Part shown: piece by piece, positions 1 to 62,278 of the stretch
How positions within the stretch are numbered: the stretch's first letter is position 1
Layout: each line of letters starts with the position of its first letter
NCBI GenBank assembly: GCA_017610305.1
Contig: JAFCCJ010000001.1
Location: 1 to 62,278 of the forward strand
Reading direction: 5' to 3'
DNA length: 62,278 bases
DNA from: Candidatus Iainarchaeum sp.
GTDB taxonomy: Archaea > Iainarchaeota > Iainarchaeia > Iainarchaeales > JAFCCJ01
The notes under the pieces: generated by a model
Seen by the model: the letters and a program-made list of their open reading frames with translations, nothing else
What the model was told of the DNA's origin: nothing
Database searches by the model: none
Made by a program: the position numbers and the translations under genes

Positions 1-1
1 A

Positions 2-1138
2 TTTGGGAATATCTCCTATGATTTCATAGACCAATTTGAGGATTTGCCCAAAAATAAGTCCAAGCTGCTGGATGAACCCGATTATGAGATGAATTTCTAT
101 GACAGCCTTTTTACAATTGACCACAAAGAAAAAAAGATTAGTTTCATTGCAAATGCGTTATTGATGGACAATAATTATGCTGAAATTCTGGAGGACTGCC
201 TGAAAAGGATTGAGGTTTATGAGAAGGCGATGGGAAAGGAAATTCCTGCCGCGAAAACGCCGAAATTAAATAATGTGAAACTTTCCGCAGACACAACCAG
301 GGATGAGTTTATGAAGATTGTGGAAAAGATGAAAAAGCACATTGTTAAGGGGGACGTTTTCCAGGTTGTTCCCAGCAGGACCATAATCAGCAGCTATGAT
401 GCCGAACCGCTTGACATTTACCGCGAACTGAGAAGATTGAATCCATCCCCTTACATGTTCTACATAAACTTTTCCTCAGGAATTTTGGTGGGTTCCTCCC
501 CTGAAATGTTCCTTAAGGTTGAGGGTGGGGAAAGTAAAAAAGTTGAAATTCGACCTATTGCAGGGACAAAACCAAGGGGAATTGTAAATGGGAAAATTGA
601 TGCGGATTTGGACAAGAAGTATGAGACAGAGCTTAAACAGGATAAGAAGGAACTGGCAGAACACACAATGCTAATTGATTTGGCGAGAAATGATGTTGCA
701 AGGGTGAGTGAACCCGGCACCAGAATTGTGGAGAGGCCATATAGTGTGGAGAAGTATTCGCATGTCCAGCACCTTGTCTCAAATGTTTCAGGAGTTTTAA
801 GAAAAGATTTTGATGCATTGCATGCATATCTTGCCTCAATGAATATGGGGACATTAACGGGTGCGCCGAAAGTTGAGGCAATGAAACTTATACGGAAATA
901 TGAAAAAAACCGCAGGGGCTTTTACGGCGGGAGTGTTGGTTATCTCACCCCAAGCGGGGACTTTGATTCCTGCATCGCCATTCGCTCAATGAGGCTGAAA
1001 GATGGGAAAGCCTATGTAAGGTCAGGGGCGGGAATTGTGTATGATTCAGTTCCGAAAAAGGAGTTTGATGAGTCTGTAAGCAAGGCAAGGGCTTGCCTTA
1101 AGGCCATAGAGATTGCACAAGGGGTGAAAGGGAAATGA
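2..1138 (+). CDS. trpE: Anthranilate synthase component I, 5'-truncated by window edge
   Basis: The track entry 44..1138 starts at an internal TTG. The same frame is open back to nt 2 (FGNISYDFIDQFEDLP...). Chorismate-binding motifs GTLTGAPK and GFYGGSVGY are present. ATGA overlap with the next gene. Confidence 0.93.
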   Translation, partial: FGNISYDFIDQFEDLPKNKSKLLDEPDYEMNFYDSLFTIDHKEKKISFIANALLMDNNYAEILEDCLKRIEVYEKAMGKEIPAAKTPKLNNVKLSADTTRDEFMKIVEKMKKHIVKGDVFQVVPSRTIISSYDAEPLDIYRELRRLNPSPYMFYINFSSGILVGSSPEMFLKVEGGESKKVEIRPIAGTKPRGIVNGKIDADLDKKYETELKQDKKELAEHTMLIDLARNDVARVSEPGTRIVERPYSVEKYSHVQHLVSNVSGVLRKDFDALHAYLASMNMGTLTGAPKVEAMKLIRKYEKNRRGFYGGSVGYLTPSGDFDSCIAIRSMRLKDGKAYVRSGAGIVYDSVPKKEFDESVSKARACLKAIEIAQGVKGK

Positions 1139-1713
1139 CTAATATTCTGCTTATTGACAATTTCGATTCCTTCACCTATAACCTTGTTGAGGAGTTTGTG
1201 AAAAAAGGCTGCAAGGTTATGGTTTACAGGAATAATTTTCCAATGGAGAAATTATATGAGGTAATTAAAAAGTCAAATATCCGCCTGATTGTTATTTCCC
1301 CGGGGCCTGGAACGCCAAAACAGGCGGGAAATTCGATAAGGATAGTTAAGGAATTCAAGGGAGTAATCCCTATCTTCGGGGTTTGTTTAGGGCATCAGGC
1401 AATTGTTGAGGCATTTGGGGGGAAGGTTGATTCCGCAGGGGAAATAATCCATGGAAAGCCCTCAAAAATTACCCATGATGGCAAGAAGATTTATATGGGC
1501 CTTGAACAGAATCTAAAAGTTGGGAGATATCATTCCCTTGCGGGAAAGAAAATTCCTGATGAGTTGGAAATTACTGCAAAAAGCAAAGAGGGTGTGATTA
1601 TGGGTGTAAGGCACAAAAAGTATTTTGTGGAAGGGGTTCAATTCCACCCTGAATCAATAATGACCCCTTCAGGGGAAAAGATGATTGAAAACCTGATAAA
1701 TTTAGTTGGATGA
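1135..1713 (+). CDS. trpG: Anthranilate synthase component II (class-I glutamine amidotransferase)
   Basis: GATase triad context GVCLGHQAI and VQFHPES. 192 aa. Overlaps the trpE stop (ATGA). Confidence 0.9.
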   Translation: MTNILLIDNFDSFTYNLVEEFVKKGCKVMVYRNNFPMEKLYEVIKKSNIRLIVISPGPGTPKQAGNSIRIVKEFKGVIPIFGVCLGHQAIVEAFGGKVDSAGEIIHGKPSKITHDGKKIYMGLEQNLKVGRYHSLAGKKIPDELEITAKSKEGVIMGVRHKKYFVEGVQFHPESIMTPSGEKMIENLINLVG

Positions 1714-1722
1714 GGTGGGGAA

Positions 1723-2739
1723 ATGATAAAAGAATCAATTACAAAAGTTGTGGAAGGAAATGATTTAACTAGGGAAGAGGCCAGGGAAACATTTGATGAG
1801 ATTATGAATGGCGAGGCAACGGCCGCTCAGATTTCTGCCTTGATTACTGCCCTTCGCATGAAAGGGGAGACTGTTGATGAGATTACTGGTGCCGCTGAAT
1901 CGATGGGGGCAGTTGTTGCAGAGGTAAAGCCAAAAGTTGATGCCGAACTCCTGGATGTTGTGGGAACTGGGGGAGATAAAAAAAATACTTTCAACATTTC
2001 CACTGCTTCAGCAATTGTTGCTGCCGGTGCGGGATGCTATGTTGCAAAGCACGGAAATAGGGCGGTTTCATCCGGAAGCGGCGCCGCAGATGTTTTGGAG
2101 AAATTAGGGGTTAAAATCGACTGTAAAAACGAGAAGAACGCTGAATTGATTGAAAAAGTAGGTATTGCATTTTTGTTTGCCCCCTGCCATCATCCTGCAA
2201 TGAAGCATGCAATTGGCCCGAGGAAGGAGATTGGAATCAGGACCATTTTCAATATCCTAGGGCCTATCACAAATCCCGCAAATGCGAAAACTTTCCTTTT
2301 GGGGGTTTATGATTTAGGGCTTGCGGAAAAGCTTGCAAATGTACTTGCAAACATGGGCCTGAAAAAGGCATTGGTTGTGCATGGAAATGATGGCTGTGAT
2401 GAGATTTCTATTAGTGACTCAACAACTGTTTTTGAGGTTGAAAATGGGAAAGTGGGCAAAAGCGAAATTTCTCCCGAAGATTTTGGTTTGGAAAAAGGAA
2501 AAGAAAATGATTTGGTTGTAAATTCAATTGAAGAATCCGCAAATACCATAAAGGGGATTTTGAGCGGGAAGGAAAAAGGTGCAAAAAGGAATACTGTCCT
2601 GCTGAATGCCGGTGCCGCGATTTACGCAAATGGAAAGGCAGGAAGCATAAAGGAAGGGATTGAGCTTGCAAAGAAATCCATTGATTCCGGAAAGGCAAGG
2701 GAAAAGTTGGAAAATCTTATTGAGGAGAGCGGAAAATGA
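1723..2739 (+). CDS. trpD: Anthranilate phosphoribosyltransferase
   Basis: Motifs VGTGGDKKNTFNISTASA and HGNRAVSSGSGAADVLE. Operon position. Confidence 0.93.
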   Translation: MIKESITKVVEGNDLTREEARETFDEIMNGEATAAQISALITALRMKGETVDEITGAAESMGAVVAEVKPKVDAELLDVVGTGGDKKNTFNISTASAIVAAGAGCYVAKHGNRAVSSGSGAADVLEKLGVKIDCKNEKNAELIEKVGIAFLFAPCHHPAMKHAIGPRKEIGIRTIFNILGPITNPANAKTFLLGVYDLGLAEKLANVLANMGLKKALVVHGNDGCDEISISDSTTVFEVENGKVGKSEISPEDFGLEKGKENDLVVNSIEESANTIKGILSGKEKGAKRNTVLLNAGAAIYANGKAGSIKEGIELAKKSIDSGKAREKLENLIEESGK

Positions 2740-4130
2740 CTTTTTTGGATAAAGTGAAAAAGGTTAAGCAAAAGGAGGTTGACCGCTCGAAAAAGAATAG
2801 GCCTCTAGCCAGCTTCCGCAAAAAACTGAAAAATAGCAAAAGAAATTTCAGGAAAGCAATTACGCAAAAAAATAAGGGGAAATTCCCAAAACTGATTGCC
2901 GAAATTAAGAGGGCGTCTCCCTCCAAAGGAATTATTACGAAAAAATTTGATGTTACAGGGATTGCAAAACTTTATGGCAAGTATGCTTCGGCGGTTTCTG
3001 TTCTCACTGACAAAAAATACTTTAAGGGGGATTTGAAATTCATTAAGATTGCATCTAAAGCCAGCGGCCTTCCTGTGCTGCGAAAAGATTTCATTATCGA
3101 TGCCTATCAGATTTACGAATCAAGGTTTTATGGTGCGGATGCGATTCTGCTGATTTCGGAGTTGCTTACAAAAAATAAAATTAATGAATTCCTCAGGATT
3201 GCAAAATCGCTTGGAATGGATTGTTTGGTTGAGGTTGATTCACTTTCCACCCTGAAAAAAGTTTTGGGAACCAACGCAAAAATTATCGGAGTTAACAACA
3301 GAAATTTGCGTACACTAAAAGTCGATACTAAAAAAACTTCGAAATTAATTAAGCAGATTCCAAAAAATAAACAAAAGAAATTGGTTATTGTTTCAGAATC
3401 AGGAATTTATGGCAGGAAAGATGTTGATGAATTAAAAGGGAGAGTTGATTCTATTTTGGTTGGCTCCTCAATAATGGAAAGCAAAAACCGAAAGCTGAAA
3501 CTCAAGGAACTTTTAGGAATTCCCCTTGTGAAAATCTGCGGAGTGAAATCAAAAAAGGACGCACTTGCTGCAGTCAAGGCAGGGGCAGATTTCATAGGCT
3601 TTAACTTCTACATAAACAGCCCCCGCTATATTGAATCAAAAAAAGCGACACAAATAACCAAGGCGTTGCCAAAGGAGCTTGTTAAGGTAGGGGTTTTTGT
3701 GAATGAATCAAAATCAGGGGTGAAAAGGATTGCAAAGACATCAGGGCTTGATTTGGTGCAATTTTCAGGCGATGAAACCCCTTCTTATGTAAATTCGTTC
3801 AAAAACGGATTTAAGGCCCTGAAAATCAGAAAAAGGGCTGATTTAAAGGAAATAAATAAATACAAATCAGGGGTAATTCTATTGGAACCTTTCAAGAAAG
3901 GACTTTATGGGGGTACTGGCAAAAAATTCAATGCCGGAATGCTTAAGGAGATAAATAAAATTCATGGAAAGAAGATTATTCTCGCAGGGGGCATAAGCCC
4001 TTCAAATGTGAAGGGAATTTTGCGTTTTGTGAGTCCCTATGCCTTTGACACTGCCACAGGTGCAGAATTATCTCCTGGGAAGAAAAGCGTTGCAAAAATG
4101 AGGAATCTTATAAGGATGGTGAGCAAATGA
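2736..4130 (+). CDS. trpCF: Bifunctional indole-3-glycerol-phosphate synthase / phosphoribosylanthranilate isomerase
   Basis: The N-terminal half carries IGPS motif EIKRASPSKG. The C-terminal half starts VKICGVKSKKDALAAVKAGADFIGFNF (PRAI). 464 aa. ATGA overlaps on both sides. Confidence 0.9.
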   Translation: MTFLDKVKKVKQKEVDRSKKNRPLASFRKKLKNSKRNFRKAITQKNKGKFPKLIAEIKRASPSKGIITKKFDVTGIAKLYGKYASAVSVLTDKKYFKGDLKFIKIASKASGLPVLRKDFIIDAYQIYESRFYGADAILLISELLTKNKINEFLRIAKSLGMDCLVEVDSLSTLKKVLGTNAKIIGVNNRNLRTLKVDTKKTSKLIKQIPKNKQKKLVIVSESGIYGRKDVDELKGRVDSILVGSSIMESKNRKLKLKELLGIPLVKICGVKSKKDALAAVKAGADFIGFNFYINSPRYIESKKATQITKALPKELVKVGVFVNESKSGVKRIAKTSGLDLVQFSGDETPSYVNSFKNGFKALKIRKRADLKEINKYKSGVILLEPFKKGLYGGTGKKFNAGMLKEINKIHGKKIILAGGISPSNVKGILRFVSPYAFDTATGAELSPGKKSVAKMRNLIRMVSK

Positions 4131-4933
4131 AAATCTACATTTTATCCAACGACGAGGCAAAGGAAGGGTTTGAGTCAGAATTTGGGCTCTCACTTTTTAT
4201 CGAAGGCAAGGAAAAGCTGCTCTTTGATACAGGCGCAAGTGATGTATTCAAGAAGAATGCTGAGAAACTGAAATTAAAAATTGATGGTGTGAAAACAATA
4301 GTTGCCAGCCATGGCCATGCAGACCATAACAGTGGTCTGGAGGTGTTTGAAGAATCTGAACCAAAAAAGAGGGTTATCGGGCATCCCAAGATGTTCCAGA
4401 AGAGGTATTTGAGGAGAGAAGATGCCTATGTAGGCTTGCCAATAACAAAGCTTGAGGCAGACGACAGCTTTGAATTGGAATTGCATAGTGAACCATTCAA
4501 TATAAATGATTCAATGGTTTTTTTGGGCGAGATTCCGAGGAAGAATGATTTCGAGGGGAAGAGGACAAATTTTTCCTTTTTCTCCAACGATAGATTAGTT
4601 GCTGACTTTACGCCGGATGATTCCGCCCTTGCAATCAAAACCTCAAAAGGCTTGGTTGTCGTAACTGGCTGTAGTCATTCAGGAATATGCAATATTCTGG
4701 AATATGCAAAGCAGGTCACTGGGGAGAAAAAGATTCTTGCAGTTATTGGCGGCTTTCACATGCTTGAGGTTCATGATTCAACCCTGAATAAAACCGTGAA
4801 TTACCTGAAAGACAATGGTGTGGAAAAAATAATTCCCCTTCACTGCATTGATGAGGCCGCACTAAAAAGGCTTGGGGAAGATTTAAGCATTGAAAAACAT
4901 GTTGCAGGGGATGTAATAGAATTTGAGGACTGA
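4127..4933 (+). CDS. Stand-alone MBL-fold metallo-hydrolase (COG1237 / DHPS-like MBL-fold type) embedded in the trp operon
   Basis: HxHxDH motif ([10 protein letters not shown]). N-terminus MKIYILSND...GLSLFIEG...LLFDTG resembles COG1237-type proteins. Start overlaps the trpCF stop, and trpB starts 5 nt after its stop. Confidence 0.75.
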
Positions 4934-4938
4934 TTGAA

Positions 4939-6126
4939 ATGAAGAATCTGGGGAAATTTGGCGAGTTTGGCGGGGTTTTTGTTCCTGAAACACTGATGCC
5001 GGCACTTGAGGAACTGGAAGCTGCCTTTGAGAAATACAAGAAAGATGAAAAGTTCAACAAGGAACTGGATTCTTTATTGACAGAATATGCTGGCAGGCCT
5101 ACAGCCCTGACTTTTGCCGAGAATTTGAGCAGGAAATTTGGGTGCAAGATTTATCTTAAGAGAGAGGACCTGGCACATACTGGCGCCCATAAAATCAACA
5201 ATGCTTTGGGCCAGGCATTGCTTGCGAAATATATGGGGAAGAAAAGGATTATTGCCGAGACAGGTGCAGGGCAGCATGGGACTGCTGTTGCAACTGCGGG
5301 GGCAAGGCTTGGTTTGGATGCCGAAATTTATATGGGAACTATTGATATTGAAAGGCAAAAGCCCAATGTTTTCAGGATGAAGCTGCAGGGTGCAAAGGTA
5401 AATCCTGTTGTAACTGGTTCAAAAACATTGAAGGATGCGATTAATGAGTGTTTGCGTGATTGGACAGGAAGTGTCAGGGAGACTTACTATCTTCTTGGTT
5501 CTGTTTTGGGCCCCCATGAATATCCAACAATGGTTGCCTATTTTCAGTCAGTCATCGGAAAAGAGGCAAGAGAGCAGATTATGAAGAAAGAGGGGAGTCT
5601 GCCAAAGGCAGTTATTGCCTGTGTTGGAGGGGGGAGCAATGCAATTGGCATATTCAAGGGATTTTTGGATGATAAGGGTGTTGAACTTATTGGTGTTGAG
5701 GCAGGCGGACTGGGAATAGAAAGCGGCAAGCATGCTGCAAGATTTGCTGACCCTAAAATCGGAAAGAAGGGAGTTTTGCATGGCAATCTCACTTATGTGC
5801 TCCAAGACAAGTTTGGGCAGATTTACAACACCCATTCAGTGAGTGCAGGTTTGGATTACAGTGCTGTTGGGCCTGAACATTCAATGTTAAGGGAATTGGG
5901 GAGAGCGAAGTACACTTATGCAACAGATAAGGAGGCATTGGATGCCTTTAAATTGCTGAGCGAGGAGGAAGGAATCATTCCTGCCCTTGAGTCGGCACAT
6001 GCTGTCGCCTATGCAATTAAGTATGCAAAAGAATGCAAGAAGGACGACGTTATTGTTGTGAATTTAAGCGGCCGCGGAGATAAAGATATTTTCCACGTGG
6101 CAAAAGAAATAGGTGCAGAGATATGA
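4939..6126 (+). CDS. trpB: Tryptophan synthase beta chain
   Basis: PLP-lysine motif HTGAHKINN, plus GGGSNAIG. 395 aa. Confidence 0.95.
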
Positions 6127-6923
6127 ATCGCTATGAAAAAAGGTTTGCAGAACTGAAAAAGAACGGGAAAAAGGCACTGATGCCATTTGTTGTTCTTGGG
6201 GACCCGGATTATGAGACTTCATCGGAAATTTTGAAGGAAATGATGAAGCATGCCGATGCATTGGAATTGGGATTTGCCTTTTCAGACCCTATTGCAGACG
6301 GGAAAACAATCCAGGCCGCGGATGTTAGGGCATTGGACAGCGGGATTAACCCTGACAAGTGCTTTGAGCTGATTAAGGAAATCAGGAAAATTGACAATGA
6401 TATTCCGATTGGTTTGCTTGTGTACTATAATCTCATTTACGCCAACGGGATCGATAATTTTTACAAAAAGGCAAAGGATGCAGGGGTGGATGGAATTCTT
6501 GCGGCAGATGCCCCTATTGAAGAGGCAGGACCATTGCTTAAGTCTGCGAAGAAGTTTGGAATTAACCAGATTTTTTTGGTTACTCCGACAATCACTCCTG
6601 AACGCCTGAAAACAATACTTGCAAGCGCCTCAGGATTTGTTTATTTGGTTGCTTTGCTCGGAGTTACGGGCGCGAGAAAGGAATTGGGTGCGGAGACAGT
6701 ATCATTGATTAAAAAGGTCAGGCCGGAAACGAAACTTCCGATTTGTGTAGGGTTTGGAATTTCTGAACCTGAGCATGTGAAAAAGGTTTGTGATGCTGGT
6801 GCTGATTGTGCAATTGTGGGGAGTGCGGTTGAGAAAATAATTGAGAAAAATCTTGGAAATAAGGAAAAAATGCTTTCCGAGGTTTCTGATTACCTTTCCA
6901 AAATGAAAAATGCTACGGAGTGA
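6123..6923 (+). CDS. trpA: Tryptophan synthase alpha chain
   Basis: Motif [14 protein letters not shown]. 266 aa. ATGA overlap with trpB. Confidence 0.92.
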
Positions 6924-6928
6924 GCTGA

Positions 6929-8191
6929 ATGGATATTGAAATTCAGCCGGTTGTGAAACTGGATGCCAGTGTTAAGGCTCCAAGTTCTAAGGGGTTTACG
7001 CTCAGGGCATTGTATATTGCGGCCCTTGCAGAGGGTCAGAGCCTTATTAAGGATGCATTGATTGCCGAGGACCAGTTACTTTCAATTAAGGCCCTTGAGT
7101 CAATGGGCGTAAAAATCAACCGAAAAGGAAATGATATTTTAGTTGAGGGCGGCGGCGGAGAACTTAATGCCCCGAAAAAGGAATTGTTTCTTGGAAATTC
7201 AGGGGTTGGAATAAGATTTATGGCGTCACTTGCCGCACTGGCAAAGGGAGAAACCCTGCTCACCGGAAATGAAAGGATGATGGAAAGACCGATAAAGGAT
7301 CTTACTGAAACCCTTGGCTCTTTAGGGGCAAATCTGGAAATTTTGGGTGAGAATGGCTGTCCTCCATTGAGGGTTAAAGGCCCCTCGCTTGCGGGCGGGA
7401 AGGGGCTTATAGACTGCAGCAAAAGCTCCCAATTTCTGAGTTCAATTCTTGTTGCCGCCCCCTATGCAAAGGAGGATGTTGAACTTGAGATTAAGGGGGA
7501 GCTGCGCTCAAAGCCATTTATCGACATGACAATCCATTCAATGAATGATTTTGGGGTTGCTGTCGAAAACCATAACTATGAAAAATTTGCTGTGAAATCA
7601 GGGCAGAAATACGAGGGTAGGGATTACCGCGTTGAAGGGGATTATACAAATGTATCTTATTTCTTCGCCGCTGCCGCAATTACCGACGGGAAGATTAAGG
7701 TTGAAAATTTGAATCCACACTCGGTTCAGGGGGACCTCTTCCTGCTGGACATTTTTGAAAGGATGGGCTGCAAAGTGCATTTTGGCGATAATTTTGCTGA
7801 ACTAGAAGGGGGAAAGCTGAGCGGGATTGAGGTTGACATGTCGGATTACCCTGATGTTGTTCAGACACTTGCAGTTGTCGCAAGCTTTGCAAAGGGAAAA
7901 ACCAAAATAAAGAACATTGCCCATCTCAGGATTAAGGAAACTGACAGGATATCTGCGACCGCCGCTGAACTGAAGAAATTAGGGGTCGGAGTTGTTGAGG
8001 ACGAGGACTCACTTACAATTGTGGGCGGGGTTAAAAACGGCGCAAGCATTGAAACCTACAATGACCATAGGATGGCGATGGCATTTGCAGTTGCAGGGCT
8101 TAGGCAGGAAGGGATTGTTATAAAGGATGTTGAGTGCGTTAAGAAATCCTTCCCAAATTATTTTGAGGAACTTGTAAAATTGGGTGACTGA
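6929..8191 (+). CDS. aroA: 3-phosphoshikimate 1-carboxyvinyltransferase (EPSP synthase)
   Basis: Motifs LGNSGVGIRF and RIKETDRI. 420 aa. Confidence 0.92.
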   Translation: MDIEIQPVVKLDASVKAPSSKGFTLRALYIAALAEGQSLIKDALIAEDQLLSIKALESMGVKINRKGNDILVEGGGGELNAPKKELFLGNSGVGIRFMASLAALAKGETLLTGNERMMERPIKDLTETLGSLGANLEILGENGCPPLRVKGPSLAGGKGLIDCSKSSQFLSSILVAAPYAKEDVELEIKGELRSKPFIDMTIHSMNDFGVAVENHNYEKFAVKSGQKYEGRDYRVEGDYTNVSYFFAAAAITDGKIKVENLNPHSVQGDLFLLDIFERMGCKVHFGDNFAELEGGKLSGIEVDMSDYPDVVQTLAVVASFAKGKTKIKNIAHLRIKETDRISATAAELKKLGVGVVEDEDSLTIVGGVKNGASIETYNDHRMAMAFAVAGLRQEGIVIKDVECVKKSFPNYFEELVKLGD

Positions 8192-8710
8192 ATGAACATT
8201 TATTTGATTGGTTACAGGGGAACCGGAAAAACCCATATTGGCAGGGAGCTTGCAAAAGCCCTGGAAAAGGAATTTACCGATACTGACGATTTAATCGCTG
8301 AGAAGGCGGGAAAGAGCATTCCCGAAATTTTTGAGGACGACGGTGAGGAGAAATTCAGGGATATTGAATTCAATGTATTGGGCGAAGTTGCCGTTAAAGG
8401 CAATTTGGTTGTCGGGTGCGGCGGGGGAATTATCCTGCGCAAAGAGAACATTGAAACACTTAAAAAGAGTGGGGTTGTTATTCTTCTGGAAGCCTCTCCG
8501 GAGAAAATATATAATAGGATTTCCGGAGACAGAAACCGGCCTGCGCTAACTAACAAAAATGAGTTTGAGGAAATCAGGCATGTTTTGGCCGAAAGAAAGG
8601 AAAACTATGAAAAAGCGGCCGACTATACGATTGATGCAGGGAATTTTTCAATCAGGGAAAATGTTGAACAGATTATTTGTATTCTAAAAAAAGACAAGGC
8701 GATTAAATGA
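8192..8710 (+). CDS. aroK: Shikimate kinase, P-loop AroK type
   Basis: Walker A GYRGTGKTHIG near the N-terminus. 172 aa. Starts directly after the aroA stop. Confidence 0.85.
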   Translation: MNIYLIGYRGTGKTHIGRELAKALEKEFTDTDDLIAEKAGKSIPEIFEDDGEEKFRDIEFNVLGEVAVKGNLVVGCGGGIILRKENIETLKKSGVVILLEASPEKIYNRISGDRNRPALTNKNEFEEIRHVLAERKENYEKAADYTIDAGNFSIRENVEQIICILKKDKAIK

Positions 8711-9819
8711 CCCGAATAAAGGTAAATTTGCGGAAACGGATTGACAGTTCCTACAATATTTATATTGAAAACAATGCATTCAGTAAAATTGCGGCGGATT
8801 TGAAAAGGAAACCTGCAGGAAACAAGTATGCCGTGATTACCGATAGTAATGTGAAGAGGATTTTCGGTAAGCAACTTATGAAACATCTGAAGCGCAAGAG
8901 GCTGGATGCCTGCATGATTGACTTTCCGCCAGGGGAAAGTAACAAGAGGCTAAAGACAATTGAATCCATACAGGAGAGAATGCTTGCAAAGGGCCTTAAC
9001 AGAAAATCTGCAGTAATTGCATTTGGCGGGGGCATTGCAGGGGATGTTGCGGGCTTTGCGGCCGCAAGCTATATGCGGGGCATTCCATTTATCCAGCTTC
9101 CCACTTCCCTTCTTGCAATGGTTGATTCCAGCATTGGGGGAAAAGTTGGGGTGGACCTTCCCTCAGGGAAGAATTCTTCAGGGGCATTTAAGCAGCCTGA
9201 ATCGGTTTATATCCATCTCAATGCGCTTAAGAGTCTACCTGAAAGGGAAATGAGAAATGGGATGGCTGAGGTTGTGAAGCATGCAGTTATGGCGGATAAA
9301 AAATTATTTTCTTTTTTAGAGAAAAATGTGAACAGGATTATGGGAGGGAATATGAAAATTCTGGGCAAAGTGATAAAAAGAAACTGCGAAATTAAGGGGA
9401 GAATTGTTGAGAAGGATGAGCTGGAGGAGAATTTGAGAAAAACTGTGAACTATGGCCATACAGTCGGGCATGCGCTGGAGGTCCTCACCAATTACAGGAA
9501 ATATTCCCATGGGGAAGCAATAGCAATCGGGATGAATGCCGCGGCCATTATTTCTGAAAAAATGGGCCTGATGGATTCAGGGGATGTTAAAAGGCAAAGG
9601 CTGCTGTTGGAGAGGATAGGTTTACCAACTAAGATTCCAAAAAATATTTCAAATGCAAAGATTTTGAGGGAACTTAAAAAAGACAAGAAGGTAATAGACG
9701 GTGTGGAAAAATTTGTTCTGCCGAAGAAAATAGGAAAAATGCATTCAATTAAAGGCAATTATGCGCTTGATGTCTCAAAGGGGATTATCTCAGGCGCTTT
9801 AAGCGAGGCGAGAAAATGA
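8707..9819 (+). CDS. aroB: 3-dehydroquinate synthase (AroB type)
   Basis: Motifs GGGIAGDVAGFAAA and DSSIGGKVGV. His-rich metal-site region HTVGHALE. Confidence 0.9.
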   Translation: MTRIKVNLRKRIDSSYNIYIENNAFSKIAADLKRKPAGNKYAVITDSNVKRIFGKQLMKHLKRKRLDACMIDFPPGESNKRLKTIESIQERMLAKGLNRKSAVIAFGGGIAGDVAGFAAASYMRGIPFIQLPTSLLAMVDSSIGGKVGVDLPSGKNSSGAFKQPESVYIHLNALKSLPEREMRNGMAEVVKHAVMADKKLFSFLEKNVNRIMGGNMKILGKVIKRNCEIKGRIVEKDELEENLRKTVNYGHTVGHALEVLTNYRKYSHGEAIAIGMNAAAIISEKMGLMDSGDVKRQRLLLERIGLPTKIPKNISNAKILRELKKDKKVIDGVEKFVLPKKIGKMHSIKGNYALDVSKGIISGALSEARK

Positions 9820-10496
9820 TTTGCGTTCCAATAGTTGCAAAGAGCAATTCTGCGGCATTGGAAGATATTGCGAAGGCCAATAAGGTGGCGGATTATATTG
9901 AACTAAGGCTGGATTTAATCAACAAGCCAAATATTGAGAGTTTGATCAAAAAAGCAAAAAAACCGGTGATTGTAACTGTGAGAAAAAAAAGCGAGGGCGG
10001 CAAATTCTCAGGAACTGAAAGCCGCAGAATTTCCTTGCTGAAAAAGGCGCTAAAGTTAAAACCTGAATATATCGATCTGGAATTTTCAATTCCGAAGAAA
10101 AGCCTCAATTCCCTTATCGAAACTTCCGGGAAGAAAACAAAGGTTATTCTTTCCCACCACAATATGAAATCAACACCACCCCTAAAAGAGTTGAATGTCC
10201 TGCTTGCGAAAATGAAGAAGGTGAAGGGAGTGAATATTTTTAAGATTATCACAACTGCAAACTTCATGGATGACAGCATGGCAATACTTGAATTTCTAAG
10301 GCAGGCAAAAAAGAAAAAGAACAATATTATTTCATTTGCCATGGGGATTTACGGAAAAGATTCAAGAATCCTTTCTGTGCCATTTGGTTCCTATCTCACA
10401 TTTGGCTCCTTGGAGAAGGGAAAGGAATCTGCAGATGGGCAGCTTACTGTGGGTGAGTTGAATAAGATTTACCAGGGTTTGAGCGTGATGTTATGA
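9816..10496 (+). CDS. aroD: 3-dehydroquinate dehydratase, type I
   Basis: 226 aa. IELRLDLI near the N-terminus and a FKIITTA...ISFAMG pattern typical of type I DHQase. Operon position. Confidence 0.82.
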   Translation: MICVPIVAKSNSAALEDIAKANKVADYIELRLDLINKPNIESLIKKAKKPVIVTVRKKSEGGKFSGTESRRISLLKKALKLKPEYIDLEFSIPKKSLNSLIETSGKKTKVILSHHNMKSTPPLKELNVLLAKMKKVKGVNIFKIITTANFMDDSMAILEFLRQAKKKKNNIISFAMGIYGKDSRILSVPFGSYLTFGSLEKGKESADGQLTVGELNKIYQGLSVML

Positions 10497-11314
10497 GCAA
10501 AATAGACGCAAAAACGCAAATTGCGGCATTGATCGGGAATCCGGTTGGGCATTCTTTAAGCCCGAAAATGCACAATGCCGCATTTGGGAAGCTTGGGATT
10601 AACTGTAAATATGTTGCCTTCAAAATTAAGAATTTGAGAAAGGCAGTTGCCGCGATAAAAGAATTGAATTTCCTCGGCCTTAATGTAACCATGCCATTTA
10701 AAACAGAAATAATCCCGCTTCTTGACAGGGTGGATGTGACAACAAAAAAAATAGGTGCCGTAAACACAATCGTTGTGAAGAAGGGGAAATTAATCGGCTA
10801 TAATACCGATGGTGTTGGCGCGGTTGCCTCACTAAAGGCAAAAACCAGATTAAAGGGCAAAAAGGTTCTCCTGATTGGTGCAGGCGGTGCCGGAAAATCC
10901 ATATCTTTTATGCTTAAAAGGGAGGGAGTTCACCTAACAATAGCTGATAGGAATTCAAAAAAAGCAAGAAAACTTGCAAAGTTGATAGGCTGCAAAAGTA
11001 ATTCTATGGGAACAATTCTTGGATTAAAACCGGATATTTTGATTAATGCAACCCCTATGGGAATGAAACCAAAGATAAATATGCTTCCGGTCCCAAAAGA
11101 GATGTTAAGAAAGGGCCTTGTGGTTTTTGATATTGTTTATAACCCTATTGAAACCAAATTGCTAAAACTGGCAAAAGGTAAGGGGTGCAAAACCATAAAT
11201 GGAATTGAGATGCTTATCAATCAGGGCGTGGAATCATTTGAGCTTTGGACTGAAAAAAAGGCGCCTAAGGAAGTTATGCGAAAGGCAATTCTTAAGGCAA
11301 TGAGGAAAGGGTGA
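10493..11314 (+). CDS. aroE: Shikimate dehydrogenase
   Basis: Motifs NVTMPFK, NTDGVG and GAGGAGKS (Rossmann). Confidence 0.92.
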   Translation: MSKIDAKTQIAALIGNPVGHSLSPKMHNAAFGKLGINCKYVAFKIKNLRKAVAAIKELNFLGLNVTMPFKTEIIPLLDRVDVTTKKIGAVNTIVVKKGKLIGYNTDGVGAVASLKAKTRLKGKKVLLIGAGGAGKSISFMLKREGVHLTIADRNSKKARKLAKLIGCKSNSMGTILGLKPDILINATPMGMKPKINMLPVPKEMLRKGLVVFDIVYNPIETKLLKLAKGKGCKTINGIEMLINQGVESFELWTEKKAPKEVMRKAILKAMRKG

Positions 11315-11318
11315 AAAA

Positions 11319-12389
11319 ATGTCGGGAAGCTCATCGGGGAAAATGTTCAAAATTGTTACCTTTGGAGAGAGCCATGGCAAGGCAATTGGAGTGGTTATTG
11401 ACGGGGTTAAATCTGGAATGAAGATTAGTGGGAGTGACATCCAAAAAGAACTTGATAGAAGAAGGCCTGGGCAAAGCAGGGTCAGCACCCAGCGAAGGGA
11501 GACTGATAAGGTTGAGATTCTTTCAGGGGTTTTTAGGGGGAAAACTTTGGGAACCCCAATTTGCCTACTCATCAGAAATAAGGATGTTAACTCAAAAGAT
11601 TATGAAAAATTGAAAAATATCTTCAGGCCGGGGCATGCAGGCTACACTTACCTGAAGAAATTCGGCATTAGGGATTACCGTGGCGGGGGAAGGGCCTCGG
11701 GAAGAGAGACCGCGGCAAGGGTTGCCGCAGGCGCTGTCGCAAAAAAGATTCTTCGGAAAAAGAAAATTAAAATTATCGGCCATGCTATAGAAATTGCGGG
11801 GGTTAAGGCAAAGAAATTCGATGCCAAGGAAATTGAAAAAAATCCAGTAAGGTGCGCAGATAAAAAAGTTGCTAAAAAAATGGAGCAAAAAATCATTTCC
11901 GCACAAAAAACAGGCGATTCTGTCGGGGGGATTGTTGAGATTATTGCAAAGGGCGTTCCTGTTGGGTTGGGGGAGCCGGTATTTGAAAAACTGGATGCCA
12001 AATTGGCAGGGGCATTGATGGGCATTCCCGCAGTAAAGGGAGTTGAGATTGGTGCAGGATTTGGGGCGGCGAAAATGAAGGGCTCCCAGGATAATGACCC
12101 AATAAGGGGGGTTAAGGGAAAAATCAAGTTTTTATCAAATAACGCGGGGGGAATTTTAGGGGGAATAAGCACAGGCCAAGAGATTGTTGTGCGAATTGCG
12201 ATTAAGCCCACCCCCTCAATTTCAAAGGAGCAGAAGACTATTGATGAAAAGGGGAAGAACAGAAAAATTCGCGTACTGGGCAGGCATGACCCCTGCATAG
12301 TGCCACGTGTTGTTCCGGTGGCTGAAGCAATGGTTGCACTTGTGCTGGTTGACGCGCTAAAAAAACAGAAAATGAGGGAGGGGAAGTAA
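11319..12389 (+). CDS. aroC: Chorismate synthase
   Basis: Motifs FGESHG and GRHDPC. 356 aa. Confidence 0.94.
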   Translation: MSGSSSGKMFKIVTFGESHGKAIGVVIDGVKSGMKISGSDIQKELDRRRPGQSRVSTQRRETDKVEILSGVFRGKTLGTPICLLIRNKDVNSKDYEKLKNIFRPGHAGYTYLKKFGIRDYRGGGRASGRETAARVAAGAVAKKILRKKKIKIIGHAIEIAGVKAKKFDAKEIEKNPVRCADKKVAKKMEQKIISAQKTGDSVGGIVEIIAKGVPVGLGEPVFEKLDAKLAGALMGIPAVKGVEIGAGFGAAKMKGSQDNDPIRGVKGKIKFLSNNAGGILGGISTGQEIVVRIAIKPTPSISKEQKTIDEKGKNRKIRVLGRHDPCIVPRVVPVAEAMVALVLVDALKKQKMREGK

Positions 12390-12391
12390 CT

Positions 12392-12751
12392 ATGCGATTC
12401 GGAAAAGACCCTGTAAGATTTGATATGGAGAGAATGTTTAAAAGAAAGAAAAAAGGCGAATATGATTACCAGGGTCGACAAGTGCCGGAGAAGATTATTA
12501 GAAAAATTTTCGGGGAGAATCGCGCCCTTTTTAAGAATCTTAGGGATGAAATTGATAAGTTGAATGTAGATAAGAACAATAAATTTTTCATGCTGAATTA
12601 TATTGGAGAACAATTAGCTGAAAAAATAAATGATCCGAGCCTTGGCAATCGTGCTTTTCTCCAATTGAGCATGGCTGGGCAAGGAACATTTGAAATTGAA
12701 GCCGAACGAGTCAGTGGGGCATGGTACATTAAAACATTCAAAAAATGGTGA
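12392..12751 (+). CDS. Hypothetical 119-aa protein between aroC and tyrA
   Basis: The ATG lies 2 nt after the aroC stop, and its stop abuts the likely tyrA start. I recognised no confident family. There is a weak LRDEID...INDP resemblance to AroQ chorismate mutases. Confidence 0.5.
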   Translation: MRFGKDPVRFDMERMFKRKKKGEYDYQGRQVPEKIIRKIFGENRALFKNLRDEIDKLNVDKNNKFFMLNYIGEQLAEKINDPSLGNRAFLQLSMAGQGTFEIEAERVSGAWYIKTFKKW

Positions 12752-12755
12752 TGAT

Positions 12756-13601
12756 TTGGTAAATAATAAAACAGTTATCGGAATTATAGGCGGAACCGGG
12801 AAGATGGGAAAATGGTTCAGAAAATTCTTCGAGAAAAACGGCTGCAGGATTTTGGCGTGCGGAAAAAAAACCAAGTTAAAGCACAGGGAACTTATTGAGA
12901 AAAGCGACATTATAATATTCTCTGTTCCAATTGGCATAACTGTTGATTTGATTAAAAAATACGCAAAATTTGCCAAGAAAGGCCAGGCCATTACTGATTT
13001 CACCTCAATAAAGGAAGCGCCTTTGAAGGCAATGTTGCAGTACGCCCCCAAAGATGTTGAGGTTTTTGGCATGCACCCTGTTTTTGGGCCCAGTGTTTTA
13101 AACATTAAGGACCAGGCAGTAGTGCTTTGCCCGGGAAGAGGCAGAAAATGGTTTACCTGGATGAAAAAATTAATGCGAAAAAGAAAAGCGCATATTAAGG
13201 TGGTTAATGCAAGCAAGCATGATGAAATGATGGCTATAATCCAGGGCAGCACCCATTTTAGGACTATTTCATTTGAGAATGCGCTTAAAAAATTAGATTT
13301 TAATTTCGATGAAATGATTACCTTTGCCTCGCCAATCTACAAGGCGAGAATGCTTCTCCTTGGGAGAATAATGGTTCAGGATCCGGAACTATATGCGGAA
13401 ATACTTATTCAGAATAAAGATACCTTGAAGGTAGTAAGGCAGTTAAGAAAATCAACAAATGAACTGGAAAAGATAATCAAGAAAAAGGACAAGAAAGCGT
13501 TTGTAAAATATTTCAAAGAGTCTGCCTATATTGGAGCCCGTGCAAAAAATCTAGGAAAGCAAAGCGATAAACTGCTGAATAAATTAACTGAAGTCGACTG
13601 A
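12756..13601 (+). CDS. tyrA: Prephenate dehydrogenase
   Basis: N-terminal Rossmann IGIIGGTGKMGKWF. The track ORF begins at 12690 and overlaps the upstream ORF. A TTG at 12756, just after the upstream stop, is the more plausible start. Confidence 0.82.
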   Translation: MVNNKTVIGIIGGTGKMGKWFRKFFEKNGCRILACGKKTKLKHRELIEKSDIIIFSVPIGITVDLIKKYAKFAKKGQAITDFTSIKEAPLKAMLQYAPKDVEVFGMHPVFGPSVLNIKDQAVVLCPGRGRKWFTWMKKLMRKRKAHIKVVNASKHDEMMAIIQGSTHFRTISFENALKKLDFNFDEMITFASPIYKARMLLLGRIMVQDPELYAEILIQNKDTLKVVRQLRKSTNELEKIIKKKDKKAFVKYFKESAYIGARAKNLGKQSDKLLNKLTEVD

Positions 13602-13604
13602 ATC

Positions 13605-14267
13605 TTACGGGCAGCTTGTAGGATTAATTACGAAATCCTTGAGTACATATTCGTTGTTTGGCAGGTCTATTCTCAGTTCAACATCCGCAGGATCGGAGCC
13701 CAAATAAAGGGATTTTTCCTGGGTAGTAAAGACAAGTAGTTCACTATTTCCTGGTTTGATTGTGACGCTGAACTCAAATCCATCAAAGCTGTCTTCAAGC
13801 CCATCGGAATCTGAGTGGGCTGAAATCTCCCCGTCAATGACATAATCATCACTGCCATTGTTTTTCAGGTTAATGCTCTTGAGAATTGTTCCCTTAACAT
13901 TTTGCCCTTCCCAATTTGTGCTGAAACAAGCAAAGGTGTAATGGTTTATTATCCTTAAATCAGCCGCCTCTGTTGCGGGGTCCGGCTCAGGTTCCGGCTC
14001 CGGTTCCGGCTCAGGCTCTGGCTCAGGTTCTGGGTCTGGCGTAACATCTATGCCATTATCCAATGTTGCGGAATCGCCATCAATTGTAAAATCATCATCC
14101 ACCACACTTACAGTTGACCCACCATTGACGACAGGTGATGTCTCTACCCCTGTAGGGGAAGTTAACGCCAAAAATCCGACCACTCCGATTAGGAGAAATA
14201 TAACGATAAACAGCACGATTAATATTACTCCAATTCCGGTAAATGCAATAAGATACTTTGTTTCCAT
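13605..14267 (-). CDS. Membrane-anchored/secreted protein with a (Pro-Glu)n linker
   Basis: N-terminal hydrophobic helix ([29 protein letters not shown]), a [22 protein letters not shown] linker, and a C-terminal beta-rich domain ending in Cys. Confidence 0.6.
   Translation of the reverse strand: [220 protein letters not shown]
13977..14039 (-). repeat. Tandem hexanucleotide (GGYTCN)n repeat encoding PDP(EP)8DP
   Basis: Read directly: ggggtccggctcaggttccggctccggttccggctcaggctctggctcaggttctgggtctgg. Confidence 0.9.
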
Positions 14268-14307
14268 TAAACCACTTAAGAATATTTTGGGGTGTTTAAT
14301 TTAAAAA

Positions 14308-17300
14308 CTATTCGAAATAAGCGCTATAGGGCTCAACTTCTAAATCTTCAAGCCTTTTCTTATGAACCGCGGCAAGAAAGAGCTTTGCCAGCTGAATATT
14401 GGTTATCAAAGGTATTGAGTAATCAACAGCCATCCTCCTTAGCTCATACTCAACATCAATCTCAATCTGTTTGGAGGGGTCTGGCACAATTATAACCAAA
14501 TCAAGCGCTTTTTTGGACAAATAATCGCGAATATTGGGCTTTTTCTTGTCCTGCAATTTATGGAGTTTCCTAAACTCAATCCCCTGCTGCTTAAAGAATT
14601 CAACAGTATGTTCTGTTCCAAAGAAATTATATCCCTTGTCTGAAAGTTTCCTTATGTTTTTAAGCAACCTAAATCTGTCCTCATCACCGTTAACACTAAT
14701 GAAAATATTCTTTTTTGGAATCCTGAATCCGGTTGAAAGAAGGGCCTTAAGGAAAGCATCGTCAACATCCCTCCCGATACACCCGACCTCCCCTGTTGAT
14801 GCCATCTCAACCCCGGAAATAGGGTCAGCTCCCCTTAGCCTGGAAAAGGAAAATTGCGGTGCCTTAACCCCAACATGGTCCAGGTCAAGGGCATTTACTG
14901 AATTTTCATCGACCTTATTTCCCAAAATCGCAGCGGTTGCCCTAGCAATGAAATTACTTCCGGTAACTTTCGAAATGAATGGGAATGACCTCGAGGCCCT
15001 TAAATTGCACTCAATAACCTTGACCTCATTGTCCTTTGCAATGAATTGTATATTGAAAGGCCCTGTAATTTTCAGGGCATCGGCAATCTTCCTTGCGATA
15101 ACCTTTATCCTCCTCACGGTTTCCAGATAGGTTCTCTGTGGGGGCAGCACCATTGTCGCATCACCTGAGTGAATTCCCGCATTTTCAACATGTTCATTTA
15201 TCGCCCAGCAAAGGAGCTTGCCGTTTTTGGCGACCGCATCAATCTCAATTTCCCTTCCCCCCAAAATAAATTTGCTCATAACAACAGGAAATTCATTGGA
15301 TAATGCCCCGCTTGCATCAAGATATTCTTTCAATCCCTTATTGGTAAATGCCACTTTCATCGCCTCCCCGCTAAGGACATAACTTGGCCTTACTAGGACG
15401 GGAAACTCAACCTTCTTTGCAAAACTTATTGCGCCCTTTTCAGAGGTAAGTTCCTTCCATTCAGGCTGGTCGATTTCCAGTGAATCAAGAAGTGCCGAAA
15501 ATTTATGCCTGTCCTCGGCATTGTCAATGCTGACAGGGCTTGTCCCAAGCACTTTCATTCCGGTCTCCTCGCACTTCATCGCAAGGTTATTTGGAATTTG
15601 CCCGCCCATGGAAATTATTATCCCTTTCGGGTTTTCCAGTTCATAAATATCCGCAACCGATTCAAGGCTCAACTCCTCAAAATAAAGCCTGTCACAAATA
15701 TCATAGTCTGTTGAAACTGTTTCAGGGTTGTAGTTAACCATAATTGTTTCATAGGAGGACTTTTTCAGTTCCTCAATTGCATTAACACAGCACCAGTCAA
15801 ACTCAACACTTGAGCCTATGCAATATGCCCCGCTTCCAAGAACCATCACCTTTTTGTTTTGGTTAAATTCAACATCATTCTCAATTCCATTATATGTGAG
15901 ATAGAGGTAATTGGTTTTTGCAGGAAATTCCGCGGCAAGGGTATCAATTTGTTTCACAACAGGAACCACACCCAATTCTTTCCTCCTTTTTCTCATCTCA
16001 ATCTCCCCCTTTTCCCCCATAAGCATCGCCAACTGCTTATCGGAAAAGCCGGCCTGTTTCACACTGAGCATAAGTTCCTTTGAAATGGTTTTTGATGTGA
16101 ATTTCTTTATTTCTATCTCCAATTCAACCACGCGCTTAAGCTTGAAAAGAAACCATTTGTCTATTCTGGTGAGTTCATAAATCCGGTCCACCGATTCCCC
16201 CTTTGCAAGGGAATTAATCACCGCAAAAATCCTTTTATCGGTTGGATTTTTCAGGGAATGAATCAGTTCCTTGAAATGGATTTTATTCCCAACCAACCCA
16301 TACATCCCTATCTGAAGCATCCTTATCGCCTTTTGCAGTGCCTCCTCAAAACTCCTGCCTATCGCCATTACCTCCCCCACACTTTTCATTTCCGGGCCTA
16401 TTTTCTTTGAGACATTCCTGAATTTTCCCAGGTCCCATCTCGGAATTTTAACCACAACATAATCCAGCGCAGGCTCAAAACAGGCCTTTGTTTTTTTGGT
16501 GATTGAATTTTCAAGTTCAAGAAGGGAGAGGCCCAATGCGAGTTTGCTTGCCACAAATGCTAACGGATATCCTGTTGCCTTTGAGGCAAGGGCACTGCTC
16601 CTTGAAAGCCTTGCATTAACTTCTATTACCCTGTAATCCTCTGACTTTGGGTCAAGGGCAAACTGGATATTGCATTCCCCAATAATTCCAAGATGACGAA
16701 TTACTTTTATGGAAATTTCCCTCAATTTGTGGTACTCATGGTTGTCCAGAGTCTGAGAGGGGGCAATTACAATGCTCTCCCCTGTGTGAATTCCAAGGGG
16801 ATCGAAATTTTCCATATTGCAAACGGTGATGCAGTTGTCCTTTGAGTCCCTCACAACCTCATACTCAATTTCCTTCCATCCCCAGAGATATTCTTCCACA
16901 AGAATTTGCGGGGAATGGGTGAAAACCTTTGCGCAAGATTCCTTAAGTTCCTTCTCGCTCTTGCAAACCCCTGAACCCTTTCCACCCAATGCAAAGGCGG
17001 CCCTTATAAGAACAGGATAGCCGATTTTCTTAGCCGCCTCTATGGCGTCCTTCTCATTCCTCACAGGAAAACTTTTCGGGACATTGACCCCTATTCCTAC
17101 CAGTTCCTTGTTGAACAATTCCCTGTCCTCGGTTTTCCTTATTGCCTCAACATGGGTCCCCAAAACCCCCACATTATGTTTCTTTAAAATTCCCTTGTCA
17201 TGCAGCTCAAGGCCACAATTCAGTGCGGTTTGCCCGCCAAAAGAAAGCAAAATTCCATCAGGCTTTTCCTTTTCAATCACCCTCTCCACAAAATAGGGAG

Positions 17301-17505
17301 TTATGGGAACAAAGTAAACCTCATCGGCGAAATCTTTTGATGTTTGGACTGTGGCAATATTTGGATTAACCACAATAACCTCAATCCCCTCTTCCTTTAG
17401 CGACTTTATCGCCTGGCTCCCACTGTAATCAAACTCACCGGCCTGGCCTATTTTCAATGCCCCTGAACCGAGGAGAAGCACTTTTTTTGGTTTTTTTACC
17501 ATCAT
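14308..17505 (-). CDS. carB: Carbamoyl-phosphate synthase large subunit
   Basis: 1065 aa with two ATP-grasp halves (SFGGQTALNC; second half MGGQIPNN) and a C-terminal MGS-like domain. Confidence 0.96.
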   Translation of the reverse strand: MMVKKPKKVLLLGSGALKIGQAGEFDYSGSQAIKSLKEEGIEVIVVNPNIATVQTSKDFADEVYFVPITPYFVERVIEKEKPDGILLSFGGQTALNCGLELHDKGILKKHNVGVLGTHVEAIRKTEDRELFNKELVGIGVNVPKSFPVRNEKDAIEAAKKIGYPVLIRAAFALGGKGSGVCKSEKELKESCAKVFTHSPQILVEEYLWGWKEIEYEVVRDSKDNCITVCNMENFDPLGIHTGESIVIAPSQTLDNHEYHKLREISIKVIRHLGIIGECNIQFALDPKSEDYRVIEVNARLSRSSALASKATGYPLAFVASKLALGLSLLELENSITKKTKACFEPALDYVVVKIPRWDLGKFRNVSKKIGPEMKSVGEVMAIGRSFEEALQKAIRMLQIGMYGLVGNKIHFKELIHSLKNPTDKRIFAVINSLAKGESVDRIYELTRIDKWFLFKLKRVVELEIEIKKFTSKTISKELMLSVKQAGFSDKQLAMLMGEKGEIEMRKRRKELGVVPVVKQIDTLAAEFPAKTNYLYLTYNGIENDVEFNQNKKVMVLGSGAYCIGSSVEFDWCCVNAIEELKKSSYETIMVNYNPETVSTDYDICDRLYFEELSLESVADIYELENPKGIIISMGGQIPNNLAMKCEETGMKVLGTSPVSIDNAEDRHKFSALLDSLEIDQPEWKELTSEKGAISFAKKVEFPVLVRPSYVLSGEAMKVAFTNKGLKEYLDASGALSNEFPVVMSKFILGGREIEIDAVAKNGKLLCWAINEHVENAGIHSGDATMVLPPQRTYLETVRRIKVIARKIADALKITGPFNIQFIAKDNEVKVIECNLRASRSFPFISKVTGSNFIARATAAILGNKVDENSVNALDLDHVGVKAPQFSFSRLRGADPISGVEMASTGEVGCIGRDVDDAFLKALLSTGFRIPKKNIFISVNGDEDRFRLLKNIRKLSDKGYNFFGTEHTVEFFKQQGIEFRKLHKLQDKKKPNIRDYLSKKALDLVIIVPDPSKQIEIDVEYELRRMAVDYSIPLITNIQLAKLFLAAVHKKRLEDLEVEPYSAYFE

Positions 17506-17506
17506 T

Positions 17507-18262
17507 TCACCCTATAAAAATAATCTTCAATATCATCAGCACAGCAACCACAAAGAAAAGTGCCTGAATAAATTTATTGCCTTTCTCGATGGCAAATTTT
17601 GCGCCAAGATAGCCCCCGAGAATTCCCGCCACCGCCATCTGTATTGCAAGCATTAAATCCACGAGCCCAAAAAGCACGAATAAAATGGCCGCAACCAGAG
17701 AGCTGAAAAAAGCAATTGTGGAGGATGTTGCCGCCGCTTTCAGGTAATCATATCCTTTCATAACAATCAAATGCAGCCTTAGAAAGGTCCCTGCAGCACT
17801 CCCGATAATTGCGCGATAGACCGCGATAATAAATAGCCCTGAGAAAAGTATTGGGGTCGATGTTTTTGTGGCTTTTATTTTCTTTTCAGTTAATCCAAAA
17901 TCCCTTTTTACAAGGAGTAAAATTATAATCAGGAAAATTGCCGAGAGAATTATGTTTTTGAGTAACTCTTCATTTAAGTTTACCACAATAAAGACCCCGA
18001 TAATTGAGCCTATAACGCTGATTAGGATAAACTTCGCCAACTCTTTTCTGTCGAGCTTAATTTCCTTTGTGAATTTGGATGCCATTGCCCCTGTCGCAAA
18101 AACCCTGTGCAGACGGTTGGTTCCCACTGCAATTGCAGGGCTGACCCCGAAAAAGAACATTGCCGGGAGAATGAGTATGCTTGCGCCACCAACACTTGCG
18201 GCGTAAAAGTTGGCGAAAAAGACTATTGCCAAAAGTGCCGCTAGTGAGAAAAGGTCCATCAT
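17507..18262 (-). CDS. TauE/SafE-family (sulfite/anion exporter-like) membrane protein
   Basis: 251 aa with ~7-8 hydrophobic segments and internal two-fold similarity typical of TauE/SafE. Overlaps the carA stop and ends 1 nt before the carB ATG. Confidence 0.65.
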   Translation of the reverse strand: MMDLFSLAALLAIVFFANFYAASVGGASILILPAMFFFGVSPAIAVGTNRLHRVFATGAMASKFTKEIKLDRKELAKFILISVIGSIIGVFIVVNLNEELLKNIILSAIFLIIILLLVKRDFGLTEKKIKATKTSTPILFSGLFIIAVYRAIIGSAAGTFLRLHLIVMKGYDYLKAAATSSTIAFFSSLVAAILFVLFGLVDLMLAIQMAVAGILGGYLGAKFAIEKGNKFIQALFFVVAVLMILKIIFIG

Positions 18263-19329
18263 TTCAGCTCCTTAAGAAATTCATCAAACAAAAATCCTGT
18301 GTCAACAGGCCCTGGCCATGCCTCAGGATGGAACTGGACAGAGCGGAATGGCTTTGTTTTGTGCCTGATTCCCTCATTGCTTCCGTCGTTTAGGTTTGTA
18401 AACCAGCTCTCCCAATCTTCGGGAAGGGTTTTTTCATTTACGGCAAAACCATGGTTCTGGGAGCTGATAAAGCACCTTTCCCCTCCCGCAAGGACCACTG
18501 GCTGGTTTTGCGAGCGATGCCCGTATTTCAATTTGTAGGTGTCGGCCCCTGCGGCAAGTGCAAGGAGCTGGTTGCCGAGGCATATTCCAAAAGTGGGGAT
18601 TTCCTTTGCAAGAACTTCCTTAATCAGGCCTATTGTTTCCCCGCACTGTTTTGGGTCTCCGGGGCCATTGGAAATCATAACCCCGTCATAATCAAAATCT
18701 TTTCCCATTTTAAAATTCCAGGGAACTTTTGTGACTGCGCAGTTTCTTTTAAGCAGGCTTCTTACAATGTTGTTTTTGGCTCCGCAGTCAATGAGGAGAA
18801 TCTTTTTTCCCTTTTTGCCGTATGTAACCGGCTTTTCAATAGATGCCTTTTCAACCAGATTGATTTTATTTGGGTCGTAAAATTCCAATTCCTTTTCCAG
18901 ATTTATTCTCCCCAGCATTGTCCCCTTTTCCCTCAAAAGTTTTGTGAGGGCCCTTACATCAATCCCGGTAATTGCCGGAATCCCTTCCTCCTTTAACCAC
19001 GCCCCCAGGGATTTTACTGCCTGCCAGTGGCTGTATTGCTCCGAATAATTGCATACTATGAGTCCTGAAATATGAATCTTTCCCGACTCAAATCTTTTTT
19101 CAAGCCTGAATTCATCCTTTTCCCATTTAGGAACCCCGTAATTTCCGATTAATGGATAGGTTAAGCATAGAATCTGCCCTGAATAGGACGGGTCGGTGAG
19201 TGATTCAGGATAACCAACCATTCCTGTGTTGAAAACCACTTCCCCGGCCACGCTTTTGTCCGCACCGAAAGAAATTCCCATGAAAACAGAGCCATTCTCG
19301 AGCTCAAGCGCCCCTTTCAGTGAATGCAA
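18259..19329 (-). CDS. carA: Carbamoyl-phosphate synthase small subunit
   Basis: GATase motifs GICLGNQLL and VQFHPEA. N-terminal CPSase small-chain domain. Confidence 0.95.
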   Translation of the reverse strand: MHSLKGALELENGSVFMGISFGADKSVAGEVVFNTGMVGYPESLTDPSYSGQILCLTYPLIGNYGVPKWEKDEFRLEKRFESGKIHISGLIVCNYSEQYSHWQAVKSLGAWLKEEGIPAITGIDVRALTKLLREKGTMLGRINLEKELEFYDPNKINLVEKASIEKPVTYGKKGKKILLIDCGAKNNIVRSLLKRNCAVTKVPWNFKMGKDFDYDGVMISNGPGDPKQCGETIGLIKEVLAKEIPTFGICLGNQLLALAAGADTYKLKYGHRSQNQPVVLAGGERCFISSQNHGFAVNEKTLPEDWESWFTNLNDGSNEGIRHKTKPFRSVQFHPEAWPGPVDTGFLFDEFLKELK

Positions 19330-19408
19330 TGCAATCCCCCTGAGAGGAAAAAAGGGTTAAAAATCAAATTTTTTTCCGACATCCTAAAAAAAGGTTTATG
19401 TTTACAAG

Positions 19409-19418
19409 GATTTATAAG
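19409..19418 (+). promoter_or_regulatory. Candidate archaeal TATA box upstream of the DUF1015 gene
   Basis: ggaTTTATAAgc lies ~45-50 nt upstream of the ATG at 19462. A GGTGAG Shine-Dalgarno-like element lies at 19453-19458. Confidence 0.3.
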
Positions 19419-19461
19419 CCCTTCTGTAATTTCATTTCATTAGGATTGGATTGGTGAGTTA

Positions 19462-20730
19462 ATGGTGAAAATAATCCCATTTAAGGGTGTGCGTTACAAT
19501 TCAGAGACTATTGGGGACTTCTCAAAAGTCACATCCCCCCCATATGATGTCATTTCTTCTGAACATCAGGAGATGTACTATGAAAATAACCCATACAATA
19601 TTATAAGGCTGATTCTTGGAAAAAAAACTGAAAGTAATGGTGAGGGGAATAACCGCTATACCCGCGCCAAAAAATTCCTGGACGACTGGTTAAATGAAAA
19701 GGTTCTTGTGCAGGATGAGAAACCATGTGTTTACGTTTATGAGCAGGAGTTCCAAAGAAAGGGGGTCCCAAAAAGCAGAAAGGGATTTATTGCGCTTGCA
19801 AAACTCGAGCCATATTCCAACAGGATTGTACTCGGCCATGAGCGAACCCATCTTGCGCCCATAAAGGACAGGTTTGAGCTGATGAAGGCAACCAAGTGCA
19901 ATATGAGCCCCATTTTCTCCATCTATGAATCAGATAGGGGGAAGATTGATGGCATACTGGAAGAGGAAAGCAAAAAAGAGCCGGTTATTGATTTTAGCGA
20001 CAGGAAAAATGTAAAAAACAGGCTTTGGAGAATTGATGATGAGGACAAGATAAAATTAATTGCCGAAAAAATGGCCGGTAAAAAGATATTCATTGCAGAT
20101 GGGCACCACCGTTATGAGACGGCACTCCATTTCCGGGAGGAAAATGGTGCGGGTGTTGCAGATTATGTTATGATGATGTTCATCGACAGGAATAATCCTG
20201 GTTTAATTGTTATGCCAACCCACAGGCTGGTTTCCAATATTGAAAATTTTGACTCCAAAAAATTTATTGATGGCCTTGAAAAATACTTCTTGGTTGAGGA
20301 GACAAACAAGCATGAGCTGTTTGAGGAAATGGACAAAAACAGGGATAAAAACTGTTTTGGAATCCATGTTGGGAAGAGATTCTATCTCTTAAAACTAAAT
20401 GATTCCAAAATTATGAATGAACTAATGCCTGGAAAGTCTGATTCGCTGAAAAAACTTGATGTTTCTGTGTTGCATTCTGTTGTGCTGAAAAAGTTGCTCG
20501 GCATAAGTGATGGGGATATTAATCTGCAGAAAAATATTTCATATGTGAAATCCAAGCATGTTGCAGTCAGTGCCGTGGGAAGTGGCGAGGCACAAATTGC
20601 CTTCTTCCTTAACCCGACAAAGATAAGCGAGGTGACATCAGTTGCAATGGCTGATGAAAAAATGCCGCAGAAATCAACTTACTTCTTCCCCAAACTCATT
20701 ACGGGAATGGTAATTAACAAATTCGGATGA
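19462..20730 (+). CDS. DUF1015-family protein
   Basis: Characteristic IADGHHRYETAL motif. 422 aa. Confidence 0.8.
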   Translation: MVKIIPFKGVRYNSETIGDFSKVTSPPYDVISSEHQEMYYENNPYNIIRLILGKKTESNGEGNNRYTRAKKFLDDWLNEKVLVQDEKPCVYVYEQEFQRKGVPKSRKGFIALAKLEPYSNRIVLGHERTHLAPIKDRFELMKATKCNMSPIFSIYESDRGKIDGILEEESKKEPVIDFSDRKNVKNRLWRIDDEDKIKLIAEKMAGKKIFIADGHHRYETALHFREENGAGVADYVMMMFIDRNNPGLIVMPTHRLVSNIENFDSKKFIDGLEKYFLVEETNKHELFEEMDKNRDKNCFGIHVGKRFYLLKLNDSKIMNELMPGKSDSLKKLDVSVLHSVVLKKLLGISDGDINLQKNISYVKSKHVAVSAVGSGEAQIAFFLNPTKISEVTSVAMADEKMPQKSTYFFPKLITGMVINKFG

Positions 20731-22365
20731 TTATTGCTTCTTCTTTTTAGTGGGGGCTTTCTTCGCCACTTTTTTCTTCACCGGCTTCTTTGCTTTCGAA
20801 GCGGCGTCATTTTTCTTAGGCTTTGGTTTTGCCTTCTTCCCTGAAACGCCATTTCTCAAAATGGTGTTCAGCATTTTTTCAGTGGCGGCCACAGCAGCCA
20901 TTACCTGATCAGAATCAACACCAATTGTTGTAAACCTTTTTTCACCAAGATCCCAGACAATTTTGGTTTCCACAATTGCATCAGTATTTCCTCCAGGAGG
21001 AATCCTAACCTCATAATCAACAAGACTGGGGAGGGTTATTTTCATCTTCTTTGCCGCCTTGCCTAGGGCATTCATAAACGCATCATAGCCCCCATAGCCC
21101 TCGGCCTCCTCCTCAATTTCCTTTCCATTAAACGCAAGAACAAAAGAAGCTTTAGAGGTGACCCCTTTTCCACTGCTCACCGAGCATTTAATCATATTGA
21201 TTTTCTGTTCGGCAGGCCTTTTCAGCACGTCCTCAATTATATAGGGGAGGTCTTCCCTTGTCAATGTTTCCTTTTTGTCACCTAATTCAACAATTTTTTT
21301 TAGCACAAGGCTCTCCTGTTCAGGGGTGAGGTCAATTCCCAAAGCATTTAAATTCTGCTCCAGTGAAGCTTTTCCACTCAATTTTCCCAATGCATACTCC
21401 CTTTCCCGCCCAAATCTTTCCGGAATAAGCCTGTTTTGGTAAAGGCCGCCCTTTGCATCCCCGTCGGCGTGAATTCCAGCAGTCTGGGTAAAGACACTTT
21501 CCCCGATAATTGGCTTGTTTGATGAGACCCTTTTCCCTGAAAATGCCTCAACCATCTTGCTCAGGTTTGAAAGGGCCTTTTCATTGGCCTTTGTATTCAG
21601 GTCAGTGTGGTCATTAATGTTTGCAACCACTTCCTCCAAAGAGGCATTGCCGGTTCTCTCGCCCAAACCATTTACAGTAACATGGATTCCCCTTGCCCCC
21701 CCTTCCAGAGCCGCAAGAGAATTGGTTGTTGCCAGGCCATAATCATTATGGGCGTGGAAATCAAAATGAACCCCGTGGAAACTTCCGACAGTATTGGAGA
21801 TAAACCCCTCGGTTTCTTTAGGCATCAAAACCCCTAAAGTATCCGGAAGCAGAATTCTTTCAACATTCAAGGAAATAAGATGGGTTATAAGATTGAAAAC
21901 ATAATCCTGGCTTTTTGCCATGCCATTGCTCCAGTCCTCGAGATAAACATTGACAATCATTCCTGTTTCCTTGGCATATTCCACTGTTTTTTCTATATCC
22001 TGAAAATGCTGGTTTTCAGTCTTTTTTAGCTGCAGTGTAAGATGTTTCAATGAGCCCTTTGCAAGGAGGTTTATTGCATTTCCTCCGCAATTCCTCACCC
22101 AATCAACTGACTTTTTACCGTCAATAAAGCCCAAAACCTCGATATTTTCCAGATATCCGGCCTCATTTGCCCAACCACATACTGCTTTAACAGCCTCAGA
22201 TTCACCCTCAGAAACAAGAGCTGAGCCAATCTCAATTCTGTCGATTTTGGCCTCCAGAAGCAGCATTTTGGCAATATTAAGTTTTTCAGCAGGGGTAAAG
22301 GAAACCCCTTTGGTCTGTTCACCGTCTCTGAGCGTGGTATCCATCAATTCAACGAATTTTGCCAT
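20731..22365 (-). CDS. 2-isopropylmalate / (R)-citramalate synthase family enzyme (LeuA/CimA) with a Lys-rich C-terminal tail
   Basis: DRE-TIM motifs DTTLRDGEQ and HAHNDYGLA. LeuA-dimer-type regulatory domain. The last ~39 aa read GKKAKPKPKKNDAASKAKKPVKKKVAKKAPTKKKKQ. Confidence 0.88.
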   Translation of the reverse strand: MAKFVELMDTTLRDGEQTKGVSFTPAEKLNIAKMLLLEAKIDRIEIGSALVSEGESEAVKAVCGWANEAGYLENIEVLGFIDGKKSVDWVRNCGGNAINLLAKGSLKHLTLQLKKTENQHFQDIEKTVEYAKETGMIVNVYLEDWSNGMAKSQDYVFNLITHLISLNVERILLPDTLGVLMPKETEGFISNTVGSFHGVHFDFHAHNDYGLATTNSLAALEGGARGIHVTVNGLGERTGNASLEEVVANINDHTDLNTKANEKALSNLSKMVEAFSGKRVSSNKPIIGESVFTQTAGIHADGDAKGGLYQNRLIPERFGREREYALGKLSGKASLEQNLNALGIDLTPEQESLVLKKIVELGDKKETLTREDLPYIIEDVLKRPAEQKINMIKCSVSSGKGVTSKASFVLAFNGKEIEEEAEGYGGYDAFMNALGKAAKKMKITLPSLVDYEVRIPPGGNTDAIVETKIVWDLGEKRFTTIGVDSDQVMAAVAATEKMLNTILRNGVSGKKAKPKPKKNDAASKAKKPVKKKVAKKAPTKKKKQ

Positions 22366-22441
22366 ATGCTCACCAAAAACAGCCGAATTTTAAAACTATA
22401 TACTAGTCAATTGAATGTCTTAAAAGGCTTTAGGCATTTTT

Positions 22442-24247
22442 CTACATTTTGAGGCGATTATGCTCTTCCTCGACCTTTTCCTTGAGATATGTGATGAATT
22501 CGTCCTTAAAACTCTCTAAACTGGATGTTTTGCCCTCTTCAAGGAATTCGGCAATTTTTTCCAGGAATACATTGCTCCCTATTACTAATGGCAATACGAC
22601 AAAATCAATCCCTTCATCATAAAGCCTGAGGGCATCGCGATAGTAATGGGCCCTTCCAAAAATTACTATTTTCGGGTTTACTTTTTTTGCATAATGTGCA
22701 AGGGGAATGGAATTCTCAACATCAGGAGTTGCCAAAATCAGGAGCTTTGCCTCATTAAGGCTTAGCCTTTGCCATATTTCCTCATTATCAACACTTCCGT
22801 AAAGGGCATGGATTTTATGGTCAATGCAATTAAACACCGCCTCGGAATCATGATCGACAACCACAATTGAATAATTGTCCTTCAATGCCTCTGCAACACT
22901 AAACCCCATCGTGCCTGCGCCAACAACCACAATATGCTTGCTTACTTTTGAGGGAATCTTGTCAAGCTTTTTTATTCGCCAATGAAATCTGGAGTGTGTT
23001 TTAAGCCCCGGAAAAAGCCTTAAGATAATCCTGTCCAGAATCTGGTAAAGCCTGCTTCCATTGTCCATTACATAGGGAGTTAAAACCATTGAAAGGGTGA
23101 TTGTGAAAATAATAAATGAATATATCCCATCACCAAGAATTCCTACAGTTGCGCTTGCGAGGATGAACGAGAACTCTGAAACCTGGGCAAGGCCAAACCC
23201 CACAAGCATTGCAATCCTTCCGCCATAGCCTGAGAAAAGGGTGATGAGATAGAAAATCAGGGGTTTTAGAATGAAAACCGTGCCAAGAATTATCAAAATT
23301 AATGGAAGGGATATTCCAAGGAAGCCGGGGGTTATCTGCAGGCCCAAGGTGACGAAAAAGATTGTCGCAAATAAATCCCTTGTTCCACGGACTTTGCTGT
23401 AAACCTCAAGGTTGTAGGGAAGTGTGGAAAGGGATATGCCTGCAATAAACGCCCCTACTGCTATCGGAAAATCCAGCACATATGCCAATATTATGAAAAG
23501 AAAACAGCTGGACATTCCCGCAAGGAAAAGAAGTTCGCTGGATTCAATCGCAAGCTTGAAAAGCGGCCGGTAAATATATTTGTTAAGTATGTATGCCACC
23601 GCAAGCAGCACCACAACCGAAAGAAACATCATCATCAGGGAGTTTGGTTCCAGCAGGCTCGCCAAAGCCACACCAGGCTGCAGTTTGCTGAAAAGTGGGA
23701 TTGCAAGTATAACCAATAAATCCTGAACAAGCAGGAAACCAATCATCAGCCGCCCCTGCAGTGAGTTGATAAGGTGCTTATCTGAAAGTATTTTCACCAC
23801 AACTGTTGTTGCACTGAAAGAAAGGATAACTCCCAAAAGTAAAGCTGTTTCAAGGGGAAGCAGGCCCGTCATAACTGTTGTAGCTATCACGAACAGTATT
23901 GTCAGGATGAACTGCATTATGCCGCCGAGAAGAACCACTTTTCCCATTTCTGCAAGCTTTGAAAAATCACTCTCAACACCAACACTGAACAATAAAAGCG
24001 CGACACCAATCTCGGAGAGGATTAATATTTCGGTGCCGATTTCCTGAATTCCAATAGGGATTTCCCCAATAGGGCTCGGGATGCTCAGACCCAAGGAGCC
24101 CAAAGCAAAAGGCCCCAAAAAAAGGCCTGCAACAATGAACGCAAGGAGCGGGGGCTGCTTGAAAATCTTCGCAAGGTAACTGAAAAAAGTGGCGGCAAGC
24201 AAAATCATGCCCAAATCAACTAACAAAGTAAGGTCAACCGGAACCAT
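22442..24247 (-). CDS. Kef-type monovalent cation:proton antiporter (CPA2) with a C-terminal RCK/TrkA-N domain
   Basis: ~12 TM segments followed by the Rossmann motif VVVGAGTMGFSVAEAL. 601 aa. Confidence 0.85.
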   Translation of the reverse strand: MVPVDLTLLVDLGMILLAATFFSYLAKIFKQPPLLAFIVAGLFLGPFALGSLGLSIPSPIGEIPIGIQEIGTEILILSEIGVALLLFSVGVESDFSKLAEMGKVVLLGGIMQFILTILFVIATTVMTGLLPLETALLLGVILSFSATTVVVKILSDKHLINSLQGRLMIGFLLVQDLLVILAIPLFSKLQPGVALASLLEPNSLMMMFLSVVVLLAVAYILNKYIYRPLFKLAIESSELLFLAGMSSCFLFIILAYVLDFPIAVGAFIAGISLSTLPYNLEVYSKVRGTRDLFATIFFVTLGLQITPGFLGISLPLILIILGTVFILKPLIFYLITLFSGYGGRIAMLVGFGLAQVSEFSFILASATVGILGDGIYSFIIFTITLSMVLTPYVMDNGSRLYQILDRIILRLFPGLKTHSRFHWRIKKLDKIPSKVSKHIVVVGAGTMGFSVAEALKDNYSIVVVDHDSEAVFNCIDHKIHALYGSVDNEEIWQRLSLNEAKLLILATPDVENSIPLAHYAKKVNPKIVIFGRAHYYRDALRLYDEGIDFVVLPLVIGSNVFLEKIAEFLEEGKTSSLESFKDEFITYLKEKVEEEHNRLKM

Positions 24248-24366
24248 GCTAAGAATTAGTGTTATGTGATTAATAAATTATTCGGTATTGTGGCAATAGT
24301 TTTTTGCCCTTTAAAAGGGTGAAAAAAGGAAATTATTTAAGTGGGCGCTGCTCAGGGTTTCGGAAG

Positions 24367-24375
24367 ATATAAATA
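24367..24375 (+). promoter_or_regulatory. Candidate TATA box in the divergent Kef / Cys-rich lipoprotein intergenic region
   Basis: ATATAAATA lies 23 nt upstream of the ATG at 24398, compatible with a leaderless or short-leader archaeal promoter. Confidence 0.3.
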
Positions 24376-24397
24376 GGAGTTTGGGCTTATTTGTGGC

Positions 24398-25681
24398 ATG
24401 AGAAAAGCACTGTTCGCACTTCTAATGGTAGTAATTCTTTTTGCCGGTTGCAATCAAGCTGAAATTCCTGTATGCGGCGATGATGTTTGTGATGAATCAT
24501 CTGAAACCTATGACAGCTGTCCATCTGACTGCAACAGCCAAATAATAGAAAACCCAAATGAATGCGAGAGCAATCTTGATTGCAATGACAATCTTTCTTC
24601 AACTGAAGATATTTGTTCAGGTTCTCCAAAAGCGTGTTCAAACAACCAAATAACTGGATGTGTTAATGGGGACAACTACTGCCCCGCAGGTTGCAACAAT
24701 TCATCTGATTCGGATTGTCTGGCATTTGGCCAATGTCAAACCAGTCTTGATTGTGACGACTCTAATGATGCAACAAAAGACATCTGTAACGGAAAAACAA
24801 AAACCTGCCTGCATATATTGAAGACCTGTTCGGAATTGGGAGGAGATTTTTGTATACCGGGCCAAACATGCCCAGAAGAATATGTGCCTTCCTCAGATTT
24901 ACCCACGTGTTGTCTTGTATCCTGCGTTGAGGAAGCTTCGTGCGTAAATATCTCCTGCCCTGACGACCAGAAATGTGCGAATGGGTCCTGTGTGCTGAAA
25001 AACTGCACTGAAATAGGCGGCGAAGTATGTTCCGACTCCGAAGATTGCACAGGAAGCTATTCGAATGCTTTTGACACAAGTTATTGTTGCATCGGGAATT
25101 GCCTGCCCAAATCAACGGTTAGTTGCCGTTCCGATTCAAAATATATTATTTACGATAGTCGGTTATGTGATGATGGCGACCCCTGCACTATTGACATTTG
25201 TGATGCAACCACCCTAGAATGTGTCATTACAGAAAATACTCAGTGCATTTCAGGCGATGGCTGCTGCCCTAGCGGATGTGATGATCAAAACGACAGGGAT
25301 TGTGAATGTGATTATCAAAACGACAAGGATTGTGAAGTTCCAATAATCGACTGCGCTGACGATGCATTCTGTTGGGATGATGTTCTAAAAACCTGTCATC
25401 CGGCTACAACAATAACGGGTATCGCCTCAATGAGGGAGACATTGGTTACAATTAATGGAGTAGTAGGAGATAGCTGCCATATACATCACCTGAGAACAAT
25501 AGACCCCGACCCTAACTGGGAAGGAACTTATTATGAATGCTATATTCCGAGGGAGGGGTTAGATCGGGATTTCTATAGGGCTTGGGTAGCGGTGCATATA
25601 CTAGATTCTTGCACAGGCACTCTTGTTGATGAATTAAAATCTAGGTGCCCGAAAGGGTTGGTGGATGGGCGCTGCGTCTAA
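24398..25681 (+). CDS. Secreted Cys-rich lipoprotein
   Basis: Signal peptide plus lipobox (LFAGC). N-terminal CGDDVCDESSETYDSCPSDC module, then many CxxxC-type repeats. 427 aa. Confidence 0.7.
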   Translation: MRKALFALLMVVILFAGCNQAEIPVCGDDVCDESSETYDSCPSDCNSQIIENPNECESNLDCNDNLSSTEDICSGSPKACSNNQITGCVNGDNYCPAGCNNSSDSDCLAFGQCQTSLDCDDSNDATKDICNGKTKTCLHILKTCSELGGDFCIPGQTCPEEYVPSSDLPTCCLVSCVEEASCVNISCPDDQKCANGSCVLKNCTEIGGEVCSDSEDCTGSYSNAFDTSYCCIGNCLPKSTVSCRSDSKYIIYDSRLCDDGDPCTIDICDATTLECVITENTQCISGDGCCPSGCDDQNDRDCECDYQNDKDCEVPIIDCADDAFCWDDVLKTCHPATTITGIASMRETLVTINGVVGDSCHIHHLRTIDPDPNWEGTYYECYIPREGLDRDFYRAWVAVHILDSCTGTLVDELKSRCPKGLVDGRCV

Positions 25682-25749
25682 TTTGGCACCGGAAACCCAC
25701 ACCCCGAAAGGGTTGGTGGCGGGGCGCCATTACAAAAACACCGTTTACT

Positions 25750-26277
25750 TTAATTAATGCTCACAATGTCTCCAATCTCAATGCCTTTCTCATTAGTGAA
25801 CCCGGCATTGACCTCAACCACATATTTTGCGGATTTTGCCGGCCTATATGAGGGGCAGCTTTGAGTTATGCAGGGAACTGCGTACTCAATATGCACAATT
25901 TCCATATTCCCATTAACCCAAATTATGTCCAATGGAATAAGGGTATTTTTCATCCAGAAGGAATGGGTTCCTTCATTTTCGAAAATAAAAAGCATTCCCT
26001 CATTTTCCCCCAGATTTTCCCTGAACATCAGGCCCATAGACCTTTTCTCAGAGCTGTCTGCAAGCTCCACATTAACACACGCCTCTGGAAAGCATACATC
26101 AGTTCCTTTATCATCTGAATTTGGTTGGTTGGTTTGTTCCGGCTCAGAATCGCCGGAAATTTCCCCATTAAGAACAAGGGCAGGGTCTTTGATTGTTTCA
26201 ATTGTGGATTGTGCAACGATAAAAACAGCTCCAAGAATAACTGCGACTGCCAAAAATGATATTATGCTCTTCTCCAT
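25750..26277 (-). CDS. DUF192-family protein with an N-terminal membrane anchor
   Basis: RSMGLMFRENLGENEGMLFIFE...FWMKNTLIPLDIIWV pattern typical of DUF192. Confidence 0.8.
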   Translation of the reverse strand: MEKSIISFLAVAVILGAVFIVAQSTIETIKDPALVLNGEISGDSEPEQTNQPNSDDKGTDVCFPEACVNVELADSSEKRSMGLMFRENLGENEGMLFIFENEGTHSFWMKNTLIPLDIIWVNGNMEIVHIEYAVPCITQSCPSYRPAKSAKYVVEVNAGFTNEKGIEIGDIVSIN

Positions 26278-27653
26278 TTGACTCCCCCGGAGGTGTCGTT
26301 AAGAACTATTCCCTTTGCATTTAATTTTTCCCTGATTTCATCAGCCCTTTTCCAGTCCTTTTCCTTTCTCGCCTTTTCCCTTTTCTCAATTAGTGCGGCA
26401 AGTTCAGGCTCAAGCTCTTCCTTTTCGGTTTCAAATGTAAATACCACAAAAACCGAATCAATTTCCTTAAGGAATTCAATTATTTTTTTAGCATTTCCTT
26501 TTCCCAATTTTCCTTCATCATAAATCTTATTCACATTCCTGATGAATTCATTCAGCACAGCCCAGGCCGCGGGGGTGTTGAAATCGTCATCCATCTCCTC
26601 AGCAAATTTCTTTCTTGTTTCCTCAATCAGATTATCAATAGCCTTGTTTTCATTTCCACTATCCAATTCCAAAAGATTCCTAATTGTGTTATTGAACTTA
26701 TCCAGATTTTCCTTTACTTCGCCCATCGATTTCTCGGTGAAATCAATCCTTGAACGGTATTGCACACCTGAAACAAAGAAGCGGAAAACTTTTGGGTCAT
26801 ATCTTGCAAGGAGTTCAGGAATCTCGATAAAATTTCCAAGGGATTTTGACATTTTTTCGCCCTCGACATTCAGGAAGCCCCCGTGCATCCAGTACTTGAC
26901 AAATGGTTTCTTTCCTGTTGCTGCCTCACTTTGCGCAATCTCGTTCTCGTGGTGGGGAAAAACCAAATCAACAGCTCCCCCATGAATATCAAACTGGTCT
27001 CCTAAAAATTTCTTGCTCATTACACTGCACTCAATATGCCAGCCAGGCCTTCCCTTTCCCCATGGGCTTTCCCATGAAGGTTCGCCTTCCTTTGCCTTTT
27101 TCCACAGGGCGAAATCCATCGCATTTTCCTTCTCATATTTATCGGTGTCAATCCTTGTCCCTGTCTTTTGCTTATCGATTTTCACTCCACTCAGTTTTCC
27201 ATAATCCTTAAATTTAGAAATGTCATAATAAATCCCGTCATCGGTCTCATAGGCAAAACCTTTCTCCTGCAGGGTTTTCACCATCTCAATTATTTCAGGA
27301 ATTACCTCAGTAACCCTTGGGTTTTCATCGGCCTTCTTAATCCCCAATTGGTCCAGGTCATTGAAAAATAATTCAATGTTCTTATCTGCCAGCTTGAAAA
27401 TGGTGGTGTTTTGCTCATTTGCCTTCTTTATAATGTCATCATGAATATCAGTAATGTTCACCACATAAGTGACCTTATAGCCCCTGTACTCCAGATAGCG
27501 TCGGATAATATCAAAAGAAACATAGGTCTTTGCATGGCCAATATGCCCTGGGCCATAAACAGTCGGACCGCAGACATACATGCCCACTTCCTTGCCCTTA
27601 ATCGGCTTAAATTCGTCCTTTTTTCGGGTTAATGTATTGTGAACTTTAATCAT
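26262..27653 (-). CDS. cysS: Cysteinyl-tRNA synthetase
   Basis: HIGH (HIGHAKTY) and KMSKS (KMSKSLGN) motifs. 463 aa. Confidence 0.96.
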   Translation of the reverse strand: MIKVHNTLTRKKDEFKPIKGKEVGMYVCGPTVYGPGHIGHAKTYVSFDIIRRYLEYRGYKVTYVVNITDIHDDIIKKANEQNTTIFKLADKNIELFFNDLDQLGIKKADENPRVTEVIPEIIEMVKTLQEKGFAYETDDGIYYDISKFKDYGKLSGVKIDKQKTGTRIDTDKYEKENAMDFALWKKAKEGEPSWESPWGKGRPGWHIECSVMSKKFLGDQFDIHGGAVDLVFPHHENEIAQSEAATGKKPFVKYWMHGGFLNVEGEKMSKSLGNFIEIPELLARYDPKVFRFFVSGVQYRSRIDFTEKSMGEVKENLDKFNNTIRNLLELDSGNENKAIDNLIEETRKKFAEEMDDDFNTPAAWAVLNEFIRNVNKIYDEGKLGKGNAKKIIEFLKEIDSVFVVFTFETEKEELEPELAALIEKREKARKEKDWKRADEIREKLNAKGIVLNDTSGGVKWRRA

Positions 27654-27746
27654 ACATTATTTTTAGAATAAGAGTTATTTAAAGAATTGTCATGTTGAAA
27701 TTATTTGATAATAAACTGTCTAAACTATTTAATCAATTTATACGCA

Positions 27747-28868
27747 TTATGCGAATTCTGATAGGGGGAATTGCCTTGAACCCTTCAATTTTAGGTAGGG
27801 TAGGGCCCTTTTTAGGATAACTCCCTTCTTTTTCAAATCATTAAATGAGGCTATTTCTCCGTTTTTTTGGCCTTTCACTATATTTTCGGCTGTTTTTGGC
27901 CCTATCCCTGGGATCCTGAGCAATTCACCATAGCTGGAGTTTTTTGGGTCTAAAAGCAGTTTTTCCTCCGATGCAAACAGTATTTTCGGGTCGGTGTGGA
28001 GATTCAAATTTCCCTCATCATTCAGCACTGAAATCATCTCATTTGGGGAGTAACCATATTCCCGCATAAGCCAATCTGTTTGGTATAGGCGATGCTCCCT
28101 TACAGCAGGAACCTCCTTTTGCTTTTCTAATTCAGTTCCCCTTACAGGGTGGAAGGCGGAAAAATAAACCCTGTTTAATTTCATCTCATTGTAGAGTTTG
28201 TTCATTGATTTTATATAAGAAGAATCATTTTCTCCCGCTCCCCCCACAATCATCTGTGTGGTGTGGCCACTTTTAACCAATCCCTTTTCTTTCATCTCTT
28301 TTGCCCATCTCATCCTCCGCAAAATATCAATATTGTAATCCTTTGTTGAGGACATTTCGGAGAAAGAGGATTTTTCCGGGGATTCAATATTCACTGAAAG
28401 CCGGTCTGCATAGCGCGCCAATTCTTTCACATGGTCCTTTGAAACTCCTGGCAAAAGTTTAAGGTGCAGGTAGCCTGTAAAGTTCAACCGCTCTCTCATA
28501 ATCTTCGCGGTCTCAATCATCTTTTCAGTAATTAAATCAGTGTCCTTTGTGACTGCTGATGAAAGGAACAGGCCGTGAACCAAACCATCCTTGTAAAACT
28601 TGGTTGCGGTCTTCGCCAGTTCCTCCGGCTCAAAAATTGTTTTCTGCTTCCCTTCCGCAGAATTGTAACAGTACTTGCAGTCATGGAGACAGGAGTTTGA
28701 GAAGAGAACTTTCATTACTCTGCAATTTTCCTCCTTTGCTGTGCAGTCATAAACTCCCAAACTGTTCATTGCAAGGGTGTCTCTTTTCTTTTTCACATTT
28801 CTTGCGCTGCCGCAGACATCATAATTTGCGCCTGAACCTAAAATATTCAGTTTTTGGATTGTGTTCAT
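27747..28868 (-). CDS. Radical SAM protein with a C-terminal helix-hairpin-helix (putative DNA modification/repair type)
   Basis: CxxxCxxC cluster motif (CLHDCKYC). C-terminal HhH LLRIPGIGPKTAENIV. Confidence 0.75.
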   Translation of the reverse strand: MNTIQKLNILGSGANYDVCGSARNVKKKRDTLAMNSLGVYDCTAKEENCRVMKVLFSNSCLHDCKYCYNSAEGKQKTIFEPEELAKTATKFYKDGLVHGLFLSSAVTKDTDLITEKMIETAKIMRERLNFTGYLHLKLLPGVSKDHVKELARYADRLSVNIESPEKSSFSEMSSTKDYNIDILRRMRWAKEMKEKGLVKSGHTTQMIVGGAGENDSSYIKSMNKLYNEMKLNRVYFSAFHPVRGTELEKQKEVPAVREHRLYQTDWLMREYGYSPNEMISVLNDEGNLNLHTDPKILFASEEKLLLDPKNSSYGELLRIPGIGPKTAENIVKGQKNGEIASFNDLKKKGVILKRALPYLKLKGSRQFPLSEFA

Positions 28869-28920
28869 CCCTAATAATTAGTTTCAGGGCTTTTTATTCG
28901 ATTTCGGGAGTGGGTTTCCG

Positions 28921-29376
28921 GTGCCAGAAAACTATAAATATTACTTAATTGGACATATTATTGTGAATTTTACAGAATTATTTACGCAGGATAATCTCAA
29001 AATAATCGCCGTGGGATTTATAATTGTCATGGCTATCGATGTGCTAGGTGGACTTCTTAATATCTACCTACTTGGGTTTTTTTTGTTTTTACTTTTTTAT
29101 ATCGGTATCGGTTATTTTCTGGCTAAAATCAAGCAAATGAAAGACCTGGATGCAATTCGTATTATCGGAATAATTGGAATTCTTAAAATAATAGTCGTCT
29201 TGGGGTTTGAGTATTTCTTTTTGTACGATAAGATTGAGAATCTAATCTTTCATGGAGAATTTATCTGGTATTTGTTAGCCGTCTATGGCTGGTATTTCGG
29301 GACGGTAATAATGCTTGGAGCCGGAGGCATAGGTCTTGGGAAACATAAACTAAAACTCGCCAAATTGGAAAATTAA
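28921..29376 (+). CDS. Small integral membrane protein
   Basis: 4-5 hydrophobic segments. GTG start in the track. I recognised no family. Confidence 0.5.
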   Translation: MPENYKYYLIGHIIVNFTELFTQDNLKIIAVGFIIVMAIDVLGGLLNIYLLGFFLFLLFYIGIGYFLAKIKQMKDLDAIRIIGIIGILKIIVVLGFEYFFLYDKIENLIFHGEFIWYLLAVYGWYFGTVIMLGAGGIGLGKHKLKLAKLEN

Positions 29377-29382
29377 TTGAAT

Positions 29383-30003
29383 TTACTCAATCTTAACAAC
29401 CTTATCGCAGAACTGGGCCATTTTGGTTAGTATTGGTTCTGTATCGACGGCATTAACCGCAATCAGGAATCCTTTTCGCCCTGGCTTTTCCCTTATCCTG
29501 GTTGTGATGCCGTGAATAAACCGCTCAATTGTCTTTTCATCGTGGTAAATCAGAAGAGTTGAAATTGAGTCCAAGATTATGAAAATTTCATTACTTGGAG
29601 AATTTGCCAAAGTCTTCTCGAGAGAAATCTCAAGTGCAGTCAATTCTTTCAGGCTTCCAATAAGGTGGAATTGATCCCCCTCGGTTTCATTGACATTGTG
29701 TATTGAACTAATACAATCAATAAAGAAAATATCCTTGGCATCCACCTTGTTCCTTTTAAGATGCTTCATTATTGTTGGAAATGGCTTGCTTCCTGCGATA
29801 TAAACTCCGGGTATTTTATTTTCATGGGCGAGGAGCCTTATAAGTTCAGTTCCTGCGTCGGTAAGGTTGAATTCATTCAGCAGAAACATGTGGACAAAGT
29901 CCTCTTCAAGGGCGCCAATCTCCTTCTTAATCTTATTTCGAAGTTCCATGCTCTTGGAATTAAGAAGCATATCTAGTACTTTGTCGTTATTTTTATCCGG
30001 CAT
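29383..30003 (-). CDS. RecA/KaiC-fold-like protein lacking a recognisable Walker A
   Basis: Walker-B-like FIILDSISTLL and a KaiC-like layout (VYIAGSKPF...FFIDCISS), but no GxxGxGK[ST]. Confidence 0.4.
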   Translation of the reverse strand: MPDKNNDKVLDMLLNSKSMELRNKIKKEIGALEEDFVHMFLLNEFNLTDAGTELIRLLAHENKIPGVYIAGSKPFPTIMKHLKRNKVDAKDIFFIDCISSIHNVNETEGDQFHLIGSLKELTALEISLEKTLANSPSNEIFIILDSISTLLIYHDEKTIERFIHGITTRIREKPGRKGFLIAVNAVDTEPILTKMAQFCDKVVKIE

Positions 30004-30117
30004 TTTAACCTATAAATAAGGGGGATGATCATATAATAAATTATCGAAACAAAATTCAGCCAGTTATATATGGGGCATTATAGTAGTTTAGAGAATATGG
30101 CTAAGAAAATGACACAC

Positions 30118-30321
30118 TTAAGCATCATCTTCATAATACTGGTCAAACTCGCTTTCTTCCTCGAGGATTTGCTGCTTTTCGGTTTTGACCTTTAACCTTC
30201 CGCCCTGAACTACAACCATTAGGCCAATAGTGCATTCAGGGCATTCAAGATCGTCCCCTTCATCATACTCATTGATACTTAAATCAAAGTATTCCTTGCA
30301 CTCAGGACAGATTACTTTCAT
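30118..30321 (-). CDS. LysW/ArgW-like zinc-ribbon protein with an acidic C-terminal tail (candidate amino-group carrier / ligase substrate)
   Basis: CPEC-x19-CPEC ribbon, then GLMVVVQGGRLKV, then the acidic tail EEESEFDQYYEDDA. The ATG at 30321 (MKVICPEC) is preferred over the track start at 30339. Confidence 0.5.
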   Translation of the reverse strand: MKVICPECKEYFDLSINEYDEGDDLECPECTIGLMVVVQGGRLKVKTEKQQILEEESEFDQYYEDDA

Positions 30322-30418
30322 TATTCCCACCAAAAACACCTGTCAAACAATATTATTTACCGTACCCGTAAAATTTATAAAGTTAATTTTTCGGGCAGAA
30401 TTAGCATTTTGGCCCTGC

Positions 30419-31099
30419 TTAAGCAAGTAGACCGACCAAAAGGTCCAAAGCGAGATTGTATACGGTGTCAACCAGGATATAAAATCCGGCTGCAATCACA
30501 AAAATTATTATATTCTTGAACACACTGGATTTCTTGGTTAATGAAATCAGGGAATAAAGCAGGTATAGCCCAAGGAAGAATAACACGATGAAGAGCAAAG
30601 CCGCCAGAATAAAACCAATAATAACCACAATACTTAGGCCTGCTGAAAGCTCAGGCGAAAGGGATGCGATTTCAGCAACTATCTGTTCAGTGGATGCCCC
30701 CCCAAACGTGCCTGACAAGGCCTGCATATTTGAGAGAAAGCTCGGAAATACAAACAACAAAACCAACAGAACAATGATTGTGGAAATAGACACCCCTATC
30801 CATGGCAAGAAAAGGACAAATGAAAATGCCGTAAGAACTCCGGTGAGTTTTCCACTCAATTCAGCCCCCTTAAGGCCGCGAAGAACAATGTAAAGCCCAA
30901 GGCCAACAAAGAACCATAAAATCAAATTAAACGCAAGCAGAGACAATGCCCCTCCAAATATTCCCCCTATTGCATCTGGCCCAATTAAGATAAATGAAAT
31001 AATTGCATTGAAAATCCATGGCAGAATAACAAAGAAAAGTGCGAGCGGAATGCTTGGCTTTTCATAAAGCCTAACTAAAAATGATTTCAGGGGATTCAA
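30419..31099 (-). CDS. Polytopic membrane protein (possibly Yip1-like)
   Basis: About 5 TM segments after a short soluble N-terminus. Family assignment is weak. Confidence 0.5.
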   Translation of the reverse strand: MNPLKSFLVRLYEKPSIPLALFFVILPWIFNAIISFILIGPDAIGGIFGGALSLLAFNLILWFFVGLGLYIVLRGLKGAELSGKLTGVLTAFSFVLFLPWIGVSISTIIVLLVLLFVFPSFLSNMQALSGTFGGASTEQIVAEIASLSPELSAGLSIVVIIGFILAALLFIVLFFLGLYLLYSLISLTKKSSVFKNIIIFVIAAGFYILVDTVYNLALDLLVGLLA

Positions 31100-31146
31100 T
31101 TAAACCACAGTAAATAGATAGAACTGGTAATATTTAAAGCTATTCT

Positions 31147-31488
31147 TTATTCAGCTGACCCCTTTACTTCAGGAAATATTGTATAGGCCAGTATTATTCC
31201 GAGAACTGCAAGAGGCAAAGCCATTTCGGTTAAAGCTATTAGTATCATCAGAATATCTCCTAAGATACCAACATAGTAAAGTGTTTTCTTTTTTATGATG
31301 AACCCTACCCCGCCTAAAAATATCATCACGCCAGATAATCCCAACAAAGGAATAAGTATTATTGTTGGGAGAATGGATGGATTAACAAGCCCTTCACCAC
31401 CGCCTTGAATTGTCATCATAATTCCAACAGATCCTGCGAGAAATCCGAAGATAAGGTGGCCTAGCATTGCCGAAGTACTGCCTTTCAT
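31147..31488 (-). CDS. Small membrane protein
   Basis: 113 aa with 4 hydrophobic segments. Confidence 0.5.
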   Translation of the reverse strand: MKGSTSAMLGHLIFGFLAGSVGIMMTIQGGGEGLVNPSILPTIILIPLLGLSGVMIFLGGVGFIIKKKTLYYVGILGDILMILIALTEMALPLAVLGIILAYTIFPEVKGSAE

Positions 31489-31519
31489 GATAATTAAATA
31501 AGTTAGGTAATATTTAAAT

Positions 31520-32482
31520 CTATTGGAAGAGCTTTCTCACAGGATCCAGGATTTCTGTTAGGCCTTCCGCAACCGCATTCTTTAAATCTGCGGGGTGGAG
31601 ATCTTTTTTCACAAATGCCTTTTCCAGTTCACTGAAATCATCAAACCTCAATGAACCGCCGTATTTCTCATCCCTCTTTATTTCCAAAGAATTTGTCCTC
31701 GGGAACACAACAAGCTTTGCAATTTCCAATACAGGATTTTCCTCTGTTTCGCCTGCAGGGCAGTTTGCCTTGTTCAGTTTTCTCTTAATGTCCTCAGGGG
31801 AGTCCCTTACTGAAATTATTGAGTCAGGCTCAGAGGAAGACATTTTACCTGAGCTTGTAAGTGAAGAGACCAATGGTGTGTGGACAAGGATTGGTTTCTT
31901 GTATTCCACCTTATTTAAAATTTCCCTTGCAAGCATATGGATCTTCCTCTGCTCAATCCCTGATTGCGCGATATCAACACCCAAATGCTTAATGTCATTG
32001 ATTTGCATTAAGGGATAAATAATTTGTGAAACTGAAGCATGGTCAATGTCCCTTGCAACTTCCTGCATAGAGCGCATGCCGCGATTTACGGTTGTGCCTA
32101 TGGAAAGTTTCAGCAAATCATCAATGTATTCGCTCTTTCTCTGGAAATCAGTTCCCAAAACAAATTCCGGGTTTTTCAAGCCAAGTTTTGTAAAGCCTTT
32201 CTTCCAGACCTTTACAATTTTCCCAATTTCATCCCAGCTTCCCTTTCGGTTAAGCCATGCATGCCAGTCGGCGAAAAGCACTTTAACTTTAATTCCTGCA
32301 TTCTCCAAATCAATTAGTTTTGTAACAGTAACCAGATGCCCTAAATGGATTTCCCCTGAGGGCTCATAACCGCAATAGGCATAGGGGCTTTTTCCTTTCT
32401 CCAGCAGTTCCTTCATTTCACTTGGTTCCACAACTTCCACAGTATTCCTGGAAACCAATTCAATTTTTTCATCAATATTCAT
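31520..32482 (-). CDS. tyrS: Tyrosyl-tRNA synthetase, archaeal/eukaryal short type
   Basis: HIGH-type HLGH, KMSSS, and a layout closely paralleling methanogen TyrRS (CGYEPSGEIHLGH...DIHYLG-like region). The ATG at 32482 is preferred over the upstream TTG at 32497. Confidence 0.95.
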   Translation of the reverse strand: MNIDEKIELVSRNTVEVVEPSEMKELLEKGKSPYAYCGYEPSGEIHLGHLVTVTKLIDLENAGIKVKVLFADWHAWLNRKGSWDEIGKIVKVWKKGFTKLGLKNPEFVLGTDFQRKSEYIDDLLKLSIGTTVNRGMRSMQEVARDIDHASVSQIIYPLMQINDIKHLGVDIAQSGIEQRKIHMLAREILNKVEYKKPILVHTPLVSSLTSSGKMSSSEPDSIISVRDSPEDIKRKLNKANCPAGETEENPVLEIAKLVVFPRTNSLEIKRDEKYGGSLRFDDFSELEKAFVKKDLHPADLKNAVAEGLTEILDPVRKLFQ

Positions 32483-32567
32483 CTTTCTCGCCCGCAATAC
32501 TAACTAAAACGAAGAAAGATATAAATAGCTTGTTGCGCTTGTGTTTTTACGTCGGGAAGAGGATTAT

Positions 32568-32981
32568 ATGGTAACACTTAGAAGACCTAAAAGAGCCACC
32601 TCTTTAGGTTGGGGGCATAATGCCACACCCAGTGGCGCGGCAAAAACTTTTGATGTTCGTCACCCTAAAGCTCAGGCACTTATTAAGCATCATGGGAAAG
32701 AGGGCATTACTGTGGCGTCGGAATTTTTTGGAAAGATTAACGGGGGGAATTCAGTTTTTGGGCGAACTAATAAGGGAAGTACTCCGATTGCGATAGAATT
32801 TTTAGAAAACTTAGGGATAAAAAATGCTGTTGAATTTGCTAAACTTGTAAGTAACCCACGAATGGCCAAAGCATTAATAGAGCAAGTTGGTTACGAGAAA
32901 ATTAACGAGCATTTTAATTTGGTAAAAAAATCAATTATAGAAGAAAAAACCGTTGCCGAGATTGTTGAACTTATTGGGTAG
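32568..32981 (+). CDS. Basic orphan protein, first of a tandem paralog pair
   Basis: ATG at 32568. The C-terminal half aligns with the next ORF (IAIEFLENLGIKNAVEFAKLV vs FVKGLVKELGVDKVVRVAEVV; TVAEIVELI vs NVNEIVEGL). Confidence 0.55.
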   Translation: MVTLRRPKRATSLGWGHNATPSGAAKTFDVRHPKAQALIKHHGKEGITVASEFFGKINGGNSVFGRTNKGSTPIAIEFLENLGIKNAVEFAKLVSNPRMAKALIEQVGYEKINEHFNLVKKSIIEEKTVAEIVELIG

Positions 32982-32988
32982 ATATAAT

Positions 32989-33369
32989 ATGCAACCACGC
33001 AAGCCACTGAGAAATAAAAGACCTACTGATGCAGAACTTAAGAAATTGCACGACACTCCTGAAATAAGGGAACTTGGTTCAGCGCTAAGCAAAAAATTGG
33101 GCAACAGGTCAATGTCATTTATTACAATCTCGAGCAGGGTTGCAAATAAACGCGGCAATGAACATTTTGTTAAGGGTTTGGTAAAGGAATTGGGTGTTGA
33201 TAAGGTGGTTAGAGTTGCTGAGGTTGTAACTGCTTTGGTTGAGAGGCGGGTTGATGTGGAATTGATTGAGAAGAATTTTGATTTAATTATAATTGAATCT
33301 AAAAAAAAGCAGAATGTTAATGAAATTGTGGAAGGGTTGCAGAATAAATTTAAACGGCAAGTGAAATAA
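32989..33369 (+). CDS. Basic orphan protein, second of a tandem paralog pair
   Basis: The ATG at 32989 lies 8 nt after the upstream TAG. Similar to the preceding ORF. Confidence 0.55.
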   Translation: MQPRKPLRNKRPTDAELKKLHDTPEIRELGSALSKKLGNRSMSFITISSRVANKRGNEHFVKGLVKELGVDKVVRVAEVVTALVERRVDVELIEKNFDLIIIESKKKQNVNEIVEGLQNKFKRQVK

Positions 33370-33409
33370 ATAGTCCCAATTTTAAATTGAATCTGCCTAA
33401 TTATTTATC

Positions 33410-33826
33410 ATGCGTAAAGTAATGGCTTTTGGGGCATTTGATATTCTCCATCCCGGGCACCTATATTATTTTAGGGAAGCGAAGAAATTGGGGGATGAAC
33501 TGATTGTTGTGGTTGCAACCGATTCCAATATTGAGAAATTGAAGGGTTCTGACCCCCTAAATGACCAGGAACAAAGGTTGGAAGTTGTGAAGGCGGTGAA
33601 ATCTGTTGATGATGCCATGCTTGGGAGTGAGGAGAATATGTTTGACATTATTTCTGAACTTAAGCCAGGGATTATTGCCCTGGGTTATGACCAAAAAGTT
33701 GATGGGAAAGGACTGAGGGCGTTCCTTGAAAAAAATAAAATTAATTCCGAAATTGTGAGAATTGGCGCATTTGAGGCTGAAAGGCATAAGAGTTCGCTGA
33801 TAAAGAAAAAGTTGGGAATTAGTTAA
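33410..33826 (+). CDS. ribL: FAD synthase (RibL-type cytidylyltransferase-family nucleotidyltransferase)
   Basis: GAFDILHPGH (HxGH) motif. ~138 aa, the archaeal RibL size and layout. Confidence 0.8.
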   Translation: MRKVMAFGAFDILHPGHLYYFREAKKLGDELIVVVATDSNIEKLKGSDPLNDQEQRLEVVKAVKSVDDAMLGSEENMFDIISELKPGIIALGYDQKVDGKGLRAFLEKNKINSEIVRIGAFEAERHKSSLIKKKLGIS

Positions 33827-34395
33827 ACAACCATCTTCTTTTCCTTCGCCCTTTTGTAAATGAACTTGAGAAATATTTTCGCAAACCTCGGGCCAAAGTA
33901 TTTCACCATTATTCCAGGGGTGAAATTCACTTCCACAACCAATGCCTCGTTATCTGACCTTATGAGGTCAACCGCACAAAGTTCAGCCCCCGCAATTGTT
34001 GCGGAATTGAGCACAATATCTTTATACTTCTCGGGAAAATCAACTAACCTGGGCCTTCCTCCCCTTGAAACATTTGACCTTAAATCATCTTCCCCGGCAA
34101 TCCTTCTCACAGCATATACTTCCTTTCCAACAACATAACATCTCAAATCCTCCCTGCCACTTTCCACAAATTTCTGAAGAAGGATAAATTCCTTGAAAAC
34201 CTGCAAAGTGTCAAGTATTGGGGTGAATTCCTGCTTGGAACTGGCAAACATCACACCCTTTCCCCCAAACCCGCTCAGCATTTTAACCACAATGGGATAA
34301 CCCATCTTTTCGGCAATCATAACCGCAGGAACTGTCCCCACGCAAAGCGCGGAATCAGGAATTGGCACCTTTATTTCGCTCAAAGCTTTTGACAT
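33823..34395 (-). CDS. RimK/LysX-type ATP-grasp ligase, catalytic (C-terminal) fragment
   Basis: Gly-rich loop VVKMLSGFGGKGV, RSNVSRGG and the Mg-site VVEVNFTPG. Same reading frame as 34420..34704, separated from it only by a TAG and 8 sense codons. Confidence 0.8.
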   Translation of the reverse strand: MSKALSEIKVPIPDSALCVGTVPAVMIAEKMGYPIVVKMLSGFGGKGVMFASSKQEFTPILDTLQVFKEFILLQKFVESGREDLRCYVVGKEVYAVRRIAGEDDLRSNVSRGGRPRLVDFPEKYKDIVLNSATIAGAELCAVDLIRSDNEALVVEVNFTPGIMVKYFGPRFAKIFLKFIYKRAKEKKMVV

Positions 34396-34419
34396 ATAAT
34401 ATTTGTGGTTGCTTAACTG

Positions 34420-34704
34420 CTAGGCCTCTGAACTTGTGGGGAGGTAAACCTCTGAACTCTGGAGGATGTCAAGAACCACTTCCCCGAAAACAAAATCCTC
34501 CGCAAATAATCTGGGGAGACATGCGTCGAATTTAGTTAAGTCGGTGTTTTTGTAGTAAAGCATGGGTTTTTTGCCGTTTAACTCAACCCGGATAGAAGTT
34601 AAGGGGACCAAAAGAACAGTTTCAAAGAGCCTCTTTCCCTCGGCAACAAAATACTGGCTTGCCTTGCCCAGGCTTTTGGAACCGCTTATTATCAGCAGCC
34701 TCAT
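34420..34704 (-). CDS. RimK/LysX-type ATP-grasp ligase, pre-ATP-grasp (N-terminal) fragment ending at an in-frame TAG
   Basis: 94-aa pre-ATP-grasp-like domain (MRLLIISG...). Its ATG overlaps the stop of the upstream gene (ATGA). Confidence 0.7.
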   Translation of the reverse strand: MRLLIISGSKSLGKASQYFVAEGKRLFETVLLVPLTSIRVELNGKKPMLYYKNTDLTKFDACLPRLFAEDFVFGEVVLDILQSSEVYLPTSSEA

Positions 34705-35540
34705 TCATTCCCCTTCTCATAGTAGTGTGATGCTATCATTGCCTCTATGCTCTTGCCCAAGGGTTTGTTGAAACGCTCAAAATCAATCACCGGATTGACG
34801 CCAATAACCCTTCCTGAAATCAGGTTCACAACCGCAATATCAAAGCCTATCGCCCTGCATGCCCGTAACGCGGTTTCCTTATCCTCACTTCCCAGAGAGG
34901 TTGAGATTAATTTTTCGGCATGCTCGAACTTATCCAGATTCCACTTTCTCTTCAAGCCCACAATTTCCTTTCCAACCACAATGCAGTAATTAAGGTCATC
35001 CTGAAAATACTCCTGAATCATCACGGCATCAATCTTTGATTTGAAGCTTGTGGAAACTGATTTTAGGTTCCTTTCCGACTCCACAACAATCTGCTGCATC
35101 TTCTTTTGCCCAACAAAAGTCTTGAAAACAAGCGGAAATTTGAATCCGTTTGAGGCCTGGCCTATAAGTTCAATTGAGGGAATTATGGTTGTTTTTGATA
35201 TGGGAATTTCCTTGCTTGCCAGAACTGAAAAAAGAAAGGGCTTGTTTGAGGAAATGTAATAACTCTCAGGCTTGAGCTGGCAGTAAATGCCTTTTTCAGT
35301 GAGCTCATCGAGGAAGGGCTCAACAAACTGCGTAAACTGCGGGCCTGCCTCAAGGTAAACTGAATCATATTTCCTGAAATTTATTTTGCCAATAACAATT
35401 TTTGTAAAATTGTCAGCAGTAAATAGGCCAATCTTATTTATCTTGATAAATGGAGCATTTTCAAACCCCTTATCAAGAAGGGCATTCTTAAGGCGTGCCA
35501 AATCTGGAGATTTTTCTTCGCCGATGATTACACAATTCAT
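34701..35540 (-). CDS. RimK-like ATP-grasp-fold protein with degenerate catalytic motifs
   Basis: RimK-like length and N-terminal domain. The Gly-rich loop is replaced (VFKTFVGQKKMQQ) and the E-x-N Mg site reads GVNPV. Confidence 0.65.
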   Translation of the reverse strand: MNCVIIGEEKSPDLARLKNALLDKGFENAPFIKINKIGLFTADNFTKIVIGKINFRKYDSVYLEAGPQFTQFVEPFLDELTEKGIYCQLKPESYYISSNKPFLFSVLASKEIPISKTTIIPSIELIGQASNGFKFPLVFKTFVGQKKMQQIVVESERNLKSVSTSFKSKIDAVMIQEYFQDDLNYCIVVGKEIVGLKRKWNLDKFEHAEKLISTSLGSEDKETALRACRAIGFDIAVVNLISGRVIGVNPVIDFERFNKPLGKSIEAMIASHYYEKGNE

Positions 35541-35558
35541 AAAACCAATCCGGTTTAT

Positions 35559-37088
35559 TCAGAGGATTTTTTTTGCCTTTTTGTCAGGCTTCCAAATCCT
35601 CTTCAGGCGCTTTTCCCCCTCAAGCGCGTTGAAAACATGTTCAGAAAGCAATTCATTTATTGTCTCGTTCTTCCTTATCAGCTTCCTCAGATATCTTTCG
35701 AAAGATTTGCTAAGTTCCTTATAGGAGGAAACATCTGAGTAAATCAGCCCTTCAGAAATTCTCCAATGGGCGGAACTGCCTTTCATCGCAAATACCAAAT
35801 AACCTCGTTTTTTGTCAATCTCGCTCATCGCATCTTCCAAAAGCCTGAAATCGACAAGATAAACTCCGGCTGTTGACTTGCTTGGGTCCATTATCACAAG
35901 TTCATCTTCCTCAATACCGACACAAAGCACATAATGGCCCCGCCCTGTTGATGTCTTAAACAACGCAGGCTTGTTAAACCACAGGATTAATAGTGCCCCT
36001 TCCGCTAACCATGTTTTCAGTTCCTCCTTTAAATCATTGATTTCATCATACCTAACCAAGACCCCTTTGGCCTGGTTGTTTGTTGCCTTTAAAACCGCGG
36101 CAATTAATTTCTTGGGCCCTGTTCCGCCAGGCACCTTGGTATTTGCAAACTTCCCTATTTCCTCCTGGGTGGTATCAAAGCCAAAGAAGGAAAGCATCAT
36201 GGAGGCGGAAGCGGGTCCGCAATAGGCGGGAATCTGGGCGACAAAATTAGACCTTATATTTTCCAGGCGAAGGATGTCCTGCTTTGTCCTTTTGATGTAA
36301 ATCCTTTCATTAATTAATTCGCTGCTTGGTATGAGAAGATTAAAGCCTGTTGGGAGGCGCAACAAAACCCCCTGGCTTGTCATTCCAATCACTTCCCCTG
36401 CATCATCCTTTACCTTAATCATTTGTCCCGGCTTGATGAGTTTTCTTTCGATATAAATTCCCGCGAAGAAATTCGCAAGAAGGTCTTTTGAAACATAATA
36501 AAGCAGGGCAACACTCAAAAGGACAAATCCGTAGGTGATTGCAATCAATATTTGGTCAATAAACGGCACACTCATGTTTACGAGATTAAGGGAAACGCTG
36601 AAAAGTATGAGAAACAGGAAGACCTTTACAATCACAAGTATGTTGTTGAACACCCCTACTGAAATTCCGGCCTCATCAAGGTATTCATCAAACCCAATTC
36701 TTAAAAGCGCTGTTCGCAGTATGTCGATGAGAAGATTTATCAGGATAAATCCAACAAACATGAGGAGGAGAAGGCTGATTATGTTTGGGCTGATATTCAG
36801 CAGGCCGATGAATATGTCCTGCGCGGCATTGAAGCCAAGGAAGTTCAGGGCCAGAATTATTGAAAGGAAGAAGATGAACCATTCAAGCATTCTCTGGAAG
36901 GAGCGTATTGTTTTTCCTGAACCTGTCAGGAAATTCCTGCCAAAAAAGTTCATTGCCCTGCCTAAAATCTTTGCCACAATAATGCCTAGGAAAATGGCAC
37001 CTATCGCAAGAACCAGCTGCTCAACTGCGGGGTTCCCCAATACCTGGGTGTAATCATTCAGATTGAACAGTGCATCGAAATCTACCAT
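35559..37088 (-). CDS. Membrane protein fusing an MscS-like channel core to a C39-like (papain-fold) cysteine peptidase domain
   Basis: ~5 TM segments. MscS TM3/beta signature LANFFAGIYIERKLIKPGQMIKV..GEVIGMT..GVLLRLPTGFNLLIPSSELI. Then QIPAYCGPASASMML (Gln285/Cys290) and GRGHYVLCVGIEEDELVIMDP (His385). Confidence 0.7.
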   Translation of the reverse strand: MVDFDALFNLNDYTQVLGNPAVEQLVLAIGAIFLGIIVAKILGRAMNFFGRNFLTGSGKTIRSFQRMLEWFIFFLSIILALNFLGFNAAQDIFIGLLNISPNIISLLLLMFVGFILINLLIDILRTALLRIGFDEYLDEAGISVGVFNNILVIVKVFLFLILFSVSLNLVNMSVPFIDQILIAITYGFVLLSVALLYYVSKDLLANFFAGIYIERKLIKPGQMIKVKDDAGEVIGMTSQGVLLRLPTGFNLLIPSSELINERIYIKRTKQDILRLENIRSNFVAQIPAYCGPASASMMLSFFGFDTTQEEIGKFANTKVPGGTGPKKLIAAVLKATNNQAKGVLVRYDEINDLKEELKTWLAEGALLILWFNKPALFKTSTGRGHYVLCVGIEEDELVIMDPSKSTAGVYLVDFRLLEDAMSEIDKKRGYLVFAMKGSSAHWRISEGLIYSDVSSYKELSKSFERYLRKLIRKNETINELLSEHVFNALEGEKRLKRIWKPDKKAKKIL

Positions 37089-37107
37089 TTAATCACATTA
37101 AATGATT

Positions 37108-37126
37108 GTCTTTATTAATATTTATT
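37108..37126. promoter_or_regulatory. AT-rich divergent promoter candidate (TATA-like on both strands) in the 52-bp spacer
   Basis: gtcTTTATTAATATTTATTac lies 15-33 nt upstream of the + ATG (37141) and 20-38 nt upstream of the - ATG (37088). This suggests leaderless transcripts in both directions. Confidence 0.3.
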
Positions 37127-37140
37127 ACTTACTATCCTTA

Positions 37141-37953
37141 ATGAAACTCCTAATTCTTTCTGTGGAGACACAATGGGAAATTAACCGGATTCGTGAAGAG
37201 GCCGAAAAAAAAGGCCATTTGGTTAGTGAGAAAAAGCCCTCGGAATTTGATGAAAAAGAACTTGATGATTTTGACGCAGTCCTTTTTCGTGCTATAAAGG
37301 GAGAGGGGAAAAGGGCAAAGGAAATTGCCGTAAAAGCCAAGAAAAGGGGAATTACTGTTATTGACCGGAAATTGGGAATGGGAAAAGCGGTGACAAAACT
37401 CGCAATTTACTCTCAAATGAAAAAAGCAGGATACTATGTTCCGAAAACTATGCCACTAAATAAGGCTGATTTGGGGAAATTGAAGGAATTCCCGCAGGGG
37501 GAGATTGTTGTGAAATCAACAAGGGGAAAAAGGGGGCAGGATTTATACAAATGCGATAGGGATAATCTAAAAAACCTGATTCCAAAACTGAAAGAAGATG
37601 AAAGATACATTGTTCAGGAATTTGTCAGGATTGAAAAGGAGTACAGGGTTTTTGTTATAGGAGGAATGGTTTACGGCACCTATTCCAAACAATCCAGGGA
37701 CTGGAGGCACAATGTTTCTTTGGGGGCGAAAGTTGTTGAGGAGGAACTAGGGGAGAATGAGGAAATGGTTGCGTTGAAAGCGTTTGAACTGAGCGGGAAT
37801 GACATTGCGGGAATTGATTTGGCCGTCACTCCGAAGGGTTTGTTTGTTCTCGAGGTGAATCGCAGTCCCGGCTTCAAGGGCTTTGAGGAAGCAACTGGGA
37901 AAAACGCGGCGGGGGAAATTGTGGATTTTATTGAGGAGCAAGTTGGGGAATGA
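37141..37953 (+). CDS. RimK/LysX-type ATP-grasp ligase
   Basis: Motifs VVKSTRGKRGQD, WRHNVSLGA and LEVNRSPG. The ATG at 37141 (MKLLILS) is preferred over the track start at 37102. Confidence 0.8.
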   Translation: MKLLILSVETQWEINRIREEAEKKGHLVSEKKPSEFDEKELDDFDAVLFRAIKGEGKRAKEIAVKAKKRGITVIDRKLGMGKAVTKLAIYSQMKKAGYYVPKTMPLNKADLGKLKEFPQGEIVVKSTRGKRGQDLYKCDRDNLKNLIPKLKEDERYIVQEFVRIEKEYRVFVIGGMVYGTYSKQSRDWRHNVSLGAKVVEEELGENEEMVALKAFELSGNDIAGIDLAVTPKGLFVLEVNRSPGFKGFEEATGKNAAGEIVDFIEEQVGE

Positions 37954-37957
37954 GGAA

Positions 37958-39148
37958 TTAATTATTTTCTTTTTTCGACAATTCAATAAGAAGTTTTTTT
38001 GTCTTTTTCAGTTCATTTATCGTGATTGATTCTTCAGGGGAATGAGCATGCTCCCCTCCAGGCCCAAAACTTACTGTCAAAACTCCAATCCTTGCAATAA
38101 ACCTTCCATCAGTCCCCCCCAAATCACAGGCCAGTTCGGCCTTCTTTCTGAAAACCTTTTTAACGACTCCGGCAAATTCCTTCACAAATTCGTGGTCCTT
38201 ATTAACAAAGTAACCATTGGTCCCTGTCATTGTAATCCTTCCCTTGATTTTATGCTTTTTCATCAGCTTTTTCGCAAATCTCCTGAATTCATTCATAACT
38301 TTCTTTACCCTCTCCTCAGGAAGTGCGCGGATGTCAAAACCAACAACAAAGCCTGAAGGGATTATGTTGGATTTCATTCCTGAACGTACAATAGTGATAT
38401 TGAACCTGCCCCAGACTTTCTTATGCGGGGCAAAGCTCGGGGCATTAATGATTGAAACTGCCTTTGACCTTTTCTTTTCATATTCTTTTAAGGATTCCAA
38501 AAACGGCAGAACCTTGTGGACAATATTAGGATGCCTGAAAGGGTATGCCGCATGCCCCCCTATACTTTTGAAATTGATTCTGCCCCTTATCACTCCACTA
38601 CATCCAATCCCGACATGATGGGAAGTGGAATCCATAACTAAACATACACATTTTTCAGGATTGAATTTCTTGCCATGCTTTTCGGCAAGAAATTTGATTC
38701 CATGGCCCCCTCCTATTTCCTCATCGCAGGAAACTACAAGTATTATATTTTTTTTACAATCCATTTCCTTTAACTCGCGCATTGCCCCCATTGATATGGC
38801 AATCGCCCCCTTATCATCGGCAACACCAAGGCCCATCAACTTATTTCCTTCCCTTCTCATCTTATTGGGTTTTCTTTTCCATGCCTCTCGGGAGAGAACA
38901 ACATCAAAGTGGGTTGCAATAACCAGATTTTCCTTTGCCCCGCGGTCCATCGTAATCAGCAAATTTGGCCTTGGCTTTTTGTCCTTTGCATTTGACCTTA
39001 GAACCTCGACCTCAAAACCCAACGAGCGTGCTTCCTTTGCGATAAAATCAGTTATTGCCACATAATTTGACTTGGTCTGGACATCTGTATTGAAATCAAC
39101 CAGCTTGCTTAGGAGGGAAAGTTCATACCTTAATGAATCTTTTTTCAT
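37958..39148 (-). CDS. M20-family metallohydrolase (ArgE/DapE/LysK-like deacylase), paralog 1
   Basis: Motifs ATHFDVV, GVADDKGA and SCDEEIGG. 396 aa. Confidence 0.85.
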   Translation of the reverse strand: MKKDSLRYELSLLSKLVDFNTDVQTKSNYVAITDFIAKEARSLGFEVEVLRSNAKDKKPRPNLLITMDRGAKENLVIATHFDVVLSREAWKRKPNKMRREGNKLMGLGVADDKGAIAISMGAMRELKEMDCKKNIILVVSCDEEIGGGHGIKFLAEKHGKKFNPEKCVCLVMDSTSHHVGIGCSGVIRGRINFKSIGGHAAYPFRHPNIVHKVLPFLESLKEYEKKRSKAVSIINAPSFAPHKKVWGRFNITIVRSGMKSNIIPSGFVVGFDIRALPEERVKKVMNEFRRFAKKLMKKHKIKGRITMTGTNGYFVNKDHEFVKEFAGVVKKVFRKKAELACDLGGTDGRFIARIGVLTVSFGPGGEHAHSPEESITINELKKTKKLLIELSKKENN

Positions 39149-39159
39149 TTCAACACACC

Positions 39160-40488
39160 CTAAAAATATTTCTCAAGCAGACTCTCGGTTCTCCCCACGC
39201 TTCTTAAGTAATTCTCGGCGAATTTAACCGAAATTTCCCCTGCAAATTCAGGGGTAATTCCTTTGGCAGGATTAAATCCCTTGGATTTTGAATATGATAA
39301 AATTTCATCAGAGAGGCTTTTTTCCTCACTAACTATATTGAAGACAGGTTTTGCAATCTGCATTTTATTTTTCGGGATGCAGGTTTTCGCAAATGAGAAA
39401 AAACGTTTTACATAGTCCTTTGCACTCTTGCTTTCGAAACCGTTTTTTGCCGACCTATACTGGAGATTGTTCCTTACATAAGTGTGCGGGGGGATATAAA
39501 GGATATTTCCCTCCCTTTTGAATGGCTCTTCCAAACCGATATCAGAGGGGACCACCTGCAAAAAATTGGTTTGGATTTCCTCCAGAACATAATTCAAAAC
39601 AGCAGTCATGCCCATAACATTATCCAGGTTATTCATGTCAATGCCCCTTTGCTCAAGGGTATCATGCTTGTTCACACGAACAGGGCCCCAAAACAAGTCC
39701 AATTTTGATTTATATGGCCAGTTCCTATTCGGATTCATGCCGTGCTTTTTCATAATTCCCTTCCAGATAATGTTTCTTCGGTTAATTGAATGCCTTAGGT
39801 CTGCAAGGGTTTGTTTATAGGGGGGAAGGGCGCCAAAAATCGGGAGCTTGGAGTATAATCCTGCCCCATATTTTAACTTTCTCCCTCCGCGATAAACCAG
39901 GGCGCGGGAGTCCTTTGCAAGATGCCCCAATTCATAGAATGGGGAGGAGGCCATAACTGTAAGCAAAACAGGATCGGCCGCAATCAGGAAATTGTAGGCA
40001 TTCATCATCGAACTTTTGAGTTTGGAATTTATCAGCCTTTTAAGTACAAGTTTCTCCTTGTCCATTACCCCTTTCGGCATTGTGAAATGAAAGTGAAAAC
40101 CAACGCACTTGCCCGCGAGCCTGAATTTATTCGCGCCGAAAATTTTCTTTTTTATCCCATATCCATTGCCGCTGCGCATATCGGTTTTATTCTTCCCGGG
40201 ATAGCAGCTAAGCGGGAGCAACAGGGTATCATTCTTTTCCGCGGCCTCAATCAATGCCCTTACAGCTGACAGCATTTCATTTATTGTTTCATTGGGTTCA
40301 GGCTTTGGGTAATTATTCAGCTCAACCATGCCTTTGGAACATTCCTTTGCAAGTTGCGCCTTTGGGTCAATCTTAACGGCATCCTTAAGGATTTTATCGG
40401 CATTGAAAACCAGCTTTCCGGATTCATTAATCAGGAAGTACTCAAATTCCAGGCCTGAATGAAAAATTTTGAGGGGCTTTTTTGCCAT
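39160..40488 (-). CDS. GCS2-family carboxylate-amine ligase (gamma-glutamyl-type ligase)
   Basis: N-terminal GLEFEYFLINESG pattern and the overall length and layout of glutamate-cysteine ligase family 2 / YbdK-like enzymes. Confidence 0.7.
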   Translation of the reverse strand: MAKKPLKIFHSGLEFEYFLINESGKLVFNADKILKDAVKIDPKAQLAKECSKGMVELNNYPKPEPNETINEMLSAVRALIEAAEKNDTLLLPLSCYPGKNKTDMRSGNGYGIKKKIFGANKFRLAGKCVGFHFHFTMPKGVMDKEKLVLKRLINSKLKSSMMNAYNFLIAADPVLLTVMASSPFYELGHLAKDSRALVYRGGRKLKYGAGLYSKLPIFGALPPYKQTLADLRHSINRRNIIWKGIMKKHGMNPNRNWPYKSKLDLFWGPVRVNKHDTLEQRGIDMNNLDNVMGMTAVLNYVLEEIQTNFLQVVPSDIGLEEPFKREGNILYIPPHTYVRNNLQYRSAKNGFESKSAKDYVKRFFSFAKTCIPKNKMQIAKPVFNIVSEEKSLSDEILSYSKSKGFNPAKGITPEFAGEISVKFAENYLRSVGRTESLLEKYF

Positions 40489-40492
40489 TGAT

Positions 40493-41659
40493 TCACCTTA
40501 CAAGTTCCTTAACCAATTCTTTTGTCTTTCTAAGTTCATAAATAGATATTGATTCTTCCGGGGCATGGGGATTCTTTCCCCCGGGAGTAATTGCGATTGC
40601 GGGAATTCCCAATTTTGCGATGAACCTGCCATCAACCGCCCCCAACTCAACAACCTTCTCCAATTTCCTTCCCAAAATTTTCTCCGACTTTTTTGCAACT
40701 TCCTCCACATAAGGATTATCTTTCTCAATCACATAACCGTCGCTCCCTTTGATGGTTATTCTTCCGCGCAGATTGTGTTTTTTTAATTTTCCCGCCACAA
40801 ATGTCTTGAATTCTTTAATTATCTCCTTGATATTTTCTTCAGGAAGCGCGCGGATATCAAAACCAATCCGAAGTGAGCTTGGGATGATGTTTGTTTTATG
40901 CCCGGCATTAAGCATTGTCACCGAAAACCGCCCCCATACATTCTTGTGCAATGAGCCAGATGGGGCCGGCGCCCATGATTTTTTCTTTTCCCTGAGTTTT
41001 CCATATTTAAGCAAATCATCCATAAAAGGAATCGCATCATGGACAACGTTGCGTGTCTTGTGCGGATAACCAGCATGCCCCTGCTCCCCCTTAAGGTGAA
41101 TGTGCCCCATTGCGGTTCCGCTGCATCCGATTCCAACATTCATAAAATCCTTGTCCATCACAATGCAGAAATCGGAGCTTAAATCTTCCCTATTGTTCAC
41201 AATTAATTTTCTCAGGCCGTTTTCTCCCCCCACTTCCTCATCACAGGCAACAAGGAGTTTAACATTCCTGCGACAATTTCCTTTTTTTAGTTCCTTAAGC
41301 GCGCCCATTGCCGCAGCTATTGCCCCCTTGTCATCACAGGCCCCCCTTCCTATAAGCAGTTTCCCTTTTCTTCGCAGCCTGAATGGATCTGATTTCCATC
41401 CTTCCCCTGCAGGCACAACATCATAATGGGTTGCAAGAAGAAGGGTTTCTTTGGCCTTTTTGTTCAGAGTAATAAAAAGATTGGAGCAGAACTTTTCCTC
41501 AGAGGATTTGTATCTGATGGTTTTTGCCCTTAATCCCAACTTTTTTGCCTCTTTTTTCAGCAATTGCACAATTTTTCCATAATTGGTTTTTTTCTCAGAA
41601 TCCGTGTTCAAGGCGACCAATTTGCGAAGTAAGTCGATTTCGTAACGCATTTCGTCCAT
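40493..41659 (-). CDS. M20-family metallohydrolase (ArgE/DapE/LysK-like deacylase), paralog 2
   Basis: Motifs ATHYDVVP, GACDDKGA and ACDEEVGG. Clearly paralogous to 37958..39148. Confidence 0.85.
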   Translation of the reverse strand: MDEMRYEIDLLRKLVALNTDSEKKTNYGKIVQLLKKEAKKLGLRAKTIRYKSSEEKFCSNLFITLNKKAKETLLLATHYDVVPAGEGWKSDPFRLRRKGKLLIGRGACDDKGAIAAAMGALKELKKGNCRRNVKLLVACDEEVGGENGLRKLIVNNREDLSSDFCIVMDKDFMNVGIGCSGTAMGHIHLKGEQGHAGYPHKTRNVVHDAIPFMDDLLKYGKLREKKKSWAPAPSGSLHKNVWGRFSVTMLNAGHKTNIIPSSLRIGFDIRALPEENIKEIIKEFKTFVAGKLKKHNLRGRITIKGSDGYVIEKDNPYVEEVAKKSEKILGRKLEKVVELGAVDGRFIAKLGIPAIAITPGGKNPHAPEESISIYELRKTKELVKELVR

Positions 41660-41666
41660 AGATTAA

Positions 41667-43166
<1,500 letters not shown>

Positions 43167-43180
43167 AACAGTTGACTAAA

Positions 43181-43669
43181 ATGCATCCAGGGAAAAAAAA
43201 TCTTAGGCCTTTTGGACTTGAGTATAATCCCTTAAAAAATATGACTAGATACGATGTAATTAGAAAAATGAGCGAGCATATTGAAAGAATTACCTCTTCA
43301 AATATTTCCTCTGAAAATATTAATCATTTATCTGCCGCTTATGAAGCATTTGGCCAAAAATTGCCGATAGGGCACGATCCTTACCTTTCAGAAAAAGCTG
43401 CAAAAATAAGAGATCGAATAATTAATCTTGCATCAGATTCAAGAAATCCGGAAGTAATAATTATTTTGGAAAAAGTAATTGATATTCCTAACAGAGCTAG
43501 TCACCTTAACCTTGCACTCAGGGCAATAAAAGCATTAGCTCCCAAGTTATCTAAGGAACCAGTCAAAAAAAGAGTTTTAAAAAAATTGGAAACAATATCT
43601 AATAGAGGGAATGAAGCGACTAGCAAACTTGCAAAAGAAGCTATGGCGGCAATAAACCAACAAAATTGA
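43181..43669 (+). CDS. Hypothetical helical protein (AT-rich orphan)
   Basis: The ATG at 43181 is preferred over the TTG at 43163, which overlaps the guaB stop. I recognised no family. Confidence 0.5.
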   Translation: MHPGKKNLRPFGLEYNPLKNMTRYDVIRKMSEHIERITSSNISSENINHLSAAYEAFGQKLPIGHDPYLSEKAAKIRDRIINLASDSRNPEVIIILEKVIDIPNRASHLNLALRAIKALAPKLSKEPVKKRVLKKLETISNRGNEATSKLAKEAMAAINQQN

Positions 43670-43681
43670 GGAGAAGAAAGT

Positions 43682-44380
43682 ATGACTGAAGCAAAACTAA
43701 ATGTGAAACTGCTGGCGCACACGCCAAACCCAGATTTAACCACTGCAACTGCTGCGCACTTGTGCTATGCAAGTTCTTCGATTGATGATTTGATTAAGAA
43801 GGTTGATTCTGCCTATGCTGAAAAATTGCTGAAAAGGCTTATTGGTGAGGGGCATTGGTCTGTTCTGGAGCATGCGAGTTTTACTTTTGGAATTGAGGGA
43901 GTGAGCAGGGCGCTAACACACCAATTGGTGAGGCACAGGATTGCCTCCTATTCCCAGCAATCGCAAAGGTATGTTAATGCGAAAGATTTCTCCTATGTTA
44001 TTCCTCCAAAAGTGAAAGATGACAAGGAACTTACAAAAAAATTCGAGGAATTTATGGATAAGGCATCTGAACTTTATGGTGAGTTTGCGGAAAAGGTTCC
44101 AAAAGAGGATGCCAGGTTTGTTCTTCCCAATGCCGCTGAATCGAAAATCATTGTCACAATGAATGCCCGGTCGCTCTACAACTTTTTCGAAAGAAGGTGC
44201 TGCGTGCGTGCGCAATGGGAAATAAGGATTCTTGCCCTTGAAATGCGGAAACTGGTGCAAGAGGCCGCACCAAAACTGTTCGAGAATGCAGATGCAATCT
44301 GTGAGCGTTTGGGCTACTGCCCTGAGGGTAAAACCTGCGGAAGATATCCCTTGAAAGAAGAAGTCCTCGGGAAAAAGTAG
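43682..44380 (+). CDS. thyX: FAD-dependent thymidylate synthase
   Basis: ThyX signature RHRIASYSQQSQRY. 232 aa. Confidence 0.95.
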   Translation: MTEAKLNVKLLAHTPNPDLTTATAAHLCYASSSIDDLIKKVDSAYAEKLLKRLIGEGHWSVLEHASFTFGIEGVSRALTHQLVRHRIASYSQQSQRYVNAKDFSYVIPPKVKDDKELTKKFEEFMDKASELYGEFAEKVPKEDARFVLPNAAESKIIVTMNARSLYNFFERRCCVRAQWEIRILALEMRKLVQEAAPKLFENADAICERLGYCPEGKTCGRYPLKEEVLGKK

Positions 44381-44407
44381 ATTAATTACTTTGTTCCTAT
44401 TTTTAAT

Positions 44408-45145
44408 ATGGCAAAGGGAGAAAAGCATTCTAAATATACTGAGAAGTTCTACGAAGATTTGGGTTATAGGACTTTTGGCCTTAAACCTACAGCTGCTGCA
44501 ATAATTGCAAAAAAGACGGGCAATACACTTACCCATCAAGGATTATCCTCTTTACTCGCAAGTAAAAGAGAGCCTTGGAGAGAAAAAGCTTTTAACAGAG
44601 GCACGTTTTTAGCTTTCGAAGATTTAGGACGAGAAAGTGGTGGCGATTGGAAAACAGCTGAAAAAATTATGCGGCAAAGATCGCAAACATTTGAAATAAC
44701 CGATCAATTTTTGGCAAGGTTTAGAACAAGGCTTAATAAAAATAAGGTTTTTAAAAGAGCATTTAATAGAGGCTCTGGAAAAAGAACAACTTTAAAAGCT
44801 AGGCCAAAACCAAGAAAACCTAAAGTTTTCAAGTATGATGCTAAGAATTTCCATATGCTTGGGCGGTCAACTAAAACTCTTAAAGAGGAAGGAATGCCTT
44901 CCGGAAAACTTGGGCGAGAGGAAACACAAATAGCGGGGAATATTAGCAAGTCAGCAAGGATACTAACCGGACTAAGGACAATTAAAACCGGAGAGTACCC
45001 ATATAATGCGTTAATAAAATTACTTGAAAGACATCCTGATTTACAATACGCATATGAGGCAGGTATAAGAAGAGATGGCTGGAAAAAGACTAAGAACGAA
45101 GTTGATCGCATAAGAGAGCAAATTTCAAGAAGGCGCAGAAAATAA
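44408..45145 (+). CDS. Highly basic hypothetical protein (AT-rich orphan)
   Basis: 245 aa, Lys/Arg-rich, ends in RRRRK. I recognised no family. Confidence 0.5.
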   Translation: MAKGEKHSKYTEKFYEDLGYRTFGLKPTAAAIIAKKTGNTLTHQGLSSLLASKREPWREKAFNRGTFLAFEDLGRESGGDWKTAEKIMRQRSQTFEITDQFLARFRTRLNKNKVFKRAFNRGSGKRTTLKARPKPRKPKVFKYDAKNFHMLGRSTKTLKEEGMPSGKLGREETQIAGNISKSARILTGLRTIKTGEYPYNALIKLLERHPDLQYAYEAGIRRDGWKKTKNEVDRIREQISRRRRK

Positions 45146-45146
45146 C

Positions 45147-45395
45147 CTACTTCTTCTTTTTATTGCTCTTGATTTTCGGATGCTTAAGATTTCTGCTGAA
45201 TTTGACCATTTCCTTGAGAACTAGTTTTTGATATTTTTCAGCAGCTAATTTTGGGTGGGCCTCAATTAAGTCTTCCCAGTAGTGCGGTTTAGAAGTTGAG
45301 ATATAACCTAAATCAGGGTATACTTTAGCGAACTTATTCACAAGGGTTTTTGCACCCCTTGGTACAGTAGCTATTTTGGCAACCATCCCCACCAC
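45147..45395 (-). CDS. Small basic hypothetical protein
   Basis: 82 aa. Convergent with the previous gene. Shares an xHP[KD]L helix motif with it (LIEAHPKLAAEKY vs LLERHPDLQYAYE). Confidence 0.4.
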   Translation of the reverse strand: MVGMVAKIATVPRGAKTLVNKFAKVYPDLGYISTSKPHYWEDLIEAHPKLAAEKYQKLVLKEMVKFSRNLKHPKIKSNKKKK

Positions 45396-45448
45396 AATAA
45401 ATATTACGCCTTTCTACAATATAAAGGTGATTATGAAGGGGAAATTCA

Positions 45449-46402
45449 CTACCTAGAAACCCTGTAAAGCGACAATTTTTCTGCCGATTCTTTTCCATGG
45501 TAATAAAGGGTTTTTTCGTCATCTGTTAGGGTTGGGGCTTCGACGAAAACCCAATCAGAACGATTGCCTATTGCCTCAATTATTTCAGGCTCGCCAAATG
45601 GCTCCGAAATGCTATTCCTTGTAGCCATGTAGATTTTTGGATTTCTATCTCCTCCAATTGCATCCACAATATTCGGGGCGTGAATTCTGGTGAAAAAGAT
45701 TTCCAATCCGTCTTTTGAGATTGCGGGGGCATATTCCATGTATTCGGAATCTATATTCTTAAAAATTTCTTTGGAATTTTCATCTACTTTAAATTCACCA
45801 GTTTCATTCTTATGCGCAACATAAAAATGGCCAATCCCCAAACCGATTATATCCACCCTGACAAAATAAAGCGTTTTCCCATCTGAACTGATTTCAGGGG
45901 AATATGTTGGTTTGGCGGGGTCATTCACATTTCCAGGAACCAATTTAATGTCTGAAACAACACCGTCATTGAAAACTCCGACATACATCTGGTTAATTCC
46001 GCTTCTGCCGGAAATAAAATAGAAATTATTCTCGCCATCCATATTTGCTTCCAGCTCAGCGCCAGGAGTATTAAGTGGAACATCGGCGCCCTCAATTTTT
46101 CCCCTGTAGACAAACTTCCCATCAACAATTTCAACATAGTGCAAATCGGCATTTACTGCATAGTCATTGTTAAAAAATAAATATTTTCCGTCTTTGGAAA
46201 TAAATGGCTCAATAATATTCCCTTCATAACCCTCAATATTTACTTTTTGCTTATTTGAAAATCCCCCATTACAATCCTGAGAACAGGTTTCATTAGTCTC
46301 CCCTAAATTGCAAATCCCGTCTCCGCAAATTGGCCTAGGGCCATTACATCCGGAAATTAGAATAAGGCTAACCAAAAGAATTGCGAAAAAATTAAATTTC
46401 AT
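45449..46402 (-). CDS. Secreted lipoprotein with a CGDGIC...ETCSQDC module and a PD40/TolB-like beta-propeller
   Basis: Lipobox ISGC. Repeated S.DG..LYF-type PD40 blades (ISKDGKYLFF, SSDGKTLYF, ISKDGLEIFF). Confidence 0.7.
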   Translation of the reverse strand: MKFNFFAILLVSLILISGCNGPRPICGDGICNLGETNETCSQDCNGGFSNKQKVNIEGYEGNIIEPFISKDGKYLFFNNDYAVNADLHYVEIVDGKFVYRGKIEGADVPLNTPGAELEANMDGENNFYFISGRSGINQMYVGVFNDGVVSDIKLVPGNVNDPAKPTYSPEISSDGKTLYFVRVDIIGLGIGHFYVAHKNETGEFKVDENSKEIFKNIDSEYMEYAPAISKDGLEIFFTRIHAPNIVDAIGGDRNPKIYMATRNSISEPFGEPEIIEAIGNRSDWVFVEAPTLTDDEKTLYYHGKESAEKLSLYRVSR

Positions 46403-46443
46403 ATTTTATAGTAAATCCAAAAAAGTATTTATGTCTTTGGGTT

Positions 46444-47610
46444 TTACTGATTATTCTTCTCTGCTTGCCTTCTTTGCAAATCCCTTGCATTATCGATTAT
46501 TGATGTGCTTTTCAAACCGTTTCTTATTGCATCAACGCCACTGCCAAGCCAGTTGTAAATGTCCCTGGGAACGAGGTTTACAGAAACAGGGGTTCCTGGA
46601 ACGCCGACACTAAATTTGAATTTATCTTTCCATTCCAGTGTTATGCCCATGCCAATTGTATAGCCATCAGACCCTTCCCTTCCAGGCATGCTAACATCCG
46701 CAAGATAAATCTGGGTTTTGAAACCGTCATTCCATCCGAGCTGGAGATCTCCACCCAGCCATTTCACTTCAGTTACATCCCCTGAATTGGGGTCAACATG
46801 CCTGCTTCTCCAGTTCCACATTCCATCCTCCCCAAATAAAGGAAGGTCTCCCTGATACCATTCCTTAAAAGATCCCCAGCCATCGACAAAAAAGTCTTGA
46901 ATATCCTGAACTTCCGCGCCTCCTGGCATATTATAGGGATTTAAATCCCCCATAACCACAAGGCCATCTGGGTTAAAATTCTCGGAAACCCCTCCTGAAA
47001 GCGCATCATTGTAGGCCTCGTCATCAAAATCGGAATCTGAATCTATTTCAGTATCAGTTATCTTATCATCATAGCCGCGGTAGTAATCATCAAACAAGTC
47101 ATCTACTGAAGGTTCTTCACCCTCATCAGGAAACAATTCAGGTTCAGGCGCCTCATCATCCGGATAAAGGTCGGGCCATTCATAAGGGCCCCAATCATCA
47201 TCAACCCAATCTTCTGAGCCCCAATCTTCGCCCCAGTCAGCACCCCAATCCTCTCCCCAATTATCACCTGAATCATCTTCGGAATCTGTATCGGGCAAAT
47301 CATTTACAATTTGCTCCCCTGGGCAGCTCTGGTCCAAACCCACACAGGCAACAACACAACCAGGGCAGGATTCGTTTTGGGAATAACATTCCTTATTCGG
47401 GTCTGCGGGATTTTCAGCAATGCTTCCCGAAGAACCGCAGACACAATGCCCTGTATAAGAAAGGTGCGCGTTTGCAATACTGAAGCAGTTGGATTGCACA
47501 CACCCTACTCCGCTGTTAGGCTGGAATTCATAGCCAGAAGGGCAGTCAGCGGCATAATTGAAAGAAACAATCAGCATCAAAAATGCTGCAAAAAATACTA
47601 GTTTTTTCAT
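46444..47610 (-). CDS. Secreted Cys-rich protein with a very acidic DWGE-repeat region
   Basis: Signal peptide MKKLVFFAAFLMLIVSF. The acidic region contains DNWGEDWGADWGEDWGSEDWVDDDWG. The ATG at 47610 is preferred over the TTG at 47622. Confidence 0.65.
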   Translation of the reverse strand: MKKLVFFAAFLMLIVSFNYAADCPSGYEFQPNSGVGCVQSNCFSIANAHLSYTGHCVCGSSGSIAENPADPNKECYSQNESCPGCVVACVGLDQSCPGEQIVNDLPDTDSEDDSGDNWGEDWGADWGEDWGSEDWVDDDWGPYEWPDLYPDDEAPEPELFPDEGEEPSVDDLFDDYYRGYDDKITDTEIDSDSDFDDEAYNDALSGGVSENFNPDGLVVMGDLNPYNMPGGAEVQDIQDFFVDGWGSFKEWYQGDLPLFGEDGMWNWRSRHVDPNSGDVTEVKWLGGDLQLGWNDGFKTQIYLADVSMPGREGSDGYTIGMGITLEWKDKFKFSVGVPGTPVSVNLVPRDIYNWLGSGVDAIRNGLKSTSIIDNARDLQRRQAEKNNQ

Positions 47611-47650
47611 TCCCCGACCCAATAATTAGGAGTGCAAATTTTATAAAAAT

Positions 47651-47890
47651 CTATTCATCTTCTGATAATTCATCAAATTCTTTTTTCTTATTTTCAAGCC
47701 ACTTTTTCATGGCCTCAGGATCATTCATAAGTTCCATCATTTCACTTATCACTTTAATGTGCTCCTCATCCCCCGTTACATACATCTCCATACCGTGCTT
47801 TTTAATCACTTCCACCAGTTCCTCAAAACTTTCAGCATGAAATTCTTTATCGCAGACTCCGCCGAGTTGCTTACAAGTCATTGTTTTCAT
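47651..47890 (-). CDS. DUF1059-family small protein
   Basis: MKTMTCKQLGGVCDKEFHAESFEEL... matches the DUF1059 pattern. 79 aa. Confidence 0.7.
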   Translation of the reverse strand: MKTMTCKQLGGVCDKEFHAESFEELVEVIKKHGMEMYVTGDEEHIKVISEMMELMNDPEAMKKWLENKKKEFDELSEDE

Positions 47891-47976
47891 AATTTATCGC
47901 CTCTTTCTTTATTTGCCCGAAAGGCTAGTTCGGTTCCGAAGGAACCGGACGTCGTGTACCCATAGATAGACGGGTA

Positions 47977-48060
47977 TGCACGGGGGCGGATTCGAACCGT
48001 CGAACGCACTAAGCGACAGGATCTTGAGTCCTGCGGGTTTGGCCGCTTCCCTACCCGTGC
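47977..48060 (-). tRNA. tRNA-Leu (anticodon CAA), class II, no intron, no encoded CCA
   Basis: Hand-folded. Acceptor GCACGGG/CCCGTGC, anticodon stem CAGGA/TCCTG with loop CTCAAGA, a long variable arm, and T-loop TTCGAAT. Confidence 0.85.
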
Positions 48061-48107
48061 ATCACTAAAAAATAGCCTTAAACAACTAATAAAAACCCTG
48101 CGGATTG

Positions 48108-49388
48108 CTATTTTTTACCTGCCTTTTTCCGGTAAATCAGTGCAGCAATGTATTCTGCATGACTCCAGGAAAGGGGTACACCAAAACGAATGAAATCCCT
48201 TTTATGATGCTTACTTTTATCTGAAATATTATAATAGGAGCGTTTCATGAGGAAAAGCTCTTCAGTAATTCTGTCAAAATCAACATGCGGGAGTAAAATG
48301 TTGGAATCAAATTCCTTGCTGAAATCCAGACCGGTTTTCCATTCTTTTTTCATAAATTCCTTGAATGATTCTTTGGAAGCAATGTGCTCAGGGAGATAAC
48401 CTTTTACAGTTCTATAGGAATCAATTAATTTCATTATTTTATCCCCTTTCCTTTTCTTTCCAATGGAATAATAGTACTGGGCAAGAATTGCGCTGTATTG
48501 AATCCATGGGCCGTCACCAGCATGCAAATGCATTAGCTCATTACCCATCTCTGCTTTATACCTTCTCACTAATCCATACTTCTTGTCCCATAATTCCTTT
48601 TCCATTAATTCAATGCTTTTTTCCAGACGGTTTTTTTCCTTAAGGTCAAAATAGAAAGGGCTGAGCAAGGTAATATCAGGCCGGTTATCAACTACTCCGC
48701 CCTCCATAATTCTCGCAATTATTTGGTCATCCTGAATAAATGCTCTCTCAAATGCCTTTCCAAAATCATCTTTCAGATCACTATATTTCTCAAACCGCTT
48801 TTTGTTTTTTAAATATCTTTTCAATTCTTTCAATAATCTGATTACATGCATATATGCCGAGTTAACCCACAAAGTATATCCCTGTTCAACAGAAAATTCG
48901 TGAATTGAAGTAGTTGAATAGAAAAGGTTGAAAGCTTTTTTGTAATGGTTTTCAAATGCATAATCCAGTCCCTTGGCAATTGATGAAAGCAATTTCCTTT
49001 CATCTTTGATTGGTTTTTTTAATTTGTGTGCTGTAAGCAGGTAATTTGCAATTGTAATAATTCCATGCGCAGTGCAATCCTCCTGAATGTAAATTGACCT
49101 ATCCCTTCCATTAATCCCATACCTCTGCCCCCAGTAACCTGATTTTGATTGAATGCTTGCCATGAATTTCGCCATTCCGCCTAGAAGGCGGAGTGTTTTA
49201 TTACGCATTTTGGTTTCAGTGCATACCATTGCAAGCGAACGGGAAATTGCAGCCATATCGCGGGGGTAAATGTGCGGATATCTACTTCCTTGATAAGTTG
49301 AGAAAACACCAATGCCTCTTTTGGTACTTTTAGCACATCTTGCGATTATCTTCAGATTTTCCTTAATTTCATTTTCTATTTGCGACAT
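48108..49388 (-). CDS. GH15-like (alpha/alpha)6-barrel glycoside hydrolase, paralog 1
   Basis: Motifs YPHIYPRD and LSWSHAEYI, typical of glucoamylase/GH15-related proteins. Confidence 0.75.
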   Translation of the reverse strand: MSQIENEIKENLKIIARCAKSTKRGIGVFSTYQGSRYPHIYPRDMAAISRSLAMVCTETKMRNKTLRLLGGMAKFMASIQSKSGYWGQRYGINGRDRSIYIQEDCTAHGIITIANYLLTAHKLKKPIKDERKLLSSIAKGLDYAFENHYKKAFNLFYSTTSIHEFSVEQGYTLWVNSAYMHVIRLLKELKRYLKNKKRFEKYSDLKDDFGKAFERAFIQDDQIIARIMEGGVVDNRPDITLLSPFYFDLKEKNRLEKSIELMEKELWDKKYGLVRRYKAEMGNELMHLHAGDGPWIQYSAILAQYYYSIGKKRKGDKIMKLIDSYRTVKGYLPEHIASKESFKEFMKKEWKTGLDFSKEFDSNILLPHVDFDRITEELFLMKRSYYNISDKSKHHKRDFIRFGVPLSWSHAEYIAALIYRKKAGKK

Positions 49389-50346
49389 AAATATCAGCTT
49401 CTATCATTTTTATATCCTTGGTGAAATAATGGTGCACAAAATATATATTCCCTTCATCATCAAGAGTGGGCTCGCCGGCAAAATTTGAAATTACTTCTTC
49501 AGCCTTTCCCCACTGCCCATCTTCACTTTTCAGCGAACGGTAAACCGCAGGACCTGTATAGCCCCGCCTGCTTTGCCCGGTGAACCAAAGTTCTTTTTCG
49601 TCTGAAGAAATAAATGGCTGGTCTTCGTTAAGCTCGCTGTTAACATTAGGGCCAAGGTTAACAGGCTCTGACCATCCACCATTAATTTTGTCAGATTTCC
49701 AGATATCCCTTCCACCAAAACCCCCCTCATGCTCCCTGCCAAAATAAATTGTTTTTCCATCAGCAGTGATGTGGAATTCGCCGATTTTGTATTCTTTATT
49801 AAGTTGTTCGCCGGCGTTTTGCCAGTTTCCAAAATTCCCATCATTTAATCCGGCAGTGTAAACATCAACTTCCCCAAAATTTCCGCTGCGGACCGAGCAA
49901 AACCAAAGCAAATCCCCCTGAAAAAACGGGCAACCATCAAGGGAAAGGTTGTTGTTAAGAATTATTCTTTCAGGCTCTTCCCAAATTCCGCCAATTTTTT
50001 TTGAGAGCCAGATTCCTGAGACGCCATCAATGAGCTGCTTTTCAGGCGGAAGGTGTACATCAGAAACAAAAACAAAGAAAAATTTTTGGCCATTGGGAGT
50101 TATAAATGGGGAATCCTCAGCACCAGCAGTATTTATCGGCCCATCCATAGGAACAGGATCGCTCCATTCATTCAGATGAATAACTGGGGGAAAATTATCA
50201 GTTTCAGGGTTTCCTTTTATTGCATCATGCGTTGCATCTTCTCTTGTCTCAAACTTTATCTGTTCAGGCCTAGGACAACCGGAGATTAAAATCACAAAAA
50301 TTAGCAGAAAAAATAAAATTTTCCGGTTTTTTCTTGAAATTACCAT
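49369..50346 (-). CDS. Secreted lipoprotein with a PD40/TolB-like beta-propeller
   Basis: Lipobox ISGC and PD40-like blades (ITPNGQKFFF, ITADGKTIYF, ISSDEKELWF). Its 3' end overlaps the GH15 paralog start by 20 nt. Confidence 0.7.
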   Translation of the reverse strand: MVISRKNRKILFFLLIFVILISGCPRPEQIKFETREDATHDAIKGNPETDNFPPVIHLNEWSDPVPMDGPINTAGAEDSPFITPNGQKFFFVFVSDVHLPPEKQLIDGVSGIWLSKKIGGIWEEPERIILNNNLSLDGCPFFQGDLLWFCSVRSGNFGEVDVYTAGLNDGNFGNWQNAGEQLNKEYKIGEFHITADGKTIYFGREHEGGFGGRDIWKSDKINGGWSEPVNLGPNVNSELNEDQPFISSDEKELWFTGQSRRGYTGPAVYRSLKSEDGQWGKAEEVISNFAGEPTLDDEGNIYFVHHYFTKDIKMIEADIYVANRK

Positions 50347-50425
50347 TTATTTCATCCCTATTTAAATAACGCTGATTAACTATTTAATGATTTTGCGCAA
50401 TTTTACAAGGGTAAGATGAGGAAAA

Positions 50426-51430
50426 ATGAACGTTGATAAATGGTTTGACAAGAATTCCTACAAATGCCAGAGCTTTTCAAACATAAAAAAATTGGTGAAA
50501 TTGAAAAGGCAGCAGAAAAAAACCATAAGCCTGTGCATCCCTACCCTAAATGAAGAGGAAACTGTTGGGAAAGTTATTTCTGTCCTGAAAGATAATTTGA
50601 TGGACAAGTATAAATTGCTGGATGAAATCATTGTTGTGGATTCAGGAAGCACGGATAAAACAAGAGAAGTGGTGAAGGAAGCAGGGGTGGATTTTTATTA
50701 CGCAGATAATATTCTGAAAAGATATAAGAAGCGGAAGGGGAAGGGGGAAAATTTATGGAAAAGTTTGTATGTTGCAAAGGGAGATATTATTGTCTGGGTT
50801 GATGCCGATATTAAGAACATGCACCCCCGTTTTGTTTATGGTTTGGTTGGTCCATTGCTCACAAACAAAAAAATCTGGTTTACTAAGGCATTTTACCAAA
50901 GACCGATTAAGATTAGGGGGGAAGTTGCTCCATTGGGAGGGGGGAGGGTTACTGAATTGCTGATAAGGCCATTGTTTAACACTTACTTCCCAAGGTTGAG
51001 TGGTTTCATTCAACCATTGAGCGGAGAGTATGCGGGAAGGAGGAGCGCACTGGAAAAGATTCCCTTCTTTTCAGGTTATGGGGTGGAAACAGCAATGCTA
51101 ATTGATATGGATAAAAAGTTCGGCCTTGAGAGGATGGCCCAAGTAGATCTTTTGAAGAGAATTCATCGCAATCAATCCCTCGCTTCCTTGAGTAATATGG
51201 CCTTTGCAATTTTGCAGGTATTTTCCAGAAGGGCAAATGTTTTAGGGAAGCTTATTCTTGTTACGAAAACAAAAAGCACTTACAGGATTATTGAGAGCGA
51301 AAAAGACGATGGCAAGATAAAATATAAGCTAAAAAAGAAAACCATTAAGGAACTGCAGAGGCCACCGATAATTACGATAAGCGAATATAGGAAGAAATTT
51401 AAAAAAGAACCAAAATGGGTTGATTTATGA
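50426..51430 (+). CDS. gpgS: Glucosyl-3-phosphoglycerate synthase (GT81; a mannosyl-specific variant is not excluded)
   Basis: Motifs IPTLNEEETVG, VVDSGSTDKT, GKGENLW, GGGRVTELLIRPL and QPLSGEYA. Confidence 0.85.
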   Translation: MNVDKWFDKNSYKCQSFSNIKKLVKLKRQQKKTISLCIPTLNEEETVGKVISVLKDNLMDKYKLLDEIIVVDSGSTDKTREVVKEAGVDFYYADNILKRYKKRKGKGENLWKSLYVAKGDIIVWVDADIKNMHPRFVYGLVGPLLTNKKIWFTKAFYQRPIKIRGEVAPLGGGRVTELLIRPLFNTYFPRLSGFIQPLSGEYAGRRSALEKIPFFSGYGVETAMLIDMDKKFGLERMAQVDLLKRIHRNQSLASLSNMAFAILQVFSRRANVLGKLILVTKTKSTYRIIESEKDDGKIKYKLKKKTIKELQRPPIITISEYRKKFKKEPKWVDL

Positions 51431-52209
51431 TAATTGTTTTTTCAGATCTGGACGGAACTATGCTGGATCATAGTACATATTCTGCCAATAAATCGAAGAA
51501 TGCGATTGAGCTATTGATAAGGAAGAAAATTCCCCTGGTATTCTGCACAAGCAAAACATTTGCAGAGAATGAATTCTTCAGAAAGAAGTTGGGAGATTCA
51601 GATCCATTCATTGTGGAAAATGGCGGCGCAATTTATATTCCTGAAAATTATTTTTCTTTCCATTTTCCTTACACGAGAAGGGTCAAAAATTATTTTGTAA
51701 TTGATTTTGGGCCGAAAAGGGAGGTTCTTCTGGAAGCAATGGATGAGTTGAAATCAAAGGGCATTAAAGTAAAAAGTTTCGCTGATATGGGTGTTGAGGA
51801 GATTGCAGAAGATGCAGGCCTTTCTTTGGAGATGGCCAAGCTTGCAAAGGAAAGGGAATTTACAATGCCATTTAAATTGCTGGATGAAAATAAAATTAGT
51901 GAACTTAAAAAATTTGCGCACACGCATGATTTGAATCTGACAAAGGGAGGAAGGTATTTTCATTTAATGGGACAGTTCGATAAGGGAGAGGCGGTTGAGA
52001 AATTGTCAGCACTTTACAAAAAAGAATTCAAAAAAATTGAAACCATTGCTTTCGGGGATTCGCAGAATGATTTTGAAATGCTGGGATCTGTGGATAAGGG
52101 TTTTTTAGTTGGCAAAATTGACGGGAAATTCGCTTCCAATAAATTTTCTCACGCAGAAGGTATTGGCCCTGAGGGATTCAGCAAAAAAATAATGGAGTTG
52201 TTATCTTGA
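51427..52209 (+). CDS. gpgP: Glucosyl/mannosyl-3-phosphoglycerate phosphatase (HAD-IIB, MPGP family)
   Basis: VFSDLDGTMLDHSTYS N-terminus. ATGA overlap with gpgS. Confidence 0.8.
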   Translation: MIIVFSDLDGTMLDHSTYSANKSKNAIELLIRKKIPLVFCTSKTFAENEFFRKKLGDSDPFIVENGGAIYIPENYFSFHFPYTRRVKNYFVIDFGPKREVLLEAMDELKSKGIKVKSFADMGVEEIAEDAGLSLEMAKLAKEREFTMPFKLLDENKISELKKFAHTHDLNLTKGGRYFHLMGQFDKGEAVEKLSALYKKEFKKIETIAFGDSQNDFEMLGSVDKGFLVGKIDGKFASNKFSHAEGIGPEGFSKKIMELLS

Positions 52210-53381
52210 TCAATAAAAAGAAGGCAGAATCACTTTACAAAAAAAGTATTTCGATTCTTAAAAAGGTTCAGCTGGAAAATGGCGGGTGTTTGGCAACACC
52301 AAAAGGGGAAAGATATCCTTATGTTTACCCCAGAGACCACGCGATTATTCTGCTTGCATTTTTAAGCGCAGGGAAGGTGAAAGAGGCCAGGAAAGGTTTG
52401 GAATTTATTTTTAAAAGCCAGTTGGACAATGGAGCCTTTCCCCAGAGATTGGATACTGAGGGCAAGGATGCTTCCTATAAACCGATTCAGCTGGATGGAA
52501 CTGCATTGGTGCTTTACGCTTTTGCGCGTTATTGCAAAGAATCAAAAAGCAAATCTTTCCAGTCAAAATACTGGGCAAAAGCGAGTAAGGCCGCGGAGTA
52601 TATAATTAAATGGGTTCAGGAAGATAAAGGCCTGGCATTTACACCAAATTCAATACATGAATTCCCTCCTGCTGAGGAGGGACTGGAGATTTGGGCAAAC
52701 GCCGCTTCCTCTGCAGCGCTCATGGAGCTCAGCGAACTGGAAAACGGTTCTGATAAGGAAATGGAGAGATTCAAGGAGGAGGCAAACAGAATAAAAAAGG
52801 GCATAGTCACTTATATGTGGAATCCCAGAATTAAAGGATTTATTAAAAATATCCGGCTAAAGGAATCCTCCTCGGTTTTGACTGACCCTGATGCCTCGAC
52901 TTACGGTGTTGCTGATTTTGGTGTTTTAAGTGATGATGACAAAAGGATAAAGCAGGATGTTAAAAGGATTGAGAAGAATTTATGGCACAAAAAATTAGGG
53001 GGGCTGTGCAGATATCCAAAGCACGAGGGAAGGAATAATGGGGGCTGGGGGCCATGGCCTCATTTTACTCTGATGGTTGCAAGGCATTTTATCAGAACAG
53101 GGCAGAAAAAGAAAGCTGATGATTATATTAATTGGGTAATTAAGATTGGGCAGAATAATTTGCTTCCGGAGCATATTGCGACAGTAAATGAGTTTGAGGA
53201 ATATGTTACGGATTATGGAAGGGCTGGTTTACTAAGGCCTGACAGGAAAATTTTAATTGAGAATGCGAGGAAGAACAAGGCGTTTAAGAAAGGGGTTGCT
53301 TACATCACAACCCCGCTTGCATGGCCACATGCGGAATTTATTCGCACTTGGAACTTGTATAAATCGGTTTTTGGAAAATGA
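52206..53381 (+). CDS. GH15-like (alpha/alpha)6-barrel glycoside hydrolase, paralog 2
   Basis: Motifs YPYVYPRD and LAWPHAEFI. The TTG start overlaps the gpgP stop. Confidence 0.75.
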   Translation: MINKKKAESLYKKSISILKKVQLENGGCLATPKGERYPYVYPRDHAIILLAFLSAGKVKEARKGLEFIFKSQLDNGAFPQRLDTEGKDASYKPIQLDGTALVLYAFARYCKESKSKSFQSKYWAKASKAAEYIIKWVQEDKGLAFTPNSIHEFPPAEEGLEIWANAASSAALMELSELENGSDKEMERFKEEANRIKKGIVTYMWNPRIKGFIKNIRLKESSSVLTDPDASTYGVADFGVLSDDDKRIKQDVKRIEKNLWHKKLGGLCRYPKHEGRNNGGWGPWPHFTLMVARHFIRTGQKKKADDYINWVIKIGQNNLLPEHIATVNEFEEYVTDYGRAGLLRPDRKILIENARKNKAFKKGVAYITTPLAWPHAEFIRTWNLYKSVFGK

Positions 53382-53383
53382 TA

Positions 53384-54301
53384 TTATAACTTTCCTAGGA
53401 ATTTCTTAACCCTGCCTTTTTCAGGCAGAACAATTCCATGATGCTTTACCTTCTCCCCCGCAACCCAGTTTCCGAATTTCAGGCACTTTTTCAGGGGCAG
53501 GTTTTTCAAATATGCCGTAAGAAAGGCTGCATTAAAAACATCCCCCGCACCTGTGCTGTCCCTTGCCCTGTTCTTTGTTGCCGGTTCCCTGATGATGGTG
53601 TCGGCATATGCTACTGCCCCCTTTTTCCCCTTTTTCAGAATTATAATTCCTGAGCTTTTTTTCGCGAGTGCTTTTAAACCGTCATTAATTTTATTTCTGC
53701 CCGTGAGTTTTAGCAGCTCAATCTCATTCAGAAAAAGGAGGTCAATGTACCTAAGCAGGGGGAACACTTTATCCCATCTTCCAAATTCATCAAACGTAAC
53801 ATCAAAAGCAATAAGGCAATTCTTTTTTTTCAGCCGTTTTAGGAAAGGTACAAAACCATTGTGCAATCCCAGTAAATGTTGCCATCCTCCAAAGTAAACC
53901 AACTGATTTCCCTTCAATCTTCTACATAATTTATCATAAACCCACTTAAGTTTCAGCTCCTCCAGCGCCCCCTTATTGGAAAGAATCCTTCTCCTCCCCT
54001 TTTCATTAACAAAAACCAGGGAGCAGCCATTAAGTTTATTTGATCTAAACAAAGTGTGCTTTACAGAATTCTTTTTCAATTCGTCGAGGAGGAATTCAGT
54101 AACATGGTCCTTACCGATTGCGGAAATCAGCTCAGCATTATTTCCAATTTTTGCTGCCGCAACAGCAAAATTTGCCGCATTTCCGCCAATTGAATAGGTA
54201 ATTTTATTTATGTGGGCCTCTTCCCCCAAATCAGGCATTTTTCCGGTTATGGAAAGGATATCTAAATTCAAATCCCCGATTGCAATAATCTTCGCAGGCA
54301 T
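53384..54301 (-). CDS. PfkB-family carbohydrate kinase
   Basis: Motifs GGNAANFA and GAGDVFNAAF. Confidence 0.85.
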   Translation of the reverse strand: MPAKIIAIGDLNLDILSITGKMPDLGEEAHINKITYSIGGNAANFAVAAAKIGNNAELISAIGKDHVTEFLLDELKKNSVKHTLFRSNKLNGCSLVFVNEKGRRRILSNKGALEELKLKWVYDKLCRRLKGNQLVYFGGWQHLLGLHNGFVPFLKRLKKKNCLIAFDVTFDEFGRWDKVFPLLRYIDLLFLNEIELLKLTGRNKINDGLKALAKKSSGIIILKKGKKGAVAYADTIIREPATKNRARDSTGAGDVFNAAFLTAYLKNLPLKKCLKFGNWVAGEKVKHHGIVLPEKGRVKKFLGKL

Positions 54302-54356
54302 TGATAGTAATTGATTAAGGAAGTATTTAAGGGTTTTGAAGCGTGCCTGATTATGC

Positions 54357-54821
54357 CTAAATCAGCAATTCACTGATAAGACTATTTACGAAATCCCTGC
54401 AAAAGTCATTGGGGTTTTCATCGGCAATAAAATTTACGGGGCTGGTGGACTCAAAGTAAAATCCAAAATAAGTGCATTCAAAATCGGCAGGGTTTTCTAC
54501 TCCTGAGGGAGGGCCAATATCAATTTTTACTTTGCAAAAACCATCGCTATCCCCAATAACTCTTGCACCGATTGTTCCTGATCCTTCTGAGGAAACAATA
54601 ATTTTGGCCTCAGTGCATGAGATAATTGCATCCTTAAAACATTCCTCATCAGAACCACAGTCTTTTGCGAGGTCTACAACCGGGGGAGGGACATATTCAC
54701 AATCCTGAGGACAATTTGAGTCAGTTTCACTAGGCCTATCGCAAAAATTATCCCCGCAATCATCGCTGGCACAACCAAGTAAAAACAGGGAAAATAATAC
54801 TAATGCAATAAGCTTTTTCAT
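54357..54821 (-). CDS. Small secreted Cys-rich lipoprotein
   Basis: Lipobox LLGC followed by a CGDNFCDRPSETDSNCPQDC module. Confidence 0.65.
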   Translation of the reverse strand: MKKLIALVLFSLFLLGCASDDCGDNFCDRPSETDSNCPQDCEYVPPPVVDLAKDCGSDEECFKDAIISCTEAKIIVSSEGSGTIGARVIGDSDGFCKVKIDIGPPSGVENPADFECTYFGFYFESTSPVNFIADENPNDFCRDFVNSLISELLI

Positions 54822-54928
54822 GCTTAGAATTACATCAAAAGAATATTTATTACTATTGCCCTTTTGGCAGTTTTGTTGTAAAATACTTTTAAAATACCTT
54901 TCAATGCCTAATATTATTGGTTTCGCTG

Positions 54929-56005
54929 ATGAGAAAACTTTTACTTTTGTTGGGGGCAGTTCTTCTAATTTCCTTATTTTCTAATGTTGTTTCCCAGGCA
55001 GATATGGTTATGATGCAACAATACTTTACAGTAAGTTCAACAGACTCTAGCAAGGATACTGGCGATGAGGTTTGTATCAGTATGGGAAGAATTTGTGTCG
55101 GTTACACTGACACCAGTTCGAGAACATGCCAATCAGTCCACCCTGATGCCGCAGTCACTACCAGCACAAGCGGGGACTTGTCAGGAGTTTATTGCGATGG
55201 TTCCCCGCAGACGGGAATTTGTGCAACAAAAACAAACACCTGCCACACCTGCCCTGAATGCACTAATACAGTGGATTGTTCAACCCCAATTGGAAATTTG
55301 TACAGGGAGATGTATGTTGAGTGCAGCAGCCAGATAATAAATCCGCCTCAGCAAGATTTCTTTTCAATGATTGCCGAATTTATTTCCAATTTATTAGAAA
55401 GTTTGTTTTCCGGCGGATTCATAGCACAAACCAATGTGATCCAGCAAACTCAGACAATTCAGATAGGGCCCTATCCTGACAGATGGGCATGTGACTTTTA
55501 CCAGATTCCATTTCCAGGAGTCAATAAAAAAATGGTTTCCTGCCCTTATGAAACTCCGGGGGCGGCAATTAATGACGCCGCAAATGCCTACTGCAGGACC
55601 GCTATGGCATCACCCTGGGCAGAAGCAGAGATGTGCAATGAGCAAGGGGTAATTGTCTGTACCCATCCCTGTGAAACTGCTCCCGCACATATAATTCCCT
55701 CTAGATGCGCGTTTGACATTGACAGGCCAAGGGGAAATCAGGCAGCACCATTAAACTGGTGCCCGCCAAAGGAAACGCCATCATACCCTTCAGGGGAAGG
55801 CAGGCCAGATAATTGCTTTGATACTGCCTACCAGGCACACAGGGGATATAATGAGAATCAAGCCTTGTGGGATGGTTATATGGCGGATACTGATGGTGTT
55901 TGCCAGTCTGAATATGGGAGAGGTGCGCCAAGCCCGTGTGCCCATATAGTCCAGTTAAGCACTAGCGGAAATCCCTACTATTTGTGCTGGTATAATAACC
56001 CATAA
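54929..56005 (+). CDS. Secreted Cys-rich protein
   Basis: Signal peptide MRKLLLLLGAVLLISLF and >25 Cys. The ATG at 54929 is preferred over the TTG at 54917. Confidence 0.6.
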   Translation: MRKLLLLLGAVLLISLFSNVVSQADMVMMQQYFTVSSTDSSKDTGDEVCISMGRICVGYTDTSSRTCQSVHPDAAVTTSTSGDLSGVYCDGSPQTGICATKTNTCHTCPECTNTVDCSTPIGNLYREMYVECSSQIINPPQQDFFSMIAEFISNLLESLFSGGFIAQTNVIQQTQTIQIGPYPDRWACDFYQIPFPGVNKKMVSCPYETPGAAINDAANAYCRTAMASPWAEAEMCNEQGVIVCTHPCETAPAHIIPSRCAFDIDRPRGNQAAPLNWCPPKETPSYPSGEGRPDNCFDTAYQAHRGYNENQALWDGYMADTDGVCQSEYGRGAPSPCAHIVQLSTSGNPYYLCWYNNP

Positions 56006-56111
56006 ATGGCTGAAATTAATTTCCCTATTTTTCTTCTTAAAATATCTTTATATACAAATTGAATTAGACAGAGACGGAAATTATATAAATATCAAAGGAA
56101 TTACACATATC

Positions 56112-56450
56112 ATGCTTTACAGAATTGTTGGGCTATTTGTGGTGCTGGTTGTTATATCGGGCTGCGCCCTTCCAAGCTATGAGGCAATCTCCGAAGAAAA
56201 AGAACAGTTTATTGGCACTTGGAATTCAACGGATAGTCAGATTTTAATAATCAACGCAGATGGTTCCGGCAATTATTACGGATTTGGCAGGAAAATTTCT
56301 GGTGGAGCAATAACCATAACGAAAAGTGAACTCACTATCGAACTTTTTAACGAAACCTTTTCAAAGACATTTAAGATCACAAAACCACCTTACAATGAAG
56401 GTGGAGAAACCAAAATGAAACTCAATCACTCGATTTTTACTAAGCAATAA
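56112..56450 (+). CDS. Small lipoprotein
   Basis: Lipobox VISGC. 112 aa. Confidence 0.55.
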   Translation: MLYRIVGLFVVLVVISGCALPSYEAISEEKEQFIGTWNSTDSQILIINADGSGNYYGFGRKISGGAITITKSELTIELFNETFSKTFKITKPPYNEGGETKMKLNHSIFTKQ

Positions 56451-56451
56451 T

Positions 56452-56736
56452 TCAGCCACCAATCTTAACCAGTTTCACAGTGAAGATTAATTCCTTTCCT
56501 GCTAATTCGCCCGAATTATATCCTTCCCCTGCAGGGACAATTATTTCCTTCTCAGTTCCCTCTTCCATTCCATTGACTCCCTCATCGAAATGCTTCAGAA
56601 GCTGGCCATCGCCAATTGTAAAACTAAGCGGCTCACTTCCTTCGCTGCTGTCGAATACTGAACCATCTTGTAGTTTGCCCGTATAATGGACCGCTACTTT
56701 ATCTCCTGTTTTTGCAATGTTTCCCATATTTTTCAC
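56452..56736 (-). CDS. FKBP-type peptidyl-prolyl cis-trans isomerase (short form)
   Basis: GDKVAVHYTGKLQDGSVFDSS...PLSFTIGDGQLLKHFDEGVNGM. Confidence 0.88.
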   Translation of the reverse strand: MKNMGNIAKTGDKVAVHYTGKLQDGSVFDSSEGSEPLSFTIGDGQLLKHFDEGVNGMEEGTEKEIIVPAGEGYNSGELAGKELIFTVKLVKIGG

Positions 56737-56759
56737 CTCTTATATTAATCTGTTAAATT

Positions 56760-56773
56760 AAGCGCAGGGGACG
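56760..56773. repeat. Direct repeat copy 1 (AAGCGCAGGGGACG), identical to the tRNA-Ser 3' end plus 3 nt of trailer
   Basis: Exact 14-nt match to 57912..57925. The two copies bracket only the Fic gene. Confidence 0.7.
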
Positions 56774-56842
56774 TGCTGCGGGTAACAAGTTCTTAGCATC
56801 CCAAATGTTTCAGTCTGTTATTACTATGTGCTAAGTCATATA

Positions 56843-57832
56843 TTAGATTTTGCTTTCAATTCTCTTATGTTTTATTTGTTTGATGAATGATTTATGGCAG
56901 AATTTAACAAAGTGTTTTTCGTTTTTTGTTTCAACTGATTTAATCAATGCCTTAAAGTAATCTGAGGTCTCTTTTGAGATATTTAAAATCGGATATCCTG
57001 CGTCTTCAAGTATTTTATTGAACAGTAATCTGCAGATTCTTTTGTTTCCGTCCTTGAACGGGTGAATTAAGTAGATTTTTAAATGAACTAATGCAGCCAA
57101 TTCTAATGGATAAATATTTTTGTTTTCATTGAACCATTCAAAGAATTTTTTGTATTCTGATTTGACTTTTGCGGGGGTTGGAGGCCTGTATTTTATTTCT
57201 TCACTTTGAAAAGTTACTGGATTGAATTTAGCAATAATTCTTTGATCGTCCCTTAGTTGGCCGGGACTTTTGTCTTCAAATGAAGTCATTATTATTCCAT
57301 GTAATTTCAAAACGTCTTTTTCATTTAATTTAAGTTTAGGTAAATAATCTAATCCGGTGATCATTGCACTTGAAATAATTACTTTTTTATCAAAAGTATA
57401 TTCTCCTTTCTTTTTTTGAAGAATTGTGAAAGCTGTTTGAACATCAGAGAAATTAACATCAACCCCTTCAGTTCTTAAAGTAGTGTAAACAAAATCCAAA
57501 ACAGATTTTTTATTGAATTCATATTTTTTTGTTTTACTTAATTTATTGAATCTTTCCAAAAAATTGTCTTTAATTCTTTCAACTTCACTTAATTCTTTTC
57601 TTGAAAGAAAAGAAAACTTAAATTCATTTAATCTTTCATCATAAAGTGAACTCAAAACTTTTTTTGTTTTGTCCTCTAATTCTTTTTCTTTTTTTTTCAA
57701 TTCTTTTTTTGGGGGCTTTTTTCTACCTAAAGAAATAGAAATCTTTTTCCATCTGTTTTTTCCTATGCGTATATTTTTGTCCAGATAGTAATATATTTTT
57801 TTATCTATTTTCCTTTCAACTACACTACTCAT
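56843..57832 (-). CDS. Fic/DOC-family protein
   Basis: Fic motif HPFKDGNKRICR. Visibly more AT-rich than its neighbours. The ATG at 57832 is preferred over the TTG at 57850. Confidence 0.88.
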   Translation of the reverse strand: MSSVVERKIDKKIYYYLDKNIRIGKNRWKKISISLGRKKPPKKELKKKEKELEDKTKKVLSSLYDERLNEFKFSFLSRKELSEVERIKDNFLERFNKLSKTKKYEFNKKSVLDFVYTTLRTEGVDVNFSDVQTAFTILQKKKGEYTFDKKVIISSAMITGLDYLPKLKLNEKDVLKLHGIIMTSFEDKSPGQLRDDQRIIAKFNPVTFQSEEIKYRPPTPAKVKSEYKKFFEWFNENKNIYPLELAALVHLKIYLIHPFKDGNKRICRLLFNKILEDAGYPILNISKETSDYFKALIKSVETKNEKHFVKFCHKSFIKQIKHKRIESKI

Positions 57833-57911
57833 AATAATTACCACCACCAAAATAATTAAAAAGAGTGGTGTTAAATTATAACCACCTAATAGAAAAATAT
57901 TTGTGGTGTTA

Positions 57912-57925
57912 AAGCGCAGGGGACG
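57912..57925. repeat. Direct repeat copy 2 (overlaps the tRNA-Ser 3' end)
   Basis: AAGCGCAGGGGACG. 57915..57925 are the last 11 nt of the tRNA. Confidence 0.7.
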
Positions 57926-58078
57926 AGATTCGAACTCGCGCGAGCAAAGCTCAACGGCTTACTACAACCGAAAATATGTATTAATAATGGTCCGAAGGAC
58001 CATTGACATACTTCGGTACAACCGCTCGAAAGCGGTTTTTTAGCAGGCCGCCGCGTTAGGCCACTCCGCCACCCCTGC
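57915..58078 (-). tRNA. tRNA-Ser (anticodon GCT) with an ~81-nt intron at the canonical 37/38 position
   Basis: Hand-folded. Acceptor GCAGGGG/CCCCTGC, anticodon stem GCGGC/GCCGT with loop CTGCTA|intron|A, a variable arm, and T-arm GCGAG-TTCGAAT-CTCGT. Exons are 38 + 45 nt. Confidence 0.85.
57960..58040 (-). other. tRNA-Ser intron (boundaries +/- 1-2 nt because of flanking A runs)
   Basis: Contains hairpin AACCGC-TTTCGA-GCGGTT and a long stem ACCGAAGTATGT...ACATATTTTCGGT enclosing ATGGTCC-TTCG-GGACCAT. Confidence 0.7.
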
Positions 58079-58158
58079 AGCAACTGACTAAATTCGCATA
58101 TATTTGGGCAGAATTGCTTTTATAAACATTTATCTAAGAATTTCTTTGGGGAGAACTT

Positions 58159-58707
58159 ATGAATCAGCATGACAGGGACTGTATATTGCTTGCGCTGCCT
58201 TTGGAATTAGGGGCTGTGAAAAATTACCAGAAACTCTCAGAAATGGCCATAAACGAAGATATGAAGAAATATTTCGAATTATTTGAGGCAAATGAGCAGG
58301 GGCATGTTGAGGGATTAAAGGAACTTATCTCCAAATATTTCAGCTCAGAACAGATGCAAATGCTGGATGAGGCTTTAAAACAAGCCACTCAAAATGCGTT
58401 AGATTTCAATGCTGATTTGAAAGAGATTCTCATCAAAATTCTGGAAATTGAGGAAAAACAGGTGAGGAGCTATAATTCCTGCGCCGAATCTGCCGAAACC
58501 GGTGAAGCTAAAACCATGTTCTATCATTTCTCGGAAAATGAAAAGATTCACGCCGAGATTATTAAGAAACTGATTCTTTCGATTGAGATTCCTGTTGGGG
58601 CCAAGGATAGCAAGTGCAGGGTTTGCGAAACTCCATTGGGGAATCATTTATCCATTTGCCACAACTGCGCAAGGGAAGAGATGGAAAAGGATTTGGAAGA
58701 AAAGTAA
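58159..58707 (+). CDS. Rubrerythrin-like diiron protein with a C-terminal Cys4 zinc-ribbon/rubredoxin-like domain
   Basis: Two ExxH motifs (EQGH, EKIH) in a four-helix-bundle-like sequence. C-terminal CRVC-x11-CHNC. Confidence 0.75.
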   Translation: MNQHDRDCILLALPLELGAVKNYQKLSEMAINEDMKKYFELFEANEQGHVEGLKELISKYFSSEQMQMLDEALKQATQNALDFNADLKEILIKILEIEEKQVRSYNSCAESAETGEAKTMFYHFSENEKIHAEIIKKLILSIEIPVGAKDSKCRVCETPLGNHLSICHNCAREEMEKDLEEK

Positions 58708-58878
58708 TTATTTTACTGTGAGCCCGTTAATAATTAATTCCGCCTCTTTTTTGCTGACTCTAATGTATTTGTCTTTTTGGAAACAGCTTGGGCAGAGTTC
58801 AGGAGGAATAACCCCAAAATGAATGTCGTTGCATACTGTGCAGCGGTAAAATGCTTTGTTTTCCCAGGGATTACTCAT
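58708..58878 (-). CDS. Rubredoxin-like small protein
   Basis: CTVC-x15-CPSC. The ATG at 58878 overlaps the upstream stop (ATGAGTAA). The track start at 58959 looks like an overextension. Confidence 0.6.
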   Translation of the reverse strand: MSNPWENKAFYRCTVCNDIHFGVIPPELCPSCFQKDKYIRVSKKEAELIINGLTVK

Positions 58879-59164
58879 TTCCGGTTCCCCCCTTTCCTTC
58901 TTTGAAAAAAAGCCCGCACCAGCAACGGTTTTTCTCTTTCCAGGTCTGCTGGATTTCAAAATTGCAGGGGCACAGTAATTCCAGATCCGCCTTTTCCCCC
59001 TTCTTCAATCTGCAGGGGCAGAACTTGCCCCCTGTTTCCTTTTCGAGTTTTATCAGACCATTGTAAAGGAAATCAAGATGCTGCTTGTTTTCGTTTAAGT
59101 CAAAATTGTTCTTCTTTGCCCATTCCGCAAAAAGGGAGCTTAATTGCTCAAAATCATCAGCCAT
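58871..59164 (-). CDS. Ferredoxin:thioredoxin reductase catalytic-subunit-like protein
   Basis: CPCR...CPC...CWCGLFF cysteine pattern of FTR catalytic chains. 97 aa. Confidence 0.75.
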   Translation of the reverse strand: MADDFEQLSSLFAEWAKKNNFDLNENKQHLDFLYNGLIKLEKETGGKFCPCRLKKGEKADLELLCPCNFEIQQTWKEKNRCWCGLFFKEGKGGTGNE

Positions 59165-59250
59165 GTAGGAATTAGTGGAAATAAATTAATAAACAATTTC
59201 GGATAGAGATAAACACTAATTATATATACGATAATACTCTATTTATAACA

Positions 59251-62200
59251 ATGAAATTTCTGGATTTGGTCAGGGAGAGGCTTCTATTTTTGTGGAACAG
59301 AATTAAGAAAAGCTATCTTGTTTTTTCACTTGCATTTCTTTTCTGGTTTCTTTTCAGGACAGGGTTTAAGCCTTCCAGAGTTACTTATCCCTGCCAGCAG
59401 ACCGCGGCTTCAAATTCACTGGTTTTTCTTTCAATGGCACCTGTGGTTTTTGTTAAGGATTTCAGGCATTTCTGGAAATACAAACTCGATGCGAAAAATA
59501 TTTTCAGGGTTTTTTCAGTGCTTGCGGTTATCGGGGTTGCGGTAATCGGCCTTTCGTTTGCATATGATGTCTACCTCGTAGAAATGAACAAACTTGTTTT
59601 GCAGAACATCGCAGTAGAGATGGATGCAAAGGCAAAAGCAATGCCTGAAATCATTTATTTCCAGGGATCTTTGCCCTCCCCTAACAGGGTTGTGATGGTG
59701 CATGATAGCACTGTTTCCACATGGAGGGGCCCCTCGAATTCGGGGGCAGACTACTGGAATGAGATTGACCAGACAACTGTGGATCAGATGTTTAACCGCG
59801 GAATAATGGAACTTACCGGCACCAGCAATATTACAGATGCCTGGCATGTCTTGATTCCTAATTATCAGCCGCATGAGAAAATTGCGATTAAAATCAACAA
59901 CAATAACATGGCTGTCTGGGGTTCAGTTAGGGGCGGTTCAAACTCTAATGCAGACGATATTGATGCAGTAATTGAGCCGGTTAATTCAATTGCAAAAAGC
60001 CTTAAGACTGCATTTGGTTCTAACATTCTTTATGAGGATATTTGGGTTTATGAATCCAACAGGGCATTTTATGCGGCATCATTTATGAATGATGCTGAAC
60101 CAGGAATCCAGTTTTTCAGCGCAATGAGTGGCGCCCCTGGAAATGTCACACCGACAGGATACAGCGGAACCGGACCTGATTCAGTCATATCCTTTAGCTT
60201 CGACCCAAGCCATACATTTGCCCTAAATGATGTGGTTGTAAATGCAGATTATCTTATCAATATCCCGATAGTTAAAAAGCACGGAGCTGAAACCTGGCAT
60301 GGCAGTGCAACTCTTGCTTTCAAAAACCATTTTGGCACGATTGATAGAGATGCCTTAACCACCCCCTTCCATGATGCGAGATTCCCGCGCACAAACAATT
60401 GCCTAGTGGATTTGCAAAGCAATCCAAACATAAGGGACAAAACTGTGCTGATTGTGGGGGATGGAATAATTGGAACACGCGGGCAGAATTATGTGCCCCC
60501 CGATCCATGGACAAATAGGTTCCCTGTGGAAATGACTCCGGAAATGCTTTTCTTCGCAGTTGACCCTGTTGCAATTGATTCTGTTATGGCGGATATGCTA
60601 TTTTGGGAGAGGGGCCATGAACATGTGGATGACACAAGAAGCTATATGCTCGGGGCAATGGATGAGGGTCTGGGAATTGCTGAAGTTGGGACGTGGTCAA
60701 CCGTTGATTATCCTGATATGACAATCAATTACAACAACATTGATTTTGTGCACGTAAATTTGGATGCCGGGCCTAGCACTTGCCCAAACGGAACTTGTGC
60801 TATTGACGAGGCCTGCGCTTTGGATTGTGATGGTGAAACACATTGCTCAGATTCTGCAGATAACGACCAGGATGGATGTTTGAATTCGGCGGATTCTGAT
60901 TGCGGAGGGACTGAAACTTCTTGCACAGATTCAAATGACAATGATTGTGATGGTTCAACCGATTGTGATGATTCTGACTGTTCCGGCAATCCAGCATGTG
61001 TTGTGCTGACCTGCTCTGATGGGACTGTTTATGGGGAATGTTCATCCACACAACCATTGTTCTGTTCTTCAGGGAGTTTAATTAATGATTGCTCCCAATG
61101 CGATTGCCCAAATGCAACAGACATTTGTGAAATGGACGGCAGTTGCAGTGCATGTGTTCCAAGTTCTGAAATTTGTGATAACGAAATAGATGATGACTGT
61201 GATTTGGATGTGGATTGCAGTGATTCATCTTGTTCCTCCGCGCCGGAATGCCAGTCCAGTGAACTCTTTAAGCTTGATTTTGGAAGCAATACAAGCCCTG
61301 TGATGGCTGGCTGGACTCAGGTAGGGGATGTTCCTTTCCCCGCCCTCGCTGTTGAAGGTTATGAATGGTCGGGAAACCCGCAGGTAAGGAACAGAGGAGG
61401 GGATGACATGACTAGGGACTTCCAGAATCGCGGTTACTTTGCAGCATCCCCTGTTTTCTCAATAAACCTCGATAATGGCGATTACAAAATAACATACTGG
61501 ACATATGATTCAGCATATGGAAATGACACAACCCTTGTTGATATTAGTGCCGAAGGAGAGCTTGTTTTAAGCAATGTTCAGGCAAGGCCAATAACAGTGC
61601 CGGCAAATTATACATTTAATGTAACAGTCAGCGACGGGCAGCTCAATATCTCATCATCGGATGTTTTGCAGTTTAACGGCCTGATTGTAGAAACAGTCGG
61701 AAGCTGTACTCCTGAAACAGAAATCTGCGGAAACGGAATTGATGAGGACTGCAATGGCGAGGATTTGGCATGCGCAAGCTGCACAGAGGGGGCAATAACT
61801 GCAAGGTGTGATTGTGGAGGAACTCCCTATGAAACCGGTTACTGCTGTTCAGGAAGCTGGCAAAGTGGCGAATGCACTGCCCCTGGAAGGTGCGACCAGG
61901 CAACTATTGAAGGTATTTTAGGAGTACCAATAATTTCACTGATAGATTCTGGCGATGGCTTAAGTTGTGGGGGAATTACTGGAGAAGCAACACCAAGAAT
62001 TTTAATGAGAGGAGTTATTGGCGAGATTTCGGAAGATTTCACATATGAGTATGATGCGGATGTTGAGGTTTCCAATACTGTTCAGGATTTGCTCCCGTTA
62101 GAAAATTACACTATTTTAATTCAGAATATTACTACAAGTCAATCAAGGAACCTTTCATTGCAATCAGATTTCGCAGGGGAATTGAATTTTGATGTTGAAC

Positions 62201-62278
62201 TTTTTACCCCATCAACTGCAGAAAGAGTTTTCTACCAGGACTTCGAGCAGGGTTGCTATCTGCAGGCGGGGGCAACGG
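59251..62278 (+). CDS. Very large DUF362-domain protein with Cys/Asp-rich MopE-like repeats (3'-truncated by window edge; absent from the ORF track)
   Basis: I translated it codon by codon from the ATG at 59251 and found no stop in 1009 codons to the window end. DUF362 motifs are KIAIKINNN, INIPIVKKHGAETWHGSATLAFKNHFGTI, LIVGDGIIGTRG and FFAVDPVAIDSVMADML. These are followed by CTDSNDNDCDGSTDCDDSDC, EICDNEIDDDCDLDVDC and EICGNGIDEDCNGEDLAC. Confidence 0.85.
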   Translation, partial: MKFLDLVRERLLFLWNRIKKSYLVFSLAFLFWFLFRTGFKPSRVTYPCQQTAASNSLVFLSMAPVVFVKDFRHFWKYKLDAKNIFRVFSVLAVIGVAVIGLSFAYDVYLVEMNKLVLQNIAVEMDAKAKAMPEIIYFQGSLPSPNRVVMVHDSTVSTWRGPSNSGADYWNEIDQTTVDQMFNRGIMELTGTSNITDAWHVLIPNYQPHEKIAIKINNNNMAVWGSVRGGSNSNADDIDAVIEPVNSIAKSLKTAFGSNILYEDIWVYESNRAFYAASFMNDAEPGIQFFSAMSGAPGNVTPTGYSGTGPDSVISFSFDPSHTFALNDVVVNADYLINIPIVKKHGAETWHGSATLAFKNHFGTIDRDALTTPFHDARFPRTNNCLVDLQSNPNIRDKTVLIVGDGIIGTRGQNYVPPDPWTNRFPVEMTPEMLFFAVDPVAIDSVMADMLFWERGHEHVDDTRSYMLGAMDEGLGIAEVGTWSTVDYPDMTINYNNIDFVHVNLDAGPSTCPNGTCAIDEACALDCDGETHCSDSADNDQDGCLNSADSDCGGTETSCTDSNDNDCDGSTDCDDSDCSGNPACVVLTCSDGTVYGECSSTQPLFCSSGSLINDCSQCDCPNATDICEMDGSCSACVPSSEICDNEIDDDCDLDVDCSDSSCSSAPECQSSELFKLDFGSNTSPVMAGWTQVGDVPFPALAVEGYEWSGNPQVRNRGGDDMTRDFQNRGYFAASPVFSINLDNGDYKITYWTYDSAYGNDTTLVDISAEGELVLSNVQARPITVPANYTFNVTVSDGQLNISSSDVLQFNGLIVETVGSCTPETEICGNGIDEDCNGEDLACASCTEGAITARCDCGGTPYETGYCCSGSWQSGECTAPGRCDQATIEGILGVPIISLIDSGDGLSCGGITGEATPRILMRGVIGEISEDFTYEYDADVEVSNTVQDLLPLENYTILIQNITTSQSRNLSLQSDFAGELNFDVELFTPSTAERVFYQDFEQGCYLQAGAT

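Follow-up and report, generated by a model that had tools for sequence, protein, structure and literature searches.

The block of seven genes considered here, composed of amide-bond-forming and amide-bond-cleaving enzymes, raises the question of whether its members act together and, if so, on what product. In the window, which denotes the whole stretch of 62,278 nucleotides analysed, the minus strand carries an M20 metallo-amidohydrolase of ArgE/DapE/carboxypeptidase type (M20_b, 40493..41659), a GCS2/YbdK-fold carboxylate-amine ligase (39160..40488) and a second M20 metallo-amidohydrolase (M20_a, 37958..39148), separated by 4 nt (40489-40492) and 11 nt (39149-39159). M20_a is convergent with graspA (37141..37953, plus strand; alternative ATG upstream, at 37102), a RimK-family ligase of active type. 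A divergent AT-rich spacer of 52 bp (37089..37140), in which the promoters of both flanking genes are presumed to lie, separates graspA from the gene of an MscS-like membrane protein fused to a papain-fold peptidase (35559..37088, minus). This gene is followed on the same strand, after 18 nt, by the RimK paralog graspB (34701..35540), which in turn shares an ATGA overlap (34701-34704) with the RimK-family ligase gene graspC (33823..34704). Genes, coordinates, junctions and domain types agree with the initial annotation, including the convergence, the spacer and a TAG codon within graspC.

Comparison with about 40 DPANN genomes, comprising 41 distinct loci, showed the order fusion, graspB, graspC in 32 of the loci, at identities of 32-94%. 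Nine of the core-bearing loci are of nanohaloarchaeal type, five of them titled Nanohaloarchaea or Nanosalina, and in these the genes for IMPDH, cytidylyltransferase and TyrRS, whose synteny with the block is seen throughout Iainarchaeota, were not found near the core. Since the association recurs in 32 of 41 loci, including Nanohaloarchaea in which the Iainarchaeota-type neighbours were not found, it exceeds chance. The obligatory core is a three-gene operon of the MscS-papain fusion, a dead RimK paralog and a RimK ligase with a full catalytic set. In Iainarchaeota and Micrarchaeota another active RimK-type ligase and one metallo-amidohydrolase accompany it, while seven Woesearchaeota-type loci have the fusion without an adjoining ligase, save a convergent RimK gene in one of them (L039). 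The gene set is conserved, uncharacterised and specific to the DPANN lineage. The claim that these genes form a linked system is upheld by the co-localisation of homologs in many genomes, but the 7.8-kb block is not one unit, the core being distinct from the GCS2 and amidohydrolase module.

The Pfam match of the GCS2 ligase is weak and confined to the N-terminal part (22.1 bits; gathering cutoff, GA, 21), although 22 of 40 family members match GCS2 (best 3.7e-12) and the AF2 model (pLDDT 94) has the fold of YbdK (Foldseek, 1r8g, 1.9e-12), with plant GCL and E. coli GshA also matched, which strengthens the assignment made initially. The gene adjoins the core only in some Iainarchaeota, window included, and elsewhere in DPANN it pairs with FGase; by tblastn it was not found beside the core in most loci, including all those of nanohaloarchaeal type and the Micrarchaeota-titled L014 and L028. 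GCS2 with an amidohydrolase is a separate module, more widespread than the core. Because GCS2 adjacency is limited to some Iainarchaeota with syntenic IMPDH and TyrRS genes, the clustering in the window may partly be inherited gene order.

The hydrolase at the core varies in family by lineage, being M20 (duplicated in the window), M29 or FGase, and this swap is a non-orthologous displacement. By table count, a metallo-hydrolase of one of these families lies within 4 kb in 16 of the 18 loci that have sufficient flanking sequence. In L017 and L028 there is a 4-nt overlap between FGase and the graspC stop, and in L003 M20 occupies the slot directly after graspC that FGase holds in those two loci. 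Six loci have M29 on the opposite strand, 131-358 bp upstream, and M20 is found beyond graspA in four loci and the window. The two M20 proteins of the window are paralogs (46% identical). M20_b gives 101.8 bits with Peptidase_M20, together with M20_dimer, 203.6 bits with the DapE-ArgE subfamily, below its cutoff of 217.6, and DapE as best PDB match (1.3e-30); M20_a gives 96.1 bits with Peptidase_M20, also with M20_dimer, and its ortholog is the copy adjoining graspA in the closest relatives (L005, L006, L008, L009, L079).

The fusion protein, whose family splits at 50% identity into about 60 clusters within the searched library, begins with MscS-like TM1-TM2, followed by about 105 further residues in which the AF2 model (pLDDT 77) shows two additional TM helices and one resembling TM3a, then TM3b and the beta-domain, the papain-fold domain (about residues 268-440) and a conserved basic helical tail. 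The family profile matches MscS in the PDB with E=4.7e-9, the fusion aligns to MscS residues 24-98 and 111-176 (TM1-TM2; TM3b and beta-domain), and MS_channel_2nd scores 22.2 bits (GA 20.2), so the MscS assignment holds. By this alignment and the model, the papain-fold domain takes the place of the MscS alpha-beta domain, after the beta-domain. The N-terminal loop is acidic and a basic segment follows the last TM helix, a topology that predicts a cytoplasmic papain-fold domain. No alignment was obtained between TM3a and the pore helix of MscS, and in the window sequence this region has bulky residues; the membrane part may only be an anchor or sensor, and conduction is putative. All 42 of the 42 family members have Q285, C290, H385 and D401, consistent with a catalytically intact, predicted active cysteine peptidase. 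Stand-alone relatives of the papain domain are mostly bacterial (many CPR) and have no grasp neighbours.

All three grasp proteins are closest to solved RimK structures, with LysX/ArgX behind, and match Pfam RimK PF08443 with 91.5 bits (graspA), 42.7 bits (graspB) and 96.5 bits (graspC, with Rimk_N at 35.8 bits on its N-terminal fragment). For graspA the TIGR00768 rimK_fam score is 145.3 bits (cutoff 143.4) and the best PDB match is Pseudomonas RimK (1.3e-17). None of the ligases reaches equivalog level, and identity with RimK-S6, LysX, MptN or CofF was rejected; a place inside the MptN/CofF clades, which the initial annotation had considered, is thereby not supported. In E. coli RimK numbering, graspA keeps K100, K141, Q177, E178, R189, N213, D248, E260, N262 and R64 in 16-17 of 17 sequences, and graspC keeps the ATP, Mg and acyl-phosphate residues checked, with R64 and R189, in 33-34 of 34. 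In RimK, R189 is the site for the C-terminal carboxylate of the acceptor and R64 that for the incoming Glu (PMC10375531). The residue pattern predicts that graspC is the invariantly active-type RimK ligase of the core and graspA a second one. The arginine belt that guides long poly-Glu chains in RimK (R96, R98, R102) is not kept in graspC, which makes long polymers doubtful. graspB, always located between the fusion gene and graspC, has lost the Gly-loop, R189, R211, N213, D248 (now K/R), E260, N262 and R64 across 32 sequences while largely retaining K100, Q177 and E178. The degenerate Gly-loop and Mg-site noticed earlier in the window are thus a property of the whole family, which is predicted to be a catalytically dead pseudoenzyme.

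The TAG (34420..34422, minus) divides graspC of the window into an N-terminal (34420-34704) and a C-terminal (33823-34395) fragment in translation, while graspC orthologs are intact at 292-295 aa. L005, a relative with 94% identity, reads TAT (Tyr) at this position, and L006 reads TTC (Phe). TAG is an ordinary stop codon here, since 9 of the window's 55 long ORFs end with it, and judged by these sequences the codon, one base from a Tyr codon, arose by a recent nonsense change or is an error in the sequence; recoding was rejected because of the Tyr codon in the close relative. With a nonsense codon in its core ligase, the system may in this genome be impaired, split in two, or mis-assembled at that base.

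Our best reading, held tentatively, is a cytoplasmic system that makes and trims a glutamate-type acidic peptide and is linked to a tension sensor or valve of MscS type, by analogy with RimABK and RloABC. It corresponds to the second alternative of the initial annotation, in which the channel-peptidase fusion processes a small acidic peptide or osmolyte; this alternative fits best and remains a proposal. The two active ligases would add glutamate-type residues to a carboxylate at the expense of ATP, giving a short acidic peptide, either oligo-alpha-glutamate or an N-acyl/X-Glu compound as formed by RimK and RIMKLA/B. graspB could serve as a non-catalytic partner, be it as ligase scaffold, substrate holder or tether to the basic tail of the fusion. 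The papain-fold domain would cleave or transfer the peptide at the membrane, and the exo-acting amidohydrolase would degrade the fragments to free amino acids. The peptidase forms part of a tension sensor or valve of MscS type, and the anionic solute is therefore probably turned over or released in step with the osmotic state, a link drawn from domain identity and analogy. In bacteria, RimK and RimB synthesise and trim poly-alpha-Glu, and RloABC, with a hypo-osmotic phenotype, unites a poly-Glu-cleaving protease with a RimK-like ligase and a membrane protein that bears a transglutaminase-type domain (PMC11957051). In keeping with this reading, genes for MscS and for sucrose-phosphate synthase and phosphatase adjoin the cluster in one locus.

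Rather unlikely, in our view, is C-terminal tagging, in which the ligases extend a specific carrier or target protein with Glu or other residues, as in RimK-bS6 and LysX/ArgX-LysW, and the papain domain and M20/M29/FGase remove the tag or release the product. Two observations speak for it: a small Zn-ribbon ORF (82-93 aa) closely follows graspA in seven loci, its start overlapping the graspA end in L001, and the last residue of graspB is Glu in 13 of 31 sequences, among them the window and most nanohaloarchaeal-type members, so that graspB could itself be the acceptor. However, the window has no member of this ORF family, whose C-termini are basic and differ between members. The Zn-ribbon protein of the window (30118-30339), described initially as a LysW-like carrier 3.5 kb away, did not stand up as such, scoring 16 bits with Zn_ribbon_LysW (GA 27) and matching no LysW chain in the PDB, and it was found in the vicinity of the core in no more than four loci, all of Iainarchaeota, where it lies beyond the TyrRS gene. 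Furthermore, the LysX equivalog model gives 88-127 bits where its cutoff is 275.6, the block has no kinase, reductase or aminotransferase gene, and bS6 is not known from archaea.

A thiol-peptide route of glutathione/phytochelatin type is quite improbable. Here GCS2 would make gamma-Glu-Cys, a grasp protein would add the C-terminal residue in the manner of GshB, and the phytochelatin-synthase-like (PCS-like) domain would transpeptidate or trim at the membrane. The similarity of the GCS2 structure to YbdK and gamma-Glu-Cys ligases and the GSH-S_ATP matches on the grasp proteins agree with this, as does the fusion itself: Pfam Phytochelatin reaches 24.7 bits, just below GA (24.9), and is one of the domains precomputed for homologs P0015 and P0020, while Alr0975, a phytochelatin-synthase-like protein that is glutathione-acylated, is the best non-MscS profile match (1e-3) and second-best fold (Foldseek, 2.5e-7, after PeiR at 5.6e-8). 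On the other hand, RimK scores of the grasp proteins are far above GshB scores, GCS2 was not found beside the core in most loci, and the similarities to PCS and to C39 are about equally strong and therefore mainly reflect a common papain fold.

The same comparison bears on a canonical C39 role, namely cleavage of the double-glycine leader of a ribosomal peptide, perhaps ATP-grasp-modified, with exit through the channel, which we regard as very improbable. Peptidase_C39_2 (47 bits, GA 24), Peptidase_C39 (25.2 bits, GA 22) and the ComA and PCAT1 peptidase domains (Foldseek about 1e-5, similar to MscS) support the papain-fold, C39-like assignment, but leader-peptide C39 specifically does not follow, PeiR and phytochelatin synthase being at least as close. 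Moreover, the ligases are RimK-type, an ABC transporter is absent, and the 18 nt gap, the ATGA overlap and the 52-bp spacer hold neither a gene nor space for a precursor peptide; when ORFs of at least 45 aa were clustered across loci, the only small families that included the window were opposite-strand shadow ORFs over coding genes.

That the seven are unrelated housekeeping enzymes in an inherited Iainarchaeota gene order, as the IMPDH, TyrRS and cytidylyltransferase synteny and the wider distribution of GCS2 might suggest, is hardly credible, since nanohaloarchaeal-type loci, in which no such synteny was found, still have the core, three unrelated hydrolase families interchange at the core, some translationally coupled, and graspA and GCS2 switch side and strand between loci yet remain adjacent.

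All seven genes of the block were recovered by ORF listing where the initial annotation had placed them. On the minus strand lie M20_b (40493-41659), a GCS2-like gene (39160-40488), M20_a (37958-39148), the MscS::C39-like fusion (35559-37088), graspB (34701-35540) and graspC (33823-34704), and graspA (37141-37953) lies on the plus strand. The junctions described for these genes, namely gaps of 4 and 11 nt, an AT-rich divergent spacer of 52 bp and an ATGA overlap, agree with the coordinates and the sequence, and the domain type proposed for each gene was upheld by Pfam and NCBIfam. M20_a and M20_b, which are paralogous metallo-amidohydrolases, each carry an M20 domain with its dimerisation domain (Pfam). 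The GC content is level throughout the block. Exact-match look-ups with the window proteins gave no match, and a role in anti-phage defence was discarded, there being no PADLOC match.

The three grasp genes all encode a RimK domain, with Rimk_N recognised on the N-terminal fragment (Pfam/NCBIfam), and solved RimK structures are nearer to graspA, graspB and graspC than are those of LysX/ArgX. In the RimK subfamily model TIGR00768, with a cutoff of 143.4 bits, graspA scores 145.3 and is included, and graspB scores 52.7 and is not; graspC orthologs reach 165.4 and 148.7 bits in the related loci L006 and L001, and 121.4, which is below the cutoff, in L005, a 94%-identical relative. The equivalog models gave no closer identity. 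RimK proper, the bS6-glutamate ligase (NF007764), was rejected at 62-135 bits against 331, and LysX/ArgX (TIGR02144) at 25-127 against 275.6. A place within the cofactor-glutamylating clades, an outcome which the initial annotation had named as damaging to its proposal, was also rejected, the scores for MptN (NF040720, 35-124 bits against 350) and CofF (TIGR04443, 20-78 against 300) being under the cutoffs.

For a comparison of the active sites, E. coli RimK (100% identical to 5ZCT) served as the reference to which graspA (17 sequences), graspB (32) and graspC (34) were aligned. All ATP, Mg and acyl-phosphate residues checked are kept in 34/34 graspC sequences, and graspA keeps K100, K141, Q177, E178, R189, N213, D248, E260 and N262 (E. 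coli RimK numbering). The features of a competent ATP-grasp enzyme (ATP Lys, Gly-rich loop and D248/E260/N262) are found in every graspC and in 17/17 graspA sequences and are incomplete in graspB, which has lost the Gly loop, R189, R211, N213, D248 (replaced by K/R) and also E260 and N262, where the residue varies, family-wide; the degenerate Gly-loop and Mg site noticed in the middle gene of the window is therefore a property of the whole family. RimK has two glutamate-site arginines, R64 and R189 (PMC10375531), which graspA and graspC retain and graspB has lost. The arginine belt of RimK (R96, R98, R102) is not kept in graspC. Since its catalytic residues are lost throughout the family, graspB is a conserved pseudoenzyme. 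Fusions of graspB with graspC, which would be a sign of a heterodimer, were not seen among the graspB homologs, 14/14 of which are 278-313 aa long. The C-terminal residue of graspB is Glu in 13/31 sequences (...KGNE in the window, 34701-34706), and several of the nanohaloarchaeal type end in ...GDDE, ...NEDE or ...EDSE; the terminal Glu raises the idea that the C-terminus of graspB might be an acceptor for graspC. An argument for poly-Glu binding from net charge was dropped despite a graspA family mean of +17; it is uninformative because M20_a, M20_b and the GCS2-like protein are also strongly basic (+25 to +31) and graspA of the window is just +3.

The reading frame of graspC is interrupted, as had been reported, by one in-frame TAG (34420-34422). 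The corresponding codon is TAT (Tyr) in L005 and TTC (Phe) in L006, graspC orthologs elsewhere are intact with 292-295 aa, and TAG terminates 9 of the 55 long ORFs of the window. Recoding of TAG, with pyrrolysine or otherwise, was rejected, as TAG is an ordinary stop here and TAT stands in the closest relative. Judged from these sequences, the TAG is either a one-base nonsense change or an assembly/sequence error.

The ligases could in principle add residues to a protein, and this reading of the system as protein tagging we consider unlikely. The presence of a RimK-family ligase with an M20 hydrolase, and of an acidic-tailed Zn-ribbon protein in the wider neighbourhood, resembles the LysW/LysX/ArgX/LysK pathway. 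However, the LysX equivalog cutoff is not reached, the M20 proteins are nearest to DapE/ArgE models yet under the cutoff of the subfamily model TIGR01910 (194.3 and 203.6 bits against 217.6) and under every equivalog cutoff, and LysZ, LysY and LysJ are absent from the block, as the initial annotation had stated. The Zn-ribbon itself (30118-30339, 73 aa, two CPxC pairs and an acidic tail) did not bear out its description as LysW-like: Zn_ribbon_LysW scores 16 bits against a gathering threshold of 27, and the PDB sequence search returned RING fingers and no LysW chain, so that it was discarded as a LysW carrier. This type of Zn-ribbon was found near the core operon fusion-graspB-graspC in four Iainarchaeota loci only, beyond TyrRS. 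The target of RimK proper, bS6, is not known from Archaea. A second family of small Zn-ribbon ORFs closely follows graspA in seven loci (L001, L002, L014, L016, L018, L020 and L021) in which graspA comes after graspC; it has no homolog in the window. These ORFs, whose length is 82-93 aa except in L021 (51 aa), have a CxxC...CxxC pattern and basic, variable C-termini with a Lys/Glu-rich tail, and the start of that in L001 (14130-14378) overlaps the end of graspA.

The MscS assignment of the fusion is confirmed by an MS_channel_2nd score of 22.2 bits (Pfam, gathering threshold 20.2) and by a profile of 25 fusion proteins, which matches E. coli MscS with E=4.7e-9 over TM3b and the beta-domain (MscS residues 105-176). 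TM1-TM2 of MscS also align in the HMM alignment, and the fusion has the TM3 then beta-domain order of the MscS family. It differs from MscS in about 105 additional residues between TM1-TM2 and TM3b, which contain further helices in the AF2 model (pLDDT 77) and in which we read from it two additional TM helices and one helix resembling TM3a, and in that its TM3a does not align with the Gly/Ala-rich pore-lining helix. In the model and the alignment, the place after the beta-domain that belongs to the alpha-beta domain in MscS is taken by the papain-fold domain. Acidic residues prevail in the N-terminal loop and basic ones past the last TM helix, and the MscS beta-domain is cytoplasmic; by this homology and charge distribution the papain domain should be cytoplasmic. 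Behind it, residues of about 441-509 (35559-35765) form a strongly conserved helical tail (LSKSFERYL..., LLSEH, IWKP) that is basic in 25/25 aligned homologs (+3 to +10); a search for a family match to this tail gave none, and it may be a docking site.

The peptidase assignment also held, with 47 bits for Peptidase_C39_2 (PF13529, gathering threshold 24) and 25.2 bits for Peptidase_C39 (PF03412, 22), and with Q285, C290, H385 and D401, which follow in the order of the papain-fold site with its Gln at the oxyanion hole, invariant in 42/42 family members. The best Foldseek matches of the AF2 model are PeiR (5.6e-8), a pseudomurein endoisopeptidase, and the phytochelatin-synthase-like Alr0975 of Nostoc (2.5e-7), followed by the C39 domains of ComA and PCAT1 (~1e-5) and by MscS (~1e-5). 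The substrates of PeiR and Alr0975 are non-ribosomal peptides, and with glutathione Alr0975 gives an acyl-enzyme. The sequence identity of either protein to the fusion domain is 18-19%, Phytochelatin (PF05023) scores 24.7 bits against a gathering threshold of 24.9 and over residues 336-429 only, and neither protein is channel-fused or tied to RimK ligases. A role of the system in thiol-peptide synthesis we find very unlikely. ComA and PCAT1 share the Q/C/H/D site and the fusion of a cytoplasmic peptidase domain to a membrane conduit; here, however, the partner is MscS-like instead of an ABC transporter, the peptidase lies on its C-terminal side, and the window cluster and the related loci showed no ABC exporter, no short ORF family and no gene for a double-glycine leader-peptide substrate, which makes leader-peptide export extremely improbable. 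No grasp genes were found beside the stand-alone relatives of the papain domain (mostly from CPR and other bacteria), and a general association of C39_2-like domains with RimK was rejected on this ground.

The full-length fusion family is small, with 51 clusters at 90% identity and about 60 clusters at 50% identity among 1.84 billion representatives, and its record titles name MAGs of Iainarchaeota, Micrarchaeota, Nanohaloarchaea and Woesearchaeota. Examination of the gene neighbourhood, which the initial annotation had called for, revealed the order fusion-graspB-graspC in 32/41 distinct loci; in seven Woesearchaeota-type loci the fusion stands alone, one of them having a convergent RimK gene. 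That the genes adjoin through inherited synteny and nothing else is scarcely credible for this core, since nine nanohaloarchaeal-type loci with 32-38% identity have the same order, and no IMPDH, TyrRS or cytidylyltransferase gene was found near them; part of the adjacency of the GCS2-like gene may have such an origin. The gene graspA is either divergent upstream, as in the window, or directly past graspC. In L024 two copies flank the core (9023-9838 and 13191-14021), and in L028 an additional convergent RimK-like gene (8479-9531, minus strand, 350 aa) follows an FGase.

A metallo-amidohydrolase is almost always present near the core, and within 4 kb in 16/18 loci with adequate flanks (our own count), with a family that varies between M20, M29 and FGase. 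M20 is found beyond graspA in the window, L005, L006, L008 and L009 and immediately after graspC in L003, M29 on the opposite strand 131-358 bp upstream in six loci, and FGase in one and the same slot in L015, L017, L019, L026 and L028, its gene sharing 4 nt with the graspC stop in L017 and L028. From the sequences this exchange may be read as non-orthologous displacement, which argues for a common substrate. In L003, from a groundwater Iainarchaeum, the direct neighbours of the cluster (190-3439) are a canonical MscS gene and a gene pair for compatible-solute synthesis, sucrose-phosphate synthase and phosphatase. In L029 (13189-14229, minus strand) and in seven further nanohaloarchaeal-type loci, the core operon is faced at its end by the convergent gene of a conserved P-loop protein of ~340 aa with a weak MobB match (25.9 bits); genes that by eye resemble those of ribosomal protein S6e and eIF2-gamma lie upstream.

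The GCS2-like gene belongs to a separate and wider module, common in Woesearchaeota and Nanoarchaeota. The Pfam GCS2 match of the window protein is weak and N-terminal (22.1 bits, gathering threshold 21) and is shared by 22/40 homologs, and a search against PDB sequences gave no match. The AF2 model (pLDDT 94) has the glutamine-synthetase-like fold of gamma-Glu-Cys ligases and is nearest to YbdK (TM 0.73-0.78), plant gamma-Glu-Cys ligase and E. coli GshA (Foldseek); as the NCBIfam YbdK models score far under cutoff, it is a distinct subfamily. An FGase adjoins the GCS2-like gene in 20/55 metagenome loci with flanks, mostly directly upstream on the same strand, and a circularly permuted ATP-grasp gene lies near it in a few. 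Pairs with FGase (PF05013) occur for instance in the Woesearchaeota/Nanoarchaeota loci L077 (8001-10398), L078 (5394-9344), where a GSP_synth/circularly permuted ATP-grasp gene is also adjacent, and L085 (526-7311), where the pair is present twice in tandem. Only in some Iainarchaeota does the GCS2-like gene stand next to the fusion core, in at least three arrangements (the window and L079; L001 and L154; L008 and L080). That hydrolases of the same families accompany both modules suggests that their products are related.

Starting from the domain identities, the intact and dead active sites and the conserved operon structure, we tentatively propose that graspC and graspA join glutamate-type residues to a carboxylate, giving an X-Glu compound or an acidic peptide of short length. 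In this scheme graspB would be a non-catalytic partner, the papain domain would act at the membrane by cutting or transferring the product, hydrolysis would be completed by M20, M29 or FGase, and the MscS part would couple the system to membrane tension or solute release. MscS-type channels let out glutamate and other small solutes, and members of the family with added domains include MscK, the glutamate exporter MscCG and bCNG. The fusion might even be a tension-sensing MscS-type oligomer with a cytoplasmic cage of active papain-fold domains, in which membrane stretch decides whether an oligo-glutamate-type peptide made by the RimK-type ligases is cleaved or released, and the dead RimK paralog docks the ligase on the channel tail; by polymerising and depolymerising its osmotically active anions the cell could alter their number within seconds, or it could pass the peptide outward. 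This last version is speculative and we think it unlikely.

The nearest parallels in function are RimK+RimB and RloABC, and the resemblance is one of function and not of membership, since the domains required for either system are absent from the window block and the related loci. With RimABK of E. coli and Pseudomonas, a poly-alpha-L-glutamate ligase with its trimming protease, the system shares RimK-family ligases with conserved catalytic residues and a ligase paired with a peptidase that would reverse its product. It differs in that the peptidase is papain-fold and membrane-protein-fused, whereas RimB is a soluble retropepsin, and in its obligatory dead RimK paralog. The transglutaminase domain is a member of the papain-like fold. 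RloABC of Pseudomonas and Vibrio comprises the RimK-like RloC, the retropepsin RloA and RloB, a membrane protein with 7TM and a transglutaminase domain that is inactive; the system shows a hypo-osmotic phenotype, and poly-Glu is cleaved by its protease (PMC11957051). Both systems place a RimK-like ligase and a polytopic membrane protein with a transglutaminase/papain-type domain in one operon and also have an acidic-peptide peptidase, and the osmotic-stress phenotype of Rlo parallels the MscS module. In contrast to the inactive and predicted periplasmic domain of RloB, however, the papain-fold domain is intact and cytoplasmic, the membrane part is MscS-like and not 7TM, M20, M29 or FGase takes the place of the retropepsin as exopeptidase, and the system is restricted to archaea (DPANN).

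Amidoligase-peptidase systems are already known as a class, and it is the architecture of this one that is unusual, combining an MscS-type protein that bears an active cysteine peptidase, an obligatory RimK pseudo-enzyme paralog and an exchangeable M20/M29/FGase. In the literature searched we found no description of an MscS-peptidase fusion or of this DPANN cluster, and nothing relevant on RimK in DPANN. A multi-gene system that is kept from freshwater Iainarchaeota to hypersaline Nanohaloarchaea despite small DPANN genomes is likely to be physiologically important. If the proposal is true, it would bring archaea into the range of RimK-type chemistry on non-ribosomal peptides and could explain the features common to this system and the enigmatic bacterial RloABC-type systems. 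Were the more speculative version to hold, the fusion would be the first mechanosensitive channel with an enzyme built in, giving that channel family an enzyme-coupled member, and osmotic buffering in ultra-small archaea would follow a new principle. Testing the prediction would cost little, as the parts are small and either soluble or expressible.

The window is archaeal, as indicated by an intron-bearing tRNA and by best homologs in Diapherotrites/Iainarchaeota MAGs. The tRNA, an Rfam match at 57915-58078 (minus strand) that was missed by ARAGORN, is 164 nt long, which implies the intron, and adjoins the lowest-GC stretch of the window (56000-58000, GC 0.327). The stretches 44-13601 (plus strand) and 14308-17505 (minus strand) hold a long co-directional operon for tryptophan and shikimate biosynthesis, with TrpG, TrpD, a TrpC::TrpF fusion, a metallo-beta-lactamase-fold gene, TrpB-like and TrpA as well as AroA, AroB and AroC, and, adjoining it, the carbamoyl-phosphate synthase large subunit. 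These genes represent more biosynthetic capacity than is the norm in DPANN.

Follow-up and report, generated by a model that had tools for sequence, protein, structure and literature searches.

The locus analyzed here raises the question of whether a channel and a peptidase can be parts of one and the same protein and, if so, what such a protein would do beside a set of ATP-grasp ligases. The window, a stretch of 62,278 nucleotides of Candidatus Iainarchaeum sp., carries on its reverse strand a gene (35559..37088; 509 aa plus stop) which a first-pass annotation, made from the sequence alone, had read as the fusion of a mechanosensitive channel (MscS) core with a C39-like cysteine peptidase. 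The open reading frame translates exactly as quoted there, the codon positions given for Cys290 and His385 are arithmetically correct, and Pfam matches, structure models and 51 homologous clusters bear on the same gene. An MscS channel core and a cytoplasmic cysteine peptidase are truly joined in this one archaeal gene, the product being a two-module membrane protein composed of an MscS-superfamily core followed by a papain-fold Gln/Cys/His/Asp amidase and a family-specific helical tail. A chance match is excluded, because the profile of the family matches solved MscM and MscS chains and because Foldseek matches each of the two halves independently.

The first 200 residues (36489..37088, reverse strand) form five transmembrane helices (residues 22-44, 67-86, 99-124, 148-170, and 177-200), in line with the roughly five helices originally counted. 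Hydropathy and the positive-inside rule, which is obeyed with four K/R in the 45-66 loop and none in the outside loops, give an N-out, C-in orientation, so that the peptidase is placed in the cytoplasm; the AlphaFold model agrees with this topology. The first two helices are paddle-like as in MscS, the third and fourth are extra and PF05552-like, and the fifth corresponds to the pore helix TM3a. Residues 201-266 (36291..36488, reverse strand) comprise the amphipathic helix TM3b and the MscS beta-domain, with MS_channel_2nd (PF00924) matching residues 202-263 at 22.2 bits against a cutoff of 20.2. In a Pfam survey of 31 family members the same model matched 28 (best E 1.8e-9) and MS_channel_1st_1 matched 17. 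A search of the PDB with the single fusion sequence returned no matches and the family profile was needed: with it, MscM (E 4e-10), MscS (E 1.4e-9) and a 171-aa miniature MscS (9seh, E 4.6e-5) were found, positions 11-89 aligning with TM1-TM2 of MscS and positions 180-260 with TM3 and the beta-domain. Foldseek with the full-length model matched MscS, YnaI and MSL. The earlier assignment of a pore helix and beta-domain holds. Asn206 and Gly210 correspond to N117 and G121 of EcMscS, and the segment also holds the K219-x-G221-Q222 and P254 motifs; in a set of 46 representatives selected without bias, Gly221 is retained in all, Pro254 in 44, and Asn206 in 40. The protein therefore shares with the MscS family the paddle-like TM1-TM2, a TM3a/b pore helix with the conserved TM3b Asn and Gly, and the beta-domain. 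It differs in its two additional transmembrane helices, in the 245-aa enzyme module behind the beta-domain, and in a pore helix with bulkier residues and lower conservation than the Gly/Ala-rich TM3a of EcMscS, the gate positions L105 and L109 being A194 and Y198 here; it is a predicted channel.

The annotation had further proposed that the peptidase takes the place of the C-terminal alpha/beta vestibule of MscS. The vestibule is indeed missing, as its Pfam model (MS_channel_3rd, PF21082) matched neither the fusion nor any of the 31 family members, and in both the full-length and the domain models the papain-fold module follows directly after the beta-domain. The peptidase is, however, no replacement, since the ancestor probably lacked the vestibule already. 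The nearest matches outside the family are archaeal "mini-MscS" proteins of 175-326 aa which end right behind the beta-domain, and the solved mini-MscS chains (171-174 aa, seven chains per entry) match the family profile only through the beta-domain. In going without a vestibule the fusion resembles the miniature channels TcMscS (PDB 9bgq) and the 171-aa MscS (PDB 9seh), and TcMscS, which has no more than a minimal part of the EcMscS fold, retains mechanosensitive channel activity (PMC12334622). By analogy with these relatives, which end after the beta-domain, and with the conducting minimal fold of TcMscS, channel function without the vestibule is plausible. Two candidates for a separated form of the protein were discarded: the closest mini-MscS genes had neither C39 nor RimK neighbors, and a 277-aa peptidase-only match (P0067) proved to be one piece of a 505-aa gene that is split.

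Residues 267-435 (35784..36290, reverse strand) form a linker helix and a cytoplasmic papain-fold Cys-His-Asp domain of the C39_2/phytochelatin-synthase/PeiR-like kind. Peptidase_C39_2 (PF13529) matches residues 285-402 at 47 bits against a cutoff of 24 and is found in all 31 surveyed members, while Peptidase_C39 (PF03412) matches marginally (25.2 bits, cutoff 22; 29/31 members) and Phytochelatin (PF05023; C83) stays just below its cutoff (24.7 bits against 24.9, over HMM positions 109-209 only), with 10 of the 31 members matching at E below 0.01. The domain model has a pLDDT of 83 and a pTM of 0.82. When the isolated module was submitted to Foldseek, the closest structures were PeiR, a pseudomurein endoisopeptidase (E 6e-8, rmsd 2.3 Å), and Alr0975, the phytochelatin-synthase-like enzyme of Nostoc (E 7e-8), the acyl-enzyme structures of the latter being top matches over about 180-200 columns; the peptidase domains of ComA, PCAT1 and LahT reached TM-scores of 0.64-0.69, normalized to the target. 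The Foldseek probability was 1.00 for PeiR, Alr0975, ComA, PCAT1 and 3erv, and Alr0975 was also found by the family profile in the PDB (E 7.5e-4). The catalytic residues pointed out in the annotation (Gln285, Cys290, His385, and a following IMDP) fall into place in the alignment with PeiR. Cys290 (codon 36219..36221), the predicted nucleophile, corresponds to Cys90 of PeiR, the residue mutated to alanine in PDB 8z4n; His385 (35934..35936), the predicted general base, lies in a 'GHY' motif common to both; and Asp401 (35886..35888), the third residue of the triad, lies in an 'MDP' motif matching 'ADP' of PeiR. Upstream, Gln285 (36234..36236) occupies the Q-x4-C position of a putative oxyanion-hole residue. 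All four codons are on the reverse strand. Gln285 is invariant in A1 and, of the 46 representatives, Gln285 is retained in 34 and Asp401 in 44. Residues 436-509 (35562..35783, reverse strand) are the helical tail specific to the family, recognized by its helices in the models and by conserved elements (W442-R, Y456, LSKSFERYL, W499-K-P), with Tyr456 kept in 43 and Trp499 in 40 of the 46. The fusion thus shares with the C39/C39_2/C83/C71 papain-fold cluster (Alr0975, PeiR, ComA/PCAT1) the fold, the aligned Cys-His-Asp and the upstream Gln, and differs from it by the conserved tail and by the roughly one third of the family predicted to be catalytically dead. The peptidase module, at about 245 aa with its conserved tail, is of phytochelatin-synthase or PeiR size and not a minimal C39 domain of 140 aa.

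Database searches showed that the architecture recurs across the DPANN archaea, in about 59 species genomes. An earlier tally had the catalytic residues invariant in 62 sequences; it was rejected because the loci had been gathered with patterns which themselves contained the catalytic motifs. In the unbiased set the Cys and His are both kept in 32 of the 46 representatives and are lost together in the other 14 (about 30%). Catalysis, as judged from these residues, is dispensable in some 30% of the family, so that hydrolysis would not be its universal function. The helical tail is retained in the inactive subfamily too, and two members with a dead peptidase, whose loci were obtained by protein search, still head an operon of RimK_A, RimK_B and FGase. 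Catalysis alone therefore cannot explain the association of the fusion with the RimK genes, which has a physical or regulatory side. A metagenome scan with the inactive subfamily gave no matches.

The fusion is the first gene of its operon, as the first-pass annotation had it, being followed on the same strand after 18 nt by RimK_A (34701..35540) which in turn has a 4-nt ATGA overlap with RimK_B (33823..34704). RimK_A (PF08443, E 6e-11; nearest PDB entry RimK 7qyr, E 6e-7) is an ATP-grasp paralogue and a predicted pseudo-ligase: it lacks the D...E-x-N Mg/ATP motif, as do all 34 orthologues covering that site, and the gene always stands directly after the fusion, in a position conserved between loci. 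RimK_B (RimK_N and RimK Pfam matches) is a homologue of the RimK alpha-L-glutamate ligase of the active type, with the motif kept in 36 of 37 sequences and the orthologue in L001 matching RimK 7qyr at E 1e-30; in this assembly it has an in-frame TAG (34420..34422) where locus L007 has a Tyr. Diverging from the operon on the forward strand, RimK_C (37102..37953, probable start 37141) is a third member of the RimK family (TIGR00768, 145 bits against a cutoff of 143.4; RimK 7qys, E 1e-17) which keeps E-x-N in 16 of 16 sequences and is accessory, with 13 of the 31 core loci carrying it. For each of the three ATP-grasps the nearest structure is a true RimK and not LysX, and the peptidase is encoded beside active-type ligases in RimK_B and RimK_C. 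Further along, an accessory block (37958..41659) on the reverse strand contains, by Pfam, an M20 peptidase (37958..39148), a GCS2-like carboxylate-amine ligase (39160..40488; weak match, 22.1 bits), and a second M20 peptidase (40493..41659); other loci have a varying choice of M20, M29, FGase or GCS2 genes beside the core. The fusion is followed by RimK_A and then by RimK_B in 31 of 55 informative loci (Iain-, Micr- and Nanohaloarchaeota), this one included, and in the other 24, from a Woese-/Nanoarchaeal clade, an apparently active fusion has no adjacent RimK, so that the protein can work without a neighboring ligase. Ion-transport genes (NhaP-TrkA_N, Trk, canonical MscS) lie near some of the loci, and were set aside as evidence for an osmotic role because this gene order is shared synteny within the Iainarchaeota. 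A scan for sigma-70 promoters and terminators gave fewer sites than shuffled sequence and is irrelevant for an archaeon, and the PADLOC defence models matched neither the fusion nor the RimKs nor GCS2, so that the locus is no known defence system.

The reading which we prefer, and to which we give a probability of roughly 0.45, is that of a membrane complex which binds, and in this organism cleaves, ligase-made glutamyl peptides beneath an MscS-type pore. The fusion, probably an MscS-like heptamer, would hold the RimK_A/RimK_B pair at the membrane as a platform; its papain domain would bind the glutamyl peptide or glutamyl tail built by the ligases; and in the active subfamily, to which this protein appears to belong, it would cleave or transfer that substrate. 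Since the pore would lie immediately above the active sites, turnover of glutamyl peptides may then be coupled to membrane tension, to the export of glutamate or short oligo-glutamates, or to the two together. The use of an MscS-type pore for glutamate efflux has a precedent in MscCG, an MscS-like glutamate exporter (PMC6110860). The closest functional parallels are bacterial. RimK makes poly-alpha-glutamate which RimB trims, and the Rlo operon combines an ATP-grasp with a transmembrane protein whose papain-fold (transglutaminase) domain is inactive, and has a hypo-osmotic phenotype (PMC11957051). The RimK/RimB(/RimA) and RloABC systems share with our locus a RimK-type glutamate ligase encoded together with an antagonistic peptidase, and the multi-TM, papain-superfamily and ATP-grasp parts of Rlo parallel the fusion-RimK locus and the inactive fusion subfamily. 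By cleaving or transferring what the ligases build, the fusion would play the part that RimB has in the RimK/RimB pair. This would be analogy and not homology, as RimB and RloA are retropepsin-like aspartic proteases whereas the fusion peptidase has a papain fold. Likewise, the RloB domain is periplasmic and the 7-TM part is not MscS-like, whereas the papain domain of the fusion is cytoplasmic and, here, apparently catalytically intact. The archaeal hosts and the dead RimK paralogue as an obligate extra partner also set the fusion system apart from RimK/RimB and Rlo.

The main competing explanation keeps the enzyme and dispenses with the channel. The MscS part would be non-conducting and would oligomerize to tether the papain domain and the RimK pair, while the enzyme trims, for example, glutamate tails on a cytoplasmic or membrane-proximal protein. 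The poorly conserved pore helix, which is not Gly/Ala-rich, is consistent with this, the pseudo-peptidase subfamily and the pseudo-ligase partner suggest scaffolding, and a canonical, vestibule-bearing MscS is present as well in at least one genome (L003). The gating motifs of TM3b and the beta-domain are nevertheless strongly conserved, with the retention of Asn206, Gly221 and Pro254 given above, the paddle-like TM1-TM2 still aligns with MscS, and miniature MscS channels of the same reduced fold do conduct (PMC12334622). We consider a pure anchor unlikely, with a real chance of being right.

The phytochelatin-synthase likeness of the module and the GCS2-like gene in the locus suggest a role in gamma-glutamyl thiol metabolism, in which the GCS2-like ligase would supply the substrates, the peptidase would process them as a gamma-glutamylcysteine dipeptidyl (trans)peptidase, and the channel would release or sense these thiols. 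The near-cutoff Phytochelatin score, the ten members matching that model, and the acyl-enzyme structures of Alr0975 among the top Foldseek matches all speak for it, but GCS2 is present in just six of the 31 core loci, its Pfam match is the weak one noted above, and the invariant partners are ligases of the RimK type; we therefore hold it to be decidedly improbable.

The comparison with ABC exporters whose C39 domains remove double-glycine leaders, drawn in the first-pass annotation, fared less well than the domain assignments. It would imply maturation as in PCAT transporters, with the C39 domain cutting the leader of an ATP-grasp-modified ribosomal peptide and the product leaving through the MscS-type pore. 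The peptidase here shares its cytoplasmic position and its fusion to a conduit with the C39 domain of PCAT transporters; Peptidase_C39 does score above its cutoff, and the ComA, PCAT1 and LahT domains do match structurally. The fusion nevertheless differs from C39 proteins proper (PCAT/AMS) in having a channel instead of an exporter and no ABC domain, export would lack an energy source, and no double-glycine precursor was seen in the loci examined. Clustering of 802 small ORFs from about 60 loci gave none that is family-wide, only clade-specific clusters (Spt4, S27e, Zn-ribbons, and one single-TM protein), and the adjacent small ORFs have no recognizable double-glycine leader. In addition, the ATP-grasps are of the RimK alpha-glutamate-ligase type and not of the peptide-cyclizing graspetide/microviridin type, the best structural matches (PeiR, Alr0975) act on small or non-ribosomal peptides, and the 30% of the family without the catalytic dyad includes the two checked members that retain the operon. 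With no conserved precursor peptide, leader processing of this kind is unsupported and we give it very little probability; our preferred mechanism has no PCAT-type leader peptidase.

Hardly credible is, finally, a LysW-type carrier system, in which the RimK/LysX-like ligases would charge the acidic-tailed Zn-ribbon protein encoded at 30118..30339, whose LysW-like tail had been offered as a candidate substrate, and the peptidase or the M20 enzymes, which resemble LysK, would release the product as in LysW-mediated lysine/arginine synthesis: a weak Zn_ribbon_LysW match (16.1 bits, cutoff 27) speaks for it, and four other Iainarchaeal loci do have similar proteins at 2.4-4.5 kb from the operon, but the gene is set apart from the operon by about 3.5 kb and by housekeeping genes (tyrosyl-tRNA-synthetase-like and cytidylyltransferase-like ORFs) and is missing from most core loci, the C termini vary (…EDDA, …VEED, …SDYE, …DDDE, …YDES) where LysW ends in an EDWGE-type motif, the ligases are nearer to RimK and reach just 100 of the 275.6 bits that the LysX equivalog cutoff demands, and the locus has no LysZ, LysY or LysJ genes.

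The functional ideas of the first-pass annotation, i.e., processing coupled to release or a peptidase gated by tension or ligand, remain live hypotheses. The most far-reaching reading of the locus, speculative and rather improbable in our view, would be a prokaryotic 'chanzyme', a heptameric MscS-type pore above a cage of seven papain-fold amidases with a docked RimK/pseudo-RimK pair. Membrane tension would switch between polymerizing glutamate into osmotically silent oligo-glutamate and depolymerizing or venting it, which would serve ultra-small DPANN cells as osmotic buffer and valve, with the dead subfamily acting as a pure sensor or adaptor.

The first-pass annotation knew of no channel::C39 architecture, and in the full-text literature searched, a 2026 review of the MscS family included, we likewise found no description of one nor of any MscS-family member with a fused enzyme. 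To our knowledge, MscS-family channels have been described with accessory domains that serve in regulation or binding (cyclic-nucleotide-binding, EF-hand, periplasmic). In the fusion an enzyme forms the cytoplasmic part of the channel core, and this architecture is conserved across the DPANN superphylum. The family also brings its own natural controls, as the dead ligase paralogue and the dead-peptidase subfamily separate scaffold from catalytic roles, and the locus gives the bacterial RimK/RimB and Rlo systems, themselves little understood, a compact counterpart in the archaea. If the two halves of the protein communicate, they would couple membrane mechanics directly to peptide chemistry and offer a handle on glutamate and osmotic balance in genome-reduced DPANN cells.

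The 509-aa product of the fusion gene (35559..37088, minus strand), which translation of the ORF reproduced as the first-pass annotation had quoted it, including Cys290 at 36219..36221 and His385 at 35934..35936, almost certainly consists of an MscS-type core joined to a papain-fold peptidase. Pfam places Peptidase_C39_2 at aa 285-402 (47 bits against a cutoff of 24), with Peptidase_C39 also above threshold (25.2 vs 22) and Phytochelatin just below it (24.7 vs 24.9). MS_channel_2nd is matched at aa 202-263 (22.2 bits, cutoff 20.2) and MS_channel_1st_1 at aa 89-135 (20.7 bits, cutoff 22). This marginal channel score is no fluke, since 28 of the 31 fusion-family members match the beta-domain model (best E 1.8e-9) and the family profile finds MscM (4e-10) and MscS (1.4e-9) among solved structures, its positions 11-89 aligning with MscS TM1-TM2 and 180-260 with TM3 and the beta-domain. 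All 31 members match C39_2. Hydropathy and loop charges give the window protein five TM helices, in agreement with the earlier count of about five, and an N-out, C-in orientation; the peptidase module is therefore placed in the cytoplasm.

The full-length AlphaFold model (pLDDT 78) is composed of five long helices, a beta-domain (223-266), an alpha/beta domain (285-435) and a helical tail. In Foldseek searches of the PDB its two halves match separately, the N-terminal half to MscS, YnaI, MSL1, MSL10 and the miniature T. cruzi MscS, and the C-terminal half to PeiR, Alr0975 and ComA/PCAT1. Modelled alone, the C-terminal module scores better (pLDDT 83, pTM 0.82) and is matched best by Foldseek to the pseudomurein endoisopeptidase PeiR (E 6e-8, 24% identical, with an rmsd of 2.3 A across 159 columns), to the acyl-enzyme of the Nostoc phytochelatin-synthase-like Alr0975 (E 7e-8, about 180-200 columns) and to ComA, PCAT1 and LahT in their double-glycine peptidase domains (target-normalised TM-scores of 0.64-0.69). 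As modelled, the module is nearer in size and shape to enzymes whose substrates are small non-ribosomal peptides than to minimal leader peptidases. Sequence alignment pairs C290 with PeiR Cys90 (mutated in entry 8z4n) and puts H385 within a GHY motif and D401 within a DP motif, both motifs common to the two proteins. Since a papain fold with an aligned triad and an MscS-type core were both found, the fusion claimed by the first-pass annotation stands.

A word-indexed search returned 51 clusters of proteins around 500 aa long, with identities as low as 35%, and most clusters named by a source carry the label 'C39 family peptidase'. Exhaustive HMM searching of 1.84 billion representatives gave 63 matches at E 1e-30 or better, 45 of them full-length (430 aa or more). 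Among GTDB species genomes there are 59 archaeal fusion loci, in Iainarchaeota (Diapherotrites), Micrarchaeota, Nanohaloarchaeota (including complete Nanosalina genomes) and Woese-/Nanoarchaeota; the closest relative of the window is a Candidatus Iainarchaeum MAG (94% protein identity, about 80% DNA identity). The HMM matches ranking next (E 1e-25 to 1e-14) come from archaeal mini-MscS genes that stand alone and encode proteins of 175-326 aa, which cover only profile positions from about 58 to 262 and stop about 10 residues or fewer from the beta-domain; at the examined loci closest to the fusion, none had peptidase or RimK neighbours. That these nearest relatives stand alone and end right after the beta-domain suggests that the alpha/beta vestibule was probably already absent before the fusion. 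The vestibule is indeed missing, as first described, but the peptidase did not take its place: judged from these sequences, a miniature channel probably gained a peptidase. Miniature MscS channels retain mechanosensitive activity (PMC12334622). Two of the mini-MscS genes nearest to the channel half of the fusion (L072 6696..7391 and L073 3416..3907) are each followed by two 76-150-aa AsnC/RAM-domain genes. AsnC/RAM is an amino-acid-binding regulatory fold.

The fusion gene does head an ATP-grasp operon: RimK_A (34701..35540) follows after 18 nt, and RimK_B (33823..34704) overlaps RimK_A by 4 nt (ATGA). A third RimK-family gene, RimK_C, is divergent across a 52-bp AT-rich region (probable start 37141), and just past it Pfam identifies an M20 gene, a GCS2-like ligase and a second M20, all on the minus strand. 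The nearest structures for all three ATP-grasps are true RimK alpha-L-glutamate ligases (PDB 7qyr, 7qys, 4iwx), not LysX/ArgX, and RimK_C scores above the TIGR00768 cutoff. The order fusion, RimK_A, RimK_B was found in 31 of 55 non-redundant loci with sufficient downstream DNA, and these core loci also carry RimK_C (13), M29 (8), FGase (7), GCS2 (6) and M20 (6); in the other 24, all of the Woese-/Nanoarchaeal clade, the fusion gene is alone in variable contexts. The D...E-x-N Mg/ATP motif is lost in all 34 RimK_A orthologues covering it, which makes RimK_A a conserved pseudo-ligase, and is kept in RimK_B (36/37) and RimK_C (16/16).

An in-frame TAG at 34420..34422 (minus strand) splits the window RimK_B, the live ligase of the pair, into ORFs of 94 and 190 aa. 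The orthologue at locus L007 (94%-related) has Tyr at this site, and the sequence on both flanks is about 90% identical; the TAG looks like a single-base nonsense change, a population variant or an error of assembly rather than gene decay. Directly downstream of RimK_C, six loci of one subclade encode a Zn-ribbon protein of 82-93 aa (FCPxCGS...C..C.FYGF, C terminus rich in Lys and Glu; L001 14130..14378, L016 4319..4594, L018 12153..12422, L020 5317..5571, L022 12221..12502, L023 10365..10520), which is absent from the window. In part of the RimK-less Woese-/Nanoarchaeal clade two small genes recur on the opposite strand upstream of the fusion gene, at a distance of about 250-960 bp (L038, L041, L044, L045, L048-L051, L053, L065), the first for a roughly 55-aa single-TM protein ending in ...KVLTSEEYKVKGQYDK, the second for a Zn-ribbon of roughly 40 aa (MVKCPHCGK...) whose end is acidic. 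Several lineages have ion/osmolyte genes 2-12 kb from the fusion gene, namely NhaP-type Na/H exchangers with TrkA_N, TrkA/TrkH, vestibule-bearing canonical MscS, and sucrose-phosphate synthase and phosphatase (window 22442..24247, minus strand; L001 19695..21476; L002 516..2636 and 12422..13891; L003 190..3439; L005 4316..5533); they are suggestive of an osmotic theme, and are partly mere shared synteny.

Elsewhere in the window, Rfam matches a complete 71-position tRNA model over 164 nt at 57915..58078 (minus strand), uncalled by ARAGORN, which suggests an intron of about 90 nt; the ARAGORN tRNA-Leu(CAA) at 47976..48061 (minus strand) is unlisted in the Rfam gathering-threshold scan. GC is lowest in the 56-58 kb segment (0.33 vs about 0.42). 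At 19462..22365 a DUF1015 protein (320 bits) adjoins a LeuA/homocitrate-synthase-like gene (HMGL-like, HCS_D2, LeuA_dimer), which may be unusual in a DPANN genome, since amino-acid biosynthesis is generally limited in these archaea.

Invariance of the catalytic residues in 62 sequences was rejected as circular, because the GTDB loci had been picked with patterns that included the catalytic motifs CGPASA and H[YF][VS]LC. In an unbiased set of 46, made up of the 45 full-length HMM representatives and the window protein, Cys290 and His385 are each retained in 32 and the same 14 lack both, usually with Cys replaced by Ser and His by Arg, Ser or Lys. G221 (46/46), P254 and D401 (44/46 each), G429-Y430, Y456 (43/46) and W499 (40/46) persist, and by its residues the window protein belongs to the catalytically intact majority. 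The pseudo-peptidase subfamily (proteins P0071-P0097, 14 representatives) has lost Cys, His and Gln and retains Asp401 and the helical tail as well as the channel core. Inactive members P0209 and P0210, confirmed residue by residue, were both found to head an operon of fusion, RimK_A, RimK_B and FGase with a true RimK_A orthologue (E 1e-31); inactive fusion genes lie at L070 7001..8518 and L071 3188..4702. The ligase association is thus not dependent on hydrolysis by the papain domain, which must therefore also bind or scaffold.

We favour a functional partnership of the fusion protein with the RimK pair (probability about 0.75). A serious rival is a pure scaffold with a non-conducting MscS remnant, for which the pore helix argues, being bulky and less conserved, with EcMscS gate positions L105/L109 corresponding to A194/Y198. 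The likeness of the module to phytochelatin synthase and the GCS2 gene in the locus suggest a gamma-glutamyl-thiol role, against which GCS2 occurs in only six of the 31 core loci. The LysW-like carrier system whose tail was first proposed as substrate is a weak candidate: the Zn-ribbon gene lies about 3.5 kb off behind housekeeping genes, the C terminus of its product varies, and the ligases score far under the LysX cutoff. This 66-73-aa CPxC...CPxC protein with a long acidic C-terminal tail (window 30118..30339, minus strand) reaches 16 bits against the LysW cutoff of 27 and recurs in five Iainarchaeal loci, lying 2.4-4.5 kb from the operon and varying in its C-terminal residues (also L008 15732..15962, L009 6674..6883, L014 6896..7099, L026 14351..14557); it could be a RimK-type tailing target, shared synteny being its only tie to the operon. 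PCAT-like leader processing and export, the comparison drawn in the first-pass annotation, is very improbable given that no conserved precursor was found at the family loci, RimK-type ligases are of the wrong type, and dead-peptidase members retain the operon.

In the partnership with the RimK pair, the fusion protein would assemble into an MscS-like oligomer to which RimK_A and RimK_B dock, and the papain domain would bind their glutamyl-peptide product. In the window protein this peptide might be cleaved or transferred directly under the pore, and its turnover then coupled to membrane tension, to glutamate/oligo-glutamate efflux, or to both. Glutamyl peptides as the papain-domain substrate are a tentative proposal, at slightly under even odds, and coupling to tension or efflux is the more doubtful part. 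RimK makes poly-alpha-glutamate and Glu tails that are trimmed by the dedicated peptidase RimB, and in the related bacterial Rlo operon, which affects hypo-osmotic tolerance, the partner of an ATP-grasp is a multi-TM protein whose papain-superfamily domain is inactive (PMC11957051); MscCG is an MscS-like channel and dedicated glutamate exporter (PMC6110860).

Both domains of the fusion are well known, and the proteins are public under their generic C39 label. No NCBIfam model covers the family (the best reach 18.5 and 13.4 bits, where the cutoffs are 100 and 150), and the literature searched, including a papain-like peptidase survey from 2023 and an MscS-like channel review from 2026, makes no mention of the architecture, in keeping with the first-pass annotation, which knew of no channel::C39 protein. 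The novelty is an enzyme-bearing MscS-family protein set in an archaeal RimK-type system.
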